From assembly GCA_964202455.1 (NCBI GenBank), contig CAXNIJ010000004.1, positions 36,483-100,482 of the forward strand: DNA of 64,000 bases. The letters are read 5' to 3'. Numbering within the stretch: the stretch's first letter is position 1; each line of letters opens with the position of its first letter. Positions 1 through 64,000 of this stretch are shown one piece after another. The notes beneath the pieces were generated by a model, which had not been told where the DNA came from, made no database searches, and was given only the letters and a program-made list of their open reading frames with translations. Made by a program: the position numbers and the translations under genes. The stretch is from Candidatus Pacearchaeota archaeon (GTDB lineage: Archaea > Nanobdellota > Nanobdellia > Pacearchaeales > GW2011-AR1).

Positions 1-169
1 AAATCTTATTTCTTGATCCTTGAGTGCCATGTTGATTATCTAAAAAGTATCTGAAATAATCAGATCTAAATTTTCCTCCAAATCTTTCTACAACTTTTTG
101 TAAATCGTATTGAAGTATATCTAAACTTAATGAATCATATTCGACTTCTTTTGGAATATTTATTTCCAT
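1..169 (-). CDS. hypothetical protein, N-terminal part only (runs off the left edge)
   Basis: A minus-strand ATG at 169..167 opens a stop-free frame to position 1 (MEINIPKEVEYDSLSLDILQYDLQKVVERFGGKFRSDYFRYFLDNQHGTQGSRNK...). It is shorter than the ORF-track cut-off. A TATA-like TTTTATAAATAT at 189-200 lies 20-30 nt upstream. Confidence 0.3.
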   Translation of the reverse strand, partial: MEINIPKEVEYDSLSLDILQYDLQKVVERFGGKFRSDYFRYFLDNQHGTQGSRNKI

Positions 170-188
170 AATCTTTCTTAATTACATA

Positions 189-200
189 TTTTATAAATAT
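189..200. promoter_or_regulatory. TATA-box-like element
   Basis: TTTTATAAATAT lies in the gap between the divergent partial CDS (start 169, minus) and the small plus-strand ORF. Confidence 0.3.
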
Positions 201-292
201 CTAGGTTGTGAAAGATTAGCAATTCGTATGGGCATCTATCTTTAATTTTGCTCTTCACATCATTTTATAAACCACTATTTGTTCTAGGTGTT

Positions 293-454
293 ATGGCCTC
301 AACTGCACCTGGCGCAAGAAAAAAGAAACTAGACTATAATGTAGATGGCGCAGTGTTTGATGATTTTATGAAAACCTGCAGTAAAAAGGGATATGCTCCG
401 CAAGTAATACTGGAACTTGCAATGAAGAAGTTTATTCAAAACGGGCAAGTTTAA
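293..454 (+). CDS. small hypothetical protein, possibly ribbon-helix-helix-like
   Basis: Internal ATG at 293 of ORF 248..454, preceded by AGGTG. Sequence: MASTAPGARKKKLDYNVDGAVFDDFMKTCSKKGYAPQVILELAMKKFIQNGQV. No family recognised. Confidence 0.35.
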   Translation: MASTAPGARKKKLDYNVDGAVFDDFMKTCSKKGYAPQVILELAMKKFIQNGQV

Positions 455-539
455 ACTCGTTCTATAATTACACAATTTTTACTTTATCCAATCCTTTGAA
501 ATGTGTTATTGGAGATTATTTGATTCAGAAAAATAAGTT

Positions 540-1118
540 CTATTTATCTTTACAAGAGACTTTTCTAAAGCAAGTATTTTCGTGATCGTTTATAAGACCA
601 ACTGCTTGAAGGTGCGCATAAATTATTGTTGAACCTATAAAAGAAAACCCCCTATTCTTCAATTCTTTTGAAATTGAATCTGAAAGAGAACTTTTTGGAG
701 GAATATCTTTTATGGATTTGATGTTATTTATTATTTGTTTATTCTCAGAAAAGTTCCAAAGATATTTATCGAAACTTCCAAACTCTTTTTGTATTTCTAA
801 GAACAGTTTGGCATTTTTTACAGAGGCAGTAATTTTTAATCTATTACGAATTATCTCTTCATTTTTCATTAGTTCTTCTATTTTTCTTTCATTGAATTTT
901 GAAACTGCTAATGGGTCGAAATTTTTAAACGCTTTTCTATACCCTTCCCTTCTTTTAAGGACTGTCAGCCAACTCAACCCTGCTTGAGCAGATTCTAAAA
1001 TTAGAAATTCGAAATGTTGCAAATCATTATGTTTGGGAAAACCCCATTCCTCGTCGTGATATTTCTGCATAATTTCACTCCCTGTGCACCATGCGCATCT
1101 AGAAATTTCTTGACTCAT
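540..1118 (-). CDS. tag: DNA-3-methyladenine glycosylase I
   Basis: Full-length Tag pattern: CAWC...YHDEEWG.P..D...FE.L.LE..QAGLSW..VLKRR..YRKAF..FD, and C-terminal H..C. Confidence 0.9.
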   Translation of the reverse strand: MSQEISRCAWCTGSEIMQKYHDEEWGFPKHNDLQHFEFLILESAQAGLSWLTVLKRREGYRKAFKNFDPLAVSKFNERKIEELMKNEEIIRNRLKITASVKNAKLFLEIQKEFGSFDKYLWNFSENKQIINNIKSIKDIPPKSSLSDSISKELKNRGFSFIGSTIIYAHLQAVGLINDHENTCFRKVSCKDK

Positions 1119-1196
1119 TTTGAATATAAATATTTGAAGGATTTAAATGTATTTAGAGTAGTATAGTATTAATAGTCTTCTTTAATAATAATTACA

Positions 1197-2087
1197 ATGG
1201 AACTTAAAAAAATAACTGATATTCTAGATATGGAATTTGATATTGAAAATGTAAAAGAAGATTGGTCTTTGATGTTTGACAGGTTATTTGTTCAAAAATC
1301 TGTTCCGACATTTAGAACAACACTAAAAAATATTGGCTTAATGATTGCAAATTCTCACGAAGTCAATAAAATTTATACTGCCTTCTCTCCGAGTAGATAT
1401 ATTCTTGAAGAGATACGCTCTCGTGGAATAGTTAATGTTCTCCTTATTGTAAAACATCCCTTTGATTGGGATGGAAGAAGAAATGGAAAAGGATTTTTGC
1501 ATTATACTGAAAGAGATTATCAATTAATGGAATCTACTGGAATTTCCATTTACTCACTGCATACTCCTCTTGATAAAAATAGAAATGATGATGTTGTTTC
1601 TACTGCTTATGCATTTGCTAAAGTAATAAAAATGAAAGTTGAAAGAGAATTTGCTAGTGGGGGAGAAGACAATCCTGAAATTTTAATTGGTCTTATAGGA
1701 AAAATGCCTGATGGAAAAATCGGTGCGCTTGTAAAACGTGTAAACTCTATTTTAGATTATAGAGTCAAAATAATGAAAGTTAATGATGAAGTCGGAAAAT
1801 GTGCAATAGTTACTGGTGGAGGTTTTGTTCCTCGCCTTATAGAAGAAGCAAAAGAACTTGGAGTTAACACATATATTACAGGTATCATCTCTCCAAATGC
1901 ATCAGATTATGATAGGGAAAATTATAAATCGACACTTTCTGCTGTAAACAAAGCGGGTATAAATGTTATTGGATGTTCGCATTATCTTACTGAGAAATGG
2001 ACTATGCTCTATTCTATTCCATATTTCTCACAAATTTGTAAATCTGAGTTTATTGAAGATAAAGAAGCAAAGAATTTGCTAGAATAG
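1197..2087 (+). CDS. NIF3 (DUF34) family dinuclear-metal-centre protein
   Basis: 296 aa with NIF3-like motifs: LLIVKHPFDW, SIYSLHTPLDKN, CSHYLTE. Confidence 0.7.
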   Translation: MELKKITDILDMEFDIENVKEDWSLMFDRLFVQKSVPTFRTTLKNIGLMIANSHEVNKIYTAFSPSRYILEEIRSRGIVNVLLIVKHPFDWDGRRNGKGFLHYTERDYQLMESTGISIYSLHTPLDKNRNDDVVSTAYAFAKVIKMKVEREFASGGEDNPEILIGLIGKMPDGKIGALVKRVNSILDYRVKIMKVNDEVGKCAIVTGGGFVPRLIEEAKELGVNTYITGIISPNASDYDRENYKSTLSAVNKAGINVIGCSHYLTEKWTMLYSIPYFSQICKSEFIEDKEAKNLLE

Positions 2088-2536
2088 AATCTAGGATCAT
2101 AAAAAAGATGCAACGCTTTAACTTAAAATATCGAATACTTTTTGTTTCTCAACTGACTAAAATAATTGGAAAATCATTAACTTTAAAGATTTTAGTCAAA
2201 TTATACTAAATAGAAATTTTAGAAGCGAGATAACAAAAATTACCCATCATTTCATCCATTGTAAGAGACATTTTGTTATGGGCATTAGAAAATTTCTCTT
2301 TTCAGTCTCTAAATAAGTTTTTCTATCAGTTACAACTAACTTACCTATTACCTCTATTGAGGCTAGTATATTCGAAAACTCCGAAACTTTCTCAAATTCT
2401 TTCTTTCTCCAATTAAAATCCAATTAAATGGGCTGCCTTTCTCCTGAAGTCTTTCTATATCCCATATATTTTAACATATTTACACTAGTGTGAATAGTGA
2501 ATAAACATTTAAATGTACCTCGGATTTAAAACATAT

Positions 2537-3538
2537 ATGAAAAGGAAAGTTATAAAACAAGGACATAATACTCTAACTATAACTCTCCCGAATAAATGGG
2601 TAAAAGAACTAGGCATTGTCTCAGGAGATGAACTTGACGTCGTAGAAAATAATGGATCGATAATTGTAAACGGCAAACAACATTCTGAAAATAAATCTAC
2701 GACTATCGACCTTACTGGTCTACGAGTGCCCATGATCTGGAGATTTTTTCAATCTGCATATCGGGAAGGATATAATGAAATTAAATTAGTATTTGATCCT
2801 GATCAGAAAAATCATGAAGGAGTTTATAATTATTATACGACTCACTTTGAATATAGTGGAATTGGTGAACCTAGGCCTGCTGTAAGGCCAACTATAGCAG
2901 CATTATAGGATCTAGTTAATCGTTTTATCGGTATTGCAATTATAGATCATAAATCGAATTATTGCCTTGTAAGAGAAATGGGCGAGCTCACAGGTAAAGA
3001 ATTTGACAATTCTCTAAGAAGAATTTTTCTTCTTTTACTTGAAATATTTGATTATGTAATTGGTTTGATAAAAGAGAACCAAATTGGAGACAGCGATATT
3101 TGCAAGACTCTTCATCTTATGGATACCAATGTAGATAGATTTGTCGATTATTGCTGTAGAATAAATAATAAAATTAATGATTCATCGTTTAATAAGAAAA
3201 AACCAATTATGTTTTCCACATTATTTCTAATTGAACTTTTAGGAGATGAATTTAAATATATTGGAACACATTTAGCAAAATCTAAGAAAAAAGTTGATGA
3301 AGTTCTTCCTTTCGCAGAAAGTGTAAAGGGCCACTTTGAAATGTATTATAATCTATTTTATAAATTTGATAGAGAAAAGGTAAAACAATTCGGAGAGGAT
3401 GATTTTAAAATTTATAATGATCATTTTAAATGGAAAGCTTCTTCAAATAGTGATGCTAAAAGCATTAGACGACATCTAATGCAAATTAGTAAATTTATCT
3501 TTTGTTTAATGGAATTAAGAATTGAGATGGAATTTTAG
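2537..3538 (+). pseudogene. AbrB/SpoVT-domain plus PhoU-like regulator interrupted by one in-frame TAG (2906-2908)
   Basis: ORFs 2513..2908 and 2978..3538 are in the same frame, separated only by an amber codon. The stop-free bridge reads ...TIAAL*DLVNRFIGIAIIDHKSNYCLVREMGEL.... The N-terminus KVIKQGHNTLTITLPNKWVKELGI..GDELDV is a SpoVT/AbrB fold. The joined length of about 333 aa fits archaeal AbrB-PhoU regulators. Confidence 0.6.
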
Positions 3539-3725
3539 AAAATTATTTTAATTTTAATAGATCTTATAAAATTGGTGGAACAAGGTTTGGAGCAGTAAGC
3601 GTTTCGACAACTTTAACACGAGAAAATAGATTATTACCTGAAATGAGAAAAATATAGTTTTTATTTTCTTCTTCTGGAAAATATATTTTATTGAAATATA
3701 CTTTTCAGGAATCATTTGTTTAATT

Positions 3726-3874
3726 GATGTTTGACCAGTTATTTGTTCAAAAATCTTTCCCAGCATTTCTAGAGAGTTTATGTAATACTGGGCTGATTAT
3801 TAATAATTCCAGCGAAGTGAACAAAATATATACTGCATTCTCTCCTAGCGGATACGTTATTGAAGAGATACGCT
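3726..3874 (+). pseudogene. diverged 5' fragment of a nif3 paralogue
   Basis: Aligns with 1271-1420 of the intact nif3 gene at roughly three-quarters identity by eye. It translates to MFDQLFVQKSFPAFLESLCNTGLIINNSSEVNKIYTAFSPSGYVIEEIRL*, against MFDRLFVQKSVPTFRTTLKNIGLMIANSHEVNKIYTAFSPSRYILEEIRS in the intact gene. Confidence 0.7.
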
Positions 3875-3901
3875 TATAAGTCTCATTACATTCAAAATCC
3901 C

Positions 3902-4651
3902 ATGGGATTTTGGGGAGTTGTTGATGATGTTATTGCAAATGCAGATATTCTAGTTGTAGTCGGAGATGCGAGAATGCCTGAACTATCTAGGAACAGCGAA
4001 ATTGAGAGAAAGGTGAAAAAACATAGAAAAGAGCTTGTTATGGCATTTACGAAGAGAGATCTTACTTCTCCTGCTAAGCTTGCAATTGCGCGTAAAGAAT
4101 TCCCTAATGCCTTTTTCGTTTCTGGAACAAAGAATGAGGGAGTTGGAGAATTAAGAAAGCATTTAAAAATATTAGCTAAACGATTGAATATTGAAGAGCC
4201 TCACGTGGGAGTTGTTGGGTATCCTAATGTGGGTAAAAGTGCTTTACTAAATGCTCTTGCTAGGAGAGCTAGAACAATGGTTGCTGACAAGCCGGGAACT
4301 ACGCGTGGAGTGCAATGGGTAAAATCTGGTAACTTACGAATTTTAGATACTCCTGGAGTTATCCCTTATGAAGATGGTTCATCAAAACTTGTTCTTCTTG
4401 GATCAAAACATCCTGATAGAATCACTGATCCAGAAAAAGTCGCATATCAAATTGTAACGATGGCAAAGCAATCTCCAAATGCCCTGCAAGAATGCTATGG
4501 ACTCGAAACAACTACTTTGAAAGATGAACAAACTTTAGTTGAAGAAATAGGACATAAGAGGGGTTTTCTCAAACGTGGTGGAGAAGTAGATGATAAAAAA
4601 ACTTGTATTCAGATTATACGTGATTGGCAGAAAGGGAAATTGAAGATTTAA
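3902..4651 (+). CDS. circularly permuted ribosome-biogenesis GTPase (YlqF/RbgA-like)
   Basis: G4 (TKRD) precedes G1 (GYPNVGKSALLN), G2/G3 (PGTTRG, DTPGV). The ATG at 3902 is preferred over the TTG at 3860, which would read through the nif3 fragment. Confidence 0.8.
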   Translation: MGFWGVVDDVIANADILVVVGDARMPELSRNSEIERKVKKHRKELVMAFTKRDLTSPAKLAIARKEFPNAFFVSGTKNEGVGELRKHLKILAKRLNIEEPHVGVVGYPNVGKSALLNALARRARTMVADKPGTTRGVQWVKSGNLRILDTPGVIPYEDGSSKLVLLGSKHPDRITDPEKVAYQIVTMAKQSPNALQECYGLETTTLKDEQTLVEEIGHKRGFLKRGGEVDDKKTCIQIIRDWQKGKLKI

Positions 4652-4654
4652 TAT

Positions 4655-5080
4655 CTAAGGTTTACGAAAATAACTTCCCTCTATGGAATTAAGAACGTGA
4701 TATTGACCCATATTTGGATGATTTGAGTCTGCTCCAATATGATAAAGTACTGCTTTTTCGGTTTGGTTATATTGTCTATGTTTTCCCGTTTTTGGATCAT
4801 GACGAGAAGCTCTTATATCTTCCTTTACTTTACTAGAGATAGTGCGATCAAATTTTAATCTTAGAGGAAGAATAAAATCTATGTATAGTCCCATTGCTTC
4901 TCTTTTCCAAGGATTTTGAATTTGAGAGATAATTTCAACATAATCTGGGTTTTGTGAAAGTTGCTGTTCTACTTCTTGAGAAGGCTTAGAATTTATTCTA
5001 GAATGGACACGATAACCTGTAGCTGTTGATAATAGTGTTAACCCTGCAATTCCGGCCATAATTTTATTTGTTAGTTTCAT
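4655..5080 (-). CDS. hypothetical membrane-anchored or secreted protein
   Basis: 141-aa ORF with an N-terminal hydrophobic segment (IMAGIAGLTLLSTATG). Confidence 0.5.
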   Translation of the reverse strand: MKLTNKIMAGIAGLTLLSTATGYRVHSRINSKPSQEVEQQLSQNPDYVEIISQIQNPWKREAMGLYIDFILPLRLKFDRTISSKVKEDIRASRHDPKTGKHRQYNQTEKAVLYHIGADSNHPNMGQYHVLNSIEGSYFRKP

Positions 5081-5162
5081 TGTGCGCTTTATTATAACTA
5101 CTAGATAGTTACACTTTATAAAGCTTTTGATTTGGCATAAAACTCTATACTATGAAGAAACA

Positions 5163-5170
5163 ATTATAAA
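5163..5170 (+). promoter_or_regulatory. TATA-box-like element
   Basis: ATTATAAA is centred about 26 nt upstream of the ATG at 5192. Confidence 0.35.
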
Positions 5171-5191
5171 GAAATCTTACGAAGAGAGTGT

Positions 5192-5980
5192 ATGAAAAAA
5201 GTGATTCTTGCTTTTAGTCTAGTTATATTTATTCTCTTGATATTATCTTTTTCAAATAATCAAACTGGCAAGGCAATTTTCAGTGGCTCAAGTGGATCTG
5301 GAAATACAAATGTTGGTGGAGCATGTTCACAGGCTCCATTTGCAAATGATCCAAAAGCTCAACTTTGTGGAAAAGGATGTTGTTTTGGAGGATTTAGTTG
5401 TTATAATGATCAAGTGTGTTGTGATGAAAAAAGTGAAGAAGGTGATGGTATTGCGGGAATAATATACTATTGTAAAAAAAAGTGTGATATAAATAATAAG
5501 ATGAAGCAATGTGGAGAAGTTTGTTGCGATTTAACCAAGGGGGAAGTATGTACTGAACAGGGTCTTTTTGGAAAGACACATGGAGTCTGTTTAAAGGCTG
5601 AACAAGCGAAAAATGGGTGCAATATTGCAGCTGGAGAATCAATGTGTCCGCTAAAAGGCGAGCTAAAAGAATGCTGCACTGCAAATCAAGATTGTAAATC
5701 TAAGAAATTAGGTCTAGCTGTAACTCCAGACTTTTTGAAAAAGACTATTTGGGGTTGTAGTGTTAACAAGAATAAAAATGAAGGGTGTGGAAAAAATACT
5801 TTCTGTCAAGGAAAAGAGGGAGAGTTTAAAGATTATGCAATTTGCTGTAATCCTTCCTTACATGAAATTTGTGCTAATCATCCTAATGGGCAACCATATT
5901 GTTATGTTCAAAAAACATTTCCTGATCAAAAAAAATTAAGCTTGATGAATAGAATTAGATCATTCTTTAGTTGGAGTTAA
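5192..5980 (+). CDS. secreted cysteine-rich protein
   Basis: Signal/TM segment VILAFSLVIFILLILSF followed by about 40 Cys in repeated CC/CxxC contexts. Confidence 0.6.
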   Translation: MKKVILAFSLVIFILLILSFSNNQTGKAIFSGSSGSGNTNVGGACSQAPFANDPKAQLCGKGCCFGGFSCYNDQVCCDEKSEEGDGIAGIIYYCKKKCDINNKMKQCGEVCCDLTKGEVCTEQGLFGKTHGVCLKAEQAKNGCNIAAGESMCPLKGELKECCTANQDCKSKKLGLAVTPDFLKKTIWGCSVNKNKNEGCGKNTFCQGKEGEFKDYAICCNPSLHEICANHPNGQPYCYVQKTFPDQKKLSLMNRIRSFFSWS

Positions 5981-5981
5981 A

Positions 5982-8024
5982 ATGAAAATTTTAAATGCTG
6001 TAAAAAGATACTTTAATTTATGTGAGAAAGTAATTGGAAAAACTTTCAATGAGAGATTCTTTTTATGGAGTAGTTTTATCTTTGTATATGGGTACCTTAT
6101 TTTAGTTTTAGTTCTTCCTATGCTTTTGAATAATGCAATGATGATGTGGGATCATCCTGGACTTTATTTTTCAGTATGGTATCAGAAAGTTTATGTGTTT
6201 CCAGATTTATTTGCCTGGAACCCTTATTTCTATGCTGGATTTACGCAGAATCAATTCTATCCTCCACTTTATGTTTATATCTCTGCTGGACTTTCATATT
6301 TATTCCCCATAACTATTTCCTTGAGAATTATGCTTGCACTAACCCTACTTTTAACACCTCTATCCTTTTATGTTTTTGCACGCGCCCTTAAATTTTCTAA
6401 AGAAAAATCTGGTTTATGTATGCTTATAATGTTTTCATTATTATTTTTATTTCCTACAAATTATTATGGGGGAAATCTACCTTCTACATTTAGGATAGGT
6501 CTTGTAACTCATGCTTTTGGAATGATGTTATTTTTCTTTTACTTTGCATCTTTGATTAAATCTAAAGAAAGTGGAAAATTTGTTTTACCTACGATTATTT
6601 TCAGCGCAATTATTTTAAGTCATATTATTGCTGCAGTCGTATCTGGCCTATTATTACTAACTTTTATTTTTCTTTATTGTAAAGAAAAAGTATTTAGAAA
6701 ATTTTTGTATTTGCATATAAGTTTAACTTTTCTTCTGACTGCTTTCTGGACGATTCCATTTTTAGCAAAAAAATCATTTATGACGGTCATTCACCTCTCA
6801 AATAATGGAAACATTGAACTGTTCTCCATTTTGGCTGTTTTTTATGCTTTGTTTATTATTTTTAGTAAGAAATATTTAGATAATGTAGAAAAATACCCTG
6901 TCGCATTATTTCTTCTAATTATATTATCCTTATCTTTATTAGGGCAGATATTTTATAATGTGCCATTTCATTTTTACAGATTAACTTACTTTTTTCTTCT
7001 AATGTTTCCAATTATAATCTTATCATTGTATAAAAAATCTGCAATATTAAACTTGATTATTATTGGAGTGTCAGTGATAATGATATTTACTTCTGCACCT
7101 ATAAATCCAATAGGGCCAAAAATGATGGAAATTTCACCTGTCCAATATGTACTTGATGGAAGAACATTTATTGTTGCTTCCTATGATGAAGAAACTGCCC
7201 CTCACCTCCTTCAGAACATAATTCCATTAGAAAATAAAATCAATAGCATAAAGGGACTTTATGTTGAATCTACTCGAAATGGAGAATATATTCTTAATTT
7301 TGAAAAAGAACTTGACCCAGATAAATCTCTTTCATGGGGTAGCCTGATTTATGGTCAATATCCTCCGAAGAATAAATCCCTTATTGAAGATATCTTGCCA
7401 TATCAATTTAATTTGTTTGGGATAAATTATGTTATTATTTCTGAAGATAAGGCGCGACTGGAATGGGAAAAACTACAAAATATTTCAAAATACGAAAACT
7501 ATGGAAAAATAAATTACTCTCTTTATAAAGTTGGAGATTACGCTTTAGCTGAAGTTATTAAAAAACCAGTCAGAGTTGTAGACTCTGCAATCTGGAAAGA
7601 AGAAAGTCTTAATTGGTTGTTCTCTAGCGCCATAAAAGAAGAAATTCTAGTTAGTGAAAATGTTCCTCAAATAATTGGCTCTTTTAGTGATGAAGTTGAT
7701 GTTTTGACGCAGAGTGAAAGACAAGATTATGTTAAACTTTATGTTTCATCTGAACAACCAGTCCCAGTTTTAGTTAAAATATCTTACTTCCCTAACTGGA
7801 AAGCTTATCAAGATGGCAAAGAAATTCCAATTTATAGAACTTCTCCAGACCTTATGTTAATTTATGCTACGGGGAATGTTGAACTGAGATATGAACAATT
7901 GCCAGTTGATGTTGTTGGAGAAGGTCTAACTCTAGCTGGAATAATTTTATTTTTAATTTTATACTGGAAATCTCTTTCGAGAAAAGTTGTGAAGAATCAT
8001 AAGAAAAGAAGAAAATATTCTTAA
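5982..8024 (+). CDS. large polytopic membrane protein with an extracytoplasmic C-terminal domain (possibly a GT-C-type glycosyltransferase)
   Basis: 680 aa: more than 10 hydrophobic helices over the first ~400 aa, a soluble domain, then a terminal TM. Starts 2 nt after the Cys-rich gene. The family assignment is a guess. Confidence 0.6.
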   Translation: MKILNAVKRYFNLCEKVIGKTFNERFFLWSSFIFVYGYLILVLVLPMLLNNAMMMWDHPGLYFSVWYQKVYVFPDLFAWNPYFYAGFTQNQFYPPLYVYISAGLSYLFPITISLRIMLALTLLLTPLSFYVFARALKFSKEKSGLCMLIMFSLLFLFPTNYYGGNLPSTFRIGLVTHAFGMMLFFFYFASLIKSKESGKFVLPTIIFSAIILSHIIAAVVSGLLLLTFIFLYCKEKVFRKFLYLHISLTFLLTAFWTIPFLAKKSFMTVIHLSNNGNIELFSILAVFYALFIIFSKKYLDNVEKYPVALFLLIILSLSLLGQIFYNVPFHFYRLTYFFLLMFPIIILSLYKKSAILNLIIIGVSVIMIFTSAPINPIGPKMMEISPVQYVLDGRTFIVASYDEETAPHLLQNIIPLENKINSIKGLYVESTRNGEYILNFEKELDPDKSLSWGSLIYGQYPPKNKSLIEDILPYQFNLFGINYVIISEDKARLEWEKLQNISKYENYGKINYSLYKVGDYALAEVIKKPVRVVDSAIWKEESLNWLFSSAIKEEILVSENVPQIIGSFSDEVDVLTQSERQDYVKLYVSSEQPVPVLVKISYFPNWKAYQDGKEIPIYRTSPDLMLIYATGNVELRYEQLPVDVVGEGLTLAGIILFLILYWKSLSRKVVKNHKKRRKYS

Positions 8025-9085
8025 GGATTGAGTTTCATTTTTTCTACTTCTTCTTTGAATGTTCTTGCTTTTTCCTCTCCAATTATTTCAAAATAAGTTT
8101 TAACATTTGAATAAAGTGCTTCTCCTAAACTATTTTTCTCTTTTATTAATTTTGCAATATCTGCTTCTGCTAATGAAGTTTTTGAAAGTACTCTCCAACC
8201 CTTGATGGGCTCTATAGGGGCTAATTTTTCATAAGCTAGCGCTCCCAATATATGTTCTGAATCTAGTAACTCATCATAAGAAAGTTCATCTAGAAGAACT
8301 TTTGATTTCTTTACATCTACTTTAGTATAATCCTTTATTACCAAAGCCGTTTCTTTTTCTACTCCGATATTTAATTCTTTAAGTCTCGCTTTCAATAGAG
8401 TTCCTTCATTTCCTAGTTCAACTGTAGATTTTTTTAATTCTTCAGAAATTTTTTGAATCATTTTTCCTTTCTGAATAACCTGTACTGCCTCTCCAAGACT
8501 AGGATAATTTTTTAGCTCTAATTTATTGAGTCTTCCAATATGATGATCGAATGAATCTCTCTGCTTTTCTAGAAGCTGAATATATTCATTTGCTTTACGA
8601 AGAATAATGTCTGTTCCTTTCAATGAGTGCCTCATGTTTTTGTAATATGCTGTCACGTCATGTTTTCTTTCAGATATTGCAATAACCAAACATCCTGTTT
8701 GCTTTGCAGTCCTTTCTGCAGCTTTGTGCCTAGTACCTGTTTCAGTTGTTTTTATCTTACTATCTGGAGTAAGAAGAACATTTGCATACTCGATTCTTTT
8801 TATGTCTTTAGAAAGAACTATCGCTCCATCCATTTTGGTCAGTTCCATCAGACGTTGAGGAGTAAATCTACAGTTCACGCGAAAACCTCCGTCAATTAAA
8901 GGGAGAACATGTTCATTTGCTATTGCAATCAAAGCACCTTTTCCTGCTTTTAATGCTCCATCTATGGCCGTTCGAATGTTTGTTCCAGGTGCAATAATTT
9001 TAAGCACTGAGAAGAATTCTTCTTCAGTTACTTTACTTAATTGATGTTGAATAATTGTCCCTTGTACTTCTTTTTTTTCTTCCAT
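8021..9085 (-). CDS. disA: DisA-type diadenylate cyclase (DAC domain, linker, HhH)
   Basis: The stretch ...IIAPGTNIRTAIDGALKAGKGALIAI...DGAIVLSKD...TGTRHKAAERTAKQTGCLVIAISERK... matches the DisA_N/DAC core. The C-terminal part is helical and HhH-like. Confidence 0.85.
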   Translation of the reverse strand: MEEKKEVQGTIIQHQLSKVTEEEFFSVLKIIAPGTNIRTAIDGALKAGKGALIAIANEHVLPLIDGGFRVNCRFTPQRLMELTKMDGAIVLSKDIKRIEYANVLLTPDSKIKTTETGTRHKAAERTAKQTGCLVIAISERKHDVTAYYKNMRHSLKGTDIILRKANEYIQLLEKQRDSFDHHIGRLNKLELKNYPSLGEAVQVIQKGKMIQKISEELKKSTVELGNEGTLLKARLKELNIGVEKETALVIKDYTKVDVKKSKVLLDELSYDELLDSEHILGALAYEKLAPIEPIKGWRVLSKTSLAEADIAKLIKEKNSLGEALYSNVKTYFEIIGEEKARTFKEEVEKMKLNP

Positions 9086-9144
9086 AATTTCATACTCTTT
9101 CTCTAACTATGTGCCTCTAGTATATAAGTTTTTTTGCTGTTTCT

Positions 9145-9164
9145 ATCGACGGGATTCCGTCGAT
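9145..9164. other. perfect 8-bp hairpin ATCGACGG-gatt-CCGTCGAT
   Basis: Read directly. It lies between the stop of the 81-aa gene and the disA start, with T-runs following on the plus strand. Confidence 0.3.
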
Positions 9165-9186
9165 ACTATTTTTTCAAAAACTTTTT

Positions 9187-9432
9187 TTAGAAATAATCTC
9201 TAACTTTGTCTTTCCAAGAACTTCTTTTTTCATGCCTAAAAAGAGCGTTGACTCCTAGAGCTACAAGAGCTCCAACAGCTGCTGCAACTGCTATAGATGT
9301 TAGAGGATGTTGTTTAATGACTTTTTCAGTCATCTCTTTAGCTTCTCCAACTCGCTCTTTTGTATCTTCTAAGGCTTCTTTTGCTTCTTTTACAAGATTC
9401 CTTGCTCTAGATATTTTTTTTGTTCGTGCCAT
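9187..9432 (-). CDS. small tail-anchored protein, YqjD/ElaB (DUF883)-like
   Basis: Charged helical N-terminus (EAKEALEDTKERVGEAKEMTEKV) followed by one C-terminal TM (IAVAAAVGALVALGV). Confidence 0.4.
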   Translation of the reverse strand: MARTKKISRARNLVKEAKEALEDTKERVGEAKEMTEKVIKQHPLTSIAVAAAVGALVALGVNALFRHEKRSSWKDKVRDYF

Positions 9433-9440
9433 GTTCCTCC

Positions 9441-9731
9441 TTATCTTTGTACCTTTACTACTACTCCGATGAGTAGAAGAATGATCCCCATGATTAAAAG
9501 TGAAATAGTCTTTGAAAGAGCAAGGTACTCAATGCCGAAGAAGACTGCTGAAAGAGCAAAAATAATTATTGAACTTGCAATTATTAGTGTGGCTAGCAAT
9601 TTTCTCATTAAATGATTAGTAAACTCTTTAACTGTTGAAACGATACTATTAACAAATTCGCCCTCTACCATTTTTACAGCTTTTCTAACTTTACTTTCTA
9701 CGAATTCTTTTAGATAGTCTGAGATCCCCAT
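9441..9731 (-). CDS. two-TM small membrane protein (YqjE/holin-X-like)
   Basis: 96 aa with two hydrophobic helices, located directly upstream of the YqjD-like gene. Confidence 0.4.
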   Translation of the reverse strand: MGISDYLKEFVESKVRKAVKMVEGEFVNSIVSTVKEFTNHLMRKLLATLIIASSIIIFALSAVFFGIEYLALSKTISLLIMGIILLLIGVVVKVQR

Positions 9732-9837
9732 GCTTCTATGATGTAAATTTAATATAAAAACATATTCTGTTTGTGAGAGTGGTAAAATTTGGGGCTTTGT
9801 GCAAGAATTGTCGCCCTATTATTAGTTTTCATCCTTT

Positions 9838-12360
9838 CTAATTTAGAATATTTTCTAATAATTTAGTCGCTTTTGTTGGTTCAAATGGAGAACTGAAAAA
9901 AATGAAATTACCCACTGGTCTACCTGGAAAAGCATATGCATTTACCCCGTAGATATTTGCTTCTGCTTTTTCATAAAGAGTCCTAGTTAGAGAATAGACT
10001 GTACCTGGAACATTATTATTTGCAAAATATTTAAATGTATAATGGTGTACTCCTGGTTTTGAAGACTCTGAATGATAATCTAATTTTATTTCTCCTTTTG
10101 ATTTTGAGAGAATTTTTCCAGGATCTTCATCGATAAAAGTTTTTTCTTTGATTGCAGCTTCTACTCCTTGAATGATTTTTTTCTGTTGACTACTTCCAGG
10201 AGTATATTCGAACATATCTAAAGCTAAACCATGCTGAGAAAGAGAATGAGCATGAGCTTGAAGCAAATCCGCCCCATATTCGTAGAGTTTTCCTGTGATG
10301 ACTGCGAGTAGTCCCCTGTAATCTTTACAAGCTACGCCTATCATATTTTCTTGCTGAGAAAAAGACTGAACAACTGGTTCTCCAGATTTATGTGCTTTTG
10401 AAAGCTTTGAAATCCAAAATGGGACTGTTTCCTTATATCTTCCGCTCCTAAAATCTGGTCCTAAATCCTCTAGAAGAGATAAACCTGCCTCATCAAAAAG
10501 ATTTGCCTCGTATATTGACTCTTCCGGTTTTTTATCTAGAAATTTCATGGTTCTTTTATAGAGTTCATCTAGATCCCCCCATAATGGAAATTCTTTTCCT
10601 TCAACAGACCCATAATCTGCGTGAGCAAATAAATAAAGTGCGCGCATTCTCATTGAAGTTTTTGCAATATTTGCTAGTTCTCTAACTCTAATTGTATCAT
10701 TCAATCTGCTGGAAAATGCTTCATAAGAAACATTTGGATGTGCTTCTACAAGAAAATGTGTTGTATCCAGAGTTTCAGTAGAAATTTCAAGCTCTCGCAT
10801 AATTTCAAGATATTCTGATAAATTATTACTAACTACTCCCCTACTAGCATTTGATTTTGGAATATGCTTTATCAACAAAGCTAGATCTATTGCGGCTGCA
10901 TCATCTGGAGAAAGATAAGAATATTCTTCTGCAATATTGGGATATGCAGATTTCTCTCCAGTTAAAGTTTCTCTAGTTTCAATTTTTTTTAATGCAAATT
11001 CTGCCCTAGTTAAATTAGCAGCTCTATGCTCTATAGGGTGCATTCCGGCCTCTAAGCTTCTATATCCTGGTAAAATTTTCTGAAGAACATCTCTTTCAGC
11101 TAAATACCTAAGACTTCTTGATCTTAATCCCTGATCGTAAAATAATTTTCCGAAAATAGTACTCGGATGTGTCCAATTACGTGCTTCTTCATAAAACCTA
11201 GGCTGGACTGTATCATTAATAGAAAGTCCGTTGATTTGAGCGACTCTTACAAGTGAAAAAAATAACTTTGTTTTTTCCTTAGGATCATTTATAATCTCTC
11301 TAATTGCTTTGGGCCTTATATGTAGACCTTGAGGAGTTAGAAGAAAATCATCAGTAAGAGCATATCCTTTTCTTAGAACCGATTTCATCTGAGAATCTGC
11401 GAACCGACTAATATCTTTTCTTGCTTTGATTAATTTTTCAAGTGCATTTTGACCTAAATTATCTAAATCTCTCCTTTTAAGAGTGTCTGGCTCTGTACTG
11501 CCCATTCTTTTTAAAATTAGATCTGCTCTTTTTTGCGGATCGGAACAAACAGAAAACATTCTTTGAAGATTTAATTCTGCACGCATTTTTAGTAGTGTGC
11601 CTACACTATCCCTCATAGATTCTCCAAAGTTCATATTTGAAGATATTTCTCTTGAACTCATGAATGATCTTGCTGCATTTACCCATAATGCTGCATGATA
11701 ATGGCGTAGTCCACCGATCCCATATTTTATATTAAATTCCTTTACTACGCCATAAGTTTCAGGATGCTTATTTCTTAGTTCTTCTAATAACCTTAAATTA
11801 TGAAGAAAAAGAGCAGAAAGATTGCCTTGTTTTTTCAAAACTTCCCTTATATCTGAAATTAAATCTCCATCTCCATAAAGTAAACGCATATCTAAAAAAG
11901 AGTTTAAATCTAATGGTTGAAAACCTTGAATATCTGATAAATTATGAATTCCTTTATCAATTTTTAACCCATACTTATCTGAGAAAGTGTAAATTGCATC
12001 ATAATCGAATGCTTTGGCTAGAGGATTATCTTTAAGAGAGGGACTATCTATTATAAGTCTTATATCAATGTCTGAATTTGGACTGAGCTCTCCTCGGCCA
12101 TAACCTCCTACTGCAAAATATCCAAATCTAAATGGAAAATTACTTTCTCTCACGGGATCGAATCCAAATACTCTTTCTGCTGTGGAAATTAGACTATTTT
12201 TAATTATTGCATCTACAATGGTTGTACGTTCACGAACAATCTCCCAAGCATCTGTAGATGTTCTAATTTTTGAATTATTTATAAGAAGATGTGCCTCTAG
12301 AGTTTTAAGAGGCCCATATAAAGCAATACCTGCGTTAACTTGAGCTTCTGTGAGGTGCAT
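9838..12360 (-). CDS. GlnD-like [protein-PII] uridylyltransferase family protein (NTase, helical region, two ACT domains)
   Basis: FAVGGYGRGELSPNSDIDI is the GlnD nucleotidyltransferase signature. DMRLLYGDGDL follows it. There are two ACT-like repeats at the C-terminus (IGVACKDYRGLLAVITGKLYEYGADL; NNNVPGTVYSLTRTLYEKAEANIYGV). No clear HD motif was seen. Confidence 0.75.
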   Translation of the reverse strand: MHLTEAQVNAGIALYGPLKTLEAHLLINNSKIRTSTDAWEIVRERTTIVDAIIKNSLISTAERVFGFDPVRESNFPFRFGYFAVGGYGRGELSPNSDIDIRLIIDSPSLKDNPLAKAFDYDAIYTFSDKYGLKIDKGIHNLSDIQGFQPLDLNSFLDMRLLYGDGDLISDIREVLKKQGNLSALFLHNLRLLEELRNKHPETYGVVKEFNIKYGIGGLRHYHAALWVNAARSFMSSREISSNMNFGESMRDSVGTLLKMRAELNLQRMFSVCSDPQKRADLILKRMGSTEPDTLKRRDLDNLGQNALEKLIKARKDISRFADSQMKSVLRKGYALTDDFLLTPQGLHIRPKAIREIINDPKEKTKLFFSLVRVAQINGLSINDTVQPRFYEEARNWTHPSTIFGKLFYDQGLRSRSLRYLAERDVLQKILPGYRSLEAGMHPIEHRAANLTRAEFALKKIETRETLTGEKSAYPNIAEEYSYLSPDDAAAIDLALLIKHIPKSNASRGVVSNNLSEYLEIMRELEISTETLDTTHFLVEAHPNVSYEAFSSRLNDTIRVRELANIAKTSMRMRALYLFAHADYGSVEGKEFPLWGDLDELYKRTMKFLDKKPEESIYEANLFDEAGLSLLEDLGPDFRSGRYKETVPFWISKLSKAHKSGEPVVQSFSQQENMIGVACKDYRGLLAVITGKLYEYGADLLQAHAHSLSQHGLALDMFEYTPGSSQQKKIIQGVEAAIKEKTFIDEDPGKILSKSKGEIKLDYHSESSKPGVHHYTFKYFANNNVPGTVYSLTRTLYEKAEANIYGVNAYAFPGRPVGNFIFFSSPFEPTKATKLLENILN

Positions 12361-12703
12361 AGTTCTGAAGCAAATTAATGGTATAAATAGTTAATGATAA
12401 TTGAATATGCTCTTTTTTGGTAAGCTTAATGTCTTCCCTTAATAATCCTTGATGAATTAAAGAATTTTCTTTCCTGAATCTACCGTGCGGAGATAACTCT
12501 TCCATTGAAAAGAAGCAAACTGTTAAACCTTATCAGATTCCTTGCAAAATCGAGGAGATGACGATAAGGCGGAATACAAACATTTATATTTGAACAGGAT
12601 ATAATAAATCTATGATAATTTTACATACGTCTGCGAAATATCGGTGGCATACGATCTTCTTGTAAACAGATAAGTCGAATCATTTTTGCTCGGAGAGAAT
12701 ATC

Positions 12704-13330
12704 ATGAGTGAACGGCACATCAGGAATCGAAAGAGACATTATGGTCGTATCATGGAGGAGTACCAGAATTCTAGAGATCCAGAAAAAGTAATGAATATCT
12801 TCTATCCTGGTGAAACGGGGATGAATTATCTTATCTATGAGAAAAATCCTCTCAATATAGGTTATGGTCTATCAAGGAAACCTCTTCTTTCAGAGCAATA
12901 TGTAGGATGCAATGGTATTGCTTTGCTCTCAGGAAAGTACGGGGTACTTTCTCACTATAATCCTGATGCGGGAGATATCTATATTCATGCGAGTCGCACT
13001 GCAAAAGCAATCCTTTCACGAAATACTGGTGATGAAACTCTAGCAATACTTATAGGGGGAAACCGCTCACACGCAGAAACGAATCGAGAAATCCTTATGG
13101 AGAGAGGCATCAGAATCATGGGAGAGTACATCGATGGTGTGGGATCTGAGAACCCTGCAACCTTTAAGATGGGAGATTATCTGCCCTCTAAAAATGTCCT
13201 TGTTCTTCCCGCTAGACAGGAAGTCATTGTGCAAATTAAGTTGAAATTGGCAGTGGATCCTCTCCTCGATTTAGATTCCGTTGCATATATCGTCTTTAGA
13301 AGAGGGAGAGGTCCTAAACGTTTTCTTTAA
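12704..13330 (+). CDS. hypothetical protein, weak CheD-like deamidase resemblance
   Basis: ATG at 12704. VGCNGIALLSGKYGVLSHYNP, LAILIGGNRSH and NREILMERGIRI resemble the CheD pattern GSC..V.L....G..H..LP / k.fGGa.m / rN......L...gI.i. The G+C content is visibly higher than in the neighbours. Confidence 0.5.
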   Translation: MSERHIRNRKRHYGRIMEEYQNSRDPEKVMNIFYPGETGMNYLIYEKNPLNIGYGLSRKPLLSEQYVGCNGIALLSGKYGVLSHYNPDAGDIYIHASRTAKAILSRNTGDETLAILIGGNRSHAETNREILMERGIRIMGEYIDGVGSENPATFKMGDYLPSKNVLVLPARQEVIVQIKLKLAVDPLLDLDSVAYIVFRRGRGPKRFL

Positions 13331-13516
13331 AGAGATTACTATCGCATGAGCATTTTCACCAATAATGGAGATATTGATTCCCCTGCTGAAATCATAGTCC
13401 TTTGGGTCAGTCTGATGGGATTTTTTGTAATGCTTTACTTTACATTCTTTGGAGATAGAGAGACTTTTTAAATTTTATCCTTGGTGAACGACTACCTCTG
13501 TGTGACGCAGAGATAT

Positions 13517-13762
13517 TTACTCATAAACTTCTTTTCGATGTTCAAAGCGTAAGAAATGGATAGTGTTATTGAAAAATGAATAAATGATTCTGTATGGTCT
13601 AACATATACTGTTCGTTCACCTTTCAAGTCATATCGTAAAGGCTTGCCTGTTTCAGGACTAGCAATAATTTTGTTAATCTGTTTTACCGCTTGCTGTTTG
13701 ACAGAAGTATCTGCTTTTTTGAACTCCCGTTCAAATTTTTCAGTATAGATTACTTCTACCAT
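13517..13762 (-). CDS. RelE/ParE-family toxin
   Basis: 81 aa: ...ETGKPLRYDLKGERTVYVRPYRIIYSFFNNTIHFLRFEHRKEVY. Overlaps the upstream antitoxin gene by 7 nt. Confidence 0.8.
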   Translation of the reverse strand: MVEVIYTEKFEREFKKADTSVKQQAVKQINKIIASPETGKPLRYDLKGERTVYVRPYRIIYSFFNNTIHFLRFEHRKEVYE

Positions 13763-14019
13763 TTTTCAATTTCTTTTAAGAAATCAGTACCGCTTAACTT
13801 TTTGTATTTACCTGCATCGATCTCTTTCCAGGCTTCTTTAATCTCTTCAAGAGTACGTAAGTCGTCCTCAAGAGGATTCTTTATTTTCTTTAACACAACA
13901 AGATCGTCCTTCGTTGAAACTGCTAACGTTTCTCCATCTCGAAGGTCGAGCCTTCTACGGACATCGAGAGGTATGACTACTTGTCCCTTACTGCTCATTT
14001 TTGTTAGTGCAATTTCCAT
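13756..14019 (-). CDS. AbrB/MazE-type antitoxin
   Basis: The internal ATG at 14019 gives MEIALTKMSSKGQVVIPLDVRRRLDLRDGETLAV (SpoVT/AbrB loop-hinge motif). Confidence 0.75.
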   Translation of the reverse strand: MEIALTKMSSKGQVVIPLDVRRRLDLRDGETLAVSTKDDLVVLKKIKNPLEDDLRTLEEIKEAWKEIDAGKYKKLSGTDFLKEIEKW

Positions 14020-14146
14020 ACTTTGGTAAGATTGTCTTACTATATAAATATTATGGTCTTTTAATATAAACCCTGTAGTAGTTACAAAATAGAAAGTTTT
14101 AAATATCAGCATTAATCGAGATCATTATGAAATCAATAAAAAAATA

Positions 14147-14773
14147 TTGTCCCTACTTTCACTTGCAGGTCTAGTTGGTTGTACAGAGATTGATAGCAGA
14201 GATGCAATGAAATATGGCGTTATGGATTATCAAGAGGTAATTGATGCAGTTAAAACTCCTGCACAAGCTCGCGCCTATATTATAAATAATATTCAACCAG
14301 GGCTAAGTGATAGTACTACAGGAAGTCTCTCCTTTAGAAAAATACATGAACACAGAAAAGGAGATTGCTCTGAAGCAGTAGTTGCAGCTTCTGCATTATT
14401 GAGTGATAATGGATATCCGCTGATACATCTGGTAATGGCTCACAGTTATGGGGAAGTTCGACATGGTGTGTTTGTATATAAAGAAAATAATAAGTGGGGA
14501 ACTATTAGCATTAATTCCTCAGAAAACCACAATGCGAAATTCTCAACATTAGAAGAGGTTTCAACAGCACTAGGATATGACTTATACAGACTCGGCAGGA
14601 TTCATGATGAGCTTATTCCAGATTGGATCTCTACTGATAGAAACCTTGCTTTTACAGCAGAAGAAATTAAAAATTTACCTGAGTTTAGTTTCACAAAAGT
14701 AAGAAATCCCATCAGAGTAGGAAGAGGAGCAGTCATATATACTAATATTCTTGAAGAATTGTCAGCATATTAG
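14147..14773 (+). CDS. transglutaminase-like cysteine peptidase domain protein, probable lipoprotein (start uncertain)
   Basis: KGDCSEAVVAASALLSDNGYP fits the G.C..fA....aLlr..GiP transglutaminase-core pattern, with later His/Asp candidates. N-terminal LSLAGLVGC is a lipobox. See the frameshift finding. Confidence 0.55.
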   Translation: MSLLSLAGLVGCTEIDSRDAMKYGVMDYQEVIDAVKTPAQARAYIINNIQPGLSDSTTGSLSFRKIHEHRKGDCSEAVVAASALLSDNGYPLIHLVMAHSYGEVRHGVFVYKENNKWGTISINSSENHNAKFSTLEEVSTALGYDLYRLGRIHDELIPDWISTDRNLAFTAEEIKNLPEFSFTKVRNPIRVGRGAVIYTNILEELSAY

Positions 14774-14886
14774 AAGGAGTCATCTTGTGGTTATTTTTAT
14801 GAAAAGAAATGGATCCTTAATTTATAATTAGAGTGATATCTGGAGTTTGTTCTCATCAATTCCACGAAGGTGCCAAGAAGGTATAC

Positions 14887-15105
14887 TGCCCCTGCCGGGA
14901 TTCGCACCCGGGTTTAGGCCGTTCTCCACTGTCTCAATTCGCTGAGAATCAAAAGATTCTCAGAGGATCAAAAACTTTCGTTTTTGATATGAGACACTGG
15001 TTTTAATACAGTGCCTGTCCAAAGATGGACTGAAGTTATGGTCTCGACGACGTAAACTTCGGCGATGCGAGAGGGCCTCGTCCTTGACTGCTAGACTACA
15101 AGGGC
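14887..15105 (-). tRNA. tRNA-Glu(CUC) with a 146-nt intron (14922..15067) after position 37
   Basis: The exons fold to a cloverleaf: GCCCTTG TA GTCT AGCAGTCAA GGAC G AGGCC CTCTCG | intron | C GGCCT AAAC CCGGG TGCGAAT CCCGG CAGGGGC A. Confidence 0.75.
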
Positions 15106-15155
15106 ATAAATAGACAGAGAGATGACTGTTTAAAAATCTGCTGTAGAAGCTAAAA

Positions 15156-15228
15156 TAGCCCCGCCCGGATTCGAACCGGGGTCACAGGCGCCAGAGGCCT
15201 ATATCCTAGACCGCTAGACTACGGGGCT
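15156..15228 (-). tRNA. tRNA-Gln(CUG)
   Basis: AGCCCCG TA GTCT AGCGGTCTA GGAT A TAGGC CTCTGGC GCCTG TGAC CCCGG TTCGAAT CCGGG CGGGGCT A. Confidence 0.9.
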
Positions 15229-15378
15229 ATTCGATAAAGATGGATTACGAGTGTTTTAAAACTTTGGGGCTCTTATTTTTTTGAACTAATTAAGTCTTAA
15301 ACATTAAAGAATTTCAATTTTTTATGCTTTCGAGAAAGATTTTTATAGTGCTTACTCCTAGAAAGATTAGGTGATTAA

Positions 15379-15690
15379 ATGAATTGGATATTGATTATTG
15401 TGGCTGTAGTGGCATTGTTTGTTTTCTTAAGATTTAGAGAGATAAGACATAGAGTTACACATATGGTGATAATTTTAGTAGTGTTGCTTCTGGCAGGATC
15501 GGTAGCACAAGTTTATTTTAGCAATGATGTCGATTTGACTTCATTTGATGGTATTGCGAATGCTGGGACACTGTATTTCAGTTGGTTAGGGACTGTTTTT
15601 GGTAATGTTGGTAAAGTTTCAACTTTTGCTGTCCATCAAGAATGGGGCGTTTACGAACCAGAGTCCAAAAATGAGACAGTTTCTTCATGA
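15379..15690 (+). CDS. small membrane protein
   Basis: 103 aa with two TM helices. AGGTGA lies 5 nt upstream of the ATG and a TATA-like TTTTTATAG further upstream. Confidence 0.55.
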   Translation: MNWILIIVAVVALFVFLRFREIRHRVTHMVIILVVLLLAGSVAQVYFSNDVDLTSFDGIANAGTLYFSWLGTVFGNVGKVSTFAVHQEWGVYEPESKNETVSS

Positions 15691-15884
15691 AAATTGTCTC
15701 TTTTCTTTTTTTTACATTTCTTTTTTTAGGCGCTTTTTTTATTGTAAGTAATCAAAATTTGTATCTTCAGACGGAAACTGATAGAGGAATTTTTATTCGA
15801 CAATATGGGAATTGGGCATTTAAACTTGTATCAAACACATACACGATTACTGGAAATGCTCTAAAATTTGATTGGTTGCCCTGA
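15687..15884 (+). CDS. small membrane protein
   Basis: 65 aa with an N-terminal TM. Its ATGA start overlaps the stop of the previous gene. Confidence 0.45.
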   Translation: MKIVSFLFFTFLFLGAFFIVSNQNLYLQTETDRGIFIRQYGNWAFKLVSNTYTITGNALKFDWLP

Positions 15885-15923
15885 GCAGAGGATTTTTATA
15901 TCCTGAATTTTTCTTCCTTACGT

Positions 15924-15995
15924 GCCTCTATAGCTCAGTGATAGAGCGTTTCCTTGGTAAGGAAAAGGTCCCGAGTTTAATCCTCGGTAGAGGCT
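15924..15995 (+). tRNA. tRNA-Thr(GGU)
   Basis: GCCTCTA TA GCTC AGTGAT AGAGC G TTTCC TTGGTAA GGAAA AGGTC CCGAG TTTAATC CTCGG TAGAGGC T. Confidence 0.9.
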
Positions 15996-16068
15996 TTCTA
16001 ATTTATCTACCTGATAGAAGATATGAAACTGCCGGACTAAGAGAATTAGTTGAAAATGTTAGTTAAAT

Positions 16069-16851
16069 TTATCCTCTAAGAGCAATTGTATTTCCCGATT
16101 CATATCTTCTAAGTCCTTTGTAAAATAACCAGATGGCAAATGCAGAAGAAGCGATCATAAATCCAATTAAAATAATAAACCATTCTAAATTGAAGCTCTT
16201 AAGAAGTTCTACTGGGACTCCACTTATGAATCCTGCTGGAATAACAAATAGAAGAAGGAATTTGCTGAACCCTGAGAATACTGAATAAGGATATGTTGAG
16301 AAAATAATCAGAGTTTCGTTTGCAGTCCTGGCTCCTGCTTCAAATCTTCCTGTGAAAAATGCTATTGAACCGAAGATGATTGCATAGTTTAGAAAAAAGA
16401 CTGCTCCGCAAATCACTAATAATATAAATAAAGGAACTTGGCTCCAACTTAATATAAATAATGATATAAATATTCCGAAAAAGAGATCTCCTGTCGCTGG
16501 ATACCTCAACTTTGCAATTGAGTGAAGCAGGACATTTTTAGGGAGAGTGATAAAATAGTCTAGTGCTCCTCCTTCTATCATCGTTGCAATTCTTCTTACT
16601 TGACCAAAAAATACTCCAGTTAAACCAAAAGAAATAGTTACAATTGCATAAAGAAGTGCCATGTCATGAAAACTCCAACCGTTCATTGACTCGAATTTTT
16701 GGAATAGAATATACCAAAAGAAAATCCAAATCAGATTATTAAGAAACATTCCAAAAGACTGTGCAATAAAATTAAATCTATATTCCATTGCCGATGCTAG
16801 TTCTATTCCGAAGAATTTCTTTAGAAAAACAAGATGATTTCTAACCCCCAT
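16069..16851 (-). CDS. ABC-2 type transporter permease
   Basis: Six-TM protein immediately downstream of a paralogous permease and an ABC ATPase. The start is taken at the internal Met (MGVRNHLVFLKKFF). Confidence 0.7.
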   Translation of the reverse strand: MGVRNHLVFLKKFFGIELASAMEYRFNFIAQSFGMFLNNLIWIFFWYILFQKFESMNGWSFHDMALLYAIVTISFGLTGVFFGQVRRIATMIEGGALDYFITLPKNVLLHSIAKLRYPATGDLFFGIFISLFILSWSQVPLFILLVICGAVFFLNYAIIFGSIAFFTGRFEAGARTANETLIIFSTYPYSVFSGFSKFLLLFVIPAGFISGVPVELLKSFNLEWFIILIGFMIASSAFAIWLFYKGLRRYESGNTIALRG

Positions 16852-17632
16852 GTGATGTGACCTCCTTGAGTCCTTTTTTGTAAATAAATGCAAGTATTCC
16901 TAAAAAGACAATTATCCAGATAACTTGTCCGACTATTGCTTTGATAAAATCTGAGAGATTGAAATGGATGAATAGCTTTGCAGGAAGATACATTATATAA
17001 GTTGTTGGAAGTTCTGCTGTAATTTGTCTTAACCAAAGAGGATAGAAGTCTAGTGGTACTAGCATTCCACCTAAGACGAATAAAAACTTCTGATAAATCC
17101 ACATTAATGCTGTGACATCTTCTAACCAGAGTGCTAAAAGAGAAAGACTTAGAACTATCAAGAAGCTTATTATTGCTGAGCCGATAATTAGAAGAGAAGT
17201 TAAAATCAATCCTATCAATGTTACTTGAATTGGTCCCACATAGAAATATGCTAGAAGAATGCCTGCAGTCCCTACTATTGCAAAAGTAGAAATAAATTCA
17301 GCTAATAAAATACAGAATTCTCTGCCTGCATAATGGTATGGCTTTAGAAGAGCGCTGGTAATTGCTCCTGAACGAATTTCTTCTCCTAAAGAATCTATTC
17401 TAACTGAACCGGTAGAAAATAGAATTACTTCGGTTAGAGTTAAGTACCAAATCATCTGAGCAATGGTGTATCCATCAATTGCAGATTTTCCTGCATAAAC
17501 TGTTTTCCAAATCTGTAAGAAAATGAAAAGAATCATTGCAAGAACTACTGTTCTAGTAGCCATATTCCAGAAATGAGAAAACTGCTCGATCAAATACATT
17601 TTGATAATTGCCAGATATTTTTGTATTTTCAT
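16841..17632 (-). CDS. ABC-2 type transporter permease
   Basis: 263-aa polytopic protein that overlaps the ATPase stop by 4 nt. Confidence 0.7.
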   Translation of the reverse strand: MKIQKYLAIIKMYLIEQFSHFWNMATRTVVLAMILFIFLQIWKTVYAGKSAIDGYTIAQMIWYLTLTEVILFSTGSVRIDSLGEEIRSGAITSALLKPYHYAGREFCILLAEFISTFAIVGTAGILLAYFYVGPIQVTLIGLILTSLLIIGSAIISFLIVLSLSLLALWLEDVTALMWIYQKFLFVLGGMLVPLDFYPLWLRQITAELPTTYIMYLPAKLFIHFNLSDFIKAIVGQVIWIIVFLGILAFIYKKGLKEVTSHGG

Positions 17633-18606
17633 CTTCTGTATAGCTCTTCTATAATTTCTTCTATTGGTGGATCTTCAATAACAATATCTTCTATTTCATA
17701 TTTTGAAAGAAATTTATCTAAAACTTTTCTTATTGAAGTTCTAGTTCGGTCTATTTCGGCAATTACTTTATAGGGTTCTTGGTGAATAATTTTCACATAA
17801 GGCATTTTTTCTAGGTGTTCTACTGGTTCTTCAAAATAGAGCTCTAAAATTTTATGCTTTATCTTGTCTTTTATGGAATCCATTGAACCTTCATAGACTA
17901 TTTTCCCATGATTTATTACAATTATTCTTGGGCAGAGTTCTTCAATATCCTTTATATCATGGGATGTTAGAATTATAGTAGTTTTCTCTTGCTCATTTAA
18001 TTTTTTGATAAATTCTCTCATTTTCTTCTTTGCTATTATGTCTAGACCTATTGTGGGTTCATCTAGGAAAAGAACTTCTGGCTTATGGAGTAAAGAAGCT
18101 ACGAATTCACACCTCATCCTTTCGCCCAGAGAGAGTTTTCTAACTGGAGTCTTCATTAGATCTTGTATCTCGAATAGTTTTACTAAAGAGTCTCTCCTTT
18201 TTTCATATTCTTTTTGATCTAAGTCGTAGATTTTTGAGAAAAGGTCAAATGAGTCTATTGCTGGGAGATGATATGAAAGTTGCTGTCTCTGACCAAAAAT
18301 AGTTCCTATCTTGTAAGCTAATTTAACTCTATCTTCTTGAGGATTAAATCCTAGAACAGACATTCTGCCTGAAGTTGGAAATAAAATTCCTGAGAGCATT
18401 TTTATTGTTGTGCTTTTACCTGCTCCGTTAGGACCAATGAACCCTACAATTTCTCCTTTCTTAATTTCAAATGAGAGATTGTCTACTGCCTTGACTGTTT
18501 TGTAAACTGGACGAAGCATACTTTTGAATGCCCCTTTTAATCCTGGATTTTTTACTTTTGTCTTAAATTCTTTAGAAACTCCTTTTACAATTATTGCATT
18601 CTCCAT
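17629..18606 (-). CDS. ABC transporter ATP-binding protein
   Basis: Walker A GPNGAGKSTT, signature LSLGERMR, Walker B LFLDEPTIGLD, H-loop TSHD. The start is taken at MENAIIVKGV (18606). Confidence 0.9.
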   Translation of the reverse strand: MENAIIVKGVSKEFKTKVKNPGLKGAFKSMLRPVYKTVKAVDNLSFEIKKGEIVGFIGPNGAGKSTTIKMLSGILFPTSGRMSVLGFNPQEDRVKLAYKIGTIFGQRQQLSYHLPAIDSFDLFSKIYDLDQKEYEKRRDSLVKLFEIQDLMKTPVRKLSLGERMRCEFVASLLHKPEVLFLDEPTIGLDIIAKKKMREFIKKLNEQEKTTIILTSHDIKDIEELCPRIIVINHGKIVYEGSMDSIKDKIKHKILELYFEEPVEHLEKMPYVKIIHQEPYKVIAEIDRTRTSIRKVLDKFLSKYEIEDIVIEDPPIEEIIEELYRR

Positions 18607-18634
18607 GCTCTTTTCTTTAACGAGAAGAGAGTTT

Positions 18635-19309
18635 TTAATTCTTCGTTTCATGCTTTTTGACGGCATTGTATATTCCCTGCTTGTTATTTGAGTAATAGGC
18701 CCACATTCTATCTCCATAAGACCAATGCCACCATTCTAGTGGATAGTTAGTGAATCCGACTTTTTTCATCAGATCAATTAACAATGAACGATTTTTTTGT
18801 TCTTCTTCTGTCAAGCCATTGCAGATAGTATGTGCTTTTTCGGATATTGAATTAATCTCTGAACCCATTGGCAATTCTTTTCCAGCTACATCAACTAAAG
18901 TTATGTCTACTGCTGCGCCAGTTGTATGGGGGGGAATAGTTTCTGGATTTGCAACCCACTTGTCTGTTTCTAAAATAAGTTCTTCTTTAGTCATTGATTG
19001 ATTTTTTTCTTTTATTTCTTCAAATACTAACTTATAGAGTTTTTTCTGTGTATCTAATGAACGAAAGCCATCTATGACTTTTATCTTAATGCTTTTATGA
19101 AGAAGAGATTGAGCTTGAGAGAGCATTATCGCAACACTTTCTCTGATGAAGCATTCGTCTTCCTTGAGATTTTCATATTCTCTTGAGAAAGAATTTATTT
19201 CTATGATGATATCTTTTGAATAATCTCTAAGTGAAACTAGAGATTCTTTTGATTCTATAACTGGAATTTTCATTAATTCAAAATCTGAAATTACTTCTTG
19301 TTCATTCAT
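18635..19309 (-). CDS. M15D D-alanyl-D-alanine dipeptidase (VanX/DdpX-like)
   Basis: DGFRSLDTQKKLY, PPHTTGAAVDITL and EWWHWSYGD correspond to the VanX zinc-ligand and catalytic motifs. Confidence 0.8.
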   Translation of the reverse strand: MNEQEVISDFELMKIPVIESKESLVSLRDYSKDIIIEINSFSREYENLKEDECFIRESVAIMLSQAQSLLHKSIKIKVIDGFRSLDTQKKLYKLVFEEIKEKNQSMTKEELILETDKWVANPETIPPHTTGAAVDITLVDVAGKELPMGSEINSISEKAHTICNGLTEEEQKNRSLLIDLMKKVGFTNYPLEWWHWSYGDRMWAYYSNNKQGIYNAVKKHETKN

Positions 19310-20025
19310 GATAATCTTTCTATCCTCCCTGTTAAAGATATGCCTGAATTAGTTTTTTCTACTTTCAACAAACCGCCAGGCATGAATATTTTTGATTCTC
19401 CTGTTTCTAGAGCAGCGGCAATTGAACCAGTTCCACATGCTGCAGTAAAGTCTTCTACTCCGGTTTCGAATGTCTGCGCAAATATTCCTTGATTAATCTT
19501 TTTTACAAATGTAATATTCGCGCGGTGTTTTTTTCTTAAAGAGCTGGCTTTTGTTTTGAAGTTCTCTAGAGAGTCTACAATTATCACTTTATGTATGACT
19601 CCCCCAATATTCCAACAATTATTTATTTTCCATACTTTTGAAAATTCTACCTTAACTTCTTCTCCAATTATATTATATCTAAATGATCTTCCGAATGAAT
19701 AAATCGTGCCATTATTTTCTACTAGTCCTTTGGTGTGAGTTGCAAATACACAGACGCGTAAAGCATTACCACAATTATCTCTTGAGCCATCTGGATTAAA
19801 AAATTTCATTATTAATTTCTTGTTAGATTTTAATTCTAGAAAAGAAAGACCCTCTGCGTTATGCTTTTTACAGAGTTTTATTATATTCGATTTAGAGAGG
19901 GTTTTCTTATTAAAAAAACGATGCGCCACCCTACCTTGAAAGGGAGGGTTTACGTCAAATTCCTTGATATTAAAAAATAAGATAAATCTATTATGGTTGC
20001 CATGCCATATTTCAAAGTTATTCAT
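19306..20025 (-). CDS. DapF-fold PLP-independent epimerase/racemase (diaminopimelate-epimerase-like)
   Basis: FEIWHGNHNRFILF (compare F.KmhGlGNDF), FNPDGSRDNCGNALRVC and AACGTGSIAAA. Both catalytic Cys motifs are present. At 239 aa it is short for DapF. Confidence 0.7.
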   Translation of the reverse strand: MNNFEIWHGNHNRFILFFNIKEFDVNPPFQGRVAHRFFNKKTLSKSNIIKLCKKHNAEGLSFLELKSNKKLIMKFFNPDGSRDNCGNALRVCVFATHTKGLVENNGTIYSFGRSFRYNIIGEEVKVEFSKVWKINNCWNIGGVIHKVIIVDSLENFKTKASSLRKKHRANITFVKKINQGIFAQTFETGVEDFTAACGTGSIAAALETGESKIFMPGGLLKVEKTNSGISLTGRIERLS

Positions 20026-21190
20026 GATAAACCTCCGTTCTTTGAAGAGTGTGTGGGGAACCTTTTTTAAGTGATTGTTGTATTCCTGCTTTACCGAATT
20101 GAGGATATACTACTCCGAAGCCTATTCTTTTCTTTAATTTCTCTTCTACTAGTAAACTTCCATCGTGCCCAGTACAAACTAACTCGACTTCGTCAAATCC
20201 TGGAACTTTATTGAAATATGGAATAAGCTTCCTAGCATACCCATCTGCTCCTGCCATAAACTGCCCGGCTAGATGAATTCTATAAAGACTATCTGTACCT
20301 GGATCTTTTCGTGCTGGACTAAGAGAGATATAACTTAGAACCGATAAGGTGGGTATTAATATTCCTTTTTTCATTGCATTTGGACTTTCCTCTGCAAGAA
20401 CACTTTCCACTTCCCCATTTCTTTGAAACTGGAATCTATCTGGATTCTCGAAGAATTTCACAGGACATAGCTCTCCCTTGTGCGATTTTGCTCTGAATAG
20501 ATAGGTTGTGCCATTTGACTTGTGCTTGTGCTTGTACACATCAGGTAAATCCATTTTCCAGAAAGGAAAACCTGCTTCTAGATCTTCTTCTAGTTTTTGA
20601 GCATATAAGTCTCTAGAAAGAGAAGCGGGAGTACCTGAAGAATTAATTCCTGCGAGAGATAAGAATCTCTTTCTTATATTTTGCAGAAAATCTAAAGTAG
20701 ATTTGCTTTGGGACGCTGAAGTTCTAATTGATTTTATTACCTCTGAAAATCTTTGTGCTACTAACGATTTATTCTCTTTCGAGAAGCCAGTATTTTTTAC
20801 TAAGTTATCAAATGGTTCTTCTGTTGATCTTATAATTTGATCCGGTCGATACTCTTGATTCTCTATTGTTCGGCCATAATCAAAAAATATTGGAATAAAT
20901 TGTTCTTTTCCATCCCTATCTTTTAGATTTGTTTCTAATCTATCTCCAAGGGGTTTTTCTTTCTCTGGAAAAGTGCCATCATAATCTTCTAGAAGCATAG
21001 CTAAATTGCCTGATCTTTCTTTAATCAAGTCTACTAATGCATATCCATGTATTTCATCTGAAGTGAGATTGGGGGTGCAATGTGCGAAACTTGAAGATAG
21101 AGAGTATTCTACGTATCTTTGAGGTTTTTCCGGAGCTTTCGAAGAGTCTATCTTTTCCAAGATATCTTTGGCTATTTGTTCATTAAGCAT
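20018..21190 (-). CDS. hypothetical protein (390 aa), no family recognised
   Basis: Long ORF that overlaps both neighbours by 8 nt, consistent with translational coupling. Confidence 0.7.
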   Translation of the reverse strand: MLNEQIAKDILEKIDSSKAPEKPQRYVEYSLSSSFAHCTPNLTSDEIHGYALVDLIKERSGNLAMLLEDYDGTFPEKEKPLGDRLETNLKDRDGKEQFIPIFFDYGRTIENQEYRPDQIIRSTEEPFDNLVKNTGFSKENKSLVAQRFSEVIKSIRTSASQSKSTLDFLQNIRKRFLSLAGINSSGTPASLSRDLYAQKLEEDLEAGFPFWKMDLPDVYKHKHKSNGTTYLFRAKSHKGELCPVKFFENPDRFQFQRNGEVESVLAEESPNAMKKGILIPTLSVLSYISLSPARKDPGTDSLYRIHLAGQFMAGADGYARKLIPYFNKVPGFDEVELVCTGHDGSLLVEEKLKKRIGFGVVYPQFGKAGIQQSLKKGSPHTLQRTEVYHE

Positions 21191-21482
21191 TTTTGCCCCC
21201 CACTAATAGAAGTGCTGAAAGTGAAAGAACTATCTTATCTGATTCTTTCTCTAAAAGACCTAGAGAATTGAGAGAACGTAGAATAGACCAAGATGTAGAC
21301 TCTGCGCAGTTTAGCTCTTGAGCGAGATTCTTTACAGTTTGAGTTGTTCGCTCATGCTCTTCTTTATCGAAAATTATCTTGAGAGCTTTTTTTTCTCTAG
21401 CAGTTAGTTTTTTCGAAGCTAATGCTATAAAAGAATGATGCAAATTTTTTTCATAGATTTTAGATATAGATTTAGTATTCAT
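21183..21482 (-). CDS. winged-helix transcriptional regulator
   Basis: The ATG at 21482 is preceded by GGAGG. VKNLAQELNCAESTSWSILRSLNSLGLLEK is a wHTH recognition helix plus wing. Confidence 0.6.
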   Translation of the reverse strand: MNTKSISKIYEKNLHHSFIALASKKLTAREKKALKIIFDKEEHERTTQTVKNLAQELNCAESTSWSILRSLNSLGLLEKESDKIVLSLSALLLVGGKNA

Positions 21483-21639
21483 AAGAGGTTCCTCCAAAAA
21501 GAAAGTAAGAGAAATTCTCTTAAGAATAACGTAGGCCAAGCCAGGCGAAGTACATTCTTGTATTCACTGGTTGGACCTGTGTTTTCATACCATTATTTAA
21601 GAAAGCACCTTTAAAAATGTTTTCTGCAGAAAAAACCGG

Positions 21640-21850
21640 AGTGGTTTTTTTATGTCAAGGAACTTGAAATAAACTCCAGCTCATCAAGAATCTGCTGATT
21701 CTTGAGTGCCATCAAGGACTTTCATCCTTGAGGTTTAAGCTGGAGATGGTTCCTTGAGCATCCAAAGCACGAGCGCTTATTCAAACCCCAACTTTTAAGT
21801 TGGGGTAGCGCATCGTGCTTTTGATTTTAGAAAGACTTAAAAACTCTTTA
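21640..21850. repeat. hairpin-rich intergenic element, copy 1 (candidate structured RNA)
   Basis: Shares about 75 nt at one end and about 36 nt plus GAAAGNCTTAAAA at the other end with 40030-40250. Nested helices: CAAGGAAC/GTTCCTTG, CTCCAGCT/AGCTGGAG, TCAAGAATC/GATTCTTGA (21684-21705), CAAGGA/TCCTTG, AAAGCACGA/TCGTGCTTT, CCCCAACT/AGTTGGGG (21786-21805). Confidence 0.6.
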
Positions 21851-21864
21851 ATGGAAGTATTTTT

Positions 21865-22188
21865 ATGGTATATAAATTTGCACCAAATTATAAGCTTCAT
21901 CAATTTGATGATGAAATAGATGAGTCAGTTAATGAAATATCTCAACTATCTATTCCAGAGAAAAATTATGTTCTTCCTAGAGGACAAATAAGATCTTTTG
22001 AAGGATTTTATCAAGGAGGACTTCGTTCACAAGGAATGAATTCTGGAAGTTATCTTGAAAGCATATCTAAATCTCGAGGATATCATGCTCCAGAAAGATC
22101 TAAAGGAGAGTATAAAGATCATGAGAAAAACGGAGGCGGGCTAGGTGGAGCTACAATGACGTTAAGCAGTATGCGTGGACTACGTTAG
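21865..22188 (+). CDS. hypothetical protein
   Basis: 107-aa ORF, Gly-rich near the C-terminus. Confidence 0.45.
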   Translation: MVYKFAPNYKLHQFDDEIDESVNEISQLSIPEKNYVLPRGQIRSFEGFYQGGLRSQGMNSGSYLESISKSRGYHAPERSKGEYKDHEKNGGGLGGATMTLSSMRGLR

Positions 22189-22218
22189 TTATTTAAACCT
22201 TCTTTTGCACTTCTCGTT

Positions 22219-22686
22219 ATGGATTTAGTTACTCTCAAAAAAGAATATCTAGTTATTGAAAAAAAGTACAAACTCCCTTCTTTTTCTGAAATTAATGCTA
22301 TATTTGAGATTGAGAAAATAGAACAAGATACGGAAAATTTGGCTAGAGCAGTCAGAAAATTTATGATAGATAAGGTTCTAAATACGCTATCTTTTATCGA
22401 AATGCTTATTCAACAAGTTAATGCCCCTAGACTCTATCAAAATTATCTTAGGACAATTCCTGTAAAAGATAAAGAATCTCTCCAAAAAATATATGAAAAA
22501 CTTGGAGAGTTGAGTTTGCTTTCTTTAGTTCTTGAAGTTGATACTAATGAAAAGAAAGAATGTGATGCGATAGTTAAATTCTATGAAACTTGGAAGTCAA
22601 TCAAACCCGCCCTATTATTAATTTTAGAATCTATCCAGCGACCTGCTACGCAGGAAGCTAAGAAAGAAAAAAGTTATTTTGGATAG
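22219..22686 (+). CDS. hypothetical protein
   Basis: 155-aa ORF with helical composition. Confidence 0.5.
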   Translation: MDLVTLKKEYLVIEKKYKLPSFSEINAIFEIEKIEQDTENLARAVRKFMIDKVLNTLSFIEMLIQQVNAPRLYQNYLRTIPVKDKESLQKIYEKLGELSLLSLVLEVDTNEKKECDAIVKFYETWKSIKPALLLILESIQRPATQEAKKEKSYFG

Positions 22687-22699
22687 TTAGAATAATTCC

Positions 22700-22996
22700 T
22701 TAGAGGTCTTCTTGAGTTTTAAACCAGGAAGCTAGTAGTTCTTGTGCAGGAATTAAGTGGTACTCTACTTCGTGCTTTTCAAATAAAATCGATTCTATTT
22801 CTCTTAATTTATCCAGAAATTTTTCTTTATTTTTCTGTTTAATTAATTCATTAGTTATTTCTTTATATTTTGGAGCAAAGTTTGCAAGCTCTGAAAGATG
22901 AAAACATATGACGTTTGCCTTTTCTCCTTCAAGTCCCCATTTTTCAAAAGCATAGCAAAGTTTTTCATAATATTTATGAGTAATGTCTTTGGGCAT
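22700..22996 (-). CDS. hypothetical protein
   Basis: 98-aa ORF that begins 4 nt after pheT ends. Confidence 0.5.
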   Translation of the reverse strand: MPKDITHKYYEKLCYAFEKWGLEGEKANVICFHLSELANFAPKYKEITNELIKQKNKEKFLDKLREIESILFEKHEVEYHLIPAQELLASWFKTQEDL

Positions 22997-22999
22997 GGC

Positions 23000-24622
23000 C
23001 TATTTGAGAAACGGTTCAAGATTTATTTCAAATAATGAAACGGGCATTTTAATTCCCCAATTCTTAAGGGCTTCTGGGTGCATTTCACCCATAATTCCTA
23101 TTGATTTTCCATCTATAATGATTTCTCCCGTCCTGCCTTCCATAAGTCCGGGTTGAGATGATTCTTTAACGGTATATGAAATATTAAATGTTCTGAATAG
23201 ATAATCTAGAATTTGTTTGATTTCAGTAAAATTGCCTGGAGAAGATGCGACAATAATTTTTTTTGATTCTGCAATGCCTGTTTCAAACTTTGAATCTTTG
23301 GAAAATACTGTTCCTATCTCAAATAACTTTTGTGGATATTCGTGATCTTTGTTTTCTGCCAGTATACGAAGAGTTGAAATTCTTAAAGAGGGTCTGAGAA
23401 ATTTATATTCAGTTTTTGAATTTTCAACTTCTATTTTTTCACTGTGAGTCATCTTTATCTCCTCTTCTTTAACAAGATGATAAGAAGAAATTTCTGTTAG
23501 AGTGAGTCCAATTAATAAGTCGGAAATTTTAGAGATAATTTTTTCACTAGATAATTCTTCTCCGATTGTTGCAATAGAGGGCATTTCTGGAATTAGCTTA
23601 TCGTATCCATAAGCTATGGCTATATCCTCTGTGAAGTCTACTTCGTGTAATATGTCTGTTCTCCAAGCAGAATACTTAACTGTGTCTTTTGTATATTCGT
23701 GCCCCATTCTTGCTAGAAGTTTTTCTACTTCTTTTTCTTTTAATGATAAACCTAGAAGAGTATTAATATTGTCTATAGAGATTTTCATACTTTGGTAAGA
23801 CAGATTTGGAATAATTAATTTTTCTCCATTTGTTTGAACGCAAGTAATTGTTTCTATTTTCCCACCCATATCTGCAATAGCGATTGCAAGAATAGTCAAT
23901 GCTTGCTGTATCACCTTAATATCTGTTCCCGTAGCTTCTATGAAAACATCTGAAGTTGATTCATTTATTTTTCCTAAATCATGTGAATTAATAATTGGGG
24001 GCATAGACATAATTTCATCTTTTGCATCGATAAATACTGGGAAGGATTTCCAATCTGAACATATCTGTGCATATTCTCTTCCTGTCTGATGCGCAGATAA
24101 AATTTGTTTACCTGTAATCGCGTGAGGATATTCTAAAGGCCTGAACTTTATCTTTTCTGGATTCATTCCCAAGAATCTAACTGGGAACTTTATTTTATCT
24201 AGGGGATAAATTCCAAGTCCGCCTTTTTTTCTTTTACGAAGTAATGTTGATCCTAATTTCTCTTGAATATCTATAATTTCTTTTATTTTCTCGTCGTTGA
24301 ATTTTATCCCTCTAACTATGCAAGCAACTGCATAGGGCCATTCTGTTGGAATAGATTTTTCAACTATGACTTTTTCCATTCCTTTTTTTAGAGAATATTT
24401 CTTTAATCCCGTTTCTTTTCCTAGATAAGACTTCATTGCTCTAATAAATCCTTGAAGAGATATTAAATCTGGACGATTTGGGAAGACTTCTATCTCTAAA
24501 GAATCTGAAGATAAAGTTGCTGGAGTTCCGAACATATTAATTGATTCTAAAGTTTTTTCATCTAATTTGAAATGTTTTTCTAATTCTTTGCGATTTAGAG
24601 TTATGTTTGCCATTAGTTCCAC
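23000..24622 (-). CDS. pheT: phenylalanine--tRNA ligase beta subunit (archaeal type)
   Basis: 540 aa with archaeal PheT layout (B3/4 and B5 regions, C-terminal catalytic-like fold). Located in an operon with pheS. Confidence 0.85.
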   Translation of the reverse strand: MELMANITLNRKELEKHFKLDEKTLESINMFGTPATLSSDSLEIEVFPNRPDLISLQGFIRAMKSYLGKETGLKKYSLKKGMEKVIVEKSIPTEWPYAVACIVRGIKFNDEKIKEIIDIQEKLGSTLLRKRKKGGLGIYPLDKIKFPVRFLGMNPEKIKFRPLEYPHAITGKQILSAHQTGREYAQICSDWKSFPVFIDAKDEIMSMPPIINSHDLGKINESTSDVFIEATGTDIKVIQQALTILAIAIADMGGKIETITCVQTNGEKLIIPNLSYQSMKISIDNINTLLGLSLKEKEVEKLLARMGHEYTKDTVKYSAWRTDILHEVDFTEDIAIAYGYDKLIPEMPSIATIGEELSSEKIISKISDLLIGLTLTEISSYHLVKEEEIKMTHSEKIEVENSKTEYKFLRPSLRISTLRILAENKDHEYPQKLFEIGTVFSKDSKFETGIAESKKIIVASSPGNFTEIKQILDYLFRTFNISYTVKESSQPGLMEGRTGEIIIDGKSIGIMGEMHPEALKNWGIKMPVSLFEINLEPFLK

Positions 24623-24870
24623 CTTCCTCTTTCAAGCATAATTCCTATAACTGCGTAACCGATAATATCTTTCCAAGTATCTTCTACTGTTTCTTTATCT
24701 TGAATATTATTCTCGATCATGTGTTTAAGTCTTTCTAATTTTTCTTCTAGTCTAGTTATTATTCCTGACTTTCCAATTTTATCAATATTTTTATCTCCAT
24801 ATGTTTTATTCTTCATAATAAGAAGTTCACTTATTTCCTCAATAATTTTTTTCATCTCTGGTTCATTCAT
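24613..24870 (-). CDS. DUF1599-like small helical protein
   Basis: LIMKNKTYGDKN....ITRLEEKLERLKH resembles the K..DYG / ..R...K..R motif of DUF1599. Overlaps the pheS stop and the pheT start. Confidence 0.45.
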   Translation of the reverse strand: MNEPEMKKIIEEISELLIMKNKTYGDKNIDKIGKSGIITRLEEKLERLKHMIENNIQDKETVEDTWKDIIGYAVIGIMLERGRWN

Positions 24871-26387
24871 ATTGCCACCTGCTTTTCTCTTAATAATTTA
24901 ATGTCATTTGAATACATTTCGCGAAGATCTTTGATTTTATAGGCATCCATGATTATTCTATCGAATCCCTGTCCCCAAGCTAAAACGGGAATATTTTTTC
25001 CTAGAAGAGGAATTACTACTTCTGGACGAAAGACTCCTGCTCCGCCTAACTCCACCCATATTTTCTTTTCAGGATGGAATACTTCAATTTCTACGCTTGG
25101 CTCAGTGTATGCGAAAAAACTGGGACGGAAGCGAATTTTCTCAAAACCCATTTTTTTATAGAACTGTTTTAAATAACCTAGAAGATTACGGAAGTTTGCA
25201 TTTTTATCGATTACAATTCCCTCCGCTTGATAGAATTCAAATCCATGGCTCCAATCAAGAGTTTCATTTCTGAATACTTTATCTATAATGAAATATTTTG
25301 CAGGAAGATCTTTTTCTTTTAGTGATGTGAGAGTTCTTGCTGAGACTGATGTTGTGTGGGTACGAAGAAGAACTTTTTGCGCTTCCTTTTCGATCCAATT
25401 ATATCTCCAGCCCTTGCTGCCTGAAACTCCTGACTCATGAGATGCTTTTACATTCTTCACTATTTCCTTATCTGGAGTTTTGCCATCTATTCCTTTAATA
25501 AAGAAAGTATCTTGCATTTCGCGAGCAGGATGATCTTGAGGAGTGAAAAGTGCCTCAAATACCCAGAATGATGTGTCTACCATTGAGCCTGACATTTCTT
25601 TAAATCCCATGTCTATCCAGATTTTTTTTGCATCAGTTCTAGCTTGAAGTGTGAAATGTTTTTTTCCTCCAGTTATTTTAGGAACTGCAGCTTGTAAGTC
25701 ATATGCTCTAAATTTTTTTCCTTTTGTCCAGGAACGAATTACCTCTGGAGTAACTTCTTCTAGAAAATCAGATTCTATTGATTTTCCAGCTATTTCTTTT
25801 CCTAGAGAAGTTAATTCAAATGATGTGCAATTTGTTTTAACAATTTCAATAATATCTTTGCGTTTGCGAAGTTGCTCTATTGCATGGAGATTTTCCGGAG
25901 CAAGACGAGATTGTTCAATGGGTAGTATCTCAATTAACCTTTCTTCTAGAGTTTTCTTAATTAGTTCCTCTTTATTTGCACTTAAAACTAGTTTTCCATT
26001 GATTATTGAAATAAGTGCTTTATTTTTTAATACTCCCAAAGCTACTTTGAATTCATTTTCTGAAAGTTTTGCTGATTTTTTTGCTTCTTCAAGAGAAAGA
26101 GAACCTTGAACTTCTAGTGTGATAAGAAGGTTTCTTTCTGGAAGATGGTTTTTTTTATAAAATACTCCATTTATGCCAAGTTCTACAATTGTCTGTTCTT
26201 TCACTTCTAATTTTACAAATCCCTTGTTTTCAAGAAATTTGAGAGCACGTAGAACCGAAACGCTATCTAATCCTGATTTTTTTTCTATTTCTTCAATGGG
26301 TTGCTTTAAGAAAGGAACAATCTTTCTTTCCATCGGAGATAACATTTCAATTAGCTTTTGAAGTTCGTCGGAAGACTTTTTTTCCAT
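24867..26387 (-). CDS. pheS: phenylalanine--tRNA ligase alpha subunit (archaeal type)
   Basis: N-terminal wHTH repeats. Class II motifs: HPAREMQDTFF, FRNETLDWSHGFEFYQAEG, GAGVFRPEV. Confidence 0.9.
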   Translation of the reverse strand: MEKKSSDELQKLIEMLSPMERKIVPFLKQPIEEIEKKSGLDSVSVLRALKFLENKGFVKLEVKEQTIVELGINGVFYKKNHLPERNLLITLEVQGSLSLEEAKKSAKLSENEFKVALGVLKNKALISIINGKLVLSANKEELIKKTLEERLIEILPIEQSRLAPENLHAIEQLRKRKDIIEIVKTNCTSFELTSLGKEIAGKSIESDFLEEVTPEVIRSWTKGKKFRAYDLQAAVPKITGGKKHFTLQARTDAKKIWIDMGFKEMSGSMVDTSFWVFEALFTPQDHPAREMQDTFFIKGIDGKTPDKEIVKNVKASHESGVSGSKGWRYNWIEKEAQKVLLRTHTTSVSARTLTSLKEKDLPAKYFIIDKVFRNETLDWSHGFEFYQAEGIVIDKNANFRNLLGYLKQFYKKMGFEKIRFRPSFFAYTEPSVEIEVFHPEKKIWVELGGAGVFRPEVVIPLLGKNIPVLAWGQGFDRIIMDAYKIKDLREMYSNDIKLLREKQVAI

Positions 26388-26409
26388 ATTAGGTTAAGGA
26401 ATAAAGGGA

Positions 26410-26841
26410 TTATAAAGATAATGCCCGAGATACTTGAACTGTTGAAGCTCCTAAAGAAATTAACAAATCTTTTGCATCTCTCTTGTCTTTAATACCTAAG
26501 ATTGCAAGTCTTGTGCCCGTTTTTCTACAGAGCCTAATATTCTGTCTAATTTTTGAGAGCCTTGATGCCTTTTGCATTTTGGACAAATTGCGTAATTCTT
26601 CTAAATCTAGACCTATTGCGACTTTATTTTTTGCTGCAATTCTAGCGAGAATTTCATTCATTCCTGAGTCAATGCCCCTAAGGGAATCTTTCCTCTCTGA
26701 AGATTCAATAGAAAGAAGGACATCAAATTTACCATATTCTAAAATTGAACGATTGAAAACGTCATTTTGTGCTTTTATTATCTTTCCCTTTTCCATCTTT
26801 AGAATCCTTTTTGCTTGCTCTAAACTTGTGGTGTTTATCAT
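26410..26841 (-). CDS. RNase P protein component 3 (Rpp30), short form
   Basis: GIDSGMNEILARIAAKNKVAIGLDLEEL...IRQNIRLCRKTG...DAKDLLISLG parallels the C-terminal two-thirds of archaeal Rpp30. Only 143 aa. Confidence 0.55.
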   Translation of the reverse strand: MINTTSLEQAKRILKMEKGKIIKAQNDVFNRSILEYGKFDVLLSIESSERKDSLRGIDSGMNEILARIAAKNKVAIGLDLEELRNLSKMQKASRLSKIRQNIRLCRKTGTRLAILGIKDKRDAKDLLISLGASTVQVSRALSL

Positions 26842-26844
26842 ATT

Positions 26845-27531
26845 CTAAATAGCAATGGTTGTACCTTTAAATGACTTTTGAAATAGACAATTATCTAGAT
26901 TTTTTAGATTTTTTCCTAAAATTAGAGTTTTTATTTTGTGTTCTTTTATAATCTTTGCAGCCTGCTGATCTAGGATAAAATGCTGTCCAGGAGTAAATTT
27001 CATTTTGGAAAGTCGCTTATCAAAATCTTTCCAAGATTCATAAGGGATGAATTTTGCGTCTTTATGTTTTTTAGGATCTTTGGTATATAATCCATCTACG
27101 TTTGTAATATTAATAAATTCAGTTTTGAGAAAATTGGCAAGTTTTGCTGCAGTCCCATCTGAAGTTTCATCTGGGGCATATCTGAGTGCCCCACATATAA
27201 CTGCGTTATTTTTAGAGAGATTATTTTTTACCTCGTGCATGTCTTTTGGAAGATGTGCATTTACTTCTTTTCCAAAAAATTGCATTAAAAACATAGCATT
27301 CATGCGTGTTGCGCGCATACCTGCCTCTGAAATATTATGTTCATTTGCACCTTCTTTAACTAATGCTTCGATGTATCTTCTTGCTATTCCTCCTCCACCA
27401 CATACTACTACAAACTTCCAATTTTTATAATGTTTCTGCAAAATTTTTTTGAATTTTTCTAAGAATTGAAAATCGATCTGGTCTGGAATAATTACTGAAC
27501 CTCCTAGACTTATCACTACCGTCTTTTTCAT
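26845..27531 (-). CDS. pyrH: UMP kinase (archaeal type)
   Basis: VVISLGGSVI, VVCGGGGIARRYI and GMRATRMNAMFL are amino-acid-kinase-fold motifs typical of archaeal PyrH. Confidence 0.8.
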   Translation of the reverse strand: MKKTVVISLGGSVIIPDQIDFQFLEKFKKILQKHYKNWKFVVVCGGGGIARRYIEALVKEGANEHNISEAGMRATRMNAMFLMQFFGKEVNAHLPKDMHEVKNNLSKNNAVICGALRYAPDETSDGTAAKLANFLKTEFINITNVDGLYTKDPKKHKDAKFIPYESWKDFDKRLSKMKFTPGQHFILDQQAAKIIKEHKIKTLILGKNLKNLDNCLFQKSFKGTTIAI

Positions 27532-27698
27532 TTTTATATATAGAAAAGTGTATTTAAATATCCTTCTTGGTAATCAAGTTTCTTGATATGGGCAAGATAT
27601 CTCTGTCTTATGTTCCAATATTATTCCAATGAAAATTGATAACTTGATAGAAACTAATAATTGCTAATTGAAATATTTATAACGGTCCAAAGATTTAT

Positions 27699-28298
27699 TC
27701 ATTTAAACACTTCTCCCGTTTCTTTACTCCAAAATAAAAGGTCTAAATGATCTATTGGAATACCTATTTTTTTAGAAAAACCTAGAAACTTATTCTCGAG
27801 TTCTAAATAATGTTTTTTGTTTTTAATTGAATCTTCTTTTATCACTCCAATTTCTTTAAGATTTCTTAATATGTGCCTGTCGAGAATTGCGATCTGATTA
27901 TCGCTTTTTCCAATATTACGAAGAAAATGCCCTGCCTCCTTATATCCCATCCCAGTCACCTCTTCTGCTAAAGTATTACGTAGAGACTTTCTGTCTTTAT
28001 TTTCTAAGAGCTTTTGAATATCTGGCCAAAGTTTTTTAGCTTCTATGAGATAACGAGTTTTGTTATTATGAAAACGAGTTCTTGTTCTAAGGATGTTTTT
28101 AATTTCATCTGAAGAAGAATTATTTAACTCTAGAATTTTCTGCACTGCTTCCCAGCAACGAACTGCATTGCTTTGAGGAGTCAAAAGACAAAACATGAAT
28201 TCTTCATGATATTTGTTCATTGGAAGTTCTTTGAAATCTTGAAGTTTTCTTTCTATCTTGTTCTTATGGAGTTTATAATTGGCAATTAAATCTTTCAT
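27699..28298 (-). CDS. ogg: N-glycosylase/DNA lyase, Ogg2 type (HhH-GPD)
   Basis: CLLTPQSNA..., GMGYKEAGHFLRNIG and AILDRHIL match the Ogg2 family. Confidence 0.85.
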   Translation of the reverse strand: MKDLIANYKLHKNKIERKLQDFKELPMNKYHEEFMFCLLTPQSNAVRCWEAVQKILELNNSSSDEIKNILRTRTRFHNNKTRYLIEAKKLWPDIQKLLENKDRKSLRNTLAEEVTGMGYKEAGHFLRNIGKSDNQIAILDRHILRNLKEIGVIKEDSIKNKKHYLELENKFLGFSKKIGIPIDHLDLLFWSKETGEVFK

Positions 28299-28340
28299 GA
28301 TATTCTTATTGATTAGATGTTTAAAATGATTGCTAGATAC

Positions 28341-29207
28341 TTAATCAAGCTTTGAAGGTTCTTTTTTCTGAATTATAAATCTTGTTCCTACAAATTCCGA
28401 AATGACTGCAGTAATAATGAAATTGCTTATAGCTGCTTTGAAAACTCCTGGAATAAGGGGTATTTTTGATTTATCTGAAATTTCAGAGATAATCTTATTT
28501 ACTTCTTCGGTTGTAAGAAAAATATTTGCATTTTGAATAAATCCAGACCTATAAACTGTTACTTGTTTTCCTGGACCTGGACATTCTATTGTTTGTACCG
28601 TTGGATCAAGAAGAAGATTATTTATTTTTCCAAGTGCTTCAATAGTTATTATTGTTGGTGGAGATGGATGAACTTCTTTACTTTTCGACTCTATTTTTTT
28701 ATTTTGAAGTTTGAGCAATGGGTGCTGGATCCTTGGGACTGGTACTTTAAACATTGTCTGGGGCGTGCGAGGAATTTGCCTACGAATCATTAGTTGTTTA
28801 TTTACCTTCGGTAGAGAATCATCGAGAAGAGATTTTCCTGAACTTGAAGTCAATAAATCTTTTAGAGTCATAGAAGATTTACTCTGTTGAGTTTTTTGAA
28901 CTTGTGAAATTGGAGGAAGTACTTCTTTTCCACTTTCTTTCTTTTTTTCATTTATTACTGGATAATTTGGAAGCAATGGTACTGGTTTAGTTGTACTTGT
29001 ATCTATTCTTCTCGGATGTTCGTCTTCTTCTACCCAATCTTGAAAAGCCCCTGGTTGTTCCAGAGTTTCTTCTTGAATTTTTTTTACTGCTTTTAAAAGC
29101 CTTTGCTTATCTAAAAGTACTGATTTTATTTCTATACTTTTAATTATCTCGGCGACAAATGATTCTATAAATCTTTGCCCTAATTCTTGAGAATTTGATT
29201 TATACAT
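28341..29207 (-). CDS. hypothetical protein whose C-terminus resembles the N-domain of FlaI/GspE secretion ATPases
   Basis: LLDPTVQTIECPGPGKQVTVYRSGFIQNANIFLTTEEVNKII resembles the T2SSE_N region. No Walker motifs are present. Confidence 0.5.
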   Translation of the reverse strand: MYKSNSQELGQRFIESFVAEIIKSIEIKSVLLDKQRLLKAVKKIQEETLEQPGAFQDWVEEDEHPRRIDTSTTKPVPLLPNYPVINEKKKESGKEVLPPISQVQKTQQSKSSMTLKDLLTSSSGKSLLDDSLPKVNKQLMIRRQIPRTPQTMFKVPVPRIQHPLLKLQNKKIESKSKEVHPSPPTIITIEALGKINNLLLDPTVQTIECPGPGKQVTVYRSGFIQNANIFLTTEEVNKIISEISDKSKIPLIPGVFKAAISNFIITAVISEFVGTRFIIQKKEPSKLD

Positions 29208-29208
29208 G

Positions 29209-29679
29209 CTAAACTCTCGGAAGAGGTTTTGTCATCGCAGAAGGCTCCATATCGTCTGTGGAGGATTGAGGCAATTCAGTTGTAGACATCCCCATAGGTC
29301 TTGATGACCCATATAATCGTTCTCTCATCCTGCCTTCCATCATCATTAAACCTTTTGCTAGAACTTTGTTTTGATCTAAAAGTTTATCAATTTTTTCTAA
29401 AAATTCTTTATCTTTTTCATTAGATTGATTTTCAGGATTACGTGCAAATGTATGGGCTGCCATCTCGAATAAGCCCAATAGATTTGCTATTTGGTCTGAA
29501 AGATTAGTGAATTTTTCAGCTAAATCTGTATGTACTTTTTGCAAAGATACTAAATTTTCAATTAGTTTGTGTTGAAGGTCTTCTTGAATTTTAGAAATCT
29601 CTTTGACCTGTTCCACATGTTTTTTAACTTCTTTAAGATGTTCACTTGCTACTGCCTCTTTTCCCTTTTTTTCAGACAT
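29209..29679 (-). CDS. hypothetical coiled-coil protein
   Basis: 156-aa ORF ending 1 nt before the next gene starts, with heptad-like composition. Confidence 0.5.
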   Translation of the reverse strand: MSEKKGKEAVASEHLKEVKKHVEQVKEISKIQEDLQHKLIENLVSLQKVHTDLAEKFTNLSDQIANLLGLFEMAAHTFARNPENQSNEKDKEFLEKIDKLLDQNKVLAKGLMMMEGRMRERLYGSSRPMGMSTTELPQSSTDDMEPSAMTKPLPRV

Positions 29680-29829
29680 CTATAAAAGAACATCTCGTTG
29701 TTTATAAATGTTGTCAAGAACGGCGTCTATAAAATATTCTTCCTATTTGGTTAACTCCCGTTTATCGTTTTTCTATCGTTTTTCTAAGAGGGTAAAGCTT
29801 AAAACCTATTCTTGACTGCTCATTTTGAA

Positions 29830-29900
29830 GGGTTCATCAGATAATGGTAGTCTGTCTGCCTCCAGAGCAGAACGCGGGGGTTCGATTCCTCCTGAGCCCA
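29830..29900 (+). tRNA. tRNA-Trp(CCA), intronless
   Basis: GGGTTCA TC AGAT AATGGTA GTCT G TCTGC CTCCAGA GCAGA ACGC GGGGG TTCGATT CCTCC TGAGCCC A. Confidence 0.85.
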
Positions 29901-29904
29901 GTTA

Positions 29905-30453
29905 TTAATTTAATTTATCACTAAGATAGGCTTCCCATTTTTCAAAATTATAAGTCACATCGCCCATTTCTGCCAAATAAAGTGCAGTCTTACCCTGTAA
30001 ACGATACCAAGTTGGAGAGGGATATCCTGCTTTTTCTCTTTTTTTCAATGCTTTATAGAAAAAAACCAGAGATATAAGACAAGAGGCTCCAAATTTCTTT
30101 CGTACACTAGATATCTGATTTGCATTTCTTGAATTTTTGTTCCCTATTTTATCTAAAGTTTTGTGATATTGGGCAAAATTTGGTAAAATATCTGGTTGCT
30201 CAGAATCTAAGTAAATTGTGCGAGTAATTAATCCAGTTACTTGAATAAATTCTTCCGATTTGTGAGGAAATTGAGCTTGAGAAAGAATAGCAATTAATTG
30301 GTTTGTTGGATCTGTATAAAATATTTTTTCTGGATGAGCATACATCACTTTGCCAATTTTTTCTAAAAGAAGAAGACGAGATGCTTGGTCTTCCCAAAGA
30401 GTTCTAAGTGCCCCGGGATTTTCTGAAGAGAAAACCTCTTCTATCAGACTCAT
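29905..30453 (-). CDS. hypothetical protein
   Basis: 182-aa ORF, no family recognised. Confidence 0.5.
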   Translation of the reverse strand: MSLIEEVFSSENPGALRTLWEDQASRLLLLEKIGKVMYAHPEKIFYTDPTNQLIAILSQAQFPHKSEEFIQVTGLITRTIYLDSEQPDILPNFAQYHKTLDKIGNKNSRNANQISSVRKKFGASCLISLVFFYKALKKREKAGYPSPTWYRLQGKTALYLAEMGDVTYNFEKWEAYLSDKLN

Positions 30454-30496
30454 ATTTTAAATAATCACCCTGGTTTATTAAATATATGTGTGAATT

Positions 30497-31171
30497 CTAG
30501 AGTTTCTTCAAAATATCAATTTCTTCAAAAGAAATTGCTGCGCCTTTGAACTTTGTGGCGTAGAGAAGAGCTTCTAGAACGTTTTTGCCTTGTAAATTAA
30601 TTAGTCCTTTTTTATAAGCTACATAAACTAATTCTGAAGAACGAACGAATTTGTATTTCTGAAATATCTGAAAATTTTGTGCTACTAACTTTACAGGTTG
30701 ATGAATTTTCTCAGACATTACTTTTTCCAAACTCTCCGGATTTTCGCATAACATTCTGGTTGTTCGCTCATCTATTGCAATTAAAGTTTCTACATTTCTT
30801 TTTGAAAGGATATCGCTAAGTGACAAGCATGAAATTTCCGCTTCGCTTACAATCGAAACCCATTTACCATTAATTTGAAGATAATGATTCGCAATATCCA
30901 TTAACTCCCGAGTTTCCTCAATAATTTCTTCTTCATTAACTCCTATTCCTGAAGGCAATTGAAGAACTCCTGACTGAAGAAGTTCTTGAACACGCAAAGC
31001 TCCAAGTTCAAATCTTTGAATGCCTAGGGGTCTATCAATTACTTCTCTTTTTACTGCAGAAGTAATGATAAATGAACAATTGCATAGTTTTTTCAAATCT
31101 ACTAAAATATCTAAAAGACCATTCATTGAGAGGTTGATAAGTGTACCTGAATCGAAAATAAGTGCTTTCAA
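30497..31171 (-). CDS. PIN-like domain protein
   Basis: N-terminal ALIFDSGTLINL (acidic PIN strand 1), later SEAE and AIDERT acidic positions. Overlaps the upstream HTH gene by 4 nt. Confidence 0.5.
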   Translation of the reverse strand: MKALIFDSGTLINLSMNGLLDILVDLKKLCNCSFIITSAVKREVIDRPLGIQRFELGALRVQELLQSGVLQLPSGIGVNEEEIIEETRELMDIANHYLQINGKWVSIVSEAEISCLSLSDILSKRNVETLIAIDERTTRMLCENPESLEKVMSEKIHQPVKLVAQNFQIFQKYKFVRSSELVYVAYKKGLINLQGKNVLEALLYATKFKGAAISFEEIDILKKL

Positions 31172-31764
31172 GAAAAGAACTCCAGAGCCATTTTAGCTCT
31201 TGCTTGAACGTCTTGTGTAGGCCTATAATGTTTCTCTAAACCTTCCTTTTGCCCAGCATATTCTGATAATTCCCATTGAGTTACTCCTAAAAGAGAAGCT
31301 GTGCGCCCCATTGAAATTCCATGTTCGTAGATTTTAGAAGCTTTATTGATAGATGCTTTTCTTAGAACTTCCTGAATATATATTTTAATATTTATAGAAG
31401 TGCTTGTAAGGGCTATTCGCGCTCTCTGAAGATGACTTTCGTAAGCTCCTCGATTTCCTTCTTTGAGCGCTAAAATTGCTAAGTCTAGAAAACCAATAAA
31501 TTTTTTTATAATTAGATCATAGTTCCTTATCTTATGGATATCTTTCCTTTCTACAATTTTACTTAAAGAATAGACAAGAACAGCTATTGTAATGCTACTA
31601 GCATCCTGTTCTGATGAAGCGCAGTGTATTGTTTGATCTGAAAGTTGATGAAGTCTCCCAGCATCTCTTGAAATCAATGCTTTCTTTGCATCATTCAAAA
31701 CTTGAATGATATGGTCTACCTCTTCCATAAAAGAACTAATGATATGAGATATATAAACATTCAC
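31168..31764 (-). CDS. helical protein with a C-terminal HTH
   Basis: GISMGRTASLLGVTQWELSEYAG is an HTH. It is coupled to the PIN-like gene, giving a toxin-antitoxin-like layout although both proteins are large. Confidence 0.5.
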   Translation of the reverse strand: MNVYISHIISSFMEEVDHIIQVLNDAKKALISRDAGRLHQLSDQTIHCASSEQDASSITIAVLVYSLSKIVERKDIHKIRNYDLIIKKFIGFLDLAILALKEGNRGAYESHLQRARIALTSTSINIKIYIQEVLRKASINKASKIYEHGISMGRTASLLGVTQWELSEYAGQKEGLEKHYRPTQDVQARAKMALEFFS

Positions 31765-31795
31765 CCCTTATTTCTAGTGAGATGTTTCACAAGAC

Positions 31796-31802
31796 TTATA
31801 TA
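31796..31802. promoter_or_regulatory. shared TATA-like element in a divergent intergenic region
   Basis: TTATATA lies about 25 nt upstream of the ATG at 31824 and about 35 nt upstream of the minus-strand start at 31764. Confidence 0.35.
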
Positions 31803-31823
31803 GTTTAAGCGCTAAATCACATT

Positions 31824-32189
31824 ATGGAAGCAATCTTAGATAGTAGTTTTATTGTGTCCTGCATGAAAAAGAAAATTGATTTTCTTTCTGAACTTGAAGA
31901 ACAAGGATTTAGAGTCGTTCTTCCAAGAGAAGTTTTTCAAGAACTCAAAGACCTTCGTTTCAAAGTTAAGCATGATGAGCGTGCTGCAATAGATGCTGCA
32001 TTTGATCTTTTTATAATAAGAAAAGTAAAGAAAATGACTCTTGGGCAAGATATTGTTGATAAGGGACTTATTAGTAAAGGTAAAAAAGGAGCTTATATTG
32101 CAACCCTAGATAAAATCATTAAAAGGGAAGTTCCAAATCGCATTGTCATTTTAGATGCTCAGAATTCTATTGGTATAGAGAGAGATTAG
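31824..32189 (+). CDS. PIN-domain nuclease (Fcf1/VapC-like)
   Basis: 121 aa: ILDSSFIV, PREVFQELKDL, ATLDKII. Confidence 0.65.
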   Translation: MEAILDSSFIVSCMKKKIDFLSELEEQGFRVVLPREVFQELKDLRFKVKHDERAAIDAAFDLFIIRKVKKMTLGQDIVDKGLISKGKKGAYIATLDKIIKREVPNRIVILDAQNSIGIERD

Positions 32190-32231
32190 AAAGAACATGC
32201 AAATTCTTTTAAACTAGGTTTAAGAAAGAGA

Positions 32232-34277
32232 ATGATGAATAGGATACAATTTGATTCTGCTGGAAGAATTATAGGAGTAGACAATAAACTTGCTAGCTTT
32301 CCTATGCATAAAATTCAAGAGAATTATGAAGATGAAGAAAAATTTGATAGTTCTCTTAAAACTAGCGATTCTCTTTCTTTTATGAAAGATGAATCTTTTG
32401 ACAATGTAACAGATTCTTCTTCATGGAGTTTATATGCGGATAAAAATAAACTCCCGCCTTTAAAATTCTCTAATGGAAAGACTCAAGAAGATGTTGTGAA
32501 TGAAGTAATTGATCTTGTAAAAAAAGGAAAGAAAATAATATTCCTCCATGGAGTTTGCGGAACTGGAAAAAGTGCTATTGCGCTTAATATTGCAAGAATA
32601 CTTGGAAGAACATCTGTTGTTGTGCCTGTAAAAAATCTTCAGAAACAATATGAAGAAGATTATACTTCAAAAAAATATGTTTTGAAAAAAAATGGGCAGA
32701 AAATGAAAATAGCTATGATTACTGGAAGAGATAATCATGATTCAGTTATTTTCCCAGGAGTTTCGTGCGCAGATCAGAATTTACCGGATACAATAAAACT
32801 TACTGAAAAAAATCTTTATAAACTAGAAGAATATTATTTGAAAAACCCATATATAAAAAATAAAGAAATTCCTGAAATTAAAAATTTAAGAAGAATTGCA
32901 ATTGCTCCAGCAAATCCTTATTGGAGTCCAATATTGCCTGCAGAAATTGAATTGCCTGTCTTAAGGGATGCAAAGAAGAAAATGTATCGAGGTCTAAATG
33001 GAAAAGACTTTGTATTTTATCATAGAAAAGCGGGATGCTCTTATTATGACCAATACCTTGCTTATTTGCAGGCAGATGTAATTATTTTTAATGCTGCTAA
33101 ATATAAAATTGAAGTTTCACTAGACAGAAAACCTGCAACTGAAATAGAAATAATTGACGAAGCTGATGAATTTTTAGATAATTTTTCAATGCAAGATTCT
33201 CTAAATCTTACTCGCCTCTCCTCTTCTCTTTCCTCAATTGCGCCAGAAAATCCTGAAGCTAGGATAATAGTTGAAACTATAGAAAACCTTTTAGGACTAG
33301 AGGAAAAAAATAAACAAGCATTGGGAGTTGATGAAAATAAAATCCACCCTATAAAAGAAACACAATGGGAAAAAATCCTTAAACTATTTCTTAAGCATCC
33401 TGAAGTTGAAGCAGAAATAGCTATTGATGAAATGCATTATGCAAATAGGGCTCTTGAAGTTTCAAAGAATTTTACAGATTTTCTAGAAGATACATACATG
33501 ACATATAAAAGAATAGACAAGGATATATTTGTGAATTTTGTGACTACAAATCTTTCTAAAAAATTTGAAGAAATTGTTCAAAAAAATAAAGCGATGGTTA
33601 TGATGTCTGGAACACTACATTCTGCTACAGTTCTCAAAGAGATATTTGGAGTTAAAGATTTTGAAATTGTGGAAGCCGAATCTATTCACCAAGGTACTAT
33701 TGAAATCCATAGAACTGGAAAAGAATTTGATTGTAGATATTCTAACTTCAATTCAGGCATACATACACGTGAACAATACTTGCAAGTTCTTTCTTTATGT
33801 GTTGAAAAGGCTAAGCGCCCTACACTAGTACATGTTAATGCATTTGAAGATCTTCCAACAGAATATGAAATACAAAAATTAGGTTTATCTAATTTAGTAT
33901 CTAAAGAAAGACTATTATCTATGCAATTAGAAGATAAAACTGGATCTATGGTCTCTGCATTTAAATCTAAAAAGACGGATATTTTGTTTACTACAAAATG
34001 TTCAAGAGGAGTTGATTTTCCTGGAGAGATGTGCAATTCAGTAGTTTTTACTAAATATCCAAATCCTAATGTAAATGGAGTTTTTTGGAAGATTCTTCAA
34101 AAAACTCATGAAAAATATTTTTGGGATTTTTATAGAGATAAGGCTAGAAGAGAATTTTTACAAAGAATTTATCGTGCACTTAGATCTCAAAGTGACCATG
34201 TTTATGTTCTTTCTCCAGATTCTAGAGTACTGGACGCTACAAAGAGTTTACAGATGGCAAAACCAACCTTTAAATAG
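32232..34277 (+). CDS. XPD/DinG-family (Rad3-related) superfamily 2 helicase
   Basis: Walker A GVCGTGKSAIA, motif II IIDEADEF, motif III MSGTL, GVDFPGEMCNSVVFTKYPNP, motif VI-like QRIYRALRSQSDHVYVL. No four-Cys Fe-S module was seen. Confidence 0.7.
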   Translation: MMNRIQFDSAGRIIGVDNKLASFPMHKIQENYEDEEKFDSSLKTSDSLSFMKDESFDNVTDSSSWSLYADKNKLPPLKFSNGKTQEDVVNEVIDLVKKGKKIIFLHGVCGTGKSAIALNIARILGRTSVVVPVKNLQKQYEEDYTSKKYVLKKNGQKMKIAMITGRDNHDSVIFPGVSCADQNLPDTIKLTEKNLYKLEEYYLKNPYIKNKEIPEIKNLRRIAIAPANPYWSPILPAEIELPVLRDAKKKMYRGLNGKDFVFYHRKAGCSYYDQYLAYLQADVIIFNAAKYKIEVSLDRKPATEIEIIDEADEFLDNFSMQDSLNLTRLSSSLSSIAPENPEARIIVETIENLLGLEEKNKQALGVDENKIHPIKETQWEKILKLFLKHPEVEAEIAIDEMHYANRALEVSKNFTDFLEDTYMTYKRIDKDIFVNFVTTNLSKKFEEIVQKNKAMVMMSGTLHSATVLKEIFGVKDFEIVEAESIHQGTIEIHRTGKEFDCRYSNFNSGIHTREQYLQVLSLCVEKAKRPTLVHVNAFEDLPTEYEIQKLGLSNLVSKERLLSMQLEDKTGSMVSAFKSKKTDILFTTKCSRGVDFPGEMCNSVVFTKYPNPNVNGVFWKILQKTHEKYFWDFYRDKARREFLQRIYRALRSQSDHVYVLSPDSRVLDATKSLQMAKPTFK

Positions 34278-34330
34278 GCCTATCACCTATTATTTTTGAT
34301 TTATGGTTTGTAAAATGAAAGGAGGTATTT

Positions 34331-34555
34331 ATGGTAAAATCTGGGAAAAGTGCTGAAAGCGTGGTTGTAATACTCTTAAGAATGGTTCTTTGGATTACTG
34401 GAGTTCTTGTTGCTCTTGCAGTTGGATTTGGAATGATTGATGGATTTCTCTTAATTCCGGGACTTGTTAAATCGACAGTGGTTGCTGGATGGATTGTAGT
34501 TATCTTAACTGTTGTCGGAGCAGTACTTGCAATAATTGAAAGACTAACTAAGTAA
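34331..34555 (+). CDS. small two-TM membrane protein
   Basis: 74 aa with two hydrophobic helices. GGAGG lies upstream of the ATG. Confidence 0.5.
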   Translation: MVKSGKSAESVVVILLRMVLWITGVLVALAVGFGMIDGFLLIPGLVKSTVVAGWIVVILTVVGAVLAIIERLTK

Positions 34556-34583
34556 AGACTATTATTATTTTAATTTCTTTTAT

Positions 34584-36041
34584 TTAGATGACTTTTCTAA
34601 ATTTTAGAAATCCTTCTAAATCTTCAATTATTTTATTTTGAGGTATTCTATGATCATCTAGATTTCTTCTCCAAATTTCTCTATCATTTTTATCTGTAAT
34701 TAATGCCATGTCCCAATATAACCAGAGTCTTGATCCGTCTTTGAAAATTCCATCTCTGTATTTTTGAACTAACTTCCCTCTTGTTTCAGCTCTTGTTTTT
34801 GGAGGAATTACCATTCCTCGCTCCGCATCTCTTTGAGAAACGTGCTGTTCTATCCAACCATCGGATAGCGTTTGATAAAATAATCCTCCTTCATCGATTC
34901 TATGATAGTCTAAGTTTATACTTTGAATTAATGGACTATCAAACTCGAGATTATCTGCGCCAGCCATTCTTTCTATAAGATATTTTTTTGTGACCCAATC
35001 TAGTCTTCCCGCTAGTGTATAAGGATCATTTTTGATTCTTTCTAATTTATAAATAGTATCTCTAAATAAATCTAGAACTAAATTTCTAAAAGAATCTTGA
35101 CCATAAAATTCAGTGCGCATCACCTCTTCATATTTTCTTAAAACTGAAGTCGCTTTCATATATTCTTTTGGAGTTCCATCTAAGGTCCAGTCTTGATGCT
35201 GGGAGCAAACATTTTTTAAATCAGTTATTGCAAAATCACAATCTTTCTCAGCATAATAGGGTATTTGTGGAAGTAACCTATTTTCGTGTAAAGCAAGAAC
35301 ACACTGCATTAATTCTTGCTTCATTGCTAACGCACTTTGACACATGTTTGCATCGTTACTAATATGATGAAATCTATACCATCCTCTCAGACCCGTTAAA
35401 GGTTCATTTCTTGTATTCATCAATCCCCTTCCCGTGACTCCTGCGCGAGTATCCAAAGAAAAAGCTCTTTGTATGAAATTTTTTCTTTGTGATATCTCAA
35501 ATTGCCCTTCTGGATATTGATAACCTGCTCCGGTAATAATTTTTTCAACAACTGACCAGAGAAGAAGAGGCCCTAATGTCAATTCAGAAGGTTCAAATCT
35601 GGTACTGAAATTTTGATGAGCTCCGAAGCTTATTCTACTATCTCGATTCATTTTATAAATTAAGGGAGATAAATCTCGATCATCAAATATATTTAATGCT
35701 AAAAAATCTGTTGCCCTGTCTTGTTTTATTAGTTCTCTAGTATCTAAGCATTCTGGAGTACTTCCTTCTAGATGCTCTAAGTCACAATATATAACTCCCC
35801 CGTTAGGGAGATTTCTCCAATATGCTCCGGTTAGCATAATACTTTCATTATGTGCTGGAGAAGAAATAGTATTTAATTGAGAAATCTTTTCACAGATGTA
35901 TCTGTCTCTTTCATCTTCATTTTCTATATTTGGAAACTCTATTGCATATTCATGTTCAAGACCTTGTACTTTTCCATCAAAATTTACCTTGGGACTTGAT
36001 TGATGAAATTCATTTCTAATAAATCTTTTTGGGAAATTCAT
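34584..36041 (-). CDS. Pup-ligase/deamidase family protein (PafA/Dop homologue)
   Basis: Collinear matches to PafA along the whole length: GLEHEYAI (GIETEFG), LPNGGVIYCDLEHLEGSTPEC ([22 protein letters not shown]), RDSRISFGAHQNF (TDSAGNSYGCHENY), IITGAGY (LICGAGK), NTRNEP (NTRDEP), RLDWVTKKYL (EIDWVIKRKL), LDYHRID (LAYHDIK), PPKTRAETRG (PPQTTRARLRG). Confidence 0.85.
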   Translation of the reverse strand: MNFPKRFIRNEFHQSSPKVNFDGKVQGLEHEYAIEFPNIENEDERDRYICEKISQLNTISSPAHNESIMLTGAYWRNLPNGGVIYCDLEHLEGSTPECLDTRELIKQDRATDFLALNIFDDRDLSPLIYKMNRDSRISFGAHQNFSTRFEPSELTLGPLLLWSVVEKIITGAGYQYPEGQFEISQRKNFIQRAFSLDTRAGVTGRGLMNTRNEPLTGLRGWYRFHHISNDANMCQSALAMKQELMQCVLALHENRLLPQIPYYAEKDCDFAITDLKNVCSQHQDWTLDGTPKEYMKATSVLRKYEEVMRTEFYGQDSFRNLVLDLFRDTIYKLERIKNDPYTLAGRLDWVTKKYLIERMAGADNLEFDSPLIQSINLDYHRIDEGGLFYQTLSDGWIEQHVSQRDAERGMVIPPKTRAETRGKLVQKYRDGIFKDGSRLWLYWDMALITDKNDREIWRRNLDDHRIPQNKIIEDLEGFLKFRKVI

Positions 36042-36116
36042 AAATTAAAAGAAATATTGAGTATTTTAAAGATAATGGTGGTCTTGTTCTATATTACTGA
36101 AAGGGTTCTGTTTTTT

Positions 36117-36884
36117 TCAACATATGACATCGTATTCTTGAAGATTGAATATGTTAATTGTCCTTCTAGGAATCCTAAGCCTTAGCGCATTTGAGTTTTT
36201 AGGTATTTTATCATGAATAAGGTGCTCGTAGACTCTCCGTACTAGCTCACAGAGACCATTATCTCGCGTTACAAGCGTTACGGGATTAGTGTATGCAACG
36301 ATGAATGTGGTTGCAACCAAGTGGTTGTCTGTTTCGAGATTCTTTCCTAAATATACTTTGTTGCTCATATGTTCTTTTGCTCTCTGTGATTTACGCTCTA
36401 AGTCTTGTGAGAGATCTCTTGCCGCGTCCATAAAATGAAGATAGTTATCTTGCTGTTGCAAAGATTTATCACTTACATTTGACTTTAATTTCTTCAGAAA
36501 TCTATGCAATTCGAGATTATATGAATAGATAACATCGAGAATGCTTCTGCAGTAAGAAATATTTTCTATTGATTTTGTTTGCATTGACATCCTCATTTCA
36601 TCTTGAATGTGACTTTCTTGTTTAATTAGTATATCTAAATGATATTGTACTTCAGTATATACCTGCGGAATTATTCTAACTTTATTTTTTTGCATAACTC
36701 TGGTTAGTTCGTTTAGACGCTCAAAACGACGGGAGAATATATTATCATCTAGTATCTTAAAAGACTCGAGACCGTCGTACAAGAGCGTGGGAAGTGATGT
36801 CTCTTCATGAGAGTTTACTGCAGATGTGTCTATAAGAATAATATCGTCATTAGTTCTCTGTTCAAGTTCAATTACTAGATCCAT
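36117..36884 (-). CDS. PIN-like domain protein with a long helical insert
   Basis: IILIDTSAV, YTEVQ, ETDNHLVATT and VTLVTRDNGL are spaced like the four PIN acidic positions. The G+C content is visibly higher than in the flanks. Confidence 0.55.
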   Translation of the reverse strand: MDLVIELEQRTNDDIILIDTSAVNSHEETSLPTLLYDGLESFKILDDNIFSRRFERLNELTRVMQKNKVRIIPQVYTEVQYHLDILIKQESHIQDEMRMSMQTKSIENISYCRSILDVIYSYNLELHRFLKKLKSNVSDKSLQQQDNYLHFMDAARDLSQDLERKSQRAKEHMSNKVYLGKNLETDNHLVATTFIVAYTNPVTLVTRDNGLCELVRRVYEHLIHDKIPKNSNALRLRIPRRTINIFNLQEYDVIC

Positions 36885-36941
36885 GCATTTTTGATTCAGA
36901 GTGCGTTTATAAACTTTTTTATATTTGTAACCGTGCAGTTA

Positions 36942-38219
36942 CTACTTTATTTCTATCTTCTTCTTCTCATGCATATATGGCAAAAGAACATCTGGAATTT
37001 TAATAGAACCGTCTTTTTGCTGATAGTTTTCTAGAATGGCCACCATTGCCCTAGAAGTAGCTATAGCTGTATTATTTAGCGTGTGTGGAGTATAACGACC
37101 CTCTTTTCCATCTGTACGAATTTTTAACTTCTTTGCTTGTGCTTCTGTTAAATTTGAACATGAACCTACTTCAAAATATTCTTTTCTTCTTGGAGACCAT
37201 GCTTCTATGTCTACTTGAATGTGCTTTAGATCTCCCAAATCTCCTGAGCAGATCCCTAGAATACGAATGGGGATTTCTAATGCCTTAAAAATTTCAATAG
37301 TAATTCCCTTGAGTTCTTCAAAAAACTTCATAGATTCACTCGGCTTACAAATAACGATCATTTCTATTTTGTTAAATTGATGAGTCCTATATACTCCCTT
37401 TTCATCTATTCCGTGACTTCCAACTTCTTTTCTAAAACACATGGAATAACTGGTGTGTTTTATGGGAAGATTTTTTTCTGGAATAATTGTGTCAATGTAT
37501 CTGCCTATCAGAGAATGCTCGCTTGTTCCAATCATGTAAAGATCTTCTCCATCTATTTTATAGATTTGATTCTTTTGATCGTTTAAGTCAGTTACATTGT
37601 TTATTATTGAACCACGAAGCATTAAGGGTGTCTCCACATAAAGAAATCCTTTCTTAACCATTGTATCTATTCCAAATCTAATTAATGCTTGATTCAATAA
37701 TGCTAAATCTCCTTGAATATAATAGAATCCATTTCCTGAAGTCTTTGCTGAAGAATCGAAATCTAGTACTCCTAATTGCTCCCCTAATTCAACATGACTT
37801 TTTACTGGAAATGAAAAATTTATTGGTTTTCCTATAGTCTCTAGAGTTACATTCTCTGAAGAATCTTTTCCTAATGGGACTGATGAGTGCATGATATTAG
37901 GAAGTTGATTTAAAATTTCTTGGACTTCTTCCTCTTTTTTTTGTGCTTTAGCCTCTATTTCTTCTATCTGTTCTGGAATATTCTTAGCTTTTTTCATAAC
38001 TGCATCTGCATTCTTACCTGCTTTTTTGAGTTCACTAATTTCTTTAGAAATTTTATTTCTTTGAGACCTTAACTCGTCTGCTTCTCCCTTAAGTTTACGC
38101 CATTCTCCGTCTTTTTTAAGAGCCTCATCAACAAGTTTTAACTTTTGATTCTGAAATTTATTTTTAACATTTTCTTTAATTACATCTGGATGTTCGCGGA
38201 GAGTTTTTATGTCGACCAT
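36942..38219 (-). CDS. serS: serine--tRNA ligase
   Basis: N-terminal coiled-coil arm. Class II motifs: FRKEVGSHG, TEAQAKKL and the NNTAIATSRAMVAILENYQ tail. Confidence 0.9.
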   Translation of the reverse strand: MVDIKTLREHPDVIKENVKNKFQNQKLKLVDEALKKDGEWRKLKGEADELRSQRNKISKEISELKKAGKNADAVMKKAKNIPEQIEEIEAKAQKKEEEVQEILNQLPNIMHSSVPLGKDSSENVTLETIGKPINFSFPVKSHVELGEQLGVLDFDSSAKTSGNGFYYIQGDLALLNQALIRFGIDTMVKKGFLYVETPLMLRGSIINNVTDLNDQKNQIYKIDGEDLYMIGTSEHSLIGRYIDTIIPEKNLPIKHTSYSMCFRKEVGSHGIDEKGVYRTHQFNKIEMIVICKPSESMKFFEELKGITIEIFKALEIPIRILGICSGDLGDLKHIQVDIEAWSPRRKEYFEVGSCSNLTEAQAKKLKIRTDGKEGRYTPHTLNNTAIATSRAMVAILENYQQKDGSIKIPDVLLPYMHEKKKIEIK

Positions 38220-38311
38220 AGTTTAAGTAGAATCATAAGATATTTAAAACTTCTGACACCGTTTTAAGATGCCTAGAAACTTGAATTTCTTTAGTTTGAC
38301 TCTATACTTTA

Positions 38312-40027
38312 CTAAAAATATTCTGATTTATCTTTGCCTTTCTTTAGCTCTTTAAGATGCTTAATGCCCAACTCTTTGTATTTTTGTTTTGACAAACCAA
38401 AGCTTGTAATAATGTGGGAGGCATAATCTCCACCGAGATGATGTGGAATTAGTACATAATCTGCCCCAAGTTCATATAATTCTAGAGCGAATCTTGGTTG
38501 TTCTGCGGTAGCTATGAATGTTGCTTTTGATTTTATATCTAAGAGAAATTTTTTAATTACTACATTTGACTCATTATCTGGAATTGTCGAAATAGTCAAT
38601 TTTACTTTATCCCATTCTAATTGACTTAGAAATCCCTTATCTCCTGCATCGCCATAAACACAGTTAATTCCCCACTTATTTAATGCCAATATGACTTTAG
38701 GGTTATGATCTACAACAACAAATGGTACTTTCATTTTCTGTAATGTACTCAAAACTTTATAACCCATACGGTGATATCCAAAAAGAATAATTTCGTAATT
38801 TTCCTTGGGTTCACTTAAAGATTTGTGGCGCTTTCCTTCAAATAAATTTAAAAGATGCCCTATTTGATTAAATATTGATCGTGCATAATAAATGCTATAG
38901 CTACTCGCCCCGATGGTAAATATGGAAATTAAAATAACTAGATTCATCATATCTTGCGTTATGTGGCCTAGAGAGAAACCCATTAGAATAAGTATTAAAG
39001 AGAACTCGCTAATTTGCGCCAGACTTGAACCTGCTAAGAAATTAGTTCTTTTTTTGTATCCAAATGATCTAAGGAGACTCATGACTATCAGAGGTTTTCC
39101 AATTAATATGAAAACCGAAAATATCAAGGCATTTTTAATTAAATCCATAGTAATTACTCCTGCGAGCTGACTTCCGAAAAACACAAAAAATAATACGATG
39201 AAAAAATCTCTAAGGGGTTTCATTTTTCCGCTTAATTCTAGAGTATATTTAGTAGATGCCAGAGACATTCCAGCAATAAGTGCTCCAATTTCTAAAGAGA
39301 ATCCTAAATAATCAAATAGGGAGGCTAGAAGTAATGCCCATCCAACTCCGAAGAGGAAAAGTACTTCCTGATTACGCGATAGATAATCTAAGAACCGGTT
39401 AAATACTAATGCTGTTCCCAAGAATATTCCTGCAATTAGAACAAGTATTAATAATAGTTTATTTAATATAATTCCCATGCTTCCTCCCTGCTCAATTAAT
39501 GGAACTACCATTAATGCTATTGCTGCAATAAAATCTTCTACTATAAGGATTCCCAAAACAATTCTTCCATGAAGAGTATCTATTTCTTTTTTATCTGAGA
39601 GAATTTTAACCACTACTACTGTAGAAGAAAATGCTAATGCTGTTGCAATATAAATAGAAGTGGTGGATGAGAACCCTAATCCTAATGCTATTAATCCACT
39701 AATTGTTCCAGTAATGACTATTTCTGTTAATCCGACGATACTAGCGACGCCTCCAATTTCTTTGAGAACGCGAAAATCTAAAGATAGTCCGACTATAAAT
39801 AGAAGAAACGCTACGCCGATATGAGCGAATGTTTGAATTATTTCTGATGTTGCACTTGATGGCCCTATTAGATTAAGAAAGATAGGACCTACAATCACTC
39901 CTGCGATAAGATAAGCTATAATCGGCGGTTGCCTAATTGCTCTAGCAATAACTGTAATTAATGCTGCAATTCCAATTATAAGACTGATAGACCATAATAC
40001 CTCTTGTGCCATGATTATATTAGTCAA
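38312..40027 (-). CDS. Kef/CPA2-type monovalent cation:proton antiporter with a C-terminal TrkA-N (RCK_N) domain
   Basis: About 12 TM helices, then IILFGYHRMGYKV...VVVDHNP...YGDAG (Rossmann-type RCK_N). Confidence 0.85.
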   Translation of the reverse strand: MTNIIMAQEVLWSISLIIGIAALITVIARAIRQPPIIAYLIAGVIVGPIFLNLIGPSSATSEIIQTFAHIGVAFLLFIVGLSLDFRVLKEIGGVASIVGLTEIVITGTISGLIALGLGFSSTTSIYIATALAFSSTVVVVKILSDKKEIDTLHGRIVLGILIVEDFIAAIALMVVPLIEQGGSMGIILNKLLLILVLIAGIFLGTALVFNRFLDYLSRNQEVLFLFGVGWALLLASLFDYLGFSLEIGALIAGMSLASTKYTLELSGKMKPLRDFFIVLFFVFFGSQLAGVITMDLIKNALIFSVFILIGKPLIVMSLLRSFGYKKRTNFLAGSSLAQISEFSLILILMGFSLGHITQDMMNLVILISIFTIGASSYSIYYARSIFNQIGHLLNLFEGKRHKSLSEPKENYEIILFGYHRMGYKVLSTLQKMKVPFVVVDHNPKVILALNKWGINCVYGDAGDKGFLSQLEWDKVKLTISTIPDNESNVVIKKFLLDIKSKATFIATAEQPRFALELYELGADYVLIPHHLGGDYASHIITSFGLSKQKYKELGIKHLKELKKGKDKSEYF

Positions 40028-40029
40028 TG

Positions 40030-40250
40030 GGTGTTTTTATATTTGATTATGTCATGGAACTTGACTAAAACTCCAGCTCGTCAAGAATCTTTGATTCTTG
40101 AGTGCCATCAAAGACGTATGTCTTGGAGGCTAAGAAACTCTTTGAGTTTCGAGGCGATCAGAAACTTTCAGTTTCTGACGTTTAAGTTGCGGTGGCGCAT
40201 CGTTTTTTTGATTTACAAAACTAAACCGAAAGTCTTAAAAGACTTCACTC
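40030..40250. repeat. hairpin-rich intergenic element, copy 2 (candidate structured RNA)
   Basis: Homologous to 21640-21850 at both ends. Hairpins: TCAAGAATC/GATTCTTGA (40081-40101), CAAAGAC/GTCTTGG, GAAACTC/GAGTTTC, TCAGAAACT/AGTTTCTGA (40158-40178). It abuts the kef start codon (40027). Confidence 0.6.
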
Positions 40251-40321
40251 TTCCTTTCTGTATCACATTCATCTCTCAAAGTGAGGAATCTATAAAATTT
40301 CTCACACATGGCTGAGATGAA

Positions 40322-40351
40322 GGGCCCAACCGCACGCGGCGCGGGGGGCCC
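40322..40351. other. GC-rich hairpin GGGCCC-N18-GGGCCC just 3' of the DedA-PAP2 gene
   Basis: Read directly. It is a roughly 30-nt, nearly all-G+C island in AT-rich surroundings, 13 nt downstream of the minus-strand stop at 40364. Confidence 0.4.
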
Positions 40352-40363
40352 ACTTCTAAAATA

Positions 40364-41602
40364 TTATTTAGTCTTCATTTTTTCTGAAGCGACCCAAAAG
40401 AAAAAGGCAGTTAAGACAATTGCAATCCCCAATGTAATTCCTGCAATAACATCACTAAACCAATGTACATTTAGATAAATTCTACTTGCTCCAACTAAGA
40501 TAATTAAGAAAATAATTGAGAAAACTCTTATTTTTTTTACTAATTTAGAAAAATTACCTATAAAAAAATATACTGCAATGAGTCCGAGAAAGATTGTAGA
40601 GATTAATGCGTGGCCACTTGGAAATGAAAATCCTGAAGAGATCAAAAGTCCAAACTGTGGTCTAGGACGATGAACATACCATTTGAAAAATTCTGAGGCA
40701 AATAAACCTAAAAGCATAGTTGAAACAAAAAAGACGACTTCTCTTTTCTTATTTTTCTGAAGAAGGAAACCAACCATTATAAGAGAAATGACTGCTAGAG
40801 AAAATGGGTCAAATAGAAAGTGAATGAATTTTGATATCGAAGTTAAAATTTCAATTTTAAATTCACTTAAGGCACCAAGTACTTTTTCATCAATTCTTGT
40901 CCAAAATCCTCCACGTATTACTCCATTCATAATGCTGAAGAAAAATAAGAGTAAAACTATTATAATTGCACCTAGAATTCTACTTTTAGTCAACAGATAA
41001 ATCTTTTTCTTTTTCAAATAAGTCCCTAAAAAGTGCCAAGATAATGCAATTATAATTGATAGAAAGATGAAAAGCCCTATATATTTCTCGAAATACTTAA
41101 AACTCTCTCCTATGAAATATCCAATTAAAATATAAGTTGTCGCCCAAAGAAATGAACCTATAGAAGTTAAAATTAAAAACTTTGGAAATGGTGCGCGATG
41201 TGTTCCTGCTAAAAATGGCGCAATGGCGCGTGTGAATGAATATAGGTGGCCTAGAATTAGAGATTTGCCTAGATGATTTATGATTAATTTTTCAGTCTTT
41301 TTAACATTTTTATCGTTAAATAAAAAATAACTCCCCCATTTTTTTAAAAATCCTAATCCATAACGTCTACCCACATAATAACTAATACAATCTCCTGCAA
41401 TTACTGCTAATGTGGCTAGAAAAATTAAAGTATATAGATTAAAAATATTTTCATGGCTCGCAAATCCTGCAATAACTAATAATGTTTGGCCAGGTATAAT
41501 CAGACCGATTAATGGTAAAGATTCCATGAATACTATAAGAGTTATGATTATGTATTTCCAATGACCTAACATGGCTACTTTAAATAAATCTTCTAAAACC
41601 AT
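40364..41602 (-). CDS. DedA-family membrane domain fused to a PAP2 lipid phosphatase
   Basis: The N-terminal half is DedA-like (ESLPLIGLIIPGQTLLVIAGF). The C-terminal PAP2 motifs are KWYVHRPRP, PSGHA and SRIYLNVHWFSDV. Confidence 0.8.
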   Translation of the reverse strand: MVLEDLFKVAMLGHWKYIIITLIVFMESLPLIGLIIPGQTLLVIAGFASHENIFNLYTLIFLATLAVIAGDCISYYVGRRYGLGFLKKWGSYFLFNDKNVKKTEKLIINHLGKSLILGHLYSFTRAIAPFLAGTHRAPFPKFLILTSIGSFLWATTYILIGYFIGESFKYFEKYIGLFIFLSIIIALSWHFLGTYLKKKKIYLLTKSRILGAIIIVLLLFFFSIMNGVIRGGFWTRIDEKVLGALSEFKIEILTSISKFIHFLFDPFSLAVISLIMVGFLLQKNKKREVVFFVSTMLLGLFASEFFKWYVHRPRPQFGLLISSGFSFPSGHALISTIFLGLIAVYFFIGNFSKLVKKIRVFSIIFLIILVGASRIYLNVHWFSDVIAGITLGIAIVLTAFFFWVASEKMKTK

Positions 41603-41643
41603 GTCTCAATTATGCAAACGTCCTTTATAAATAGTTAATATCT

Positions 41644-42636
41644 CTACTTTTGTTCTAAAGGTGGGCCCTTAACATGTTTAACGATGGCCTGGCTTCTTTT
41701 TTTCAGATGCTCTGAAAGTGCGAAAAATGTTAATAATGCTCCAGCAATTGTTGAAAATATTATAGCATATTCTTTTATTTTTGTAATTGATGATGCTTTT
41801 TTTACAGATTCTATTTTTTTCTCTTGATCTTCTAATTCTTCTTTTGCAAGTATTACGCTTGCCTGAGCTTTCTGGACTTCCCCAGATATTATATTTGTTT
41901 CTGTTTCTCTAAGATCGATTTTTATTTGATTTAGACTAATGTCTGATACATCATAATCCTCGTTTTTTTTCTCATTGAGTTTAGATTCTAAATCGAGATA
42001 TTTTTGTTTTATTGCTTTTAACTCTGAAGTTATATTTTGAATCAATTGAATCTTTAACTTTTCAGAATTTTCCTTTTCCAGATTAGAAATATTGCTTGGC
42101 GCAATAACAGTTATATTTTTATAAAATATAAAACTCTGTATTTTTATTGTTAGAAGAATTGTTCCAGATTCTTTGAAATTGCCAGTGATAAGAAGATATC
42201 CTTTTTCTTCAGGATTGAGTGAATCAATCGGGAGTACATCGTAAGTTGAAAATCCTTTAGCTGTCACAAGCGCAAGGATATTTTTTTGTGTCTCCGTACC
42301 TGCATTTTCTATTTGAAGTGTCATTTGAATATCTCCTAATTTAAATTCTTGAGGAATTATATTTTTTATTAAAAGAAGAGTTATATTTTCTTTTTTAGGC
42401 AGAGCCACATTAGGAGATTTTTCAGGAGTCATATTTGTTGTATTAATCGATAAAGATAGCGCTGAGAAATCTGATTCATTTATTATGGTGCTTTTTATCT
42501 GAGTCATCAAAGAAGAGTTCTCGTCTGCACTTATTAGTGGAAATAACATAATCGCAATCATTAAAAATATAAATATTGTCTTTTTCATGTTGTGTGTATT
42601 CGTTAAAAGCATTCTTAAATCTTGCTCTTTACTCAT
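41644..42636 (-). CDS. hypothetical secreted protein with a C-terminal TM anchor
   Basis: Signal-like N-terminus IFIFLMIAIMLFPLISA, a coiled-coil region and a C-terminal TM (AIIFSTIAGALLTFFAL). Confidence 0.55.
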   Translation of the reverse strand: MSKEQDLRMLLTNTHNMKKTIFIFLMIAIMLFPLISADENSSLMTQIKSTIINESDFSALSLSINTTNMTPEKSPNVALPKKENITLLLIKNIIPQEFKLGDIQMTLQIENAGTETQKNILALVTAKGFSTYDVLPIDSLNPEEKGYLLITGNFKESGTILLTIKIQSFIFYKNITVIAPSNISNLEKENSEKLKIQLIQNITSELKAIKQKYLDLESKLNEKKNEDYDVSDISLNQIKIDLRETETNIISGEVQKAQASVILAKEELEDQEKKIESVKKASSITKIKEYAIIFSTIAGALLTFFALSEHLKKRSQAIVKHVKGPPLEQK

Positions 42637-45600
42637 TTTTTCTTCTAGTATCTATAAAATGTGTGATTCCTGCTACAATTAGAATTATTAAAACTACCCA
42701 AATTATGTTTTTCCAATTTAAATATGAAGCAGATCTAACTTGGGGCAATGATGGAGAAGTAGTATTTTTATTTTCGATTGAAATATTTGAAGGGCTTATA
42801 TTTTTTACTTCTGAATCGGTAATTGAAGGGCTTATTGAATATGAAATAAGTTCATTTATTGTCTGTATAGTTAGAGAGGCTTTATCCTTGGTTATACTTT
42901 CTACTTTAACATAAAGATTATAATATTTTGGAGAAGTTAAATTTAGTTTTATACTTTGTCCTGCTCCTAAAAGAAAATTTATTGGCTCGCTCCTTATAGT
43001 AATATTGACTCTATTTTCGCTAACTGCCTCAACTGTAAGTGAGTGTTGTACTGATTTTTCGTCAAAAAGAGTAAATTTCACTTTATCTTCCTTTTTTAAT
43101 TCTTGAGTAAATCCATTTGATGTCTGTTGTTCACTAAGACTAAATGTGCTTGCGGTGGCTCCCCCGCCTCCTCCTCCGCCGCCACCGCCACCGCCACCAG
43201 AAGAACTTACCGAGGGTGAAGAAGGAGCAGTAATCGTTAGCGTTCGTGCACTTGCATTGCCCACGTTTCCTGCAATATCTGTGCAATTAATACTCCAATT
43301 ATAACTCCCTGGTCCCATTGTTAATGAAAATGACTGATTAAGAGATTGATTAATGAAAGTGCTGTTCGTTGTATTCACTGCTCCATCGATAATGAGCGAG
43401 CAACTGGAAAGGTTGAGATTATCCGTAGTATTGTAAGTGAAATTTAATGAAAGAGAGGAAATTGTTTCTGCATAATTATTTGCTGGAGAGATAATTGTGA
43501 TATTTGGAGCAGTGAAATCTATAGTAAAGTTTCCTGCGAATGAACTATTGAAGTTTCCCGCCGTATCATTGCAGTAATAAGTAACATTATAATTTTGGTC
43601 TTGAATTAGAGTCAGATTTGTTGCATTGAATGTTCTATTATCTGTTGCGCCCATTGAATAGTTTGCAACTCCATGATTAAGGGAATAGAGGCAACTCCCA
43701 TTTTCATTTAAAGTTATGTTAAACCTTCCTTGATTGTAATAGCTTCCGTTGAGAGGAGAAGTAACGTTAATAATTGGCAATGTTAGATCATATGTAATTG
43801 TTTTATTTGTAGAAGCAAATGTTGCGATATTAGTATTGTCTCTAAACAAACAATTCCAAGTGTACACTCCTTCTGCTGTGAAATTAACTGTGAAGTTTTT
43901 AGTAGCACTTGTTCCAGAAATATTACTAAAACTGATATTCATTGCATTGCTTGAACTGTTCCAGAGATAGAACGTGACATTAGTAATATTAATTCCAGAA
44001 CTTACATTACAGATATACGTCTGATTTTGATTTGTGATTACTCCAGAAGAAGGAGATATAAGATCTATGATTGAACCGGAGATAGTAATTGTATTATTCA
44101 AAGTTGCAAACGTCTTATTATTATTTTCATCTGTAAAGAGGCAGTTCCAAGTGTATGTTCCACTTGTAATGTTTGTAATATTGACCTGCAAAACTGCCGC
44201 ACTTCCATTGACATTTTGCGAAGTTTGATTTGTGATTGAAGAAGGTGCATTCCAGAGATAGAATGTTCCATTTTTAATTGCCAAATCTGTCGCATTACAG
44301 TTAAAGGTTTGATTGATGTTAATTGATGCGGCCGCATTTGCTGGAGAGATAAGTGTAACATTTGGTGCAGAATTGTCCAAAGAGATTATTGATGCGTAGA
44401 TATTTATGAGTGAATAATTAAGATTTGATGCTCCATCATATATTCTCTTTCCTGTAGAGTTAAGCACCGATTTTAGTTGTGCAGGAGTTCTTGACTGTCC
44501 GGTATTATTTAAATATTGATTAAGAATCATAATCGCGCCAGCAACATGGGGTGTTGCCATGCTTGTTCCGCTAATAGAACAATAAGATTTTCCTGCACCA
44601 CATGCAGTCAAAACTGTTCCTGCTGGAGCAGTAATCATTGTTGAGTTAATGTTGAAACCTGGAGCGATGAGCTGCACCAAGGCGTTTCTGTTGTAGTTGA
44701 ACGTTGAGCTGTCTTTTTGTATGCTCCCCACGGCCGTTGCGTTTTGTACACATGCTGGGCCACTTATTTGCGTTGTTGATCCATCGTTTCCTGCTGCAAT
44801 AACAATTGAGATGTTATTTTTGAAAGCGCTGTCTATATATGGCGTTAATGTATCTGTTCCATCACAATTATTGGTAGAGAGACCACCACCCAGACTCATG
44901 CTAATAACTGAGATATTATAACGAGTTGCATTTCCGATACACCAGTTAATTCCGGCAGCTACGTTTGTATCAGTACAACTTCCTGAAGAACTACATGCTT
45001 TGATTGCAATAATTTTTGCCTGCGGAGCGACACCATTTATTGTACCATTAGCAGCAGCAATGCCTGAAACGTGCGTGCCATGACCATTATCATCCATGGG
45101 ATCGCTATCGCCATTTACAAAATCATGACCGCCTATAATTTTACAGGGTGAAGATGCATTGTTGTTACCGAAACAACTGCCTAAATCTGAATGACTATAA
45201 TTTACTCCAGTATCTATGATACACACTGTTTGTCCTGCGCCAGTTAAATTTAATGTACCTACTTGAAGAGAAAGTGTGCGAGTAGCATTAACTAAAGGTG
45301 TTGAATCTTGTAATGAAATGTGACGAATCCCTGCCTCTTGCACTTTTTCAATGTCAGGGTTATTTTCAAGCTGGTTTAATTCATCTAAAGTGATATATGC
45401 AGAAATAGCTCCTTCGCTCTCAAATTCATGTTCACGATTCTTGATATTAATTATTTTTAATTTTTCCTTTTGTGTTTGGACTGATCTCTTAATTGAGGTT
45501 TGTGTAGGTTCTTTTTTTGCGTATATAAATACATGAACCGTATATTCTTGTGCTACTTTTTTATATATTTCAGAAGTTATTTTTCTTTCTTTTTTTCCAG

Positions 45601-45676
45601 AATCTTGTCCAGTTACAATGCCTAATCCCAGAAGAATAAGCGAAATAATTAAAATGATTGTGAAGATTCTCTTCAT
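42629..45676 (-). CDS. subtilisin-like (S8) serine protease with repeated beta-rich domains, a poly-Gly linker and a C-terminal TM anchor
   Basis: Catalytic triad contexts DTGVNYSHSDL, HGTHVSGIAAA and SGTSMATPHVAG. There are dozens of N-x-S/T sequons. The run SSSGGGGGGGGGGGGATAS is encoded at about 43160-43200. Confidence 0.9.
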   Translation of the reverse strand: MKRIFTIILIISLILLGLGIVTGQDSGKKERKITSEIYKKVAQEYTVHVFIYAKKEPTQTSIKRSVQTQKEKLKIINIKNREHEFESEGAISAYITLDELNQLENNPDIEKVQEAGIRHISLQDSTPLVNATRTLSLQVGTLNLTGAGQTVCIIDTGVNYSHSDLGSCFGNNNASSPCKIIGGHDFVNGDSDPMDDNGHGTHVSGIAAANGTINGVAPQAKIIAIKACSSSGSCTDTNVAAGINWCIGNATRYNISVISMSLGGGLSTNNCDGTDTLTPYIDSAFKNNISIVIAAGNDGSTTQISGPACVQNATAVGSIQKDSSTFNYNRNALVQLIAPGFNINSTMITAPAGTVLTACGAGKSYCSISGTSMATPHVAGAIMILNQYLNNTGQSRTPAQLKSVLNSTGKRIYDGASNLNYSLINIYASIISLDNSAPNVTLISPANAAASININQTFNCNATDLAIKNGTFYLWNAPSSITNQTSQNVNGSAAVLQVNITNITSGTYTWNCLFTDENNNKTFATLNNTITISGSIIDLISPSSGVITNQNQTYICNVSSGINITNVTFYLWNSSSNAMNISFSNISGTSATKNFTVNFTAEGVYTWNCLFRDNTNIATFASTNKTITYDLTLPIINVTSPLNGSYYNQGRFNITLNENGSCLYSLNHGVANYSMGATDNRTFNATNLTLIQDQNYNVTYYCNDTAGNFNSSFAGNFTIDFTAPNITIISPANNYAETISSLSLNFTYNTTDNLNLSSCSLIIDGAVNTTNSTFINQSLNQSFSLTMGPGSYNWSINCTDIAGNVGNASARTLTITAPSSPSVSSSGGGGGGGGGGGGGATASTFSLSEQQTSNGFTQELKKEDKVKFTLFDEKSVQHSLTVEAVSENRVNITIRSEPINFLLGAGQSIKLNLTSPKYYNLYVKVESITKDKASLTIQTINELISYSISPSITDSEVKNISPSNISIENKNTTSPSLPQVRSASYLNWKNIIWVVLIILIVAGITHFIDTRRKNE

Positions 45677-45993
45677 GACTTAAGCACCTCTCGACATTTT
45701 TTATTTAGACATCCGCAACTTCCTTGTCCACAATCTAGGCTGCCAGGGGAGCAGACCTGTGTACAACGTATTCCTGTACAAATTGGTGCTTTATTTTTTG
45801 TAACACAACTTGTCGGATGACAACATGAAGAAGGAACGCATTCTGCATCTGAAGAACAAACATCTTCCTGTGAAATTTTAGACGGTACATTGCTCGAAGA
45901 TTTCTGAAATAAAAATAGAATGATAATTACTAAAACAATAAAAGAGATTATTGCTATTTTTATCTGACTAGTGCTCTTTTTTGTTTTTCCCAT
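45673..45993 (-). CDS. small secreted cysteine-rich protein
   Basis: 106 aa with a signal anchor followed by about 16 Cys. Overlaps the protease start by 4 nt. Confidence 0.55.
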   Translation of the reverse strand: MGKTKKSTSQIKIAIISFIVLVIIILFLFQKSSSNVPSKISQEDVCSSDAECVPSSCCHPTSCVTKNKAPICTGIRCTQVCSPGSLDCGQGSCGCLNKKCREVLKS

Positions 45994-46024
45994 ATTGCTT
46001 ATTAATATTGCGACTATTTAAGGT

Positions 46025-46777
46025 TTAGCCGAAGAGTCTATTAAAGTTTTCAGATATTTGTTTTTTTACAATTTCTAGAGAAATATTCTTCAATTCGGCT
46101 ATCTTCTTATAACTCTGGATCACCAGAGCAGGCTCATTAGGCCATTTCTTTTCTGGGTGTAAGTATGGAGAATCCGTTTCGCAAAATAACTGTTCTAAAG
46201 GTATTTCCTTAGCAATTGACTGAAATTGTTGACTTGACGCGACTGAAGTTGGGACTGTAATAAACCAACCGTTTTTTTGAATTCTTTCCACAAGTTTCCA
46301 TTTCCCACAAAAACAATGCATAATTACTTTCCTAGCATTTAGTGACTCGAGCAACTCTATGCACTCTACCTCCGCTTTACGCGAATGAACAATAATGGGT
46401 AAATCTAACTCTTGTGAAAGAAGAATGAATTTCTTGAAAATTTCTTTCTGACGTTCATGTTCTTTATCGTCTTCCTTGAAGTCTATACCTACCTCGCCTA
46501 TTGCTGTAACTTGCTTTCTATTTTTGCGAATGAATGCAATTTCAGTATCAATTTCGGCATCTGAGAGTTTAAGAGCATCAATTGGGTAAATACCTAAAGC
46601 AGATTTAACTTGGGGGTATTTAGAATCCAGTTCTAGGACTTTGCGATTGCTTTCTGGATTTACTCCTTGAGTGAGAATTATATTTACTCCTTCTTTTTCT
46701 GCATTCTTAATAGCTCCTGCAACATCTGGAATTAAATCTAGATGGCAATGAATGTCTATGAAACCTATTTTGTCCAT
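46025..46777 (-). CDS. tatD: TatD-family metal-dependent hydrolase/DNase
   Basis: IDIHCHLD, GEVGIDF, IVHSR, HCF, ETDSPYL. Confidence 0.9.
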   Translation of the reverse strand: MDKIGFIDIHCHLDLIPDVAGAIKNAEKEGVNIILTQGVNPESNRKVLELDSKYPQVKSALGIYPIDALKLSDAEIDTEIAFIRKNRKQVTAIGEVGIDFKEDDKEHERQKEIFKKFILLSQELDLPIIVHSRKAEVECIELLESLNARKVIMHCFCGKWKLVERIQKNGWFITVPTSVASSQQFQSIAKEIPLEQLFCETDSPYLHPEKKWPNEPALVIQSYKKIAELKNISLEIVKKQISENFNRLFG

Positions 46778-46797
46778 AACTCTGTATCGAAATAAAG

Positions 46798-46807
46798 TTT
46801 ATAAATA
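46798..46807 (+). promoter_or_regulatory. TATA-box-like element
   Basis: TTTATAAATA is centred about 25 nt upstream of the GTG start at 46827. Confidence 0.35.
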
Positions 46808-46826
46808 GTAGTTTGAATGAATAGAA

Positions 46827-47267
46827 GTGTCTAAATTGATTATCTTTGACTGGATTGGTACGCTCTATGAAAAAAATAGAGGCGTGTTTCCAGAATCTCA
46901 AAGAGTTCTAGAAGAGCTTGAAAAACGAGGATATCACATGGGTCTTATTTCCCTAGGAAAAGATATTTCTTCAAGAACTAATGAAATTTTTAGTTCTGGG
47001 CTTGATCAATATCTTAATCCAATTATTGTTCAGAAAGAAAAAACACCAATAATGTATCAAGAATGTATGCAAAAAATGCGAGCATTACCTTCCACTACGA
47101 CCATTATTGATGATAGAACTCTTAGAGGTATTAAGATAGGAAACTCATTGGGCTATAATACTATTTGGATTCAGAAAGGAGAATTTGCCCATGAAGTTCC
47201 TAATGAAGAGAGTGGAGAACCAACGCACATAGTGAATAATTTAAGCGATGTGCTAAATTATCTCTAA
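46827..47267 (+). CDS. HAD-superfamily-like small hydrolase (degenerate motif I)
   Basis: IIFDWIGTL (D-x-x-GTL, second Asp replaced), and TIIDDRTLRGI as a motif IV candidate. Confidence 0.4.
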   Translation: MSKLIIFDWIGTLYEKNRGVFPESQRVLEELEKRGYHMGLISLGKDISSRTNEIFSSGLDQYLNPIIVQKEKTPIMYQECMQKMRALPSTTTIIDDRTLRGIKIGNSLGYNTIWIQKGEFAHEVPNEESGEPTHIVNNLSDVLNYL

Positions 47268-47270
47268 AGA

Positions 47271-47663
47271 TTATTCTGTGGCTCGCCCAAATAACATCTT
47301 CCCGAATCTTCTCTTTTTTATTTTCGGCAAAGAATCTTTTTTTTCAAATTCTCGGAACATTTCTAAAGTCTTATATTTTGAGTCTAGTTCTTGAGAACAA
47401 GAGACAATCTCAATTCTAGGTTTATCTGGTTTTTCAATATTAAGAACATAACGAAAACCTCTTTTTACAGGCATATCTTGAACATTTAAGAGCATTAAAT
47501 GATAAGTTTTATCTAATCTTAAATTTCCCTCACGATCTAATACTCTTAGTGATTGAGTATCTGCCATTCTTTCAGGAAGATAGTTTATCTCATCTTGAAA
47601 ACGTCTTTCTAGATAAGTCTCCTCTGGAGTTGGCCCATGATATTTATAAAAATCAGTATCCAT
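47271..47663 (-). CDS. hypothetical protein
   Basis: 130-aa ORF, no family recognised. Confidence 0.5.
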   Translation of the reverse strand: MDTDFYKYHGPTPEETYLERRFQDEINYLPERMADTQSLRVLDREGNLRLDKTYHLMLLNVQDMPVKRGFRYVLNIEKPDKPRIEIVSCSQELDSKYKTLEMFREFEKKDSLPKIKKRRFGKMLFGRATE

Positions 47664-47696
47664 AATAAATTAACATAATTGTCATTTAATAAATAA

Positions 47697-48530
47697 TTAT
47701 TTAACTTTACCTAGAGCTTTCCCTAATTGGGGGAATTGATCCCATGCGGTGTCAAACATCTGTTCTAGTGCTTTTGCGAAAAAATTGGAAGAAAGCCAGA
47801 CAGCTACATCGTAATTAGGATGAACTGTCTTATCGTCTAAGAGCATGAACATTAGTTGATCACCATCAACAATTGCAAAACGTGCATTGAGATTATGATT
47901 AGATACGTCTCTAACTTCTGCGATTTTAGATAAATCCTTAGCTACTTTCATATTATCTTGATTTATGGGTGCTGCAATACGGATAGATACTCCGCGTTTT
48001 TTTGCTTTTTCAAGTGCAGGCATAAGTGCCTCTAATTTTCTATTAACTCCTTCTGCAGTAGTTACTATGGTTACATTTTTCTCAGCTCCACGAATCATCA
48101 TATCTAAATGATTATACATATTCTGTCGTCCTCTAAGACTTCCAGAAAGATCTGATGGTTCAATAAATTTGATACCGTTTGTGAAAAGAGAATTTAATTC
48201 GTCAAGAACTTCATCGCCTCTGAGTTTTTCCAATCTTTTACTTTTTTCTTGAGCATTAACGATTAAATTTTTCTTTACTCTTTCTACAACTTCTTCAGGC
48301 TTTAGTGCAACAAATTTTATTGGCTTGCCTATTTTCATAACTATAAATCCTTTTTTTTCAAGAGATTCCAAAATATCGTATGTTCTACTTCTTGGAACAT
48401 CTGAGATATTGCTTAGTTCTCCAGCTGTAGAAACACCACGAGAAAGAAGTGCAGTCCAAACTTTTGCCTCATAAAGATTTAAATCAAATATTTTTCTTAA
48501 TCTACTTAAAAATTCGTCCTTAATTATCAT
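47697..48530 (-). CDS. TrmB-family transcriptional regulator
   Basis: LYEAKVWTALLSRGVSTAGELSNISDVPRSRTYDILESLEKKGFI is the TrmB wHTH, followed by a C-terminal effector-like domain. Confidence 0.85.
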   Translation of the reverse strand: MIIKDEFLSRLRKIFDLNLYEAKVWTALLSRGVSTAGELSNISDVPRSRTYDILESLEKKGFIVMKIGKPIKFVALKPEEVVERVKKNLIVNAQEKSKRLEKLRGDEVLDELNSLFTNGIKFIEPSDLSGSLRGRQNMYNHLDMMIRGAEKNVTIVTTAEGVNRKLEALMPALEKAKKRGVSIRIAAPINQDNMKVAKDLSKIAEVRDVSNHNLNARFAIVDGDQLMFMLLDDKTVHPNYDVAVWLSSNFFAKALEQMFDTAWDQFPQLGKALGKVK

Positions 48531-48604
48531 GATATGATTTTATCGCCTCTGATTTAACTGAAAGTCTTTTGGTATTTAAACCTTTCTGGAGTATTCCTAT
48601 ATAA

Positions 48605-51600
48605 TTACGAAAATGAGAAAAGCACTTTCTTTCCTTTTACTTCAAATGCAATTGGAACTTTATGACTTTTATCGTCTATAAAATTGACTTCTTTTGCATT
48701 TGTTCTCTCTGATACGAAGTGAATATTTTGCTTAAGCATTCCCATCATTTCTGTATCGCATGAAATAAATAAAGTAATAATTTGTGTTTTGACAAGTTCT
48801 GCTTTTTTTCTTTCAGATTGAACTTTTCTTGCAAGCTCTCTAGCGAATCCTTCTGCCTCAAGTTCTGGCGTTAATGTTGTATCTAGTTCGACTTTTAGTT
48901 CTTTTCCGTCTACAATTTTAAGAGACTTTACATTTAATTGTCTTTGAACAATTGATTGTAACTCCTTACCTATAGATATTTTTGAAGTGATTGTTGCTTT
49001 TGCAAGTGGCCAACGAAGGCCTATTTTTGCCTTATCTCTTTCAGCCATTCCAATTTCAATGACTTTTGTCAATTCGGCAAATGAAGTTTCTAATTTCTCA
49101 TCAATTTTCTTAGTGTCTGCTTTCGGCCAAGATGATAAATGAACTGATTCTTCTCTTTGATTAAACTCTTGATAAATCTTTTCTGTAATAAATGGGCAGA
49201 CCGTGCTAAATATTTTAAGAATTCCCAAATAAATCTCTCTGACTGTGTTAAGAACAGAATCATTTTCATTTGCTTTGTCCCTAACTAACTGAATATATCC
49301 TCTAGAAAGAATTAAGTAAAGTGATTCTATTTCTCCTATGACTTCATCGATTTTAAATTCTTCAAATAACTGGGTAACTCGCTTTAGAGTAGAATTATAT
49401 CTAGAAATAATCCATTTTTCTTCTGCTCCCTGCGTTCCTTTCTCTAATTTCAATGATTCTAAATCATGAATATAATTAGAGAGGTTTGTCAGAATAGTCA
49501 GATTTCTTTGCTTTGTCTTTATATCTTCCCAATTGAAAGTGATATGCTCTCCCGCGGTAGTCTGACACATATAATATCTTAAAACGTCTGCTGAATATTT
49601 TGTTAAGACTTCTTCTGGAGAGATGACATTACCTAGAGATTTTGACATTTTTTGACCTTGATAGTCTGAAATCATTCCATGGACAAATACATTTTTATAT
49701 GCACTTTTTCCAAGATAAATTGCTGAACAAATTTGGAGCATGTTGAACCAGAGTTTTGTTTGCTCTGTCGCCTCTAGAACAAGGTCTGCTGGGAAATATT
49801 CTTTTATAAGCTTTGGATCGTTGTAAAGACAGTTCCAACCAGCCGTCCCAGAATCGATCCATACGTCTATAACGTCTGGAATGCGAGACATTTTATTTTT
49901 ACATTTTGGACAATTCAGTTTTACTTCGTCAATCCAAGGTTTATGAAGGTCTATTTTAGATAAGTCTTTTCCAGCTTTTTTGCTTAACTCTTTTTCATTT
50001 TCTATGACCTCAACGTGATTACATTCGCAAGTCCAAATTGGAGCAGGGCATCCCCAAAATCTCTGTCTTGTAATTCCGTTGTCTCTTAAATTCTCAGTCC
50101 ATCTTCGGTAACTTTCGCCTGCTTTTTGAGGTTCCCAATGTACTTTTTTATTAAACTCGAGTAATTTTGGAATAAGGTCTTCAATTTTAAGGAACCATTG
50201 TTCGGTTGGACGGAAAACCACCGGTTTATGACTTCTCCATGAATGAGGATATTCATGTTCAACTTCTGTTTTAGCTAATACTGCTCCTTTTTTTTCTAAG
50301 AATTCGATGAACCTTTTGTCGTGCTCTTTTGCGCCCCATCCGGAGAACACTCCTGTATCAACGAATCTCCCTTGCTCGTTTAATGTATTGAATGCTGGAA
50401 GACCGTACTTCTTTCCAACTTCAAAATCTTCTGGACCGCAACCTGGAGCGCAATGCACTAAACCGGATCCTGAAGAAGTATCCACATATTCCGAACTAAG
50501 GATTATTGTATGCGTATTTGGAGAGTCTTTCTTAATTGAATCGTAGATTGCTTTAAGTTCTTCGTATAAAGGATTTTCATATTCTTGACCCTCTAATTTC
50601 TTTCCCTTACATTCTTCAACTATTTCAAATTTTTTTCCAAGTAAACTGGATATAAATGCTCCTGAAAGAACTTTAGCAACCCACCAGAATTCATTTTCTA
50701 CTTTCACTTTTATATAATCTACTTCTGGATTTACCATAATAGCCAGATTGAATGGAATTGTCCAAGGAGTAGTTGTCCAGATAATAAAATATTCGTTCTT
50801 TGAGTTTTTCTTTTTGAATTTAAGGAAAATTGAAGTGTCTTTTATCATCTTATATTCTAGTTCGTGCTTAGCAAGAGAAGTTTCTGACTGCGCATCCCAG
50901 TGCATTGCTTTTTTTCCCTTGTAGAGTCTTCCCTGTTCCCAAGCTTTTTTGAATAGTCCCCACTCTCCCTCCATATATTCTTTTGAAATTGGATGATATG
51001 CATTTTTGTAATCCATCCAGACACCGATATTCCATAAGTCTTTATTCATATATTCTGCATGAGTGGTTGAAAACTCGATGCACTCTTTAACGAATTTGTC
51101 CACGCCAAATTTTTCAATATCTTCTTTATGCTTGAATCCTAGCTTTTGCTGAACTTTGTTTTCTGTAGGCAAGCCATGCATGTCATAACCTGCTCTGTCC
51201 CAGACATTAAAACCCTGCATTCTTTTATATCTGAGAATTATGTCTTTTAACGCATTGTTCCATGCATGACCAATGTGAATTTTTCCTGAAGTGTATGGTG
51301 GACCTTGCAAAAAATAAAACTTTTTGCCCTTAGCGTTTTTCTTTTTGACCTTCTCATATATTTTATTCTCTTCCCAGAATTTTAATACGTCTTTTTCAGT
51401 GCTTTGCGTATTTAACACAGGCACTTTGGCCAGATTATCTGCTTTATTTGACTTCATCCCTTCTATATCCTCCTGCAAACTTATAAAACTATCTTCTGTG
51501 AGTTTTATATCTTTATCCTTCGCAAGTTCTATTGATTTATCATTTCTGTCTCCAACTTCTAATTCAACTACATTTTCATATTCATTGTGATTGTTTTTTG

Positions 51601-51622
51601 ATGATTTATAATTATTTGTCAT
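48605..51622 (-). CDS. ileS: isoleucine--tRNA ligase
   Basis: HIGH motif PYTSGKIHIGHAWN, KMSKS, an editing-domain-sized insert and a Zn-type CxxC...CPKC. The first ~55 codons are a low-complexity extension, so an alternative start at the Met at 51457 is possible. Confidence 0.9.
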   Translation of the reverse strand: MTNNYKSSKNNHNEYENVVELEVGDRNDKSIELAKDKDIKLTEDSFISLQEDIEGMKSNKADNLAKVPVLNTQSTEKDVLKFWEENKIYEKVKKKNAKGKKFYFLQGPPYTSGKIHIGHAWNNALKDIILRYKRMQGFNVWDRAGYDMHGLPTENKVQQKLGFKHKEDIEKFGVDKFVKECIEFSTTHAEYMNKDLWNIGVWMDYKNAYHPISKEYMEGEWGLFKKAWEQGRLYKGKKAMHWDAQSETSLAKHELEYKMIKDTSIFLKFKKKNSKNEYFIIWTTTPWTIPFNLAIMVNPEVDYIKVKVENEFWWVAKVLSGAFISSLLGKKFEIVEECKGKKLEGQEYENPLYEELKAIYDSIKKDSPNTHTIILSSEYVDTSSGSGLVHCAPGCGPEDFEVGKKYGLPAFNTLNEQGRFVDTGVFSGWGAKEHDKRFIEFLEKKGAVLAKTEVEHEYPHSWRSHKPVVFRPTEQWFLKIEDLIPKLLEFNKKVHWEPQKAGESYRRWTENLRDNGITRQRFWGCPAPIWTCECNHVEVIENEKELSKKAGKDLSKIDLHKPWIDEVKLNCPKCKNKMSRIPDVIDVWIDSGTAGWNCLYNDPKLIKEYFPADLVLEATEQTKLWFNMLQICSAIYLGKSAYKNVFVHGMISDYQGQKMSKSLGNVISPEEVLTKYSADVLRYYMCQTTAGEHITFNWEDIKTKQRNLTILTNLSNYIHDLESLKLEKGTQGAEEKWIISRYNSTLKRVTQLFEEFKIDEVIGEIESLYLILSRGYIQLVRDKANENDSVLNTVREIYLGILKIFSTVCPFITEKIYQEFNQREESVHLSSWPKADTKKIDEKLETSFAELTKVIEIGMAERDKAKIGLRWPLAKATITSKISIGKELQSIVQRQLNVKSLKIVDGKELKVELDTTLTPELEAEGFARELARKVQSERKKAELVKTQIITLFISCDTEMMGMLKQNIHFVSERTNAKEVNFIDDKSHKVPIAFEVKGKKVLFSFS

Positions 51623-51636
51623 GTTAAGAATGTGAT

Positions 51637-51661
51637 GCGTCTAACTTAAGACGCGTCTTAA
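51637..51661. promoter_or_regulatory. overlapping palindromes upstream of ileS (GCGTCT-aactta-AGACGC, and a perfect 16-mer TTAAGACGCGTCTTAA at 51646-51661)
   Basis: Read directly, 15-40 nt upstream of the annotated ileS start. Confidence 0.35.
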
Positions 51662-51775
51662 ATAATAATAGCAATGCTAGAGATAACAGAAAATATACTT
51701 TGCGAGTAAGCTTGCATTGCCATATTATAGGCAATGAAATTGATTATTTAAACTTTTCTTAGCATTTGGTAAAAA

Positions 51776-52138
51776 TCAAGATAGAAATCCCTCGTACTCT
51801 TTCGTGAGATTATAGGTTAGTGTTGAAGGAATGCCTGCCCTTTTAGCCGCATCTATAACCTTATCACTGTTAGAAATACCTATAAATTTAACTTTTTTTC
51901 CATCTACTCTCCCTCTAACAATTTCCCATAGAGTTTGACCAGAAGTTATATCTTTTGAACCGGGATTACCTAAATTTAGATCAATAATATATCGGTCATA
52001 CTCCCTTTCTTTAACCATTCTAGACATTTCATCTATAGAACGAACACTGGTTGCGTTGTACCCTAAGTATTTTGATGTTTCCTTGTAAATCAGTTCGGTA
52101 TCTGAGTTATGTACTCCGAGGATCATATTTTTATTCAT
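51776..52138 (-). CDS. CheY-like receiver-fold protein (tentative)
   Basis: 120 aa with alternating beta/alpha hydrophobic periodicity. YIIDLNLG is the candidate phospho-acceptor strand. No partner kinase is present in the window. Confidence 0.3.
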   Translation of the reverse strand: MNKNMILGVHNSDTELIYKETSKYLGYNATSVRSIDEMSRMVKEREYDRYIIDLNLGNPGSKDITSGQTLWEIVRGRVDGKKVKFIGISNSDKVIDAAKRAGIPSTLTYNLTKEYEGFLS

Positions 52139-52305
52139 ATATTTTCTATTTTCTGAGGGTTTTTATATATTTCTATCTTCAAATTGTAAACTTATTTCTT
52201 ATTTTAATAACTAGGTTATATCCTCCTACATTTTTCCCGTCGATAGGTTTAAATAGATAATGTGATTATATATTATGCGGTGTGATTTCACATTAAAAAG
52301 ATACT

Positions 52306-52554
52306 ATGGTGGCTAAGCAAGTGACTTTTACTTTTGAACCTATGTTTTATCGGAGACTTTTGTCTAAGTCTAAAAAAGCTGGATACAAAAATGTCCAGCA
52401 ATATGGATATGATTTATTACACCATGCAGTTTATGGAAAGAAAAATTCTGGAGGCAGACCTAAGAGGAAAAACCCTGAAAGAGAATATCTTGATAAGTTT
52501 TCAACGCCTACAAAAGAAACTTATAAAATAGAAAGGAGCGCCGGACTAAGATGA
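52306..52554 (+). CDS. small basic hypothetical protein
   Basis: 82-aa ORF whose stop overlaps the next gene's start by 4 nt. Confidence 0.4.
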   Translation: MVAKQVTFTFEPMFYRRLLSKSKKAGYKNVQQYGYDLLHHAVYGKKNSGGRPKRKNPEREYLDKFSTPTKETYKIERSAGLR

Positions 52555-52832
52555 CTTTGGATGTTGCAGTCGCATCTGGATTACTTGGACTTTTAGGAGG
52601 AATTATTCGCGGAGGAATTGGTCTATTCAAGGCACTATCAGTTAAGAGAAAAATCTACTGGAGTTATTGGGCATCAACTTCCGTTATTTCTGGCCTCATA
52701 GGAATAATGACTGGAATAGTTTTTAGTTTTGACTATCGTCTTTCAATCCTTGCCGGATACGCCGGCACAGATATCCTAGAAGGCATCTACAAGTCCTTTA
52801 AGGTAGAAAAGGTCTACGTCAAGAATAAATAA
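52551..52832 (+). CDS. small membrane protein (3 TM)
   Basis: 93 aa with Gly-rich hydrophobic helices. Confidence 0.45.
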   Translation: MTLDVAVASGLLGLLGGIIRGGIGLFKALSVKRKIYWSYWASTSVISGLIGIMTGIVFSFDYRLSILAGYAGTDILEGIYKSFKVEKVYVKNK

Positions 52833-52833
52833 A

Positions 52834-53073
52834 ATGAAAAAAATAAAAGAACCCTCTTTGCCCATGAGCATTTACAAATCATTGTCAGTATTAGGCATAG
52901 TAATTTTTAGCTGGTTTCCAGGATTTCTTGTAGGCTTTGCAGCAGCATACATTCTCTATTCTGCCCATTATCCAACAATGTTTGAAAGAATTTCATATCT
53001 CATTCTTTTCGCCATTGTATTATATGGATATATCTGGATACGTGTGAGATATCCTAACGATAAACCTATTTAG
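52834..53073 (+). CDS. small membrane protein (2 TM)
   Basis: 79 aa. Starts 2 nt after the previous gene. Confidence 0.45.
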   Translation: MKKIKEPSLPMSIYKSLSVLGIVIFSWFPGFLVGFAAAYILYSAHYPTMFERISYLILFAIVLYGYIWIRVRYPNDKPI

Positions 53074-53124
53074 AAAGAACAGGCGGACCAACCTCTTGAG
53101 GGCGTTGGAGTAGAAAATAATATC

Positions 53125-53901
53125 CTATTTTTTCACTTCAGCCATAATTAGTGCTGTCCCATGCGGAATTTCCATCGACCAAGCATATTCATTTAGAAGC
53201 GCATCAACCTTATTCATTACATCTTTCCGGGTACTTTCATCTAATTTTATTATCCAAGATAATGATGTAATATAGTTTCGATAGTCATCTTTTGTATAGT
53301 TTATTAAATATTTATGTTTCCAAGATATGATATCTGTAAAAAATCCAGACTCTGTTATTTCTTTAACATAATCTTTGGTATAATCATCTTGATGCAAACC
53401 TTCAGGGTAATATTTACAATTATTAACAAAAATGTCCTTCAGTTTGTTAAGAAAATCAGATTTTTTGTAATCATTAAATTTACCAAATATTGCTATATGG
53501 CCTTCTTTTTTTAGAGCCTTAGCACATTTCTCATATGCAGTATTTTCATCTAACCAGTGAAATGCTTGCCCTGAAATTATCAAATCGAATTGATTATCGT
53601 TAAAGTAATGTTTCTCAAACGAGTCTAAGATATATGTAGGGTTCCCTTCTATTGTCTCTTTCCTAGCAATTTCAATAAGTCTTTCACTAGTATCTATGCC
53701 TGTAATTGAGTATCCAAGTTTAGCAATCGGTAGTGTAGACAATCCACTTCCACACCCAATATCTAGTATTTTAGATTGATTATTTATTTTGGAGATCTTA
53801 ATTATTTTCGTATAAACTTTACTTGAGTAACCCTTTCTTGAAGAATGATACTCAACTGAAGATTTCTTAAAAGAATCGCCTAATTTCCTATCAAATACCA
53901 T
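53125..53901 (-). CDS. class I SAM-dependent methyltransferase
   Basis: Motif I ILDIGCGSGLST, and a post-I acidic residue in GIDTSE. Confidence 0.8.
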   Translation of the reverse strand: MVFDRKLGDSFKKSSVEYHSSRKGYSSKVYTKIIKISKINNQSKILDIGCGSGLSTLPIAKLGYSITGIDTSERLIEIARKETIEGNPTYILDSFEKHYFNDNQFDLIISGQAFHWLDENTAYEKCAKALKKEGHIAIFGKFNDYKKSDFLNKLKDIFVNNCKYYPEGLHQDDYTKDYVKEITESGFFTDIISWKHKYLINYTKDDYRNYITSLSWIIKLDESTRKDVMNKVDALLNEYAWSMEIPHGTALIMAEVKK

Positions 53902-54111
53902 TAGTTAATTATGTTCGCTTGATTTAAAAATTTATTTACGCCGCGCGCCGTCGCTCCCCTCTCGTGTTTGGCGAATGGCGAAAAGAACATGAAGGCGTTA
54001 GAAGTCCAATGCCGGTCAGCGCACGGACCGACGCACAAATAAGTATAAGAATAATACTTTTCTTACACGATAATATGGCTAAAAAAGGATTTTCTATAAA
54101 ATCCTTATTAA

Positions 54112-54282
54112 TTATTTCAGCAATCCCGCTTCCTTCAAAATTCTAATCTTTTCCGCCTCTTCCTCTGGACTAACTTCCTTTTTCTCTTTCTCCTGTCTCT
54201 TTTTAAGTTCATCTCTTCTTGCCCTTTCCCTGTTATCAATTTCTATCTTTCCCGCTCGATGTCTTGATGATGGAACTGTCAT
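54112..54282 (-). CDS. possible 56-aa Lys/Glu/Arg-rich protein (below the ORF-track cut-off)
   Basis: An ATG at 54282 through a TAA at 54112 gives MTVPSSRHRAGKIEIDNRERARRDELKKRQEKEKKEVSPEEEAEKIRILKEAGLLK. Confidence 0.3.
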   Translation of the reverse strand: MTVPSSRHRAGKIEIDNRERARRDELKKRQEKEKKEVSPEEEAEKIRILKEAGLLK

Positions 54283-54450
54283 ACTCAAATTAAATAAAAT
54301 CAGTTTAAAAACTTTGAGCTCTTTTTGTTTGAAGGGTTCAGAAGGTTATCTATAAAACAACTTCACTATCTCTTCAAGCCTTTTTTAACTCTCTTCTCCC
54401 AGCCGTCCGCCCCAGTGCACAGCCACAGAAATACGAAATCCTCTTAAAGA

Positions 54451-54699
54451 TTAATCATAAACATTTTTTCTATGTCCAATTCTAACTACAATTACCTTAT
54501 TCATTGAAACAATGACATCTACTATCGCTCGATAATCTGATATTCGAAGTCTCCAGAGCTTCTCTCCCTGAAGTCTTTTTAAAAATCTAAATGGATTCTC
54601 GCGAATAGAGTATAGTTTATTTAATATTAATTCTGCATCTTTTTTTTCTATGTTCTTTAGAAATTTTTCAGCATTCTCCTCTATATGAATTGAATACAT
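54451..54699 (-). CDS. RelE/ParE-family toxin
   Basis: ...NPFRFLKRLQGEKLWRLRISDYRAIVDVIVSMNKVIVVRIGHRKNVY. Confidence 0.8.
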   Translation of the reverse strand: MYSIHIEENAEKFLKNIEKKDAELILNKLYSIRENPFRFLKRLQGEKLWRLRISDYRAIVDVIVSMNKVIVVRIGHRKNVYD

Positions 54700-54700
54700 T

Positions 54701-54937
54701 TTATTTGAGAGTTATTCCCAACTCTTTAGCGACCATCTCTATAGTCTTTACTTTTCCTTTTCTTACGTTTTCAAGTCCTATTTTTATTTCTTCAATTTCT
54801 TTTTCGCTCAATACTTCTTCTTCCTGATTATCAATAAGATTGTTAAGAAGATCATTATAAGTCTGCATTTCTACGCTTTTTAGAGCTTTTAGTCTATCTA
54901 ATGTACTCTGATCGATTTGAATCGTTGTCTTCTCCAT
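54701..54937 (-). CDS. antitoxin (RHH-like) of the adjacent RelE-type toxin
   Basis: 78-aa acidic protein whose stop lies 1 nt before the toxin start. N-terminal TTIQIDQSTLDRLKALK is RHH strand-helix-like. Confidence 0.65.
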   Translation of the reverse strand: MEKTTIQIDQSTLDRLKALKSVEMQTYNDLLNNLIDNQEEEVLSEKEIEEIKIGLENVRKGKVKTIEMVAKELGITLK

Positions 54938-55065
54938 ATTATATAATTACTATAGCCACTATATAAATCTTCCCACGTGTCGTTCGTCTTCCCTTCGCGC
55001 ACTGTACAGCCACCGTCACAAAAATACTAAACTCTCACGAAAACAAAAACTCTAATCAAAAATCT

Positions 55066-55332
55066 TCAATTAATTCTTTTCCTAGTCCAATTCGTATCAA
55101 AACTCTTTTTGTAAGAAATATAAGCCGCAATTAAAATAAAAACGCAAGTTAGAACGCCAGGGTATTCTTGCATAAAGACAAGAACAATTCCTGTAACTAA
55201 TGCGAGAACTATGACTCTCTTAAACCATTTTCTTCCTTGAATAAGTTCGTCGCGAGCGAGATGAGCTAACAGAAAACCTACTGGAATAGAAAAAATTAAT
55301 AAAACTAGTGAGAGAATAAGATTAGGCGACAT
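55066..55332 (-). CDS. small membrane protein (2-3 TM)
   Basis: 88-aa hydrophobic ORF that overlaps the PCD gene's end. Confidence 0.5.
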   Translation of the reverse strand: MSPNLILSLVLLIFSIPVGFLLAHLARDELIQGRKWFKRVIVLALVTGIVLVFMQEYPGVLTCVFILIAAYISYKKSFDTNWTRKRIN

Positions 55333-55597
55333 TGATTTTGTCTATTTCCTCCGCTACTAGAAAATCTTTATCTGTTAAAGTGTGTTCTGAATGAGTTGTT
55401 AGTGTAAGATGAACAAAAGTGTAATCTAGAATGATTGAGGGATGATGGTTGTGTTTCTCTGCAACTTCTCCGACTTTATTTACGAACTCCAATGCTTGTT
55501 TATAATCTGTAAAAGTATGATCTTTGACAATGGAACTACCTTCTAATGCCCAATCTTTAAGGACTTCCATCTTTTTTTGAATTTCGCCAAGGTTCAT
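55322..55597 (-). CDS. pterin-4-alpha-carbinolamine dehydratase (PCD/DCoH)
   Basis: ...F.DYKQALEFVNKVGEVAEKHNHHPSIILDYTFVHLTLTTHS...LTDKDF is the PCD signature. Confidence 0.85.
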   Translation of the reverse strand: MNLGEIQKKMEVLKDWALEGSSIVKDHTFTDYKQALEFVNKVGEVAEKHNHHPSIILDYTFVHLTLTTHSEHTLTDKDFLVAEEIDKINVA

Positions 55598-55839
55598 GAT
55601 ACTAGCTTTTGAATTTCTTCTACGAGCGCCTCTTCGGTAGAATAATCGTAGAAAACTCTGCCCTTGACATCAACTTGAGGCACGGGTATGCGTCCATCTT
55701 TCTTGACTGCTCCATTTGCACCTTCTTTATCTTGTATAATTTCAATTTCATTAAACTCTATTTTCTTTTGATTAAGAATTGATTTGAGTTTAATGCAGAA
55801 TGGACAACGCTCTAAAGTATAAACTGTTATCTCTGACAT
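55594..55839 (-). CDS. glutaredoxin-like protein
   Basis: ITVYTLERCPFCIKLKSIL (CPFC active site), later the PVPQV and GR motifs. Confidence 0.8.
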   Translation of the reverse strand: MSEITVYTLERCPFCIKLKSILNQKKIEFNEIEIIQDKEGANGAVKKDGRIPVPQVDVKGRVFYDYSTEEALVEEIQKLVS

Positions 55840-55889
55840 CTCTAGAAGAAAAGACGAAGCTTTAAATAATCTTCTTTCATGAATAAATT

Positions 55890-56078
55890 ATGGCTGATCA
55901 ACCTGAAGTCTCTAAAGAAGAGCGCATTGGATTCCACAAGGGCGCTTTAAGTACACTTGTTGCAGAGAGAAATGAAATGTTTAGAATAGTACAAATTACT
56001 GAAAGTCTTATACAGGCGCATGTTAAAGAGCTTGAAGCACTTGGAGTTAAACTACAACCGCAACCTGAAGAAAAATAG
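55890..56078 (+). CDS. small hypothetical helical protein
   Basis: 62-aa ORF. Confidence 0.35.
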   Translation: MADQPEVSKEERIGFHKGALSTLVAERNEMFRIVQITESLIQAHVKELEALGVKLQPQPEEK

Positions 56079-56087
56079 TAATCTGTT

Positions 56088-57368
56088 TTAATATCCGCTT
56101 GAACAATTCAAACAAAGCATTCTAGTCATTCCTCTTCCTGGGACAATATGGTTTTTACAGAACTCTTTAAAACAGCGACCGCATTTCTTAGTGCACTTCT
56201 TGCAATATTCTCTTCCACAATGATTACATGGTTTAAAACCGCAGAGTTTGCAAGATCCGAAAAGGCAACTCTTGCAGGGCAAACTGCAAGATTTACAAAT
56301 AACGTGACCAGATGAACAGATAGTTAGAGAGGAAAGAGAATTTGTACAACTTTCACATTCTACTGTCGAAAGTTCATTTTCTTTTGAATTATATCTGAAA
56401 TTTAAAGGTTTACCTATGACTTCAGAATTTTTCAATAGCATTGTACAATTGTAAATTGGATAATACATGACGGTAGTATTGAGAAGTTTTGTATCCATGT
56501 TTAGACCGTGCTTTTGCATTTCGTCATGGAGAAGAAATTCTTTTTCTTTTGTAAGTTTTGACTTTTTATCTTCTTCTGTAATTTTTTGAAGAGATTCAAT
56601 TATTTTCTTTACTCTGGCTGAAGCTTGAGAAGAAGTATCTGGAGAACGAGCAATTAATTTTTCTAGTTCTGCTTTTTGATTAATTAAATAATTAATTTGT
56701 TTATCTATTTCTTGTTCTTGCCTTTGATAGTGGGAAGTAATTCTCTGAATTTCTTTTGAGAGCTTGTCTTTTAGAGTTACGCTTATTTCTTGTATTTGAG
56801 GTTTGATAAGTTCTTTTAATCTTTCTCTAGCTGAAAGGTAATTATCTTTTATTCCTGCGATCTCAATATCTTCTTTTTTTCCCTCATCGAATTGGTAGCG
56901 TTTTTCATCAAACTCTATGGGCTTTCCATCTGCAAGGTAAATAGAAATCATCTTTTGGTCTTTTTCATTAAGATATTGGAAAGTGGTAAGAAAAGTGAAA
57001 CGAATAATTACTTTGTACTCGTGTTTTTTCTCGAAAGAAAATATTTCACAATTATTAAATACTATTTTATGTTTTATTAATTCTTTAGGATCTAGTGCGT
57101 GAACCTTAAGCAAGGTCGTCTGTCCTTTTTTTTCTAGATAGAGTGCCATTGCCTTGAGAAGGAAACTTCCTTTTGCTATTAGTTCTGTTTCTGAATTTTC
57201 TTCTGAGCGATCGAAGACTAACTTATAGGGTGAGCGTTTTCCGAAAAAGTCTTCAAAATCCTTTGGAATTTTTTCAACAACTAAAATTTCTCCGTTCCAG
57301 ACTGTTTTTGCCCCCAGATTCTTGAAAAAACTTGCTGTGAATTCTTTAAGCTCCGCCAATTCCTTCAT
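56088..57368 (-). CDS. SNF2-associated protein: N-terminal globular domain, coiled coil, and a C-terminal multi-zinc-ribbon (about 24 Cys)
   Basis: Starts 2 nt after the SNF2 stop. The C-terminus reads CESC...CSSGHVICKSCSLPCKSCLFGSCKLCGFKPCNHCGREYCKKCTKKCGRCFKEFCKNH...CLNC. Confidence 0.7.
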   Translation of the reverse strand: MKELAELKEFTASFFKNLGAKTVWNGEILVVEKIPKDFEDFFGKRSPYKLVFDRSEENSETELIAKGSFLLKAMALYLEKKGQTTLLKVHALDPKELIKHKIVFNNCEIFSFEKKHEYKVIIRFTFLTTFQYLNEKDQKMISIYLADGKPIEFDEKRYQFDEGKKEDIEIAGIKDNYLSARERLKELIKPQIQEISVTLKDKLSKEIQRITSHYQRQEQEIDKQINYLINQKAELEKLIARSPDTSSQASARVKKIIESLQKITEEDKKSKLTKEKEFLLHDEMQKHGLNMDTKLLNTTVMYYPIYNCTMLLKNSEVIGKPLNFRYNSKENELSTVECESCTNSLSSLTICSSGHVICKSCSLPCKSCLFGSCKLCGFKPCNHCGREYCKKCTKKCGRCFKEFCKNHIVPGRGMTRMLCLNCSSGY

Positions 57369-57370
57369 TT

Positions 57371-59308
57371 TTACTTGGCACCTCCGTTGTAAGCTACTTT
57401 CGACTCTATTTCATTAATTCCTTCATTTTTGTCTAAGACCTGGGCTGTTGCTTCTTTAGCTTTGTGATATTCGTTAATACCTTTGCCGACTATTTCTGCA
57501 ATCTTATCTACTTCCTGAGCGAATATGTCTAAATTGTCTTTTGAGTCAATGAACGCGTTCATAAGCATCTCTTCAATTTTGTGCATTCCTCCTGAACCTC
57601 GTTCATCTAGACCTAGATTAAATAAAATAATTGGTAGTTCTCCTATCACTAGACCTATGCAACACATCTTATTAATAATTAAATCTACTACATGTTCTTC
57701 TATAGTTCTTTTGGTTGCAAGACTATAAATTTGCATATCGCTTTTTTGTCCTATTCGATCTAAACGACCAATGCGTTGCTCTACTGCCATTGGATTCCAG
57801 GGCAAATCATAATTAATTAAAATGTGGCAAAATTGAAAATTCAAGCCCTCTGAACCTGTCTCTGTGCTGATCATTATTTGTGCGTCTTCTCTAAATTGCT
57901 TAACAATTGCAGATTTTTCTTCTCTTTCTAAGCCCCCAAGATAGTGCACTGTTTTAACTCCAAATTTCTCAATTTTTTCTGAAATATAACGAAGAGTTGT
58001 GGGGTGCTTTGTGTAAATTAGGACTTTTGCGTCTTTTTCTTCTTTAAGAATATTGCCTACAAGTTCTGTCAATTTTTCTATCTTTGAGTCTTTTTTGATA
58101 TTTTTATAATCTGATAGAATTTTTTGAGCAATCTCCCTAGTTGTAGAATGATATTTTTTATCATCAACTATTTTTTGAAGAGATTCCATAGCCGACCGAG
58201 ATGAGCTCGTTATCTTGGGAAGAATCGCAAAAATTACAAGTCGCCCGTTAATTTCTGCTCCATTTGCTGAAAAGTATTTTGTCTTGAGTAAATCACAAAT
58301 TGATTCGTAAATTCTAAGTTCTTCTGGAGACAAATCAACTGCTATAATTTTTGGAATTCTTTTCTTGTAATCTACTTTTGTTTGGTCACGCCTTCTTCTA
58401 ACCATTACTTCGTCTAGTCTCCTTTTTAGATCGTTTGGATTAAGTGGATGACGTTTATTACCTCTATGAAGAAATTGTTTTTTAAATTCCTGAATTGTTC
58501 CTAAATGCCCTCTTTTAAGTAAATTGAGAAGATTGTAGAGTTCATATAGGTCATTTTGAAAAGGTGTTGCTGTAAGAATAAGAAATCTTTTCTTTTTTAG
58601 TTTGTCTACAAATTCCCATCTAACTGTTTTTTTGTCTTTTAGTTTATGTGCCTCATCTACTATAAGTAAATCCCAAGATATGGTGTGCGCCCTATCATGT
58701 TTGAAAATCTGAGAGTCTTTATACTGAGTCTTTACTCTATCAAGAGAGGCAATTACAAATGGGGCAGTCCCCCAATCTTCCTCTTTTTCTATAATCTTAA
58801 AATTTAGACTAAATTTCTCTCTTAATTCTGCAACCCATTGATCTACCAGCGAAGGCGGTGTAAGAATAAGGCAAGTCTTTACTAGACCTCTTTCGATACA
58901 TTCACGCAATGCAATCCCTGCCGTAATTGTTTTTCCAAGGCCTACTTCGTCTGCAAGAAGTCCTGAACCATTTAAGTCTCTAAGAATTTTTAGTGCGCCT
59001 TCACGCTGATGAGGCAAATCATATTCCAGGTGTTTTTTTATAGATTCATAAGAAAGTAATTCTTTAATTTCATTATCCTGTGAAACTTCTTCAGCCTCAA
59101 TCTTAAGTTCCATAATTGCCTTTGAGTCGAACTGCTTTTTCTCTATTTTATCAAAGAATTCATCCCCTTCATCTGAGAATGATTCGCGAATAATGATGTC
59201 AAGAACATTCGAATCCTGTTCTTTAGCACCTGGAGTATTTTGTTTATTTTCTGCTAAACTAAGTTTATTATCTTGTTCGTACAGAATTCTCTGAGTTTCT
59301 GGTTCCAT
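57371..59308 (-). CDS. SNF2-family ATPase/helicase
   Basis: LLADEVGLGKT (I), LIVDEAHKLK (II), LTATPFQNDLYELYNLLNLL (III), GSEGLNFQ (V), NPMAVEQRIGRLDRIGQ (VI). Confidence 0.9.
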   Translation of the reverse strand: MEPETQRILYEQDNKLSLAENKQNTPGAKEQDSNVLDIIIRESFSDEGDEFFDKIEKKQFDSKAIMELKIEAEEVSQDNEIKELLSYESIKKHLEYDLPHQREGALKILRDLNGSGLLADEVGLGKTITAGIALRECIERGLVKTCLILTPPSLVDQWVAELREKFSLNFKIIEKEEDWGTAPFVIASLDRVKTQYKDSQIFKHDRAHTISWDLLIVDEAHKLKDKKTVRWEFVDKLKKKRFLILTATPFQNDLYELYNLLNLLKRGHLGTIQEFKKQFLHRGNKRHPLNPNDLKRRLDEVMVRRRRDQTKVDYKKRIPKIIAVDLSPEELRIYESICDLLKTKYFSANGAEINGRLVIFAILPKITSSSRSAMESLQKIVDDKKYHSTTREIAQKILSDYKNIKKDSKIEKLTELVGNILKEEKDAKVLIYTKHPTTLRYISEKIEKFGVKTVHYLGGLEREEKSAIVKQFREDAQIMISTETGSEGLNFQFCHILINYDLPWNPMAVEQRIGRLDRIGQKSDMQIYSLATKRTIEEHVVDLIINKMCCIGLVIGELPIILFNLGLDERGSGGMHKIEEMLMNAFIDSKDNLDIFAQEVDKIAEIVGKGINEYHKAKEATAQVLDKNEGINEIESKVAYNGGAK

Positions 59309-59428
59309 TTTCCTCTCTTATTAAAATTGAATTTAATTTGAGTATTTAATGATATAGATAATTCGGTTGATGTGTTTTTTTGATGGTTGGTTAAACTATA
59401 TAAGCCATCAAATCTTATTCGAAAAGCT

Positions 59429-60226
59429 ATGAAAATAAAAAAAGAGAATGGAGATAAAATCTCATTTAATTTGTCACCATCTAGTTTGAATCTGTACCAT
59501 CAAAGTCCACTTTTGTTTTATCTTACTCATATTGCCAAAGTTCCTGACGATACGCCAGTCCCTATTTGTTACGGTCTGTCTGGAAATATTGTTCATGAAT
59601 GCCTTGAAAAATATGCGAAGAAGCATTTTGACAGAGATGGTGCGTGCATACATTTTGCAGAGAAATGGGAAAAACAAAACCTTCATTTTCATAAAGACTT
59701 GAAAGGTCAATCGCTCAATCAAACTGAATATCTTATGGCTATGCTCAAAGGTATGCATATAATAGATCAACATGATCAACATATTTGTGAAGAAAATATA
59801 AATTTCCCATTTGTAGAAAATGAATATATGAAAATAGGTATAAAGGGCATCATTGACCTTCAAGCAATAAAAAAAGAAAGCAATCAATTTGTAATTATAG
59901 ATTATAAAACAAACAATAGCGTTGATCGTGGGATTAAATTTGAACGCCAAGCCATTTTCTATAATTTATTAATTCATAAAAAGAAGAATATACTTCCTTC
60001 AAAAACAAGTTTTCATTATCTTAAACTAGGATTATCTAAAGATTATATATTTGATACCGAAGATTTAGAGGCTTTTAAAGAAGAACTTGAAGCATTGGCA
60101 CAGGAGATATTATCTTTTGGAACGGACATAAGTAAATATCCTGCAGGAGAAATTGAAGATATATTTAATAGCAAAAAGAAAGCATGTTTAAGAGAGATAG
60201 AAAGAAGAAATTCTTTGGTTTACTGA
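59429..60226 (+). CDS. PD-(D/E)XK (RecB/Cas4-like) nuclease-fold protein
   Basis: LSPSSLNLYHQSPLLFYL, GNIVHECLE, IKGIIDLQA...FVIIDYKT (D...D/E-x-K) and QAIFYNLL. Alternative TTG start at 59387. No Cas4-type Cys cluster. Confidence 0.65.
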   Translation: MKIKKENGDKISFNLSPSSLNLYHQSPLLFYLTHIAKVPDDTPVPICYGLSGNIVHECLEKYAKKHFDRDGACIHFAEKWEKQNLHFHKDLKGQSLNQTEYLMAMLKGMHIIDQHDQHICEENINFPFVENEYMKIGIKGIIDLQAIKKESNQFVIIDYKTNNSVDRGIKFERQAIFYNLLIHKKKNILPSKTSFHYLKLGLSKDYIFDTEDLEAFKEELEALAQEILSFGTDISKYPAGEIEDIFNSKKKACLREIERRNSLVY

Positions 60227-60715
60227 TTACCTTGAGCCGCAGCCACATCCGCCACCAGCTCCACACATCGAGCCGGAAGCTACGGTGGTCTGAACATAAC
60301 TCGATTTAGAGCCATCTACTTCTAAAACACTAAGAGTTCCTTTATACATATTCATTGAACAGGCAAGATAGAAAGTCCCTGCTTTGTTAGGTGTGAATTC
60401 TATTGTATTTGAAGCAGAGTTAAATGTTTTAGTTATGCCTAATTCTGAGCTTATGACGCTTTTAGAACATCCAGGCATTCTAGAGATGTCTGCCTCTAAT
60501 CTTACTGGAATACCCTTCTTAACGGTTGAAGGTTCTAAGATATATTTTGACCCTTCTACATGCATTTTGACAATTTGCACTTCATCAGTATTTGCTGTAA
60601 CTCCACTTATTATTGCTCCACTAACGTTTCCTGTACCTCCTACGAGAAAGAATCCTGCTACTAGTAAAATGATTAAACTCATGCCCATCCAGATTACATT
60701 TTTATTTATTTTCAT
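60227..60715 (-). CDS. membrane-anchored cupredoxin-like domain protein
   Basis: TM anchor followed by a beta-sandwich-like domain ending FYLACSMNMYKGTLSVL. The tail is CGAGGGCGCGS. A paralogue lies at 63216..63614. Confidence 0.6.
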   Translation of the reverse strand: MKINKNVIWMGMSLIILLVAGFFLVGGTGNVSGAIISGVTANTDEVQIVKMHVEGSKYILEPSTVKKGIPVRLEADISRMPGCSKSVISSELGITKTFNSASNTIEFTPNKAGTFYLACSMNMYKGTLSVLEVDGSKSSYVQTTVASGSMCGAGGGCGCGSR

Positions 60716-60719
60716 AGTA

Positions 60720-62666
60720 TTAAATCTTGCTTCTTCTGAGCATATTCGCATTCATGACAACGGTTATAGAAGAGAGTGCCATGGCTATTTCGGCTACTAC
60801 TGGATGAAGAACTCCACCAACTGCTAGAGGAATAGCTATGACGTTATAAGCGAATGCCCAGAAAAGATTTTGTTTTATCTTTTTGAAAGTTGCTTTTGAT
60901 AAATTAATTGCTTGTACGACTCCTATGAGGGAACTGTTTGCTAATACTATATCTCCTGCTTCAATTGCTATGTCTGTTCCACTACCCATTGCAATGCTTA
61001 CATTGGCTTGCTTTAATGCTGGAGCGTCATTTATTCCGTCTCCGATGAATGCAACCATTCCTTGCTTTTGAAGCTCTTCAACATTTTTTGCTTTATCTTC
61101 TGGAAGAACGTTTGCGATTACCTTCTTTATACCTACATGCTTTGCAATTGCCTGGGCAGTTCTTTCATTATCTCCCGTAATCATCACAGTAAGATATCCT
61201 TTCTCATGTAATCTTCTTATTGCTTCGATTGAGTCTTCTTTAAGAGCATCTGCGACTGCAATTGCTCCAAGGGCTTTTTTATTTTTGGCTATAATCATAG
61301 TTGTTTTGCCTTCGCTTTCAAAAGTCTCTATGTTGTCTGTTATTCTTCCTAGTGTAACTCCAATTTCAGTCATGAGTGTTCTATTTCCTATATAGAAAGT
61401 ATCTCCTGCAATTTTTCCTTCTACACCTCTCCCTCTAAGAATTTTGAATCCTTTTACTGATTTATAAGATTTAACATCTGCTTTCTGAACAATCGCTTTT
61501 GCTATTGAATGTTCAGATAGTCTTTCTAGGGATGCAGCAATGTGCAAAAGCTCTCTTTCTGAGATACTTGAAATTGTTTTAATGTCAGTTACTTCAGGTT
61601 TTCCTTTAGTGATTGTACCCGTTTTATCGAATACAATCGTTTTTACTTCTTTCATTGTTTGAATCGCTTCGCCCTTTCTTATCAAAATTCCTCTCTTTGC
61701 ACCCATACCTGAACTTACCATTAAGGCTGTTGGAGTGGCTAATCCTAATGCGCAGGGGCAAGCAATTACAAGAACTGAGACTGCAACTCCTAATGCTCTA
61801 CTAAGATCTCCTGAAAGAAACCACCAATTTAGGAATGTAATTACTGCAAGAGCTAAAATAACTGGGACGAATACTGAAGTAATTTTATCTGCTAATTTTT
61901 GAATTGGAACTTTAGAGCCTTGAGCTTCTTCAACTAATTCTATAATGTGTGCGAGGAACGTTTCCTTTCCTACTTTTGTGACCTTGACAAAAAGAACTCC
62001 GTCTTGATTTATTGTTGCTCCAATAATATTACTGCCTTTTGTTTTGTCTGTTGGAAGACTTTCTCCTGTGACCATAGATTCATCAACTGAACTTTCTCCT
62101 TTTACAACTATTCCGTCTGTAGGAATTTTTTCCCCCGGTTTTATGAGCATTATATCTCCGACTTTCAATTCTTCACTTGGAATTTCAATTTCTTTGTTAT
62201 TTCTTATGACTCTTGCTTTTTTTGCTCCGAGTTCTAGAAGTTTTCTAATTTCTTGAGTTGCTTTTCCACGGGCTTGGGCTTCGACATATTTTCCTGTTGT
62301 GAAAAATGCCATAATCATTGCGGCGACTCCAGAATAATCTTGCACAATTCCTGTCCAGGAAAATAATCCAGTAACGTAAGCGACAATTGTTCCTAAAGCA
62401 ATTAGAGAGTCCATGTTTGCGTAGGTTGTAATCAATCCGCGCACTCCGCTTCGTATTGTTCCCCAGCCAAAAATAAAAATTACAGGAAATGCTAGGACTA
62501 ATATTGTAATTAAAGAATAAGGGTATTCTATTATCATGAATCCGAATAATCTTTCGGAAAGCATGATTACTGCAATTGGAATTGTTAAAAGCCAGGACAA
62601 AAGAAGTTTATTTCGCCAATCTTTTATCTCTGCATCTTCTGGTGGATTTTCGTGATTGTGTTTCAT
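60720..62666 (-). CDS. copA: P1B-type copper-translocating ATPase (no fused HMA domain)
   Basis: CPC in ACPCALGLATP, DKTGTIT, TGDN, GDGINDAP. Confidence 0.9.
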   Translation of the reverse strand: MKHNHENPPEDAEIKDWRNKLLLSWLLTIPIAVIMLSERLFGFMIIEYPYSLITILVLAFPVIFIFGWGTIRSGVRGLITTYANMDSLIALGTIVAYVTGLFSWTGIVQDYSGVAAMIMAFFTTGKYVEAQARGKATQEIRKLLELGAKKARVIRNNKEIEIPSEELKVGDIMLIKPGEKIPTDGIVVKGESSVDESMVTGESLPTDKTKGSNIIGATINQDGVLFVKVTKVGKETFLAHIIELVEEAQGSKVPIQKLADKITSVFVPVILALAVITFLNWWFLSGDLSRALGVAVSVLVIACPCALGLATPTALMVSSGMGAKRGILIRKGEAIQTMKEVKTIVFDKTGTITKGKPEVTDIKTISSISERELLHIAASLERLSEHSIAKAIVQKADVKSYKSVKGFKILRGRGVEGKIAGDTFYIGNRTLMTEIGVTLGRITDNIETFESEGKTTMIIAKNKKALGAIAVADALKEDSIEAIRRLHEKGYLTVMITGDNERTAQAIAKHVGIKKVIANVLPEDKAKNVEELQKQGMVAFIGDGINDAPALKQANVSIAMGSGTDIAIEAGDIVLANSSLIGVVQAINLSKATFKKIKQNLFWAFAYNVIAIPLAVGGVLHPVVAEIAMALSSITVVMNANMLRRSKI

Positions 62667-62878
62667 TATTCTACCTTCACTACCTTATATCCCACTTTAG
62701 AAACTGCTTTTTTCAAATCTTCTTCTGAAACAGAGTCTTCTGCTTCGACTGTTCCCTTTTTTAGCATGATGCTAACAGAAACCGTTTTCACTCCTGGAAC
62801 ATTTTTCAGACTTCTTTCAACATTTGAAGCGCATGAAGCGCAGTGCATTCCATCAAGAGTCAATTTAATTTTTTTCAT
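62666..62878 (-). CDS. copZ: heavy-metal-associated copper chaperone
   Basis: 70 aa with GMHCASCASNVE (MxCxxC). Confidence 0.9.
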   Translation of the reverse strand: MKKIKLTLDGMHCASCASNVERSLKNVPGVKTVSVSIMLKKGTVEAEDSVSEEDLKKAVSKVGYKVVKVE

Positions 62879-63214
62879 TTATTTTCTCCTCCTTTTGTCA
62901 AGAACCTTCTGGCTAAAGTTCTCAGTGCTTTTAGGTTCTTGAGCACCTCGAGAATCGAAGATTCTCTCAGCATTATCAGTGAGCTGTTTTACCAGCCATA
63001 AGATAAATAAGACTAAAACCAGCATTACTAAAATCATCATAATTATTCCGAAAATTCCACCATAACCTGACATCATTCCGTATCCAGTATAACTTCCATT
63101 CCCGTACCCGCATCCAAATAATCCTCCAGAATTTTTATTCATCATGGTGAATCCTCCAACTGCGACGAGTAATATGACTAATACTATAATCATTGCTGTT
63201 TCTTTGTTTTTCAT
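62879..63214 (-). CDS. Gly/Met/Tyr-rich small membrane protein
   Basis: 111 aa with two TMs flanking GGLFGCGYGNGSYTGYGMMSGYGG. Contiguous with copZ. Confidence 0.5.
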   Translation of the reverse strand: MKNKETAMIIVLVILLVAVGGFTMMNKNSGGLFGCGYGNGSYTGYGMMSGYGGIFGIIMMILVMLVLVLFILWLVKQLTDNAERIFDSRGAQEPKSTENFSQKVLDKRRRK

Positions 63215-63215
63215 T

Positions 63216-63614
63216 TTATGTTACTATTAAAGTTCCAGTCCCCATACCCATACTGCAGGCGAAGGTGTGGGTTCCTGGTTTAGCTATAGTGAATTCTACT
63301 GTATCTTGAGGAGTTTTGAGAAACTTACTAACTCCTATTGAACGAATCGTGAAATCTCTTAAGCAACCTGAGACAGAAGAATCAAGACTTAGACTAACTG
63401 GCTGACCGGATTTTATTGAAATAGTATTCGGATAGTAATTGTAATTTTTTACTCCGATAACTACTTTTTGCATTTCTAGAGTTGCAGTAGCTGTAGTAGT
63501 TTCACTTGTTTGTCTTAAATCTTTAGTTGAAGTATTTTTTAATAAAAACATTCCTGCAATTAATAAAATAATTAAAATTCCTATAATATACATTGTTGAA
63601 GTGTGAATTTTCAT
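63216..63614 (-). CDS. membrane-anchored cupredoxin-like domain protein (paralogue of 60227..60715)
   Basis: The internal ATG at 63614 overlaps the upstream stop (ATGA). The protein ends HTFACSMGMGTGTLIVT. Confidence 0.6.
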   Translation of the reverse strand: MKIHTSTMYIIGILIILLIAGMFLLKNTSTKDLRQTSETTTATATLEMQKVVIGVKNYNYYPNTISIKSGQPVSLSLDSSVSGCLRDFTIRSIGVSKFLKTPQDTVEFTIAKPGTHTFACSMGMGTGTLIVT

Positions 63615-64000
63615 TGGAATAACATGCTCCTTGGTCCGAAAACCATTAACCATATTGTTGCGACTGTTAAGAGAAAACTCCAAACTATAGTGAATGTGTG
63701 GTCTTCCCTGTGTCTTTGTTCTGTAGAACGTGTTTCTTTGTATATGAGCATACTCAATCCAATCAAGATACTTGCAGAAACTATCAAGACTATGACTCCT
63801 GCTGCCCTAATATTATCATTTAACATCATAATTGCAGTCATTGCCCCCATTAGTCCACCCATAAATCCAGACATTATTCCCTCCATTACTCCCATTATTC
63901 CGCAGCATTTTCCATTCCATGTCCCAAATAATATTCCTATGGTCATACCAAATACACTTCCCCAAAACATTCCATTTGTTGCTCCAACTAAAAACCCTGG
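63611..64000 (-). CDS. Met/Gly-rich polytopic membrane protein (5' end probably beyond the window)
   Basis: The frame stays open upstream of the Met at 63970 to the window edge (PGFLVGATNGMFWG...). Contains KCCGIMGVMEGIMSGFMGGLMGAMTAIMM. Confidence 0.5.
   Translation of the reverse strand, partial: PGFLVGATNGMFWGSVFGMTIGILFGTWNGKCCGIMGVMEGIMSGFMGGLMGAMTAIMMLNDNIRAAGVIVLIVSASILIGLSMLIYKETRSTEQRHREDHTFTIVWSFLLTVATIWLMVFGPRSMLFQ

Follow-up and report, generated by a model that had tools for sequence, protein, structure and literature searches.

A tRNA-Glu(CUC) gene with a 146-nt intron in a Pacearchaeota-like genome, and the probable enlargement of that intron by a palindromic DNA repeat

The window, the 64,000-nucleotide stretch of DNA analyzed here, comes from a Pacearchaeota-like DPANN genome and contains a tRNA-Glu(CUC) gene with a long intron of a known kind. 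We consider it likely that this gene is functional, that its intron at position 37/38 is old and is removed by protein enzymes, and that a palindromic block from a hairpin family of this clade entered the intron later, at the DNA level. Orthologous genes occur in a Pacearchaeota MAG (L001/L004) and in assembly GCA_964359475.1 (L023).

The first-pass annotation had described a split tRNA-Glu(CUC) with a 146-nt intron at 37/38, adjoining a tRNA-Gln with a near-identical D arm, and both genes are present. With long introns allowed (-i0,400), ARAGORN returned c[14886,15106] as tRNA-Glu(ctc) with all four arms, 75 bases as drawn and an anticodon-loop intron of 146 nt, in agreement with direct reading of the sequence. 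The locus comprises the following:

15068..15105, minus strand: 5' exon of tRNA-Glu(CUC), tRNA positions 1-37, with the acceptor 5' strand, D arm, anticodon-stem 5' strand and CUCUCG of the loop (ARAGORN with introns)
14922..15067, minus strand: intron of tRNA-Glu(CUC), 146 nt, at canonical position 37/38 (ARAGORN with introns)
14887..14921, minus strand: 3' exon of tRNA-Glu(CUC), positions 38-73, with C38, the anticodon-stem 3' strand, a 4-nt variable loop, the T arm (loop UGCGAAU), the acceptor 3' strand and discriminator A (ARAGORN with introns)
15128..15136, minus strand: TATA-like box TTTTTAAAC, at -31..-23 of tRNA-Glu, within an upstream block of ~35 nt conserved in all three orthologues (alignments)
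15156..15228, minus strand: tRNA-Gln(CUG), uninterrupted, lying 48 nt upstream of tRNA-Glu and used as the reference for divergence

The mature tRNA-Glu has 73 nt, with an acceptor stem of 7 bp, a D stem of 4 bp, an anticodon stem of 5 bp and a T stem of 5 bp, and its anticodon loop reads CUCUCGC. The spliced 73-mer folds into a cloverleaf, and the minimum-energy fold of the precursor includes all four tRNA arms (z = -6.6 versus shuffles). Given its position and what is known of archaeal promoters, the TATA-like box is a putative promoter, from which tRNA-Glu would be transcribed independently. The elbow of the molecule is unusual. The G18:U55 contact is near-universal in tRNAs, and this tRNA bears A18 and G55 instead of the conserved G18 and U55; it could thus be atypical or impaired. 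A18:G55 is retained in three genomes, and this retention, like the complete invariance of tRNA-Glu described below, offers a lead for tRNA biologists. Default ARAGORN and Rfam, the latter at both gathering and E-value thresholds, missed the split gene and recovered only tRNA-Gln, tRNA-Thr and tRNA-Trp in the window, so that an annotation of this genome would list tRNA-Glu(CUC) as missing; no second tRNA-Glu was found within ~78 kb of the contig. DPANN tRNA sets are reported to look incomplete through undetected disrupted genes (PMC5829648), a pattern that the missed tRNA-Glu(CUC) fits.

The two exon-intron junctions can be drawn as a bulge-helix-bulge motif with the following sides:

15065..15078, minus strand: 5' side, with A27-C31 of the anticodon stem (h'), C32-U35 (15073-15070) in the central 4-bp helix, a bulge of C36, G37 and C(i1) cut between the last two (after 15068), and A(i2) and U(i3) in the outer helix
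14916..14929, minus strand: 3' side, with G(i139) and U(i140) in the outer helix, GGAG (14927-14924) paired with U35..C32, a bulge of A, A and C38 cut between the last two (after 14922), and G39-U43 of the anticodon stem

This is a 3-4-3 motif in exact register, with splice sites placed symmetrically within the bulges and central pairs C32-G, U33-A, C34-G and U35-G. Folding of the junctions as hBHBh', proposed in the first-pass annotation, gave the bulge-helix-bulge in the canonical register, with an outer helix of only 2 bp. Among shuffled introns, the central helix appeared in this register by chance in 0.9% of cases, and in 0.13% when a 2-bp outer helix was also present. Of the flanking helices, h' is the 5-bp anticodon stem and h consists of A-U and U-G only, in competition with a longer intron stem; the precursor fold constrained to the motif was put at 5-6 kcal/mol and at 5.4-8.2 kcal/mol above the minimum-energy fold. 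A relaxed-specificity EndA has been reported for DPANN (PMC5829648) and would make the 2-bp outer helix acceptable. The motif is identical across the window, L004 and L023. At the junctions, G37 to C and A to C38, the shared C permits a 1-nt shift of the boundaries that leaves the mature sequence unchanged.

In the precursor, C32-U35 would pair with the intron GGAG, four nucleotides before the intron end, and this pairing would lengthen the anticodon stem to give two 3-nt bulges around a 4-bp helix. By analogy with established archaeal tRNA splicing, EndA would cleave after the second nucleotide of each bulge, between G37 and C and between A and C38, and an RtcB-type ligase would join the exons and probably circularize the intron. 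Neither an EndA nor an RtcB gene was found among the called genes in ~78 kb of the contig. Relative to canonical EndA-processed archaeal introns, the position (37/38) and the 3/4/3 geometry adjoining the anticodon stem are the same, and the differences lie in the just 2-bp outer helix, in a palindromic repeat nested inside the intron and in length. The intron had been flagged as unusually long, and its 146 nt (116 nt in the relatives) are to be set against a median of 12-25 nt and a range of 11-129 nt for archaeal tRNA introns (PMC4090602); in the window it therefore exceeds the usually quoted range.

The intron is highly structured, folding at -55 kcal/mol (z = -6.95 versus shuffles). All four hairpins proposed earlier were found, and the two of 9 bp (14942-14963 and 14967-14988) are perfect. 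Its beginning forms a conserved domain:

15005..15067, minus strand: 63-nt conserved domain at the 5' end of the intron, a three-way junction that includes the hairpins GAAGUU/AACUUC and GUCC(A)/(U)GGAC

This domain differs at 1/63 positions from L023 and at 3/63 from L004, with every difference in a predicted loop or a loop-closing pair. The suggestion that the intron might host a C/D guide RNA did not hold: no C box was found in the intron even at one mismatch, and its only CUGA falls within the inserted palindrome and does not occur in the 116-nt orthologues. In this the intron differs from the long archaeal tRNA-Trp intron that carries a box C/D guide, as it does in its host, a Glu(CUC) tRNA in a DPANN lineage; the two are alike in being long, structured and conserved among relatives. 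The intron had no family match in Rfam, BLAST found no second copy of it in the window, and the other three tRNAs in ~78 kb are intronless.

Comparison with the two orthologues suggests how the intron reached its present length. Synteny of tRNA-Thr, tRNA-Gln and tRNA-Glu is common to all three genomes, and the introns of L004 and L023 are 116 nt long and share both ends and the 5' domain with the window intron. Outside a 50-nt block, the window intron (96 nt) is 95-99% conserved in the two other genomes; the shared parts show 1-3 differences in ~92 nt, against coding DNA of the same genomes that is only ~66-70% identical. The neighboring 103-aa protein of the window has 74% identity to its L023 copy and 64% to its L004 copy. 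The 50-nt block is missing from both L004 and L023, where the loop reads GTCTCA-AAT-TGAGAC (L023) or GTCTC-ATATA-GAGAC (L004), and both carry a 24-nt hairpin. On a polarity taken from one outgroup and three orthologues, the window lineage appears to have gained the 50-nt block and lost ~20 nt of another hairpin. An old intron would thus have grown from 116 to 146 nt, with the block received in the loop that caps its last hairpin. Since splicing requires only the bulge-helix-bulge, the intron can tolerate such an insertion, and RNA function of the inserted hairpins would not be required. The three orthologues form a dated example of intron change, in which the splice motif and one domain have stayed fixed and hairpin loops gain or lose whole hairpins.

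Relocated introns are also known from Thermoproteales (Fujishima et al. 2010), where, according to PMC4090602, whole introns recur across different tRNA genes. Common to both cases is the idea of movement at the DNA level and of an interior left free under the bulge-helix-bulge constraint. Unlike those, the tRNA-Glu intron is orthologous within a single tRNA, and only its internal 50-nt block has relatives, all of them outside tRNA genes.

The conservation of the 116-nt core raises the possibility, which we hold tentatively and which is compatible with the explanation preferred here, that the core is a functional noncoding RNA such as a stable circular intron. The near-identity of the shared intron parts in genomes with diverged coding DNA and diverged neighboring tRNAs argues for this, as does the brevity of typical archaeal tRNA introns. 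Furthermore, all six differences between the L004 and L023 introns fit the predicted fold: four are unpaired and two are one-sided changes that keep their pairs as G-U in the tRNA sense. Set against these points are the failed C/D box and Rfam searches, and the 20-nt deletion and 50-nt insertion tolerated in the window lineage. Moreover, the exons are equally invariant (0/73 differences in all three genome pairs), so the low divergence could stem from a recent shared origin of the entire gene and not from selection on the intron.

An unlikely alternative is that the whole tRNA-Glu gene, promoter and intron included, has been exchanged or homogenized between lineages by an integrative element attaching at the exon-intron region, with the palindromes as recombination debris. 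It would account for invariant exons beside other tRNAs that have diverged, as tRNA-Gln (13/73) and tRNA-Thr (18/73) have between the window and L004. It also draws on a fragment in L005, an exact 55-nt partial copy running from tRNA-Glu position 8 to intron nucleotide 27 and followed by unrelated DNA with small ORFs. The adjacent tRNA-Thr is an integration hot spot: in L023 an integrase gene directly follows it, and in L022 a 1.9-kb insert is bordered by repeated copies of the tRNA-Thr 3' end, and a two-hairpin block lies 5 nt away from the repeat. However, synteny of the three tRNA genes is retained, no locus has an integrase near tRNA-Glu, and neither the L005 ORFs nor the spacer gene of L023 matched Pfam. 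Scans of viral contigs with an exon 32-mer, the exon-intron junction, the H1 palindrome and the 3' box (the last two described below) returned unrelated high-GC phage or nothing. The L005 copy has no properly spaced promoter and a diverged acceptor strand, and it may be a simple recombination scar. Scans of genome and metagenome collections yielded no more than a single contig with the full orthologue and a single partial copy; in distant relatives located through an ABC-2 permease (52-63% identity), the contigs end near tRNA-Thr and the boxes were not found.

Under the preferred explanation, the palindromes instead reached an existing intron as a repeat. The inserted block has these parts:

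14940..14989, no strand assigned: lineage-specific insertion, 50 nt, two tandem perfect 9-bp palindromes (aligned against L004 and L023)
14942-14963, read on the plus strand: first palindrome, CTGAGAATC-aaaa-GATTCTCAG
14967-14988, read on the plus strand: second palindrome, ATCAAAAAC-tttc-GTTTTTGAT

The intron hairpin GUCUCA/UGAGAC (14990-14995 and 14931-14936) carries the block in its apical loop, and no target-site duplication was seen at the insertion. Related hairpin units occur elsewhere in the window, in small elements bounded by a 5' and a 3' box:

40049..40215, plus strand: box element B, with 5' box ATGTCATGGAACTTGAC, 3' box GTGGCGCATCGTTTTTTT and, between them, a P2 stem CTCCAGC/GTTGCGG; in the P2 loop are four 9-bp hairpin units in tandem (H1 at 40081-40101, H4 at 40158-40178)
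21652..21830, plus strand: box element A, with 5' and 3' boxes as in element B and units H1 and H2 (21684-21733) in the loop of CTCCAGC/GCTGGAG; fold z = -11
19905..19970, minus strand: box element C, a minimal copy of ~60-66 nt, in frame within a dapF-like ORF (19306..20025, minus strand)
62933..62968, minus strand: element D, related to the two-hairpin block but degenerate, within a called ORF of 111 aa (nhmmer E = 9e-6)

These motifs are strongly enriched in the window. The core AGAATC-N3-4-GATTCT occurs 4 times versus 0.04 expected, the 3' box 3 times versus 0.03 and the 5' box 4 times versus 0.17; perfect hairpins of at least 9 bp number 12 versus 2.4 expected, half of them in the intron and elements A and B. 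Outside the window, L022 carries a stand-alone H1+H2 pair, and L004 has a box element with the same stem as element A and an empty TTTTAA loop, which is filled in A and B. An nhmmer search with a hand-made alignment of two-hairpin blocks recovered its five training blocks, which come from the window, L004 and L022, and additionally element D. The stretch holding element D has no nucleotide similarity in L001, where ~37 nt lie between the flanking aligned blocks.

Against each of the four comparison blocks, the intron block scored better in the plus orientation, which is antisense to the tRNA. The observed similarity was reached by 5-8 of 5,000 random two-hairpin modules (p ~0.001 given the architecture), and in a leave-one-out nhmmer search the intron block had E = 0.061. 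We therefore regard the intron block as moderately linked to the element blocks, and as marginally so on sequence alone. The first-pass annotation had gone further and suggested that the intron is, or derives from, a spreading module. Relationship to the hairpins at ~40050-40215 stands for 50 of its 146 nt; the remaining 96 nt are orthologous intron, so the intron as a whole did not derive from the module.

The dapF-like ORF that holds element C, a match to Pfam DAP_epimerase, has an insertion of 17-21 aa that is absent from all nine aligned homologues and coincides with the translation of the element. A box element lying in frame in this gene indicates that the family behaves as mobile DNA. 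The block in the intron would accordingly be a member or copy of a family of palindromic hairpin units multiplying at the DNA level in this clade, units that seem to gather in the hairpin loops of a small box element itself able to land in frame in a protein gene. No terminal inverted repeats were found in the box elements. T-rich or TTGAT-like strings flank both ends of B, C and the L004 copy, and could equally be promoter- or terminator-like sequence. No transposase or integrase was found among the called genes in ~78 kb of the contig, Tandem Repeats Finder reported no tandem array in element B, and Rfam has no family for the box elements. Two further ideas found no support. The box elements do not encode a conserved peptide from the ATG of the 5' box, since the reading frame of element A closes after 6 codons and the frame of the 3' box is not the same in B as in the L004 copy. 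Nor did anything speak for A and C as inverted transposon ends around the genes at 20018-21539, where the 390-aa protein has no Pfam match or transposase signature.

Like the Rickettsia palindromic elements (RPEs) and prokaryotic MITEs reviewed in PMC10969869, the box elements are small, structured, multicopy and noncoding, and they lie both between genes and, as element C does in the dapF-like gene, in frame within a protein gene. They differ in being only ~60-180 nt long, in their archaeal host, in the nesting of units within hairpin loops of other copies, and in having neither terminal inverted repeats nor clear target-site duplications nor a partner transposase in the ~78 kb. That one repeat family occupies an intron, intergenic elements and, in frame, a protein gene means that compact DPANN genomes carry RPE/REP-like selfish repeats. 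To our knowledge, such repeats in these genomes have hardly been studied. A further parallel is the proliferation of short hairpin repeats in AT-rich, compact mitochondrial genomes, as in the double-hairpin elements of fungi. We know of no described insertion of such a mitochondrial repeat into a tRNA intron. The hairpin-forming elements of sponge mitochondria (PMC2800124) likewise occupy intergenic, RNA and protein-gene positions and leave the genes intact; those genomes are organellar rather than archaeal, and the sequences are unrelated.

Two broader and quite unlikely readings take the hairpin units as an undescribed kind of archaeal mobile DNA and the tRNA-Glu gene as a unit moving between DPANN lineages. 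The palindromic double-hairpin units could insert preferentially into existing hairpin loops, in box elements and in the tRNA intron, and beside tRNA attachment-site repeats, and could spread without terminal repeats or a nearby transposase. The mobile gene might be the invariant tRNA-Glu with its 116-nt core and A18:G55 elbow, and a functional RNA, possibly a circle, might come from its intron.

Selection may instead have acted on the hairpins as RNA, in a structured module, for example one that binds protein or confers stability, spreading between transcripts and constituting or giving rise to the intron. We find this very unlikely. The earlier observation behind it, that the last two intron hairpins recur at ~40 kb with paired swaps, is real as to the swaps (40081-40101 and 40158-40178), such as CTGAGAATC/GATTCTCAG versus TCAAGAATC/GATTCTTGA, and selection on RNA structure is not demonstrated by them. 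Folds of the elements are highly stable (z as low as -11), and with a terminal T-run and a TATA-like stretch upstream the box elements could be small RNA genes; their folding energy, however, does not discriminate between the two strands. Only 50 of the 146 nt are shared with the module, the remainder being older orthologous intron, and no Rfam family was matched. The module stems are perfect Watson-Crick palindromes with zero G-U pairs, as would be expected of DNA palindromes, the highest-scoring match runs antisense to the tRNA, and one box element is translated in frame within the dapF-like gene. Taken together, the G-U-free stems, the antisense match and the in-frame family member point to a DNA-level palindromic repeat, and the data are better accommodated by such a repeat, nested in an intron that tolerates it, than by selection on RNA structure.

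That the tRNA-Glu gene is dead, disrupted by an insertion in its anticodon loop, is scarcely credible: the failure of default tRNA finders and Rfam to detect it, its noncanonical A18 and G55, and the difference between the strict-motif fold and the minimum-energy fold are outweighed by exons, promoter block and splice motif that are identical in three otherwise strongly diverged genomes, where a pseudogene would decay, by an interruption exactly at 37/38 with a correctly phased bulge-helix-bulge, and by the lack of another tRNA-Glu within ~78 kb.

As a tRNA gene broken at 37/38 in a DPANN archaeon, tRNA-Glu(CUC) can also be compared with the split and disrupted tRNA genes of Nanoarchaeum equitans and Caldiarchaeum subterraneum (PMC3293823). 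Unlike those of split tRNA genes, the halves of tRNA-Glu in the window are contiguous. The L005 copy, in which a 5' tRNA part and 27 intron nucleotides lie on unrelated DNA, resembles the route that has been proposed to lead from an intron-containing to a split gene.

Default ARAGORN and Rfam searches recovered only three tRNAs in the window. When long introns were allowed, as a first-pass annotation had suggested (here up to 400 nt), ARAGORN placed tRNA-Glu(ctc) at c[14886,15106], its anticodon loop interrupted by a 146-nt intron, and the split gene proposed in that annotation could be rebuilt by reading its parts from the sequence:

15105..15068, minus strand: tRNA-Glu 5' exon, read from sequence
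15067..14922, minus strand: tRNA-Glu intron, read from sequence
14921..14887, minus strand: tRNA-Glu 3' exon, read from sequence
15156-15228: tRNA-Gln(CUG), default ARAGORN and Rfam
15924-15995: tRNA-Thr(GGU), default ARAGORN and Rfam
29830-29900: tRNA-Trp, default ARAGORN and Rfam

Joined, the exons give a cloverleaf of 73 nt. Folding energies are -87.6 kcal/mol (z = -6.6) for the precursor, in which all four tRNA arms form, and -55 kcal/mol (z = -6.95) for the intron by itself. All four intron hairpins described in the first-pass annotation are present, and the two of 9 bp are perfect palindromes (14942-14963 and 14967-14988). Its observation was accurate and its interpretation right in part. 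An independent assembly of the same sequence (Logan, ERR3719144) ends in the tRNA-Glu 3' exon at window position 14915, 7 nt from the intron, perhaps because strains vary at the intron or because a second sequence has the same T arm and acceptor.

Formation of an hBHBh' motif at the junctions had been singled out as decisive, and a correctly phased bulge-helix-bulge with a minimal outer helix was found. In tRNA sense, C32 U33 C34 U35 pair with intron nucleotides G144 A143 G142 G141 to form a 4-bp central helix, which lies between two 3-nt bulges (C36 G37|C(i1) and A145 A146|C38) and stacks directly on the anticodon stem (5 bp). In each bulge, the splice site follows the second nucleotide. The outer helix is a weak one of two pairs, i2-i140 (A-U) and i3-i139 (U-G). 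Among shuffled introns with fixed junctions, the central helix arose in 0.9% of trials and together with the 2-bp outer helix in 0.13%. The minimum-energy fold uses a register shifted by 1 nt, and imposing the motif raises the energy by 5.4 kcal/mol in the window and by 6.2 kcal/mol in an orthologue; a cost of this size is not unusual and need not speak against a bulge-helix-bulge. By analogy with established archaeal tRNA splicing, EndA would cleave the precursor at G37|C and A|C38, RtcB would join the exons, and the excised intron would probably be a circle.

Judged from its sequence, this is an archaeal intron of known kind, with a bulge-helix-bulge at the canonical position; the features examined agree with that class, the outer helix being minimal. 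Three side observations described below merit follow-up: the family of repeats, the invariance of the gene, and its A18:G55 pair. A 2014 review (PMC4090602) gives 11 to 129 nt for archaeal tRNA introns (median, 12 to 25 nt), a range that this intron exceeds at 146 nt. The long tRNA-Trp introns host a guide RNA, but this one contains none: no C/D box was found in it, so the first-pass lead toward a C/D guide fails, and it matched no Rfam family. Nor, as far as the roughly 78 kb of contig that was read shows, does it resemble the case in Thermoproteales, where whole introns are transposed.

The host is a DPANN archaeon, judged by its exon match, protein relatives, and gene content. The exact 5' exon was found in only one species-representative genome, a "Candidatus Pacearchaeota archaeon" MAG (VGKP01000002.1), the best named relatives of neighboring proteins are in Nanoarchaeota and Woesearchaeota MAGs, and the called genes are ordinary chromosomal ones, such as those for aminoacyl-tRNA synthetases, ribosomal proteins, and replication factor C. 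The window has a G+C content of 33 to 34%, and a stretch of the 133,776-bp ENA contig ERZ27280223:k141_1010671 is identical to it. For DPANN archaea, EndA enzymes of broadened specificity have been reported, along with numerous disrupted tRNA genes and tRNA sets that are predicted incompletely (PMC5829648).

The order tRNA-Thr, tRNA-Gln, tRNA-Glu is common to the window, a Pacearchaeota MAG (loci L001/L004), and GCA_964359475.1 (locus L023). In both relatives ARAGORN called tRNA-Glu(ctc) with a 116-nt intron:

L004 5149-5337: tRNA-Glu(CUC) orthologue
L023 416-604: tRNA-Glu(CUC) orthologue

The exons show 0/73 differences among the three genomes, while tRNA-Gln and tRNA-Thr differ at 2 to 18 of about 73 positions (13/73 and 18/73, respectively, between the window and L004) and coding DNA identity is only about 66 to 70%. 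Conservation extends to ~35 nt upstream, where a TATA-like TTTT(T)AAAC lies near -30, and into the intron, whose first 63 nt differ from the window at one position in L023 and three in L004. All three genomes share the intron's last 14 nt, as well as the conserved CCAGTGTCTCA directly ahead of the loop of the last hairpin. Between the two 116-nt introns there are six differences: four at unpaired positions and two that alter one side of a pair (U-G to C-G and A-U to G-U) and preserve a 7-bp hairpin in tRNA sense. Since exons, upstream block, and splice motif are kept amid diverged coding DNA and neighboring tRNAs, the gene is clearly maintained and very unlikely to be a pseudogene.

Neighboring tRNAs have diverged by 18 to 25%, yet this gene has kept its exons, its putative promoter, and most of its intron unaltered, which suggests either that it is unusually constrained or that its copies share a more recent ancestor, for example via an integrative element. 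A 1.7-kb metagenome contig (L005 1180-1233, minus strand) includes an exact 55-nt match to tRNA-Glu, running from tRNA position 8 to intron nt 27; the DNA that comes next is unrelated and has small ORFs without a Pfam match. This partial copy could be a scar left at an attachment site or a 5' half en route to a split tRNA gene. The conserved intron core could have a function of its own. In all three genomes, tRNA-Glu carries A18 and G55 (T loop UGCGAAU) in place of G18/U55, which are conserved elbow contacts; pseudouridine 55 is described as the most universally conserved tRNA modification (PMC7912444). Separately, L023 has a Phage_integrase gene (2125-3249) directly downstream of tRNA-Thr, and contigs of more distant relatives break near tRNA-Thr, so this tRNA looks like an integration hot spot in the clade.

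The intron itself changed in the window's lineage, by outgroup comparison. A neighboring 103-aa protein is 74% identical to its L023 copy and 64% to its L004 copy, and therefore L004 is the outgroup. The L023 and L004 introns share a 24-nt segment, which forms the hairpin (C/U)G(G/A)AGCC-CACAA-GGUUUCG within the CACUG/CAGUG loop, and a simple terminal hairpin (GUCUCA-AAU-UGAGAC in L023). In the window, AAAA replaces the 24-nt segment, and 50 additional nt (14940-14989) lie between GUCUCA and AAU-UGAGAC. Because L023 and the outgroup share the other state, the window lineage lost about 20 nt and gained the two tandem palindromes. Both changes involve whole hairpins inside hairpin loops and leave the splice motif untouched; the insertion would be neutral, since only that motif would matter.

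BLAST and motif searches uncovered a small family of repeats, here called box elements, that matched no Rfam family. Each has a 5' box (ATGTCAAGGAACTTGAC, itself a 6-bp hairpin), a hairpin called P2, whose loop is TTTTAA, and a 3' box (GTGGCGCATCGTTTTTTT):

19905-19970, minus strand: box element C, minimal form
21652-21830, plus strand: box element A
40049-40215, plus strand: box element B
L004 3971-4148, between tRNA-Thr and tRNA-Gln: box element, L004 copy

The interior is variable and built of nested 9-bp hairpins. The first hairpin of the L004 copy is CTCCAGC-TTTTAA-GCTGGAG; in element A its stem encloses two 9-bp hairpins, H1 and H2, and element B holds four tandem hairpin units inside the P2 loop. 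Given the TTTTAA loop in L004 and the filled loops in A and B, 9-bp units accumulate within hairpin loops, likewise in the intron. A stand-alone H1+H2 pair (TCAAGAATC.. / TCAAGGAC..) occurs in a fourth genome (L022 2812-2862), 5 nt before a duplicated tRNA-Thr 3' end; an insert of ~1.9 kb (peptide deformylase, nucleotidyltransferase, HEPN) separates tRNA-Thr from this second copy of its 3' end (L022 896-968, 2812-2879). A degenerate relative lies at 62933-62968, where window positions 62895-62970 contain TCAAGAACC...GGTTCTTGA plus GAGAATC-gaa-GATTCTC within a called 111-aa ORF in a copper-transport gene cluster; nucleotide similarity to this ORF is absent in L001, which has ~37 nt between the flanking aligned blocks. 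Perfect hairpins of at least 9 bp number 12 in the window (2.4 expected), and the core AGAATC-N3-4-GATTCT has four copies (0.04 expected).

The first-pass annotation linked the intron to 40030-40250 as a spreading RNA module. The kinship of the 50-nt block probably holds: an HMM built from five non-intron blocks found it on the plus strand at E = 0.061 (model positions 7 to 50 of 52), and random two-hairpin modules reached its score in 5 to 8 of 5,000 trials, given the architecture. Homology with the box-element blocks is thus moderately supported. The RNA reading is unlikely, as the family behaves as mobile DNA. The module stems are perfectly Watson-Crick with zero G-U pairs, folding energies do not tell the strands apart, and the intron block scored consistently better against other blocks in plus orientation, antisense to the tRNA (9.5, 8.5, 13, and 6, versus 2, -0.5, 5.5, and 1 in the other). 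The "paired swaps" taken as selection on RNA structure are no evidence of it, because perfect DNA palindromes differ pairwise by construction.

Element C lies inside an ORF (19306..20025, minus strand) encoding a DapF-like protein (Pfam DAP_epimerase). Alignment with nine homologues (44 to 53% identity) revealed a 17- to 21-residue insertion, FDVNPPFQGRVAHRFFNKKT, absent in 9/9 and coincident in coding sequence with element C; the frame stays open, and the gene caller gives a full 239-aa product. Since element C is an in-frame insertion, the family can evidently enter a protein gene in frame, as do Rickettsia palindromic elements (PMC10969869), which we regard as the behavior of mobile DNA and not of a dedicated small-RNA gene. 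The nested block and box elements behave like REP, MITE, and RPE elements and like mitochondrial hairpin-forming repeats (PMC2800124); of the classical MITE hallmarks, no terminal inverted repeats and no convincing target duplication were seen. No transposase or integrase was found in about 78 kb of contig.

Other features of the region were noted. Where the window's intergenic region holds element A, L004 has a cytidine-deaminase-like pseudogene with in-frame stops (1250-1600, minus strand). Between element B and the PAP2 gene end is a structured, locally GC-rich stretch (40268-40350; z about -4.8 on both strands; no Rfam match), with a GGGCCC..GGGCCC hairpin beside a long AT-rich stem. Two places, 13517-14112 and about 54943-55429 (from L027 2079-2327 and L028 14372-14858), hold ParE toxin genes, which are partnered by a MazE-type antitoxin gene at the first (13756-14112) and by a DUF7557 gene at the second; one pair lies ~775 nt from tRNA-Glu, and a further, solo MazE-domain gene is at 2513-2908.

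What the first reader, a model, noticed from the sequence alone, without database searches (positions are those of the whole stretch)
16069..21482. Seven-gene operon coupling a DapF-fold epimerase and a VanX-like D-Ala-D-Ala dipeptidase to an unknown 390-aa protein, a wHTH regulator and an ABC-2 exporter
All seven minus-strand genes overlap or abut (4-11 nt overlaps), which implies one transcript: wHTH, 390-aa unknown, DapF-like with both catalytic Cys, M15D dipeptidase with VanX zinc/catalytic motifs, ABC ATPase and two ABC-2 permeases. DapF and VanX chemistry (LL/meso-diaminopimelate, D-Ala-D-Ala) belongs to bacterial murein peptide metabolism. It is unexpected in an archaeon with otherwise minimal metabolism. 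Plausible roles are salvage or detoxification of bacterial peptidoglycan peptides, or production and export of a D-amino-acid-containing peptide, with the 390-aa protein as the unknown core. A copy of the structured repeat element sits about 150 nt upstream of the operon.
Basis: partly seen in the sequence, partly recalled or inferred. Interest (0 to 1): 0.65.

Follow-up and report, generated by a model that had tools for sequence, protein, structure and literature searches.

The report
Archaeal D-amino-acid dipeptide gene cassette
A tiny wall-less archaeon carries a conserved four-gene cassette (small regulator, a new amino-acid ligase-like enzyme, an amino-acid racemase and a D,D-dipeptidase) that looks built to make and break D-amino-acid dipeptides, chemistry normally tied to bacterial cell walls.

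Summary
The seven abutting minus-strand genes are real and the domain calls hold. DAP_epimerase and Peptidase_M15 pass Pfam thresholds with catalytic residues intact, and there is an ABC ATPase plus two PF06182 permeases.

The seven genes are not one conserved unit. Across at least 12 distinct DPANN loci only wHTH, the 390-aa protein, the DapF-like gene and M15 are syntenic and overlapping. The ABC-2 transporter occurs only in this strain.

The 390-aa "unknown" belongs to an orphan family of about 40 clusters among 5.8 billion proteins. It has no sequence-level match. Two independent AlphaFold models both hit BshC first (E about 2e-6), then class-I aminoacyl-tRNA synthetases.

In sister archaeal cassettes the same DapF-like/M15 pair sits beside Ddl-family ATP-grasp ligases. 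In some bacterial-looking loci (domain not tested) M15 sits beside an Asp/Glu-type racemase. One bacterium keeps the 390-aa homologue with M15 and DapF.

The DapF-like enzyme has lost the residues that bind the distal carboxylate of diaminopimelate, so DAP is unlikely to be its substrate.

Best reading (about 0.45): a racemase, ligase and D,D-dipeptidase triad, like VanT/VanC/VanXY, for a D-Ala-D-Ala-type dipeptide. The BshC-like protein would be a non-orthologous replacement for Ddl. Substrate and purpose remain inferred. I rate it a new variant of a known kind, with interest about 0.65.

The parts
21183..21482 (-). g1: small (99 aa) probable winged-helix DNA-binding protein, the first gene of the conserved cassette
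   Evidence: The Pfam hits are borderline: HTH_27 22.1 bits and Fe_dep_repress 23.2 bits, both over residues 25-83. There are weak matches to the wHTH of Csa3/CARF3/CasR. Orthologues lie upstream of g2 in 9 distinct loci besides the window, and are absent in L008 and L018. The recognition-helix motif C-x2-ST-x-W-x3-RSL is conserved. A GGAGG lies 9 nt upstream of the ATG. No structure was obtained.
20018..21190 (-). g2: 390-aa orphan-family protein with a BshC/class-I aminoacyl-tRNA-synthetase-like fold; the proposed amino-acid ligase
   Evidence: There is no Pfam, NCBIfam or PDB sequence hit. The family is tiny. The AlphaFold model has pLDDT 91.8 and pTM 0.92. The top Foldseek hit is BshC 4wbd (E 2.4e-6, prob 1.0), followed by CysRS, ArgRS and MshC. 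A model from the bacterial-branch alignment gave the same result. Invariant polar residues are H37, N41, E46, D71, Q112, R147, R173, K222, T281 and H306.
19306..20025 (-). g3: DapF-fold, PLP-independent two-Cys amino-acid racemase/epimerase, shortened and probably not specific for diaminopimelate
   Evidence: DAP_epimerase scores 46.8 bits, above GA 34.7. The TIGR00652 equivalog scores 71.1, below its 114.65 cut-off. The family profile hits DapF structures at 1e-38 and the O-ureidoserine racemase DcsC at 9e-22. Both Cys, N11, G74/N75, G218/T219 and E208 are kept. Q44 is G, N157 is V, R209 is T, and about 25 residues are deleted.
18635..19309 (-). g4: cytoplasmic M15D (VanX/DdpX-type) zinc D,D-dipeptidase
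   Evidence: Peptidase_M15 scores 80.9 bits (GA 27). The DdpX and VanX equivalog cut-offs are not reached. It aligns to VanX 1r44 across the HxxGxAxD and EWWH motifs. The Asp and Arg of the DxxR motif are kept relative to DdpX. It belongs to a subfamily with an ETDKWVANP insertion and an EWWHWSYGDR tail. No N-terminal signal sequence is evident in the translation.
17629..18666 (-). g5: DrrA-like ABC ATPase (start uncertain: 18666, 18651 or 18606); a strain-specific neighbour
   Evidence: ABC_tran scores 95 bits, with a DrrA1-3_C tail. TIGR01188 drrA scores 232 bits, below its cut-off. It was found next to the cassette only in contigs identical to the window.
16841..17632 (-). g6: ABC-2 permease (PF06182); a strain-specific neighbour
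   Evidence: ABC2_membrane_6 scores 74.5 bits. It overlaps g5 by 4 nt. No homologue appears in any other cassette locus.
16069..16851 (-). g7: second ABC-2 permease (PF06182); a strain-specific neighbour
   Evidence: ABC2_membrane_6 scores 99.6 bits. It overlaps g6 by 11 nt. No homologue appears in any other cassette locus.

Best explanation
The conserved unit is the four-gene cassette g1-g4. It is a dedicated module for metabolism of a D-amino-acid dipeptide of the D-Ala-D-Ala type.

Proposed steps:
- g3, a DapF-derived two-cysteine racemase, interconverts the L and D forms of a free amino acid. This is probably not diaminopimelate.
- g2, a BshC/class-I aaRS-like Rossmann enzyme, is the ligase. 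It activates an amino acid, presumably with ATP through an aminoacyl-adenylate as MshC and the aaRSs do. It then joins it to an amine acceptor to give a D-aminoacyl dipeptide or amide. It fills the role that Ddl-family ATP-grasp ligases play in sister cassettes.
- g4, a VanX-type Zn dipeptidase, hydrolyses free D,D-dipeptide in the cytoplasm. It may remove an unwanted dipeptide, as VanX/VanXY do, or turn the product over.
- g1, a small wHTH protein, probably regulates the operon.
- In this strain only, an ABC-2 transporter is fused downstream and probably co-transcribed, which suggests the product or a by-product is exported.

Shown: gene order and its conservation, the family and fold assignments, the catalytic residues, and loss of DAP distal-site residues.

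Inferred: ligase activity and ATP use by g2, the identity and chirality of the substrates, the direction of flux, regulation by g1, and export.
For: 1. Synteny. The order g1-g2-g3-g4, with overlapping stop and start codons, is kept in at least 12 distinct Nanoarchaeota/Woesearchaeota loci at 40-72% g2 identity. A bacterial contig (bacterial-type LeuRS) with a g2 homologue of only about 30% identity still has g2-M15-DapF.

2. The fold of g2. Two AlphaFold models from non-overlapping alignments (pLDDT 91.8 and 89.7) both hit BshC first (E 2.4e-6 and 2.0e-6, prob 1.0). The next hits are class-I aaRSs, and in the first search also MshC.

3. Non-orthologous displacement.
- In other low-GC archaeal loci (TFB on L038), a related DapF-like/M15 pair (36-41% M15 identity) lies next to Ddl-family ATP-grasp ligases (PF07478, 89-108 bits), often with a GNAT.
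- In L040 and L099 the M15 gene is followed by an Asp/Glu-type amino-acid racemase (TIGR00035, 153-171 bits).
- The recurring theme is therefore racemase + ligase + D,D-dipeptidase, with each slot filled by different folds.

4. The catalytic sets of g3 and g4 are intact.

5. Precedent. PddB is a DapF-derived racemase with the same Q44G and R209 loss and E208 retention. It is translationally coupled to an adenylating enzyme that uses the free D-amino acid (PMC8225329).

6. No defence-system match for g2-g4.
Against: - No sequence-level link of g2 to any ligase.
- Canonical HIGH and KMSKS motifs are absent. The TM-score to BshC is only 0.46-0.47 over a high rmsd.
- BshC's own reaction has never been reconstituted in vitro (PMC5790435), so 'ligase' is itself a weak anchor.
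- A cell that both makes and hydrolyses a D,D-dipeptide needs an extra rationale, which is not shown.
- These archaea are not known to have a D-Ala-D-Ala acceptor pathway. No Mur ligase or MraY was seen in any flank or noticed in the window, where 17 products were Pfam-scanned and the rest only read as ORFs.
- Bacterial (Elusimicrobiota-type) g2 homologues stand alone among housekeeping genes, so the family is not obligatorily tied to the triad.
- There are no expression data.
Confidence: 0.45

Rival explanations
1. Salvage or detoxification. The archaeon takes up D-Ala-D-Ala or other D,D-dipeptides released from bacterial peptidoglycan. g4 splits them and g3 converts the D-amino acid to the usable L form. 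g2 is not a dipeptide ligase but does something downstream, for example charging or conjugating the recovered amino acid, or sensing it.
For: The M15-plus-racemase pair is the most widely recurring core, and it occurs without any detected ligase in L040 and L099. E. coli DdpX sits in a D,D-dipeptide import operon, and from my own knowledge it serves survival in starvation. Woesearchaeota and Pacearchaeota with small genomes encode large murein lytic transglycosylases and may prey on bacteria (PMC8204110 and PMC9723730). g4 appears cytoplasmic.
Against: A ligase-type gene (g2 or Ddl-family) accompanies the pair in most archaeal loci with enough upstream sequence (all g2-type loci; L042, L043, L045, L047, L058). 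In L038, L039 and L041 the upstream side is cut off. No importer is conserved next to the cassette, and the only transporter seen is an ABC-2 type without a binding protein. L040 and L099 look bacterial, though their domain was not tested, so peptidoglycan metabolism could explain the pair there.
Confidence: 0.25
2. Envelope-precursor remodelling, as in VanC-type resistance. The racemase makes a D-amino acid, and the ligase makes D-Ala-D-X for incorporation into a peptide-bearing envelope polymer. The M15 enzyme destroys the competing D-Ala-D-Ala.
For: This is the same three activities as VanT/VanC/VanXYc (own knowledge of the van operons). NCBIfam places the sister-cassette ligases nearest to Ddl/VanG-type ligases. 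A bacterial locus (L018) carries g2-M15-DapF with a full-length DapF that keeps Arg209 (Asn157 is Thr).
Against: No Mur ligase, MraY, transpeptidase or VanRS-type regulator appears in any flank or was noticed in the 64-kb window, where only 17 products were Pfam-scanned. DPANN archaea are not known to have murein. Whole genomes could not be checked.
Confidence: 0.1
3. An obligatory production-and-export system for a D-amino-acid peptide, in which the ABC-2 transporter is an integral component.
For: In the window the transporter genes abut or overlap g4 with no room for a separate intergenic promoter. The same arrangement occurs on three independent assemblies of the same strain.
Against: None of the other cassette loci has any g5-g7 homologue within up to 8 kb. 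Their downstream neighbours differ from locus to locus.
Confidence: 0.07
4. g2 is not an enzyme of this pathway at all, for example a nucleotide-binding regulatory or structural protein, and its adjacency is historical.
For: No catalytic motif could be validated. Bacterial homologues are stand-alone genes.
Against: Overlapping reading frames with g1 and g3 are conserved across 40-72% identity and across domains. About a dozen invariant polar residues are shared by the archaeal and bacterial branches, which is typical of an active site.
Confidence: 0.08

Closest known systems
VanC-type vancomycin-resistance core (VanT racemase, VanC D-Ala-D-Ser ligase, VanXYc M15 D,D-peptidase), and more generally the Alr/Ddl/VanX-DdpX trio
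   Same: The three activities are encoded together: an amino-acid racemase, a dipeptide-forming ligase and an M15 Zn D,D-dipeptidase. g4 is a true M15D homologue with the VanX catalytic residues.
   Different: The racemase is DapF-fold rather than PLP-dependent. The ligase is BshC/class-I aaRS-like rather than ATP-grasp. The regulator is a small wHTH rather than VanRS. The host is a wall-less DPANN archaeon with no visible murein precursor pathway.
BshC (bacillithiol synthesis cysteine-adding enzyme), and MshC / class-I aminoacyl-tRNA synthetase catalytic domains
   Same: The predicted fold matches, with BshC the top structural hit for two independent models. The implied chemistry is adding an amino acid to an amine via an activated acyl donor.
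   Different: There is no detectable sequence similarity and no Pfam BshC match. The protein is about 150 residues shorter, which is consistent with lacking BshC's C-terminal coiled-coil. There is no bshA/bshB context and no canonical HIGH/KMSKS. BshC's own reaction is unresolved.
PddB/PddA (poly-D-2,4-diaminobutyrate synthesis): a DapF-derived racemase translationally coupled to an adenylating enzyme
   Same: It is a DapF-derived two-Cys racemase with Gln44 changed to Gly, loss of Arg209 and retention of Glu208. It is translationally coupled to an enzyme that activates the free D-amino acid.
   Different: The partner is an NRPS-like polymer synthetase rather than a BshC-like protein. No M15 peptidase is involved. 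It is actinobacterial secondary metabolism. g3 still keeps Asn64 and Asn190.
E. coli ddp operon (DdpX plus the DdpABCDF D,D-dipeptide importer)
   Same: An M15D dipeptidase is encoded with an ABC transporter, giving cytoplasmic cleavage of D-Ala-D-Ala.
   Different: The ddp transporter is a binding-protein-dependent importer. Here the transporter is an ABC-2 (DrrA-like, PF06182) type and is not conserved. The ddp operon has no racemase or ligase.

Membership tests
Diaminopimelate epimerase (DapF) family | Pfam PF01678 match above the gathering score, in two repeats | tested here: met
   46.8 bits against GA 34.7, in 2 stretches. The family profile hits DapF structures at 4e-38.
Diaminopimelate epimerase (DapF) family | Catalytic thiol pair (Cys73/Cys217, E. 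coli numbering) and the reactive-centre binders Asn11, Gly74, Asn75, Gly218, Ser/Thr219 | tested here: met
   All are conserved in every cassette member, with one exception: L018 lacks the N-terminal segment that carries Asn11. Residue roles come from PMC8225329.
Diaminopimelate epimerase (DapF) family | Equivalog-level score (TIGR00652) and distal-site residues for DAP (Gln44, Asn64, Asn157, Asn190, Arg209) | tested here: not met
   TIGR00652 scores 71.1, below 114.65. Gln44 is Gly and Asn157 is Val/Ile/Leu/Thr in all members. Arg209 is variable and is Thr in the window. Asn64 and Asn190 are kept in g2-type cassettes.
M15D D-Ala-D-Ala dipeptidase (VanX/DdpX) | Pfam PF01427 above the gathering score, with Zn ligands (H, D, H), catalytic Glu and transition-state Arg | tested here: met
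   80.9 bits against GA 27. HxxGxAxD, ExxH and DxxR align to VanX 1r44 and to DdpX.
M15D D-Ala-D-Ala dipeptidase (VanX/DdpX) | Equivalog score for DdpX (PRK10178) or VanX (NF033115) | tested here: not met
   80.9 against 176, and 55.2 against 320. Identity to DdpX is 21%. The subfamily is distinct, with an 18-aa insertion.
M15D D-Ala-D-Ala dipeptidase (VanX/DdpX) | Hydrolysis of D-Ala-D-Ala with a free N-terminus | not testable with these tools
   This needs an enzyme assay.
BshC / class-I aaRS-like (HUP) ligases | Rossmann-type catalytic-domain fold shared with BshC, MshC and CysRS | tested here: met
   Foldseek finds BshC 4wbd at E 2.4e-6 and 2.0e-6, prob 1.0, TMq 0.46 and 0.47. The next hits are CysRS, GluRS, ArgRS, MetRS and MshC.
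BshC / class-I aaRS-like (HUP) ligases | Sequence membership (Pfam BshC or tRNA-synt_1 models; HIGH and KMSKS signatures) | tested here: not met
   No Pfam hit at E<=10 for any of 17 members. No PDB sequence hit. hhalign against E. coli CysRS gives probability 0.2. Only candidate motifs are present: AH37xxPN41 after strand 1, DYD71G after strand 2, and K222HKSN.
BshC / class-I aaRS-like (HUP) ligases | Bacillithiol context (bshA/bshB) and BshC's C-terminal coiled-coil | tested here: not met
   No glycosyltransferase or deacetylase appears in any flank. The protein is 390 aa against 540 aa, and TM normalised to BshC is 0.35.
BshC / class-I aaRS-like (HUP) ligases | ATP-dependent amino-acid activation | not testable with these tools
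   This needs ATP-PPi exchange or AMP/ADP formation assays.
ABC-2 type exporter as part of the system | ATPase plus ABC-2 permeases present | tested here: met
   ABC_tran scores 95 bits, and two PF06182 permeases score 74.5 and 99.6 bits.
ABC-2 type exporter as part of the system | Co-conservation with the cassette in related genomes | tested here: not met
   g5-g7 homologues occur only in contigs identical to the window (L019, L020). They are absent from all other cassette loci.
VanC-type racemase/ligase/D,D-peptidase operon | The three activities encoded together | tested here: inconclusive
   The three gene types are present and syntenic. The racemase and ligase are of different folds, and their activities are only inferred.
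VanC-type racemase/ligase/D,D-peptidase operon | A murein precursor pathway (MurF/MraY) that consumes the dipeptide | tested here: inconclusive
   None was seen in the window or the flanks. Whole genomes could not be examined.
Winged-helix transcription regulator (g1) | HTH family HMM above threshold | tested here: inconclusive
   HTH_27 scores 22.1 against 22.2, and Fe_dep_repress 23.2 against 26. There are weak Csa3/CasR wHTH hits.

The most novel reading that the evidence does not exclude
The 390-aa family is a previously unrecognised class of D-amino-acid (dipeptide) ligase built on the class-I aaRS/BshC scaffold. It would be a functional analogue of the ATP-grasp Ddl. With it, wall-less DPANN archaea would synthesise a D-Ala-D-Ala-like dipeptide, which this strain exports, to interfere with or feed into the cell-wall metabolism of bacterial partners or prey.
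Probability: 0.2. Interest if true: 0.85.

Novelty: new variant of a known kind. Interest (0 to 1): 0.65.

Why it matters
D-Ala-D-Ala-type chemistry is a hallmark of bacterial murein and the target of major antibiotics. A conserved, translationally coupled racemase/ligase/D,D-dipeptidase cassette in ultra-small archaea with no known murein implies one of three things. These symbionts may make D-amino-acid dipeptides for a purpose unrelated to their own wall, such as signalling, antagonism or a protease-proof metabolite. They may exploit bacterial wall fragments. Or they may have an unrecognised peptide-bearing envelope component.

The finding also gives a concrete, testable function to an orphan protein family whose only structural relative, BshC, has resisted biochemical reconstitution. 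Solving one might illuminate the other. If the protein is a Ddl analogue, it would be a new case of non-orthologous displacement of a core cell-wall enzyme.

Tried and rejected
- Sequence-based identification of g2 failed. Pfam, NCBIfam and PADLOC gave nothing. A PDB profile search gave only spurious helical hits. hhalign against E. coli CysRS gave probability 0.2.
- An exhaustive phmmer search of 1.84 billion representatives found only 16 relatives. Profile and bacterial-seed searches added about 20 more, all unnamed.
- The BshC structure paper (PMC4303302) is not held, so BshC active-site residues could not be mapped.
- The idea that the upstream structured repeat belongs to the cassette was rejected. 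It is absent from every orthologous locus and has no Rfam match.
- The idea that the ABC-2 transporter is part of the system was rejected as a general statement.
- A defence or toxin-antitoxin reading was rejected. PADLOC gave no hits for g2-g4, and the neighbouring HEPN/NTase pairs are not conserved.
- Literature searches for DPANN with DapF, VanX or Ddl found no prior description.
- Contexts of the M15 subfamily in high-GC bacteria were uninformative.

Full report
**Observation**

The region 16069-21482 holds seven consecutive minus-strand ORFs. Overlaps at the g1/g2, g2/g3, g3/g4, g5/g6 and g6/g7 junctions are 8, 8, 4, 4 and 11 nt. The M15/ABC-ATPase junction is ambiguous. The public gene call gives a 32-nt overlap. 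The ATPase-typical start MENAIIVKG at 18606 gives a 28-nt gap. In neither case is there room for an ordinary intergenic promoter. The ATG of g1 at 21482 is preceded by GGAGG.

- g3: DAP_epimerase 46.8 bits (GA 34.7).
- g4: Peptidase_M15 80.9 bits (GA 27).
- g5: ABC_tran, with a DrrA-like C-terminal domain.
- g6 and g7: two PF06182 ABC-2 permeases.
- g1: only borderline winged-helix hits.
- g2 (the 390-aa protein): nothing.

The two DapF cysteine motifs and the VanX Zn/catalytic motifs align to solved structures and to E. coli DapF and DdpX. The window looks like a small-genome DPANN archaeon. It has about 33% GC, aminoacyl-tRNA synthetases and helicases, and no murein-synthesis gene was seen in it.

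**What is conserved**

The 390-aa protein has only 16-17 relatives among 5.8 billion clustered proteins. It has 16 among 1.84 billion representatives read exhaustively. Those with names come from Nanoarchaeota/Woesearchaeota MAGs.

I fetched their contigs and scanned them with the window's proteins and with family HMMs. In at least 12 distinct loci the order is small wHTH, 390-aa protein, DapF-like, M15. The same overlapping stop and start codons recur at 40-72% g2 identity. One MAG carries two divergent copies.

None of these loci has a homologue of the ABC ATPase or permeases. Those occur only on contigs identical to the window. Downstream neighbours differ from locus to locus. The functional unit is therefore four genes, and the exporter is a strain-specific addition that is probably co-transcribed here. 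The structured repeat upstream (z = -8.7; second copy near 40.0-40.2 kb) is also absent from the orthologous loci.

**The 390-aa protein**

An AlphaFold model from the 17-sequence family alignment is confident (pLDDT 91.8, pTM 0.92). Its only significant PDB match is BshC, the cysteine-adding enzyme of bacillithiol synthesis (4wbd; E 2.4e-6, prob 1.0, TMq 0.46). CysRS, ArgRS, MshC, GlnRS, GluRS and MetRS follow.

I repeated this with a non-overlapping alignment of the bacterial branch, about 27% identical to g2 and found by seeding with P0024. That model (pLDDT 89.7) again hit BshC first (E 2.0e-6, TMq 0.47), then class-I aaRSs, NAD synthetase and a cyclodipeptide synthase. The fold assignment is therefore robust.

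Family membership is not established. No Pfam, PDB or hhalign signal exists. The protein is about 150 residues shorter than BshC. The canonical HIGH and KMSKS motifs are missing.

About a dozen polar residues are invariant across the archaeal and bacterial branches: H37, N41, E46, D71, Q112, R147, R173, K222, T281 and H306. AH37xxPN41 follows predicted strand 1 and DYD71G follows strand 2. From my own knowledge, these are the positions where class-I aaRSs place HIGH and the acidic residue that binds the substrate ammonium. This was not verified on coordinates.

BshC's own reaction has never been reconstituted (PMC5790435), so 'ligase' rests on analogy with MshC and the aaRSs.

**Independent support from neighbourhoods**

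I scanned metagenomes with the M15 alignment and profiled the 80 loci returned. The results fell into a gradient.

- The closest M15s sit in g2-type cassettes.
- More distant low-GC loci have a related M15 (36-41% identity) and DapF-like pair without g2. One of these carries archaeal TFB, and another carries an archaeal-type YchF-related GTPase. Beside the pair lie Ddl-family ATP-grasp ligases (Dala_Dala_lig_C 89-108 bits; nearest NCBIfam models Ddl and VanG) and often a small GNAT.
- In two loci that look bacterial (domain not tested), the M15 gene is followed by an Asp/Glu-type amino-acid racemase (TIGR00035 above cut-off).
- A contig with a bacterial-type LeuRS carries a g2 homologue of about 30% identity, followed by M15 and a full-length DapF.

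The recurring association is racemase + ligase + D,D-dipeptidase, with each slot filled by different folds in different lineages. This is the strongest argument that g2 is the ligase of the set.

Elusimicrobiota-type bacterial homologues of g2 are stand-alone genes among housekeeping genes. The family is therefore not restricted to the triad.

**The epimerase**

All cassette DapF-likes keep the thiol pair. They also keep the residues that hold the reacting centre (Asn11, Gly74, Asn75, Gly218, Thr219) and Glu208.

In all of them Gln44 is Gly and Asn157 is hydrophobic or Thr. Arg209 is not conserved, and about 25 residues are deleted. In H. influenzae DapF, Asn64, Asn157, Asn190 and Arg209 bind the distal carboxylate of diaminopimelate, and Gln44 and Glu208 bind its distal amine (PMC8225329).

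The same paper shows that PddB, a DapF-derived 2,4-diaminobutyrate racemase, has Gln44 as Gly, Arg209 as Val and Glu208 retained. PddB is translationally coupled to an adenylating enzyme that uses the free D-amino acid.

g3 is therefore a DapF-family racemase (profile E 4e-38 to DapF, 9e-22 to DcsC) that is unlikely to act on DAP. Retention of Glu208, Asn64 and Asn190 leaves the actual substrate open.

**Mechanism proposed**

- g3 supplies a D-amino acid.
- g2 ligates it into a D-aminoacyl dipeptide or amide.
- g4 hydrolyses free D,D-dipeptide, either for proofreading as in VanX/VanXY or for turnover.
- g1 regulates the operon.
- In this strain an ABC-2 pump may export the product.

I put about 0.45 on this reading. 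The main rivals are:
- Salvage of D,D-dipeptides from bacterial murein, about 0.25. This is ecologically attractive because related archaea encode large murein lytic transglycosylases (PMC8204110 and PMC9723730). It does not explain the ever-present ligase.
- VanC-like remodelling of an unknown envelope precursor, about 0.1.
- g2 being unrelated to the pathway, about 0.08.

**Comparison and novelty**

The logic matches VanT/VanC/VanXY and Alr/Ddl/VanX, but two of the three folds differ and the host lacks known murein. The ligase-like protein is an orphan family with only a structural tie to BshC.

I found no prior description. I rate it a new variant of a known kind. It has a realistic chance (about 0.2) of being a new class of D-amino-acid ligase with an unexpected biological role.

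Noticed in passing
window 21640-21815 (-) and about 40030-40240 (-): A highly structured ~175-nt element (MFE -74.9 kcal/mol, z = -8.7) is present in two ~80%-identical copies in the window. It is followed by an oligo-T run. It has no Rfam match and is absent from orthologous cassette loci. It may be a small ncRNA gene or a MITE-like repeat.
   Followed up: partly
window 34584-36041 (-): A 485-aa protein has a full-length Pup_ligase (PafA/Dop family, PF03136) match of 192 bits. This is unusual for a DPANN-like archaeal genome.
   Followed up: no
window 42629-45676 (-): A 1015-aa subtilase (Peptidase_S8, 152 bits) has an Ig-like domain and a hydrophobic N-terminus. It is probably a secreted or surface protease, and small Cys-rich or membrane ORFs flank it.
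   Followed up: no
L013 and L017 (MAG NC_groundwater_210, contigs JACOZR010000020 and JACOZR010000003): The same MAG carries two divergent copies of the g2-g3-g4 cassette. In the L007/L017 copy an extra 145-aa ORF with no Pfam match lies between g2 and g3.
   Followed up: partly
L038, L039, L041, L043, L047 (metagenome loci): Sister cassettes with Ddl-family ligases carry a small GNAT acetyltransferase next to the DapF-like/M15 pair. This hints that the dipeptide or D-amino acid is N-acetylated there. L047 also has a 481-aa protein with a weak QueC/PP-loop hit.
   Followed up: partly
L009, L105-L107 (bacterial contigs): Elusimicrobiota-type bacteria have a stand-alone g2 homologue (27-47% identical within the branch). 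In two assemblies it lies between rpsT/recJ and ispH/mdh, which looks like a housekeeping gene of unknown function.
   Followed up: partly
window 14147-14773 (+), 12704-13330 (+), 5982-8024 (+): Several sizeable ORFs near the operon (208, 208 and 680 aa) have no Pfam match at E<=0.001. The 14147-14773 product contains a GDCSE motif reminiscent of transglutaminase-like cysteine proteases. That resemblance is from reading the sequence only.
   Followed up: no

Follow-up and report, generated by a model that had tools for sequence, protein, structure and literature searches.

A DPANN lineage of the PafA/Dop enzyme family, encoded downstream of serS and with no Pup gene found nearby

The literature treats pupylation as an innovation of bacteria, with Actinobacteria at its centre, and archaeal homologues of its enzymes are unmentioned in the pupylation reviews consulted and in a phylogenetic study of the subject. 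The Pup_ligase family (PF03136), to which PafA and Dop belong, is overwhelmingly bacterial in databases. In this study, a stretch of 64,000 nucleotides (64 kb; hereafter the window) from contig CAXNIJ010000004.1 of Candidatus Pacearchaeota was analysed, in which an open reading frame of 485 amino acids with an ATG start occupies positions 34584-36041 on the minus strand. An initial annotation had read its product as a PafA/Dop-family enzyme in an archaeon. The locus raises the questions of whether the protein truly belongs to this family, whether it is PafA, Dop or neither, whether its host is archaeal, and what such an enzyme would do with no Pup gene beside it.

Membership of the family over the full length of the protein, as first proposed, was borne out by profile search, predicted fold and catalytic residues. 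The Pfam Pup_ligase profile gave 192.2 bits (E = 2.1e-56), far above its gathering threshold of 25 bits, with protein residues 75-431 matching profile positions 70-431 of 441. The AF2 model (pLDDT 90.1, pTM 0.90) contains both the GS-like curved beta-sheet N-terminal domain and the small C-terminal domain (residues 415-485; 34587..34799, minus strand; pLDDT 92-97), the latter being otherwise known only from pupylation enzymes (PMC3511204, PMC8599861). Foldseek matched the model to Dop and PafA at TM 0.76-0.82 over 477-499 columns, a span that takes in the C-terminal domain, with E down to 1e-28; the values were 0.79/0.81 for Dop 7oyh, 0.79-0.81 for the Dop-Pup complexes and 0.77/0.76 for PafA 4bjr (PafA-Pup). 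The next-ranked fold, YbdK/GCS2, reached a TM of only 0.44, and YbdK, GCL and GS made up the tail of the Foldseek results.

The residues of the predicted active site were located in the translation by alignment, and all of the following features lie on the minus strand. The GhExE strand, G27-L-E29-H-E31 (35949..35963), predicted to bind nucleotide and Mg, corresponds to E8/E10 of Dop; E31 is invariant and G27 near-invariant in an alignment of 27 family members. The block D87-L-E-H90-L-E92-G-S-T-P-E97 (35751..35783), followed by C, carries the catalytic Asp D87 (Dop D94) and the Mg ligand E92 (Dop E99), the diagnostic positions around this Asp being those of Table 1 of PMC7947786. H142 (35616..35618) aligns with the Mg ligand H155 of Dop (PMC8599861), and the segment with N209-T-R211-N-E-P214 and R223-F-H225 (35367..35417) holds the conserved arginines and the Mg ligand H225 (Dop H241). 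All six Mg ligands assigned in Dop (E8, E10, Y92, E99, H155 and H241; PMC8599861) are therefore kept, as E29, E31, Y85, E92, H142 and H225, and the three motifs that the initial annotation had named, the paired-Glu strand, the D87...P-E97-C block and the N-T-R-N-E-P block, are all present in the translation.

Two loops deserve separate description. The alpha-loop region, defined by alignments (residues 189-205, FIQRAFSLDTRAGVTGR; 35427..35477, minus strand), is strand and coil with no helix according to DSSP on the AF2 model, residues 196-204 being coil. It carries L-D-T where Dop has G-L-E-T, and R205 aligns with R201 of C. glutamicum PafA, which touches the Pup C-terminus (PMC8599861 section 6). 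A low-confidence loop of about 20 residues (residues 55-76; 35814..35879, minus strand; pLDDT below 50 at residues 63-72) lies at the site of the Dop-loop and of the PafA hinge; in the alignment, this insert occurs only in the window protein (P0001), P0002 and P0003, and is missing in P0004-P0009.

The Mg ligands, the catalytic Asp and the conserved arginines do not vary among the nine closest relatives. The HENY motif reads HQNF in the window protein, a Gln taking the place of a near-universal Glu that is variable within the subclade P0001-P0006. Losses were seen at two related loci: in L021 copy 1, R-I-Q replaces R-x-H and the NTR arginine is gone, and in L021 copy 2 and L025, H90 is missing. 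Loss of the NTR arginine or of a Mg-ligand His in these proteins suggests that some clade members may lack catalytic activity. Such losses, together with HQNF and the faster divergence of the ligase (41-43% identity, vs 60-77% for the helicase and serS), could be read as signs of a degenerate relic, or of a non-catalytic pseudo-enzyme scaffold with a structural or regulatory role. However, no Mg ligand has been lost from the window protein, which also keeps its catalytic Asp and conserved arginines in a full-length intact frame with a confident AF2 model, and the catalytic residues of its nine closest relatives are invariant, which makes this explanation very improbable. We regard it as confirmed that the 485-aa protein is a genuine member of the Pup_ligase family with an intact predicted active site.

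Within this family, the protein is neither PafA nor Dop. It scored 119.2 bits against the 551.3 required for the PafA equivalog (TIGR03686) and 135.5 bits against the 492.3 required for the Dop equivalog (TIGR03688), both NCBIfam cut-offs being missed by a factor of about 4, and it shares only 22-27% identity with Dop and PafA from Actinobacteria. HMM, phmmer and Foldseek all give Dop the top score. The Dop structures (PDB 4B0R, 7OXY, 7OYH) have in common with the model the GS-like beta-sheet cradle and the C-terminal domain (TM 0.79-0.81), and the shared residues comprise GhExE, the catalytic Asp, the six Mg ligands, the D-x-x-H spacing and the S-T-P-E after the Asp; the alpha-loop is likewise predicted as a loop, with L-[DE]-T present. 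Unlike Dop, the protein lacks the conserved Dop-loop (37-40 aa, before strand beta-2), in place of which stands the non-homologous low-confidence loop described above; it has no pup, arc/mpa or prcBA nearby, belongs to an archaeal host and is placed outside the Dop clade. The matching Dop-type spacing, S-T-P-E and L-D-T are common to many non-Dop bacterial members of the family, so that this state is probably ancestral and not diagnostic. E31 and D87 lie 56 residues apart; the corresponding spacing is about 85 residues in Dop and about 46-53 in PafA (M. tuberculosis / C. glutamicum numbering).

The likeness to PafA (PDB 4B0T, 4BJR) lies in the common fold (TM 0.76-0.77), the catalytic core, the lack of a long Dop-loop and R205, the counterpart of the PafA Arg that contacts the Pup C-terminus. 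The protein differs in having C-D-L-E-H and S-T-P-E without the one-residue insertion (L-D-V-G-S-H) and the A-T-A-E of PafA, in an alpha-loop that is non-helical in the model, in the missing Pup and in its placement outside the PafA clade. The earlier statement that it matches PafA motif for motif needs correction in that the protein is not PafA, given 119 bits against 551, the Dop-like D-x-x-H spacing and the S-T-P-E beside the Asp.

The tree (neighbour-joining, unrooted) placed the protein in a DPANN clade with 95% bootstrap, in which the archaeal identity of several metagenomic loci was taken from low GC and synteny only. A split with 99.5% bootstrap separates this clade from every sampled bacterial enzyme linked to Pup or UBact. 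An exhaustive search for the family yielded 4,631 clusters at 50% identity. Of the 150 with the highest scores, many lie across the main split from the canonical Pup-linked enzymes, on the side of the DPANN clade, which indicates that much of the family's diversity is uncharacterised. NCBI automatic annotation labels relatives in Pacearchaeota and Nanoarchaeota as 'PafA2 family', and no description of these archaeal relatives was found in the literature. The bacterial proteins of the same label are non-actinobacterial PF03136 members with UBact-like tags, found in Planctomycetes, Myxococcales, Latescibacteria, Nitrospirae and others; they often have D-x-x-H and T-P-E, and some are without linked proteasome genes. 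They differ from the DPANN clade in lying on the opposite side of the 99.5% split and in the ...P[EH]GGE small ORF that adjoins the enzyme gene at position-checked loci, never at archaeal ones. Homologues from CPR bacteria (Candidatus Taylorbacteria / Parcubacteria; P0053 and P0186) resemble the DPANN gene in being solitary, with no adjacent Pup, and in their ultra-small-celled groundwater hosts; the main split leaves them on the side of the DPANN clade, at about 30-36% identity, and they differ in their bacterial host, other neighbourhood and lack of serS. A special sister relationship of CPR and DPANN proteins was not supported (12.5% bootstrap, with identities resembling those to bacterial Dop), nor was a division into archaeal clades 'A' and 'B', which was lost on bootstrapping, L021 copy 2 and L025 falling inside a broad serS-linked clade.

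The archaeal origin of the DNA, read from its markers at the outset, was upheld. Genes for L7Ae, S28e, L24e and RFC are on the same contig as the ligase gene, the window itself encodes PheRS and TrmB of archaeal type, and the MAGs with a syntenic locus are named Pacearchaeota or Woesearchaeota; the host clade is Pacearchaeota / Woesearchaeota, entered as 'Nanoarchaeota' in some records. The overwhelmingly bacterial distribution of the family would fit an artefact, either a contig that is in fact bacterial or chimeric, or a gene recently received from Actinobacteria. Against this stand the archaeal markers just listed, the matching gene order in independent assemblies (ENA, JGI, NCBI, Logan), the low identity (22-27%) to actinobacterial Dop and PafA, and the composition of the ligase gene (GC 0.335, GC3 0.21), which is like that of its neighbours (GC3 of about 0.17-0.24 for other genes measured around the locus); we consider an artefact scarcely credible. 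The same composition, taken with a serS-ligase order that is repeated across about eight diverged DPANN lineages, points to vertical inheritance among these archaea and not to a recent acquisition. The initial idea of a horizontally acquired orphan therefore finds no support as a recent event. Nor does the gene always stand alone: tandem paralogues occur in related genomes, and a gene of 255-277 aa accompanies the ligase in three lineages. The other alternative of that annotation, part of an undescribed archaeal system for carboxylate-amine tagging, may hold.

Comparison of the neighbourhood across DPANN relatives, which the initial annotation had suggested, revealed that the gene follows seryl-tRNA synthetase. 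The co-directional upstream serS (36942..38219, minus strand; Pfam Seryl_tRNA_N and tRNA-synt_2b) precedes the ligase in L002, L005, L008, L014, L021, L025, L068, L103 and L104, representing about eight lineages, and the gap is 18-62 nt where nothing intervenes. Relatives of the ligase adjoin serS and gltX. In three lineages, the gene of 255-277 aa lies between serS and the ligase; its window copy (255 aa; 36117..36884, minus strand) shares 38-48% identity with proteins at the same position in L008 (9143-9973) and L104 (7152-7985), and is a candidate functional partner of the ligase. This neighbour had been called PIN-like with elevated G+C. The elevation stands and is modest (GC 0.350; GC3 0.31 vs about 0.17-0.24 nearby), whereas the PIN identity found no support: the likeness consists solely of a conserved acidic pattern (D19, E78, D186, D208), profile searches against Pfam, NCBIfam and PDB gave no match, and the single-sequence AF2 model is unreliable (pLDDT 40). 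The 74-aa membrane protein noted on the other side (34331..34555, plus strand; convergent to the ligase) is real, with two hydrophobic segments and conservation in four lineages, among them L002, L005 and L008; it ends in K, matches neither the Pup nor the UBact HMM and is not Pup-like, and nothing points to a functional link with the ligase.

Some related genomes have tandem paralogue pairs of the ligase, and relatives retain one copy or another with no fixed pair. No second paralogue was found in the window, where tblastn with the L005 paralogue returned the ligase gene alone. No metabolic genes were consistently linked to the ligase in the loci compared. A TATA-box-like element read from the sequence, TTTAAAATA (36062..36070, minus strand), is located 21-29 nt 5' of the start codon of the ligase gene and may be the ligase's own promoter, giving a leaderless mRNA, such an element being weak evidence in AT-rich DNA. 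A scan for sigma-70 promoters and terminators gave counts equal to chance expectation, and in archaeal DNA a scan of this kind carries no meaning.

Bacterial pup genes lie beside a PafA-family gene in the genome (PMC2588565). A modifier gene was sought around the archaeal ligase gene. The initial annotation had reported no ORF ending in GGQ or GGE, and a stricter scan of all ORFs of at least 25 aa in the 64-kb window for G-Q or G-E ends was also empty. No window ORF matched a Pfam proteasome subunit or AAA+ ATPase domain, and an additional 10 kb of the contig held no proteasome gene and, among AAA proteins, only those of the RFC type; the reported lack of a Pup, proteasome or Mpa/ARC partner thus extends over the window and these 10 kb. 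With HMMs built from bacterial loci, every match among archaeal ORFs had E > 0.1 for Pup and E > 5 for UBact. Small ORFs ending in GG[QE] were found at about 23 bacterial loci, which served as positive controls, and at 0 of about 12 archaeal ones. At position-checked bacterial loci (e.g. L012, L017, L018, L039 and L047) this ORF adjoins the ligase or Dop gene, and UBact-like ...P[EH]GGE ORFs occur at the bacterial loci L017, L018 and L074-L097; none of the latter type was found beside an archaeal ligase gene. All-against-all clustering of small ORFs from 12 archaeal loci revealed no small gene conserved with the ligase, and recovered only S10, DoxX, the membrane protein of 74-77 aa, PIN_9 and ORFs that are antisense shadows of larger genes. 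Two individual candidates were rejected: a 65-aa ORF downstream of the L005 paralogue pair (no Pfam match, no acidic or GGQ end, not conserved), and a 116/123-aa ORF ending ...FGE upstream of cdc48 in L010 (no Pfam match; one such end is expected per locus by chance).

These results bear on the explanation that the gene belongs to an ordinary acquired pupylation system, whose Pup or UBact, second enzyme and proteasome genes lie elsewhere in the genome. The DNA inspected amounts to about 74 kb of the contig, the second paralogue in related genomes is reminiscent of a PafA and Dop pair, the L010 relative is directly downstream of a CDC48-type AAA ATPase gene (cdc48), and, according to a review, proteasome components are encoded by all archaea. 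On the other hand, the bacterial tag gene neighbours its enzyme (PMC2588565), and small GG[QE] ORFs turned up at about 23 bacterial loci and at none of about 12 archaeal loci of wide divergence; the paralogue pair is not fixed among genomes, and the 99.5% split sets the clade apart from Pup- and UBact-linked enzymes. An ordinary Pup system is therefore improbable in our view.

We favour, with moderate confidence, a catalytically competent ATP/Mg carboxylate-amine ligase or amidase that is DPANN-specific, vertically inherited, located 3' of serS and independent of canonical Pup, and that probably makes or breaks a Pup-type bond on another partner. By homology, ATP and Mg would be held by E29/E31, Y85, E92, H142 and H225, and the gamma-carboxylate (or gamma-amide) of a Glu or Gln would be phosphorylated. 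R205 and the alpha-loop threonine would grip the free alpha-carboxylate of the substrate, and D87 would activate either an amine, for ligation to an isopeptide or amide, or water, for hydrolysis or deamidation. Because Dop-like residues at the Asp and alpha-loop are combined with the lack of a Dop-loop, the sequence does not tell in which direction the reaction runs; the enzyme may be bifunctional, a property that has also been suggested for the PafA/Dop ancestor. We infer from the fold a protein substrate, most likely a polypeptide that ends in Glu or Gln and is not encoded beside the ligase gene, which would amount to a Pup-independent tagging or de-tagging activity.

The contacts from R205 and the threonine would suit free glutamate equally, and the enzyme might instead be a small-molecule gamma-glutamyl ligase or amidase with no protein tag, which, in the manner of glutamine synthetase, glutamate-cysteine ligase or YbdK, would act on free Glu/Gln or on a metabolite. 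The superfamily is built on such chemistry, its small-molecule members form the Foldseek tail, free Glu would also fit the residues that grip the last Glu of Pup, and searches of the archaeal loci and of the solitary CPR locus turned up no modifier gene; the reduced metabolism of DPANN and CPR organisms might also recruit such an enzyme. However, the model has a TM of about 0.8 to Dop and PafA against at most 0.44 to small-molecule enzymes, it includes the C-terminal domain known solely from pupylation enzymes, its open beta-sheet cradle suits macromolecular substrates (reviews including PMC3511204), and the loci show no consistent link to metabolic genes. A small-molecule role is conceivable, and we judge it unlikely.

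Taking up the protein substrate again, we tentatively put forward, as a speculative possibility, that a Pup-independent gamma-glutamyl system for tagging and de-tagging proteins operates in DPANN archaea, and perhaps in CPR bacteria, through their own PafA/Dop-like lineage, in which the modifier would be a protein unrelated to Pup and UBact or an ordinary protein C-terminus. In some cases the enzymes would act as pairs of tandem paralogues, in others together with the conserved 255-aa partner. Such a system may supply the archaeal proteasome or CDC48 with substrates, as the adjacency of cdc48 and the ligase in L010 hints, or may act on the translation apparatus, as the adjacency to serS and gltX hints. 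It would differ from the known archaeal tagging route, SAMP / UbaA, which forms isopeptide bonds on lysine (PMC3511204), in both fold and chemistry, sampylation using E1-type adenylation and a beta-grasp protein ending in Gly-Gly; no SAMP/UbaA-type gene was seen adjoining the ligase gene.

A conserved, apparently active DPANN lineage without Pup would mean that the Pup tag is younger or less mobile than the enzyme family, and that the family has at least one function other than pupylation. If the substrate is a protein, the lineage would represent a second, non-ubiquitin-fold tagging chemistry in Archaea, and would offer a view of the role that the ancestor of PafA and Dop played before Pup.

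The Pup_ligase-family gene of the window (34584-36041, minus strand, ATG start) encodes a protein of 485 aa. Its membership in the PafA/Dop family, as proposed in the initial annotation, was confirmed by a match to Pfam PF03136 (Pup_ligase) of 192.2 bits (E = 2e-56) against a cut-off of 25, covering profile positions 70-431 of 441. The top sequence matches among solved structures were Dop (4b0r, E = 2.8e-25) and PafA (4b0t, E = 2e-20). An AlphaFold2 model was generated from a 27-sequence alignment (pLDDT 90.1, pTM 0.90) and compared with known structures using Foldseek, giving TM-scores of 0.79-0.81 with the Dop-Pup complexes 7oyh and 7oxy and of 0.76-0.77 with PafA-Pup 4bjr, followed by YbdK/GCS2 as the next best fold (0.44). 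The alignments to Dop and PafA extended over 477-499 columns, thereby including the small C-terminal domain typical of pupylation enzymes. The named motifs are all present, namely, G27-L-E29-H-E31, D87-L-E-H90-L-E92-G-S-T-P-E97-C and N209-T-R211-N-E-P214. The Mg ligands of Acidothermus Dop (E8, E10, Y92, E99, H155 and H241; PMC8599861) are equivalent in the alignment to E29, E31, Y85, E92, H142 and H225 (six of six conserved), and D87 corresponds to Dop D94, the catalytic Asp. In place of the near-universal HENY motif the protein has HQNF, at a position that is variable within the subclade. Given the profile match, predicted fold, motifs, and retained Mg ligands and catalytic Asp, the protein is a full-length family member and probably active.

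This enzyme is not PafA itself. Its scores were 119.2 bits against the NCBIfam PafA equivalog (threshold 551.3) and 135.5 bits against the Dop equivalog (threshold 492.3), and it fell outside the actinobacterial PafA clade. An exhaustive HMM search with the nine closest sequences recovered 4,631 clusters at 50% identity (E <= 1e-3), and the score decreased sharply, from 601 to 436 and 342 bits, beyond the immediate clade. In Candidatus Pacearchaeota and Nanoarchaeota MAGs, the nearest further relatives have been named 'proteasome accessory factor PafA2 family protein' by automatic NCBI annotation. A scan of 185,579 GTDB species representatives with a narrow pattern found two archaeal species only. 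A neighbour-joining tree was constructed from 66 sequences (405 columns, 200 bootstrap replicates), in which a split with 99.5% bootstrap, whose ancestral side is not assignable because the tree is unrooted and distance-based, separated all Pup- or UBact-linked bacterial enzymes (actinobacterial Dop, PafA and bacterial PafA2) from DPANN, CPR-like and other metagenomic sequences. The serS-linked DPANN clade (17 sequences, the window protein among them) received 95% bootstrap, and the actinobacterial Dop and PafA clades 100% each. A contig with a GC of about 0.5 (L013 10-5587, GCA_964587045.1) carries a pair of Pup_ligase paralogues, of which one is extended by a further C-terminal domain of ~200 aa; they sit in a tight co-directional cluster of small proteins without assigned family, including three paralogous ~100-aa proteins with the motif AYDMPNG[LM]TYIG, a layout that looks like an operon or mobile module.

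The positions distinguishing Dop from PafA were taken from Table 1 of Hecht et al. (PMC7947786). The window protein shares with Dop the D-x-x-H spacing after the catalytic Asp, where PafA has a one-residue insertion, and the S-T-P-E sequence, which is A-T-A-E in PafA; its alpha-loop, a helix in PafA, is predicted as strand and coil. Dop was also slightly preferred over PafA in the HMM, phmmer and Foldseek comparisons. However, the Dop-like state next to the catalytic Asp is probably ancestral, being common to numerous bacterial members of the family, not all of which can be hydrolases. The window protein lacks the 37-aa Dop-loop, the spacing from E31 to D87 is 56 residues, and a 20-aa low-confidence loop at the Dop-loop site occurs only in this protein and its two closest relatives. 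Since the Dop-like residues are probably ancestral and the Dop-loop is absent, the reaction direction (ligase or hydrolase) is not callable from sequence. The PafA/Dop ancestor has been argued to be a ligase with promiscuous hydrolase activity (PMC7947786), and it is reasonable to guess that the present enzyme is bifunctional.

The window lies, in reverse-complement orientation, on ENA contig ERZ27280223:k141_1010671 (133.8 kb). On the same record, 10 kb past the start of the window, are genes for ribosomal proteins L7Ae, S28e and L24e and for two subunits of RFC. The window itself encodes both subunits (alpha and beta) of an archaeal-type PheRS, together with a TrmB regulator, and GenBank assigns syntenic contigs to Candidatus Pacearchaeota archaeon (VGKP01) and Candidatus Woesearchaeota archaeon (CAZCXX01). 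All of this bears out an archaeal host. The base composition of the ligase gene (GC 0.335, GC3 0.21) equals that of serS, the helicase gene and the adjoining PIN_9 gene, and the local gene order was found again in independent ENA, JGI, NCBI and Logan assemblies. These archaeal markers, the matching composition and the repeated gene order rule out that the contig is chimeric or that the gene was transferred recently from a high-GC bacterium, and an artefact is scarcely credible. Of the proposal that the gene is a horizontally acquired orphan, the orphan part holds and recent acquisition does not.

Bacterial-type genes were also observed in the window, namely one for a DisA-like diadenylate cyclase (DAC plus DisA-linker, 8021-9085, minus strand) and a cluster at 16069-20025 (minus strand) encoding a D-Ala-D-Ala dipeptidase (Peptidase_M15/VanY), a DAP-epimerase-like protein and an ABC-2 transporter, which possibly acts on bacterial cell-wall peptides. 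Large ORFs of 330, 1015, 680 and 426 aa without a Pfam match lie at 41644-45676 (minus), 5982-8024 (plus) and 56088-57368 (minus); the 680-aa protein is PTPS_related in precomputed annotation, and a syntenic 1001-aa protein of L005, a Pacearchaeota MAG locus, is a Peptidase_S8. Toxin-antitoxin-like modules at 2513-2908, 13517-13762 and 54451-54937 comprise an antitoxin domain of MazE/AbrB type and two ORFs of 81-82 aa that resemble RelE/ParE, one of them adjoining a 78-aa partner. At 57371-63683, an SNF2-family helicase gene adjoins a PD-(D/E)XK nuclease gene, followed by a copper-handling cluster (P-type ATPase, 70-aa HMA-like CxxC protein and two cupredoxin-like proteins).

The ligase gene closes a co-directional series on the minus strand that begins with serS (36942-38219) and continues with a gene for a 255-aa protein (36117-36884); beyond it lie a gene for a 74-aa membrane protein, in convergent orientation, and then the genes for an XPD-like helicase and the PIN_9 protein. 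In every related locus compared (L002, L005, L008, L014, L021, L025, L068, L103 and L104), serS precedes the ligase gene, with a gap of 18-62 nt where no gene intervenes. A single ligase gene follows serS in L002, L014, L025, L068 and L103, and tandem paralogues occur downstream of serS in L005 (10001-13038) and on a 466-kb Nanoarchaeota contig (L020/L021; L021 7851-10700). In L021 both copies deviate at otherwise conserved positions: in copy 1, R-x-H reads R-I-Q and the NTR arginine is missing, and in copy 2 the His that follows the catalytic Asp is missing. Such losses in relatives would fit a pseudo-enzyme, but the key residues are kept in the window protein, for which this explanation is very unlikely.

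A 255-277-aa gene is inserted between serS and the ligase gene in three diverged lineages: the window, L008 (9143-9973) and L104 (7152-7985, directly followed by the ligase start at 7986). The inter-lineage identity of its product is 38-48%, about equal to ligase conservation, and a weak relative (E = 4e-5) is encoded ~2.8 kb downstream of the ligase in L068. The earlier description of this neighbour as PIN-like agrees with its invariant acidic residues D19, E78, D186 and D208, whose pattern suggests a PIN-like nuclease with a long helical insert, but Pfam, NCBIfam and PDB searches with the 255-aa protein returned no match. Divergence differs among the neighbouring genes: the window SerRS is 76% identical to that of L008 and 46% to L005, the helicase (32232-34277) 77% to L005 and 61% to L008, and the ligase 70% to L002 and 41-43% to L005 and L008. 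These incongruent identities suggest that related DPANN genomes have recombined or exchanged genes at this locus. Another archaeal contig (L010 7550-11320, GCA_053535275.1), also carrying PolB, FEN1 and AsnC genes, encodes a more distant ligase homologue, P0008, directly downstream of a co-directional gene for a 770-aa CDC48/VCP-type AAA ATPase, at a distance of 138 nt, an echo of the actinobacterial arc-dop order. Upstream of that cdc48 gene, a 116/123-aa ORF ends in ...FGE, with zinc-ribbon-like CxxC pairs seen by eye and no Pfam match. The more distant low-GC relative P0036 (L022 1085-4431) is followed by an archaeal-type GluRS (glutamyl-tRNA synthetase) gene, a second aminoacyl-tRNA synthetase neighbour beside serS elsewhere, which may be coincidence.

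The reported lack of a Pup or proteasome partner nearby was corroborated: among the window ORFs, no proteasome subunit or AAA+ ATPase domain was matched by Pfam, and none of at least 25 aa ends in G-Q or G-E. The same C-terminus scan found small ORFs with a QKGG[QE] end (Pup) or a ...P[EH]GGE end (UBact-like) in ~23 bacterial loci, adjoining the ligase or Dop gene where positions were compared (e.g. L012, L017, L018, L039 and L047), in agreement with the report that Pup is invariably adjacent to the PafA gene (PMC2588565), and in none of the ~12 low-GC archaeal loci scanned. Pup and UBact HMMs built from these bacterial loci had no match below E = 0.1 among 3,407 archaeal ORFs, and small-ORF clustering across 12 archaeal loci revealed no conserved small gene travelling with the ligase. 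It is distinctly improbable that this is an ordinary Pup system whose other genes simply lie elsewhere in the genome, as GG[QE] ORFs are consistently absent across diverse archaeal loci and the tree is split at 99.5%. The CPR-bacterial relative P0053 (L099 6001-7404; cluster members named Candidatus Taylorbacteria or Parcubacteria) is also solitary. Its own C-terminus (...IEKGE) is a Pup-like Gly-Glu end on an enzyme, which may be chance or a hint of self- or cis-modification. In L070 (3018-11297, GC 0.45), two tandem ligase paralogues share the locus with a CDC48-like gene and a close homologue of Mpa/ARC (643 bits), and no GG[QE]-ending ORF or prcAB genes were detected in the stretch examined.

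The missing modifier would also suit a small-molecule gamma-glutamyl enzyme, but this is unlikely, since the fold is much closer to Dop/PafA and the C-terminal domain is retained. On balance, we consider it somewhat probable that the enzyme is active, depends on ATP and Mg, and makes or breaks a gamma-glutamyl amide bond in a substrate that is not Pup. That substrate would most likely be a polypeptide whose gene lies elsewhere, acted on at its C-terminal Glu or Gln. The fold, active site, host and synteny were observed, as was the lack of Pup and proteasome genes nearby; the chemistry, its direction and a protein substrate are inferred.

These enzymes have been placed in Actinobacteria, Nitrospirae and a few other bacterial phyla by the founding comparative analysis (PMC2588565), by reviews of 2012 (PMC3511204) and 2025 (PMC12288473), and by a phylogenetic study of 2020 (PMC7947786), whose text never uses the word 'archaea'. 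Full-text literature searches, whose coverage is incomplete so that a description may exist, returned no paper describing archaeal PafA, Pup_ligase or PafA2 members; database annotation already labels archaeal homologues as PafA2-family proteins. The window protein represents a DPANN-specific, Pup-less PafA/Dop lineage with conserved serS linkage, occasional tandem duplication and a conserved 255-aa neighbour, and its substrate could reveal new tagging chemistry in Archaea.
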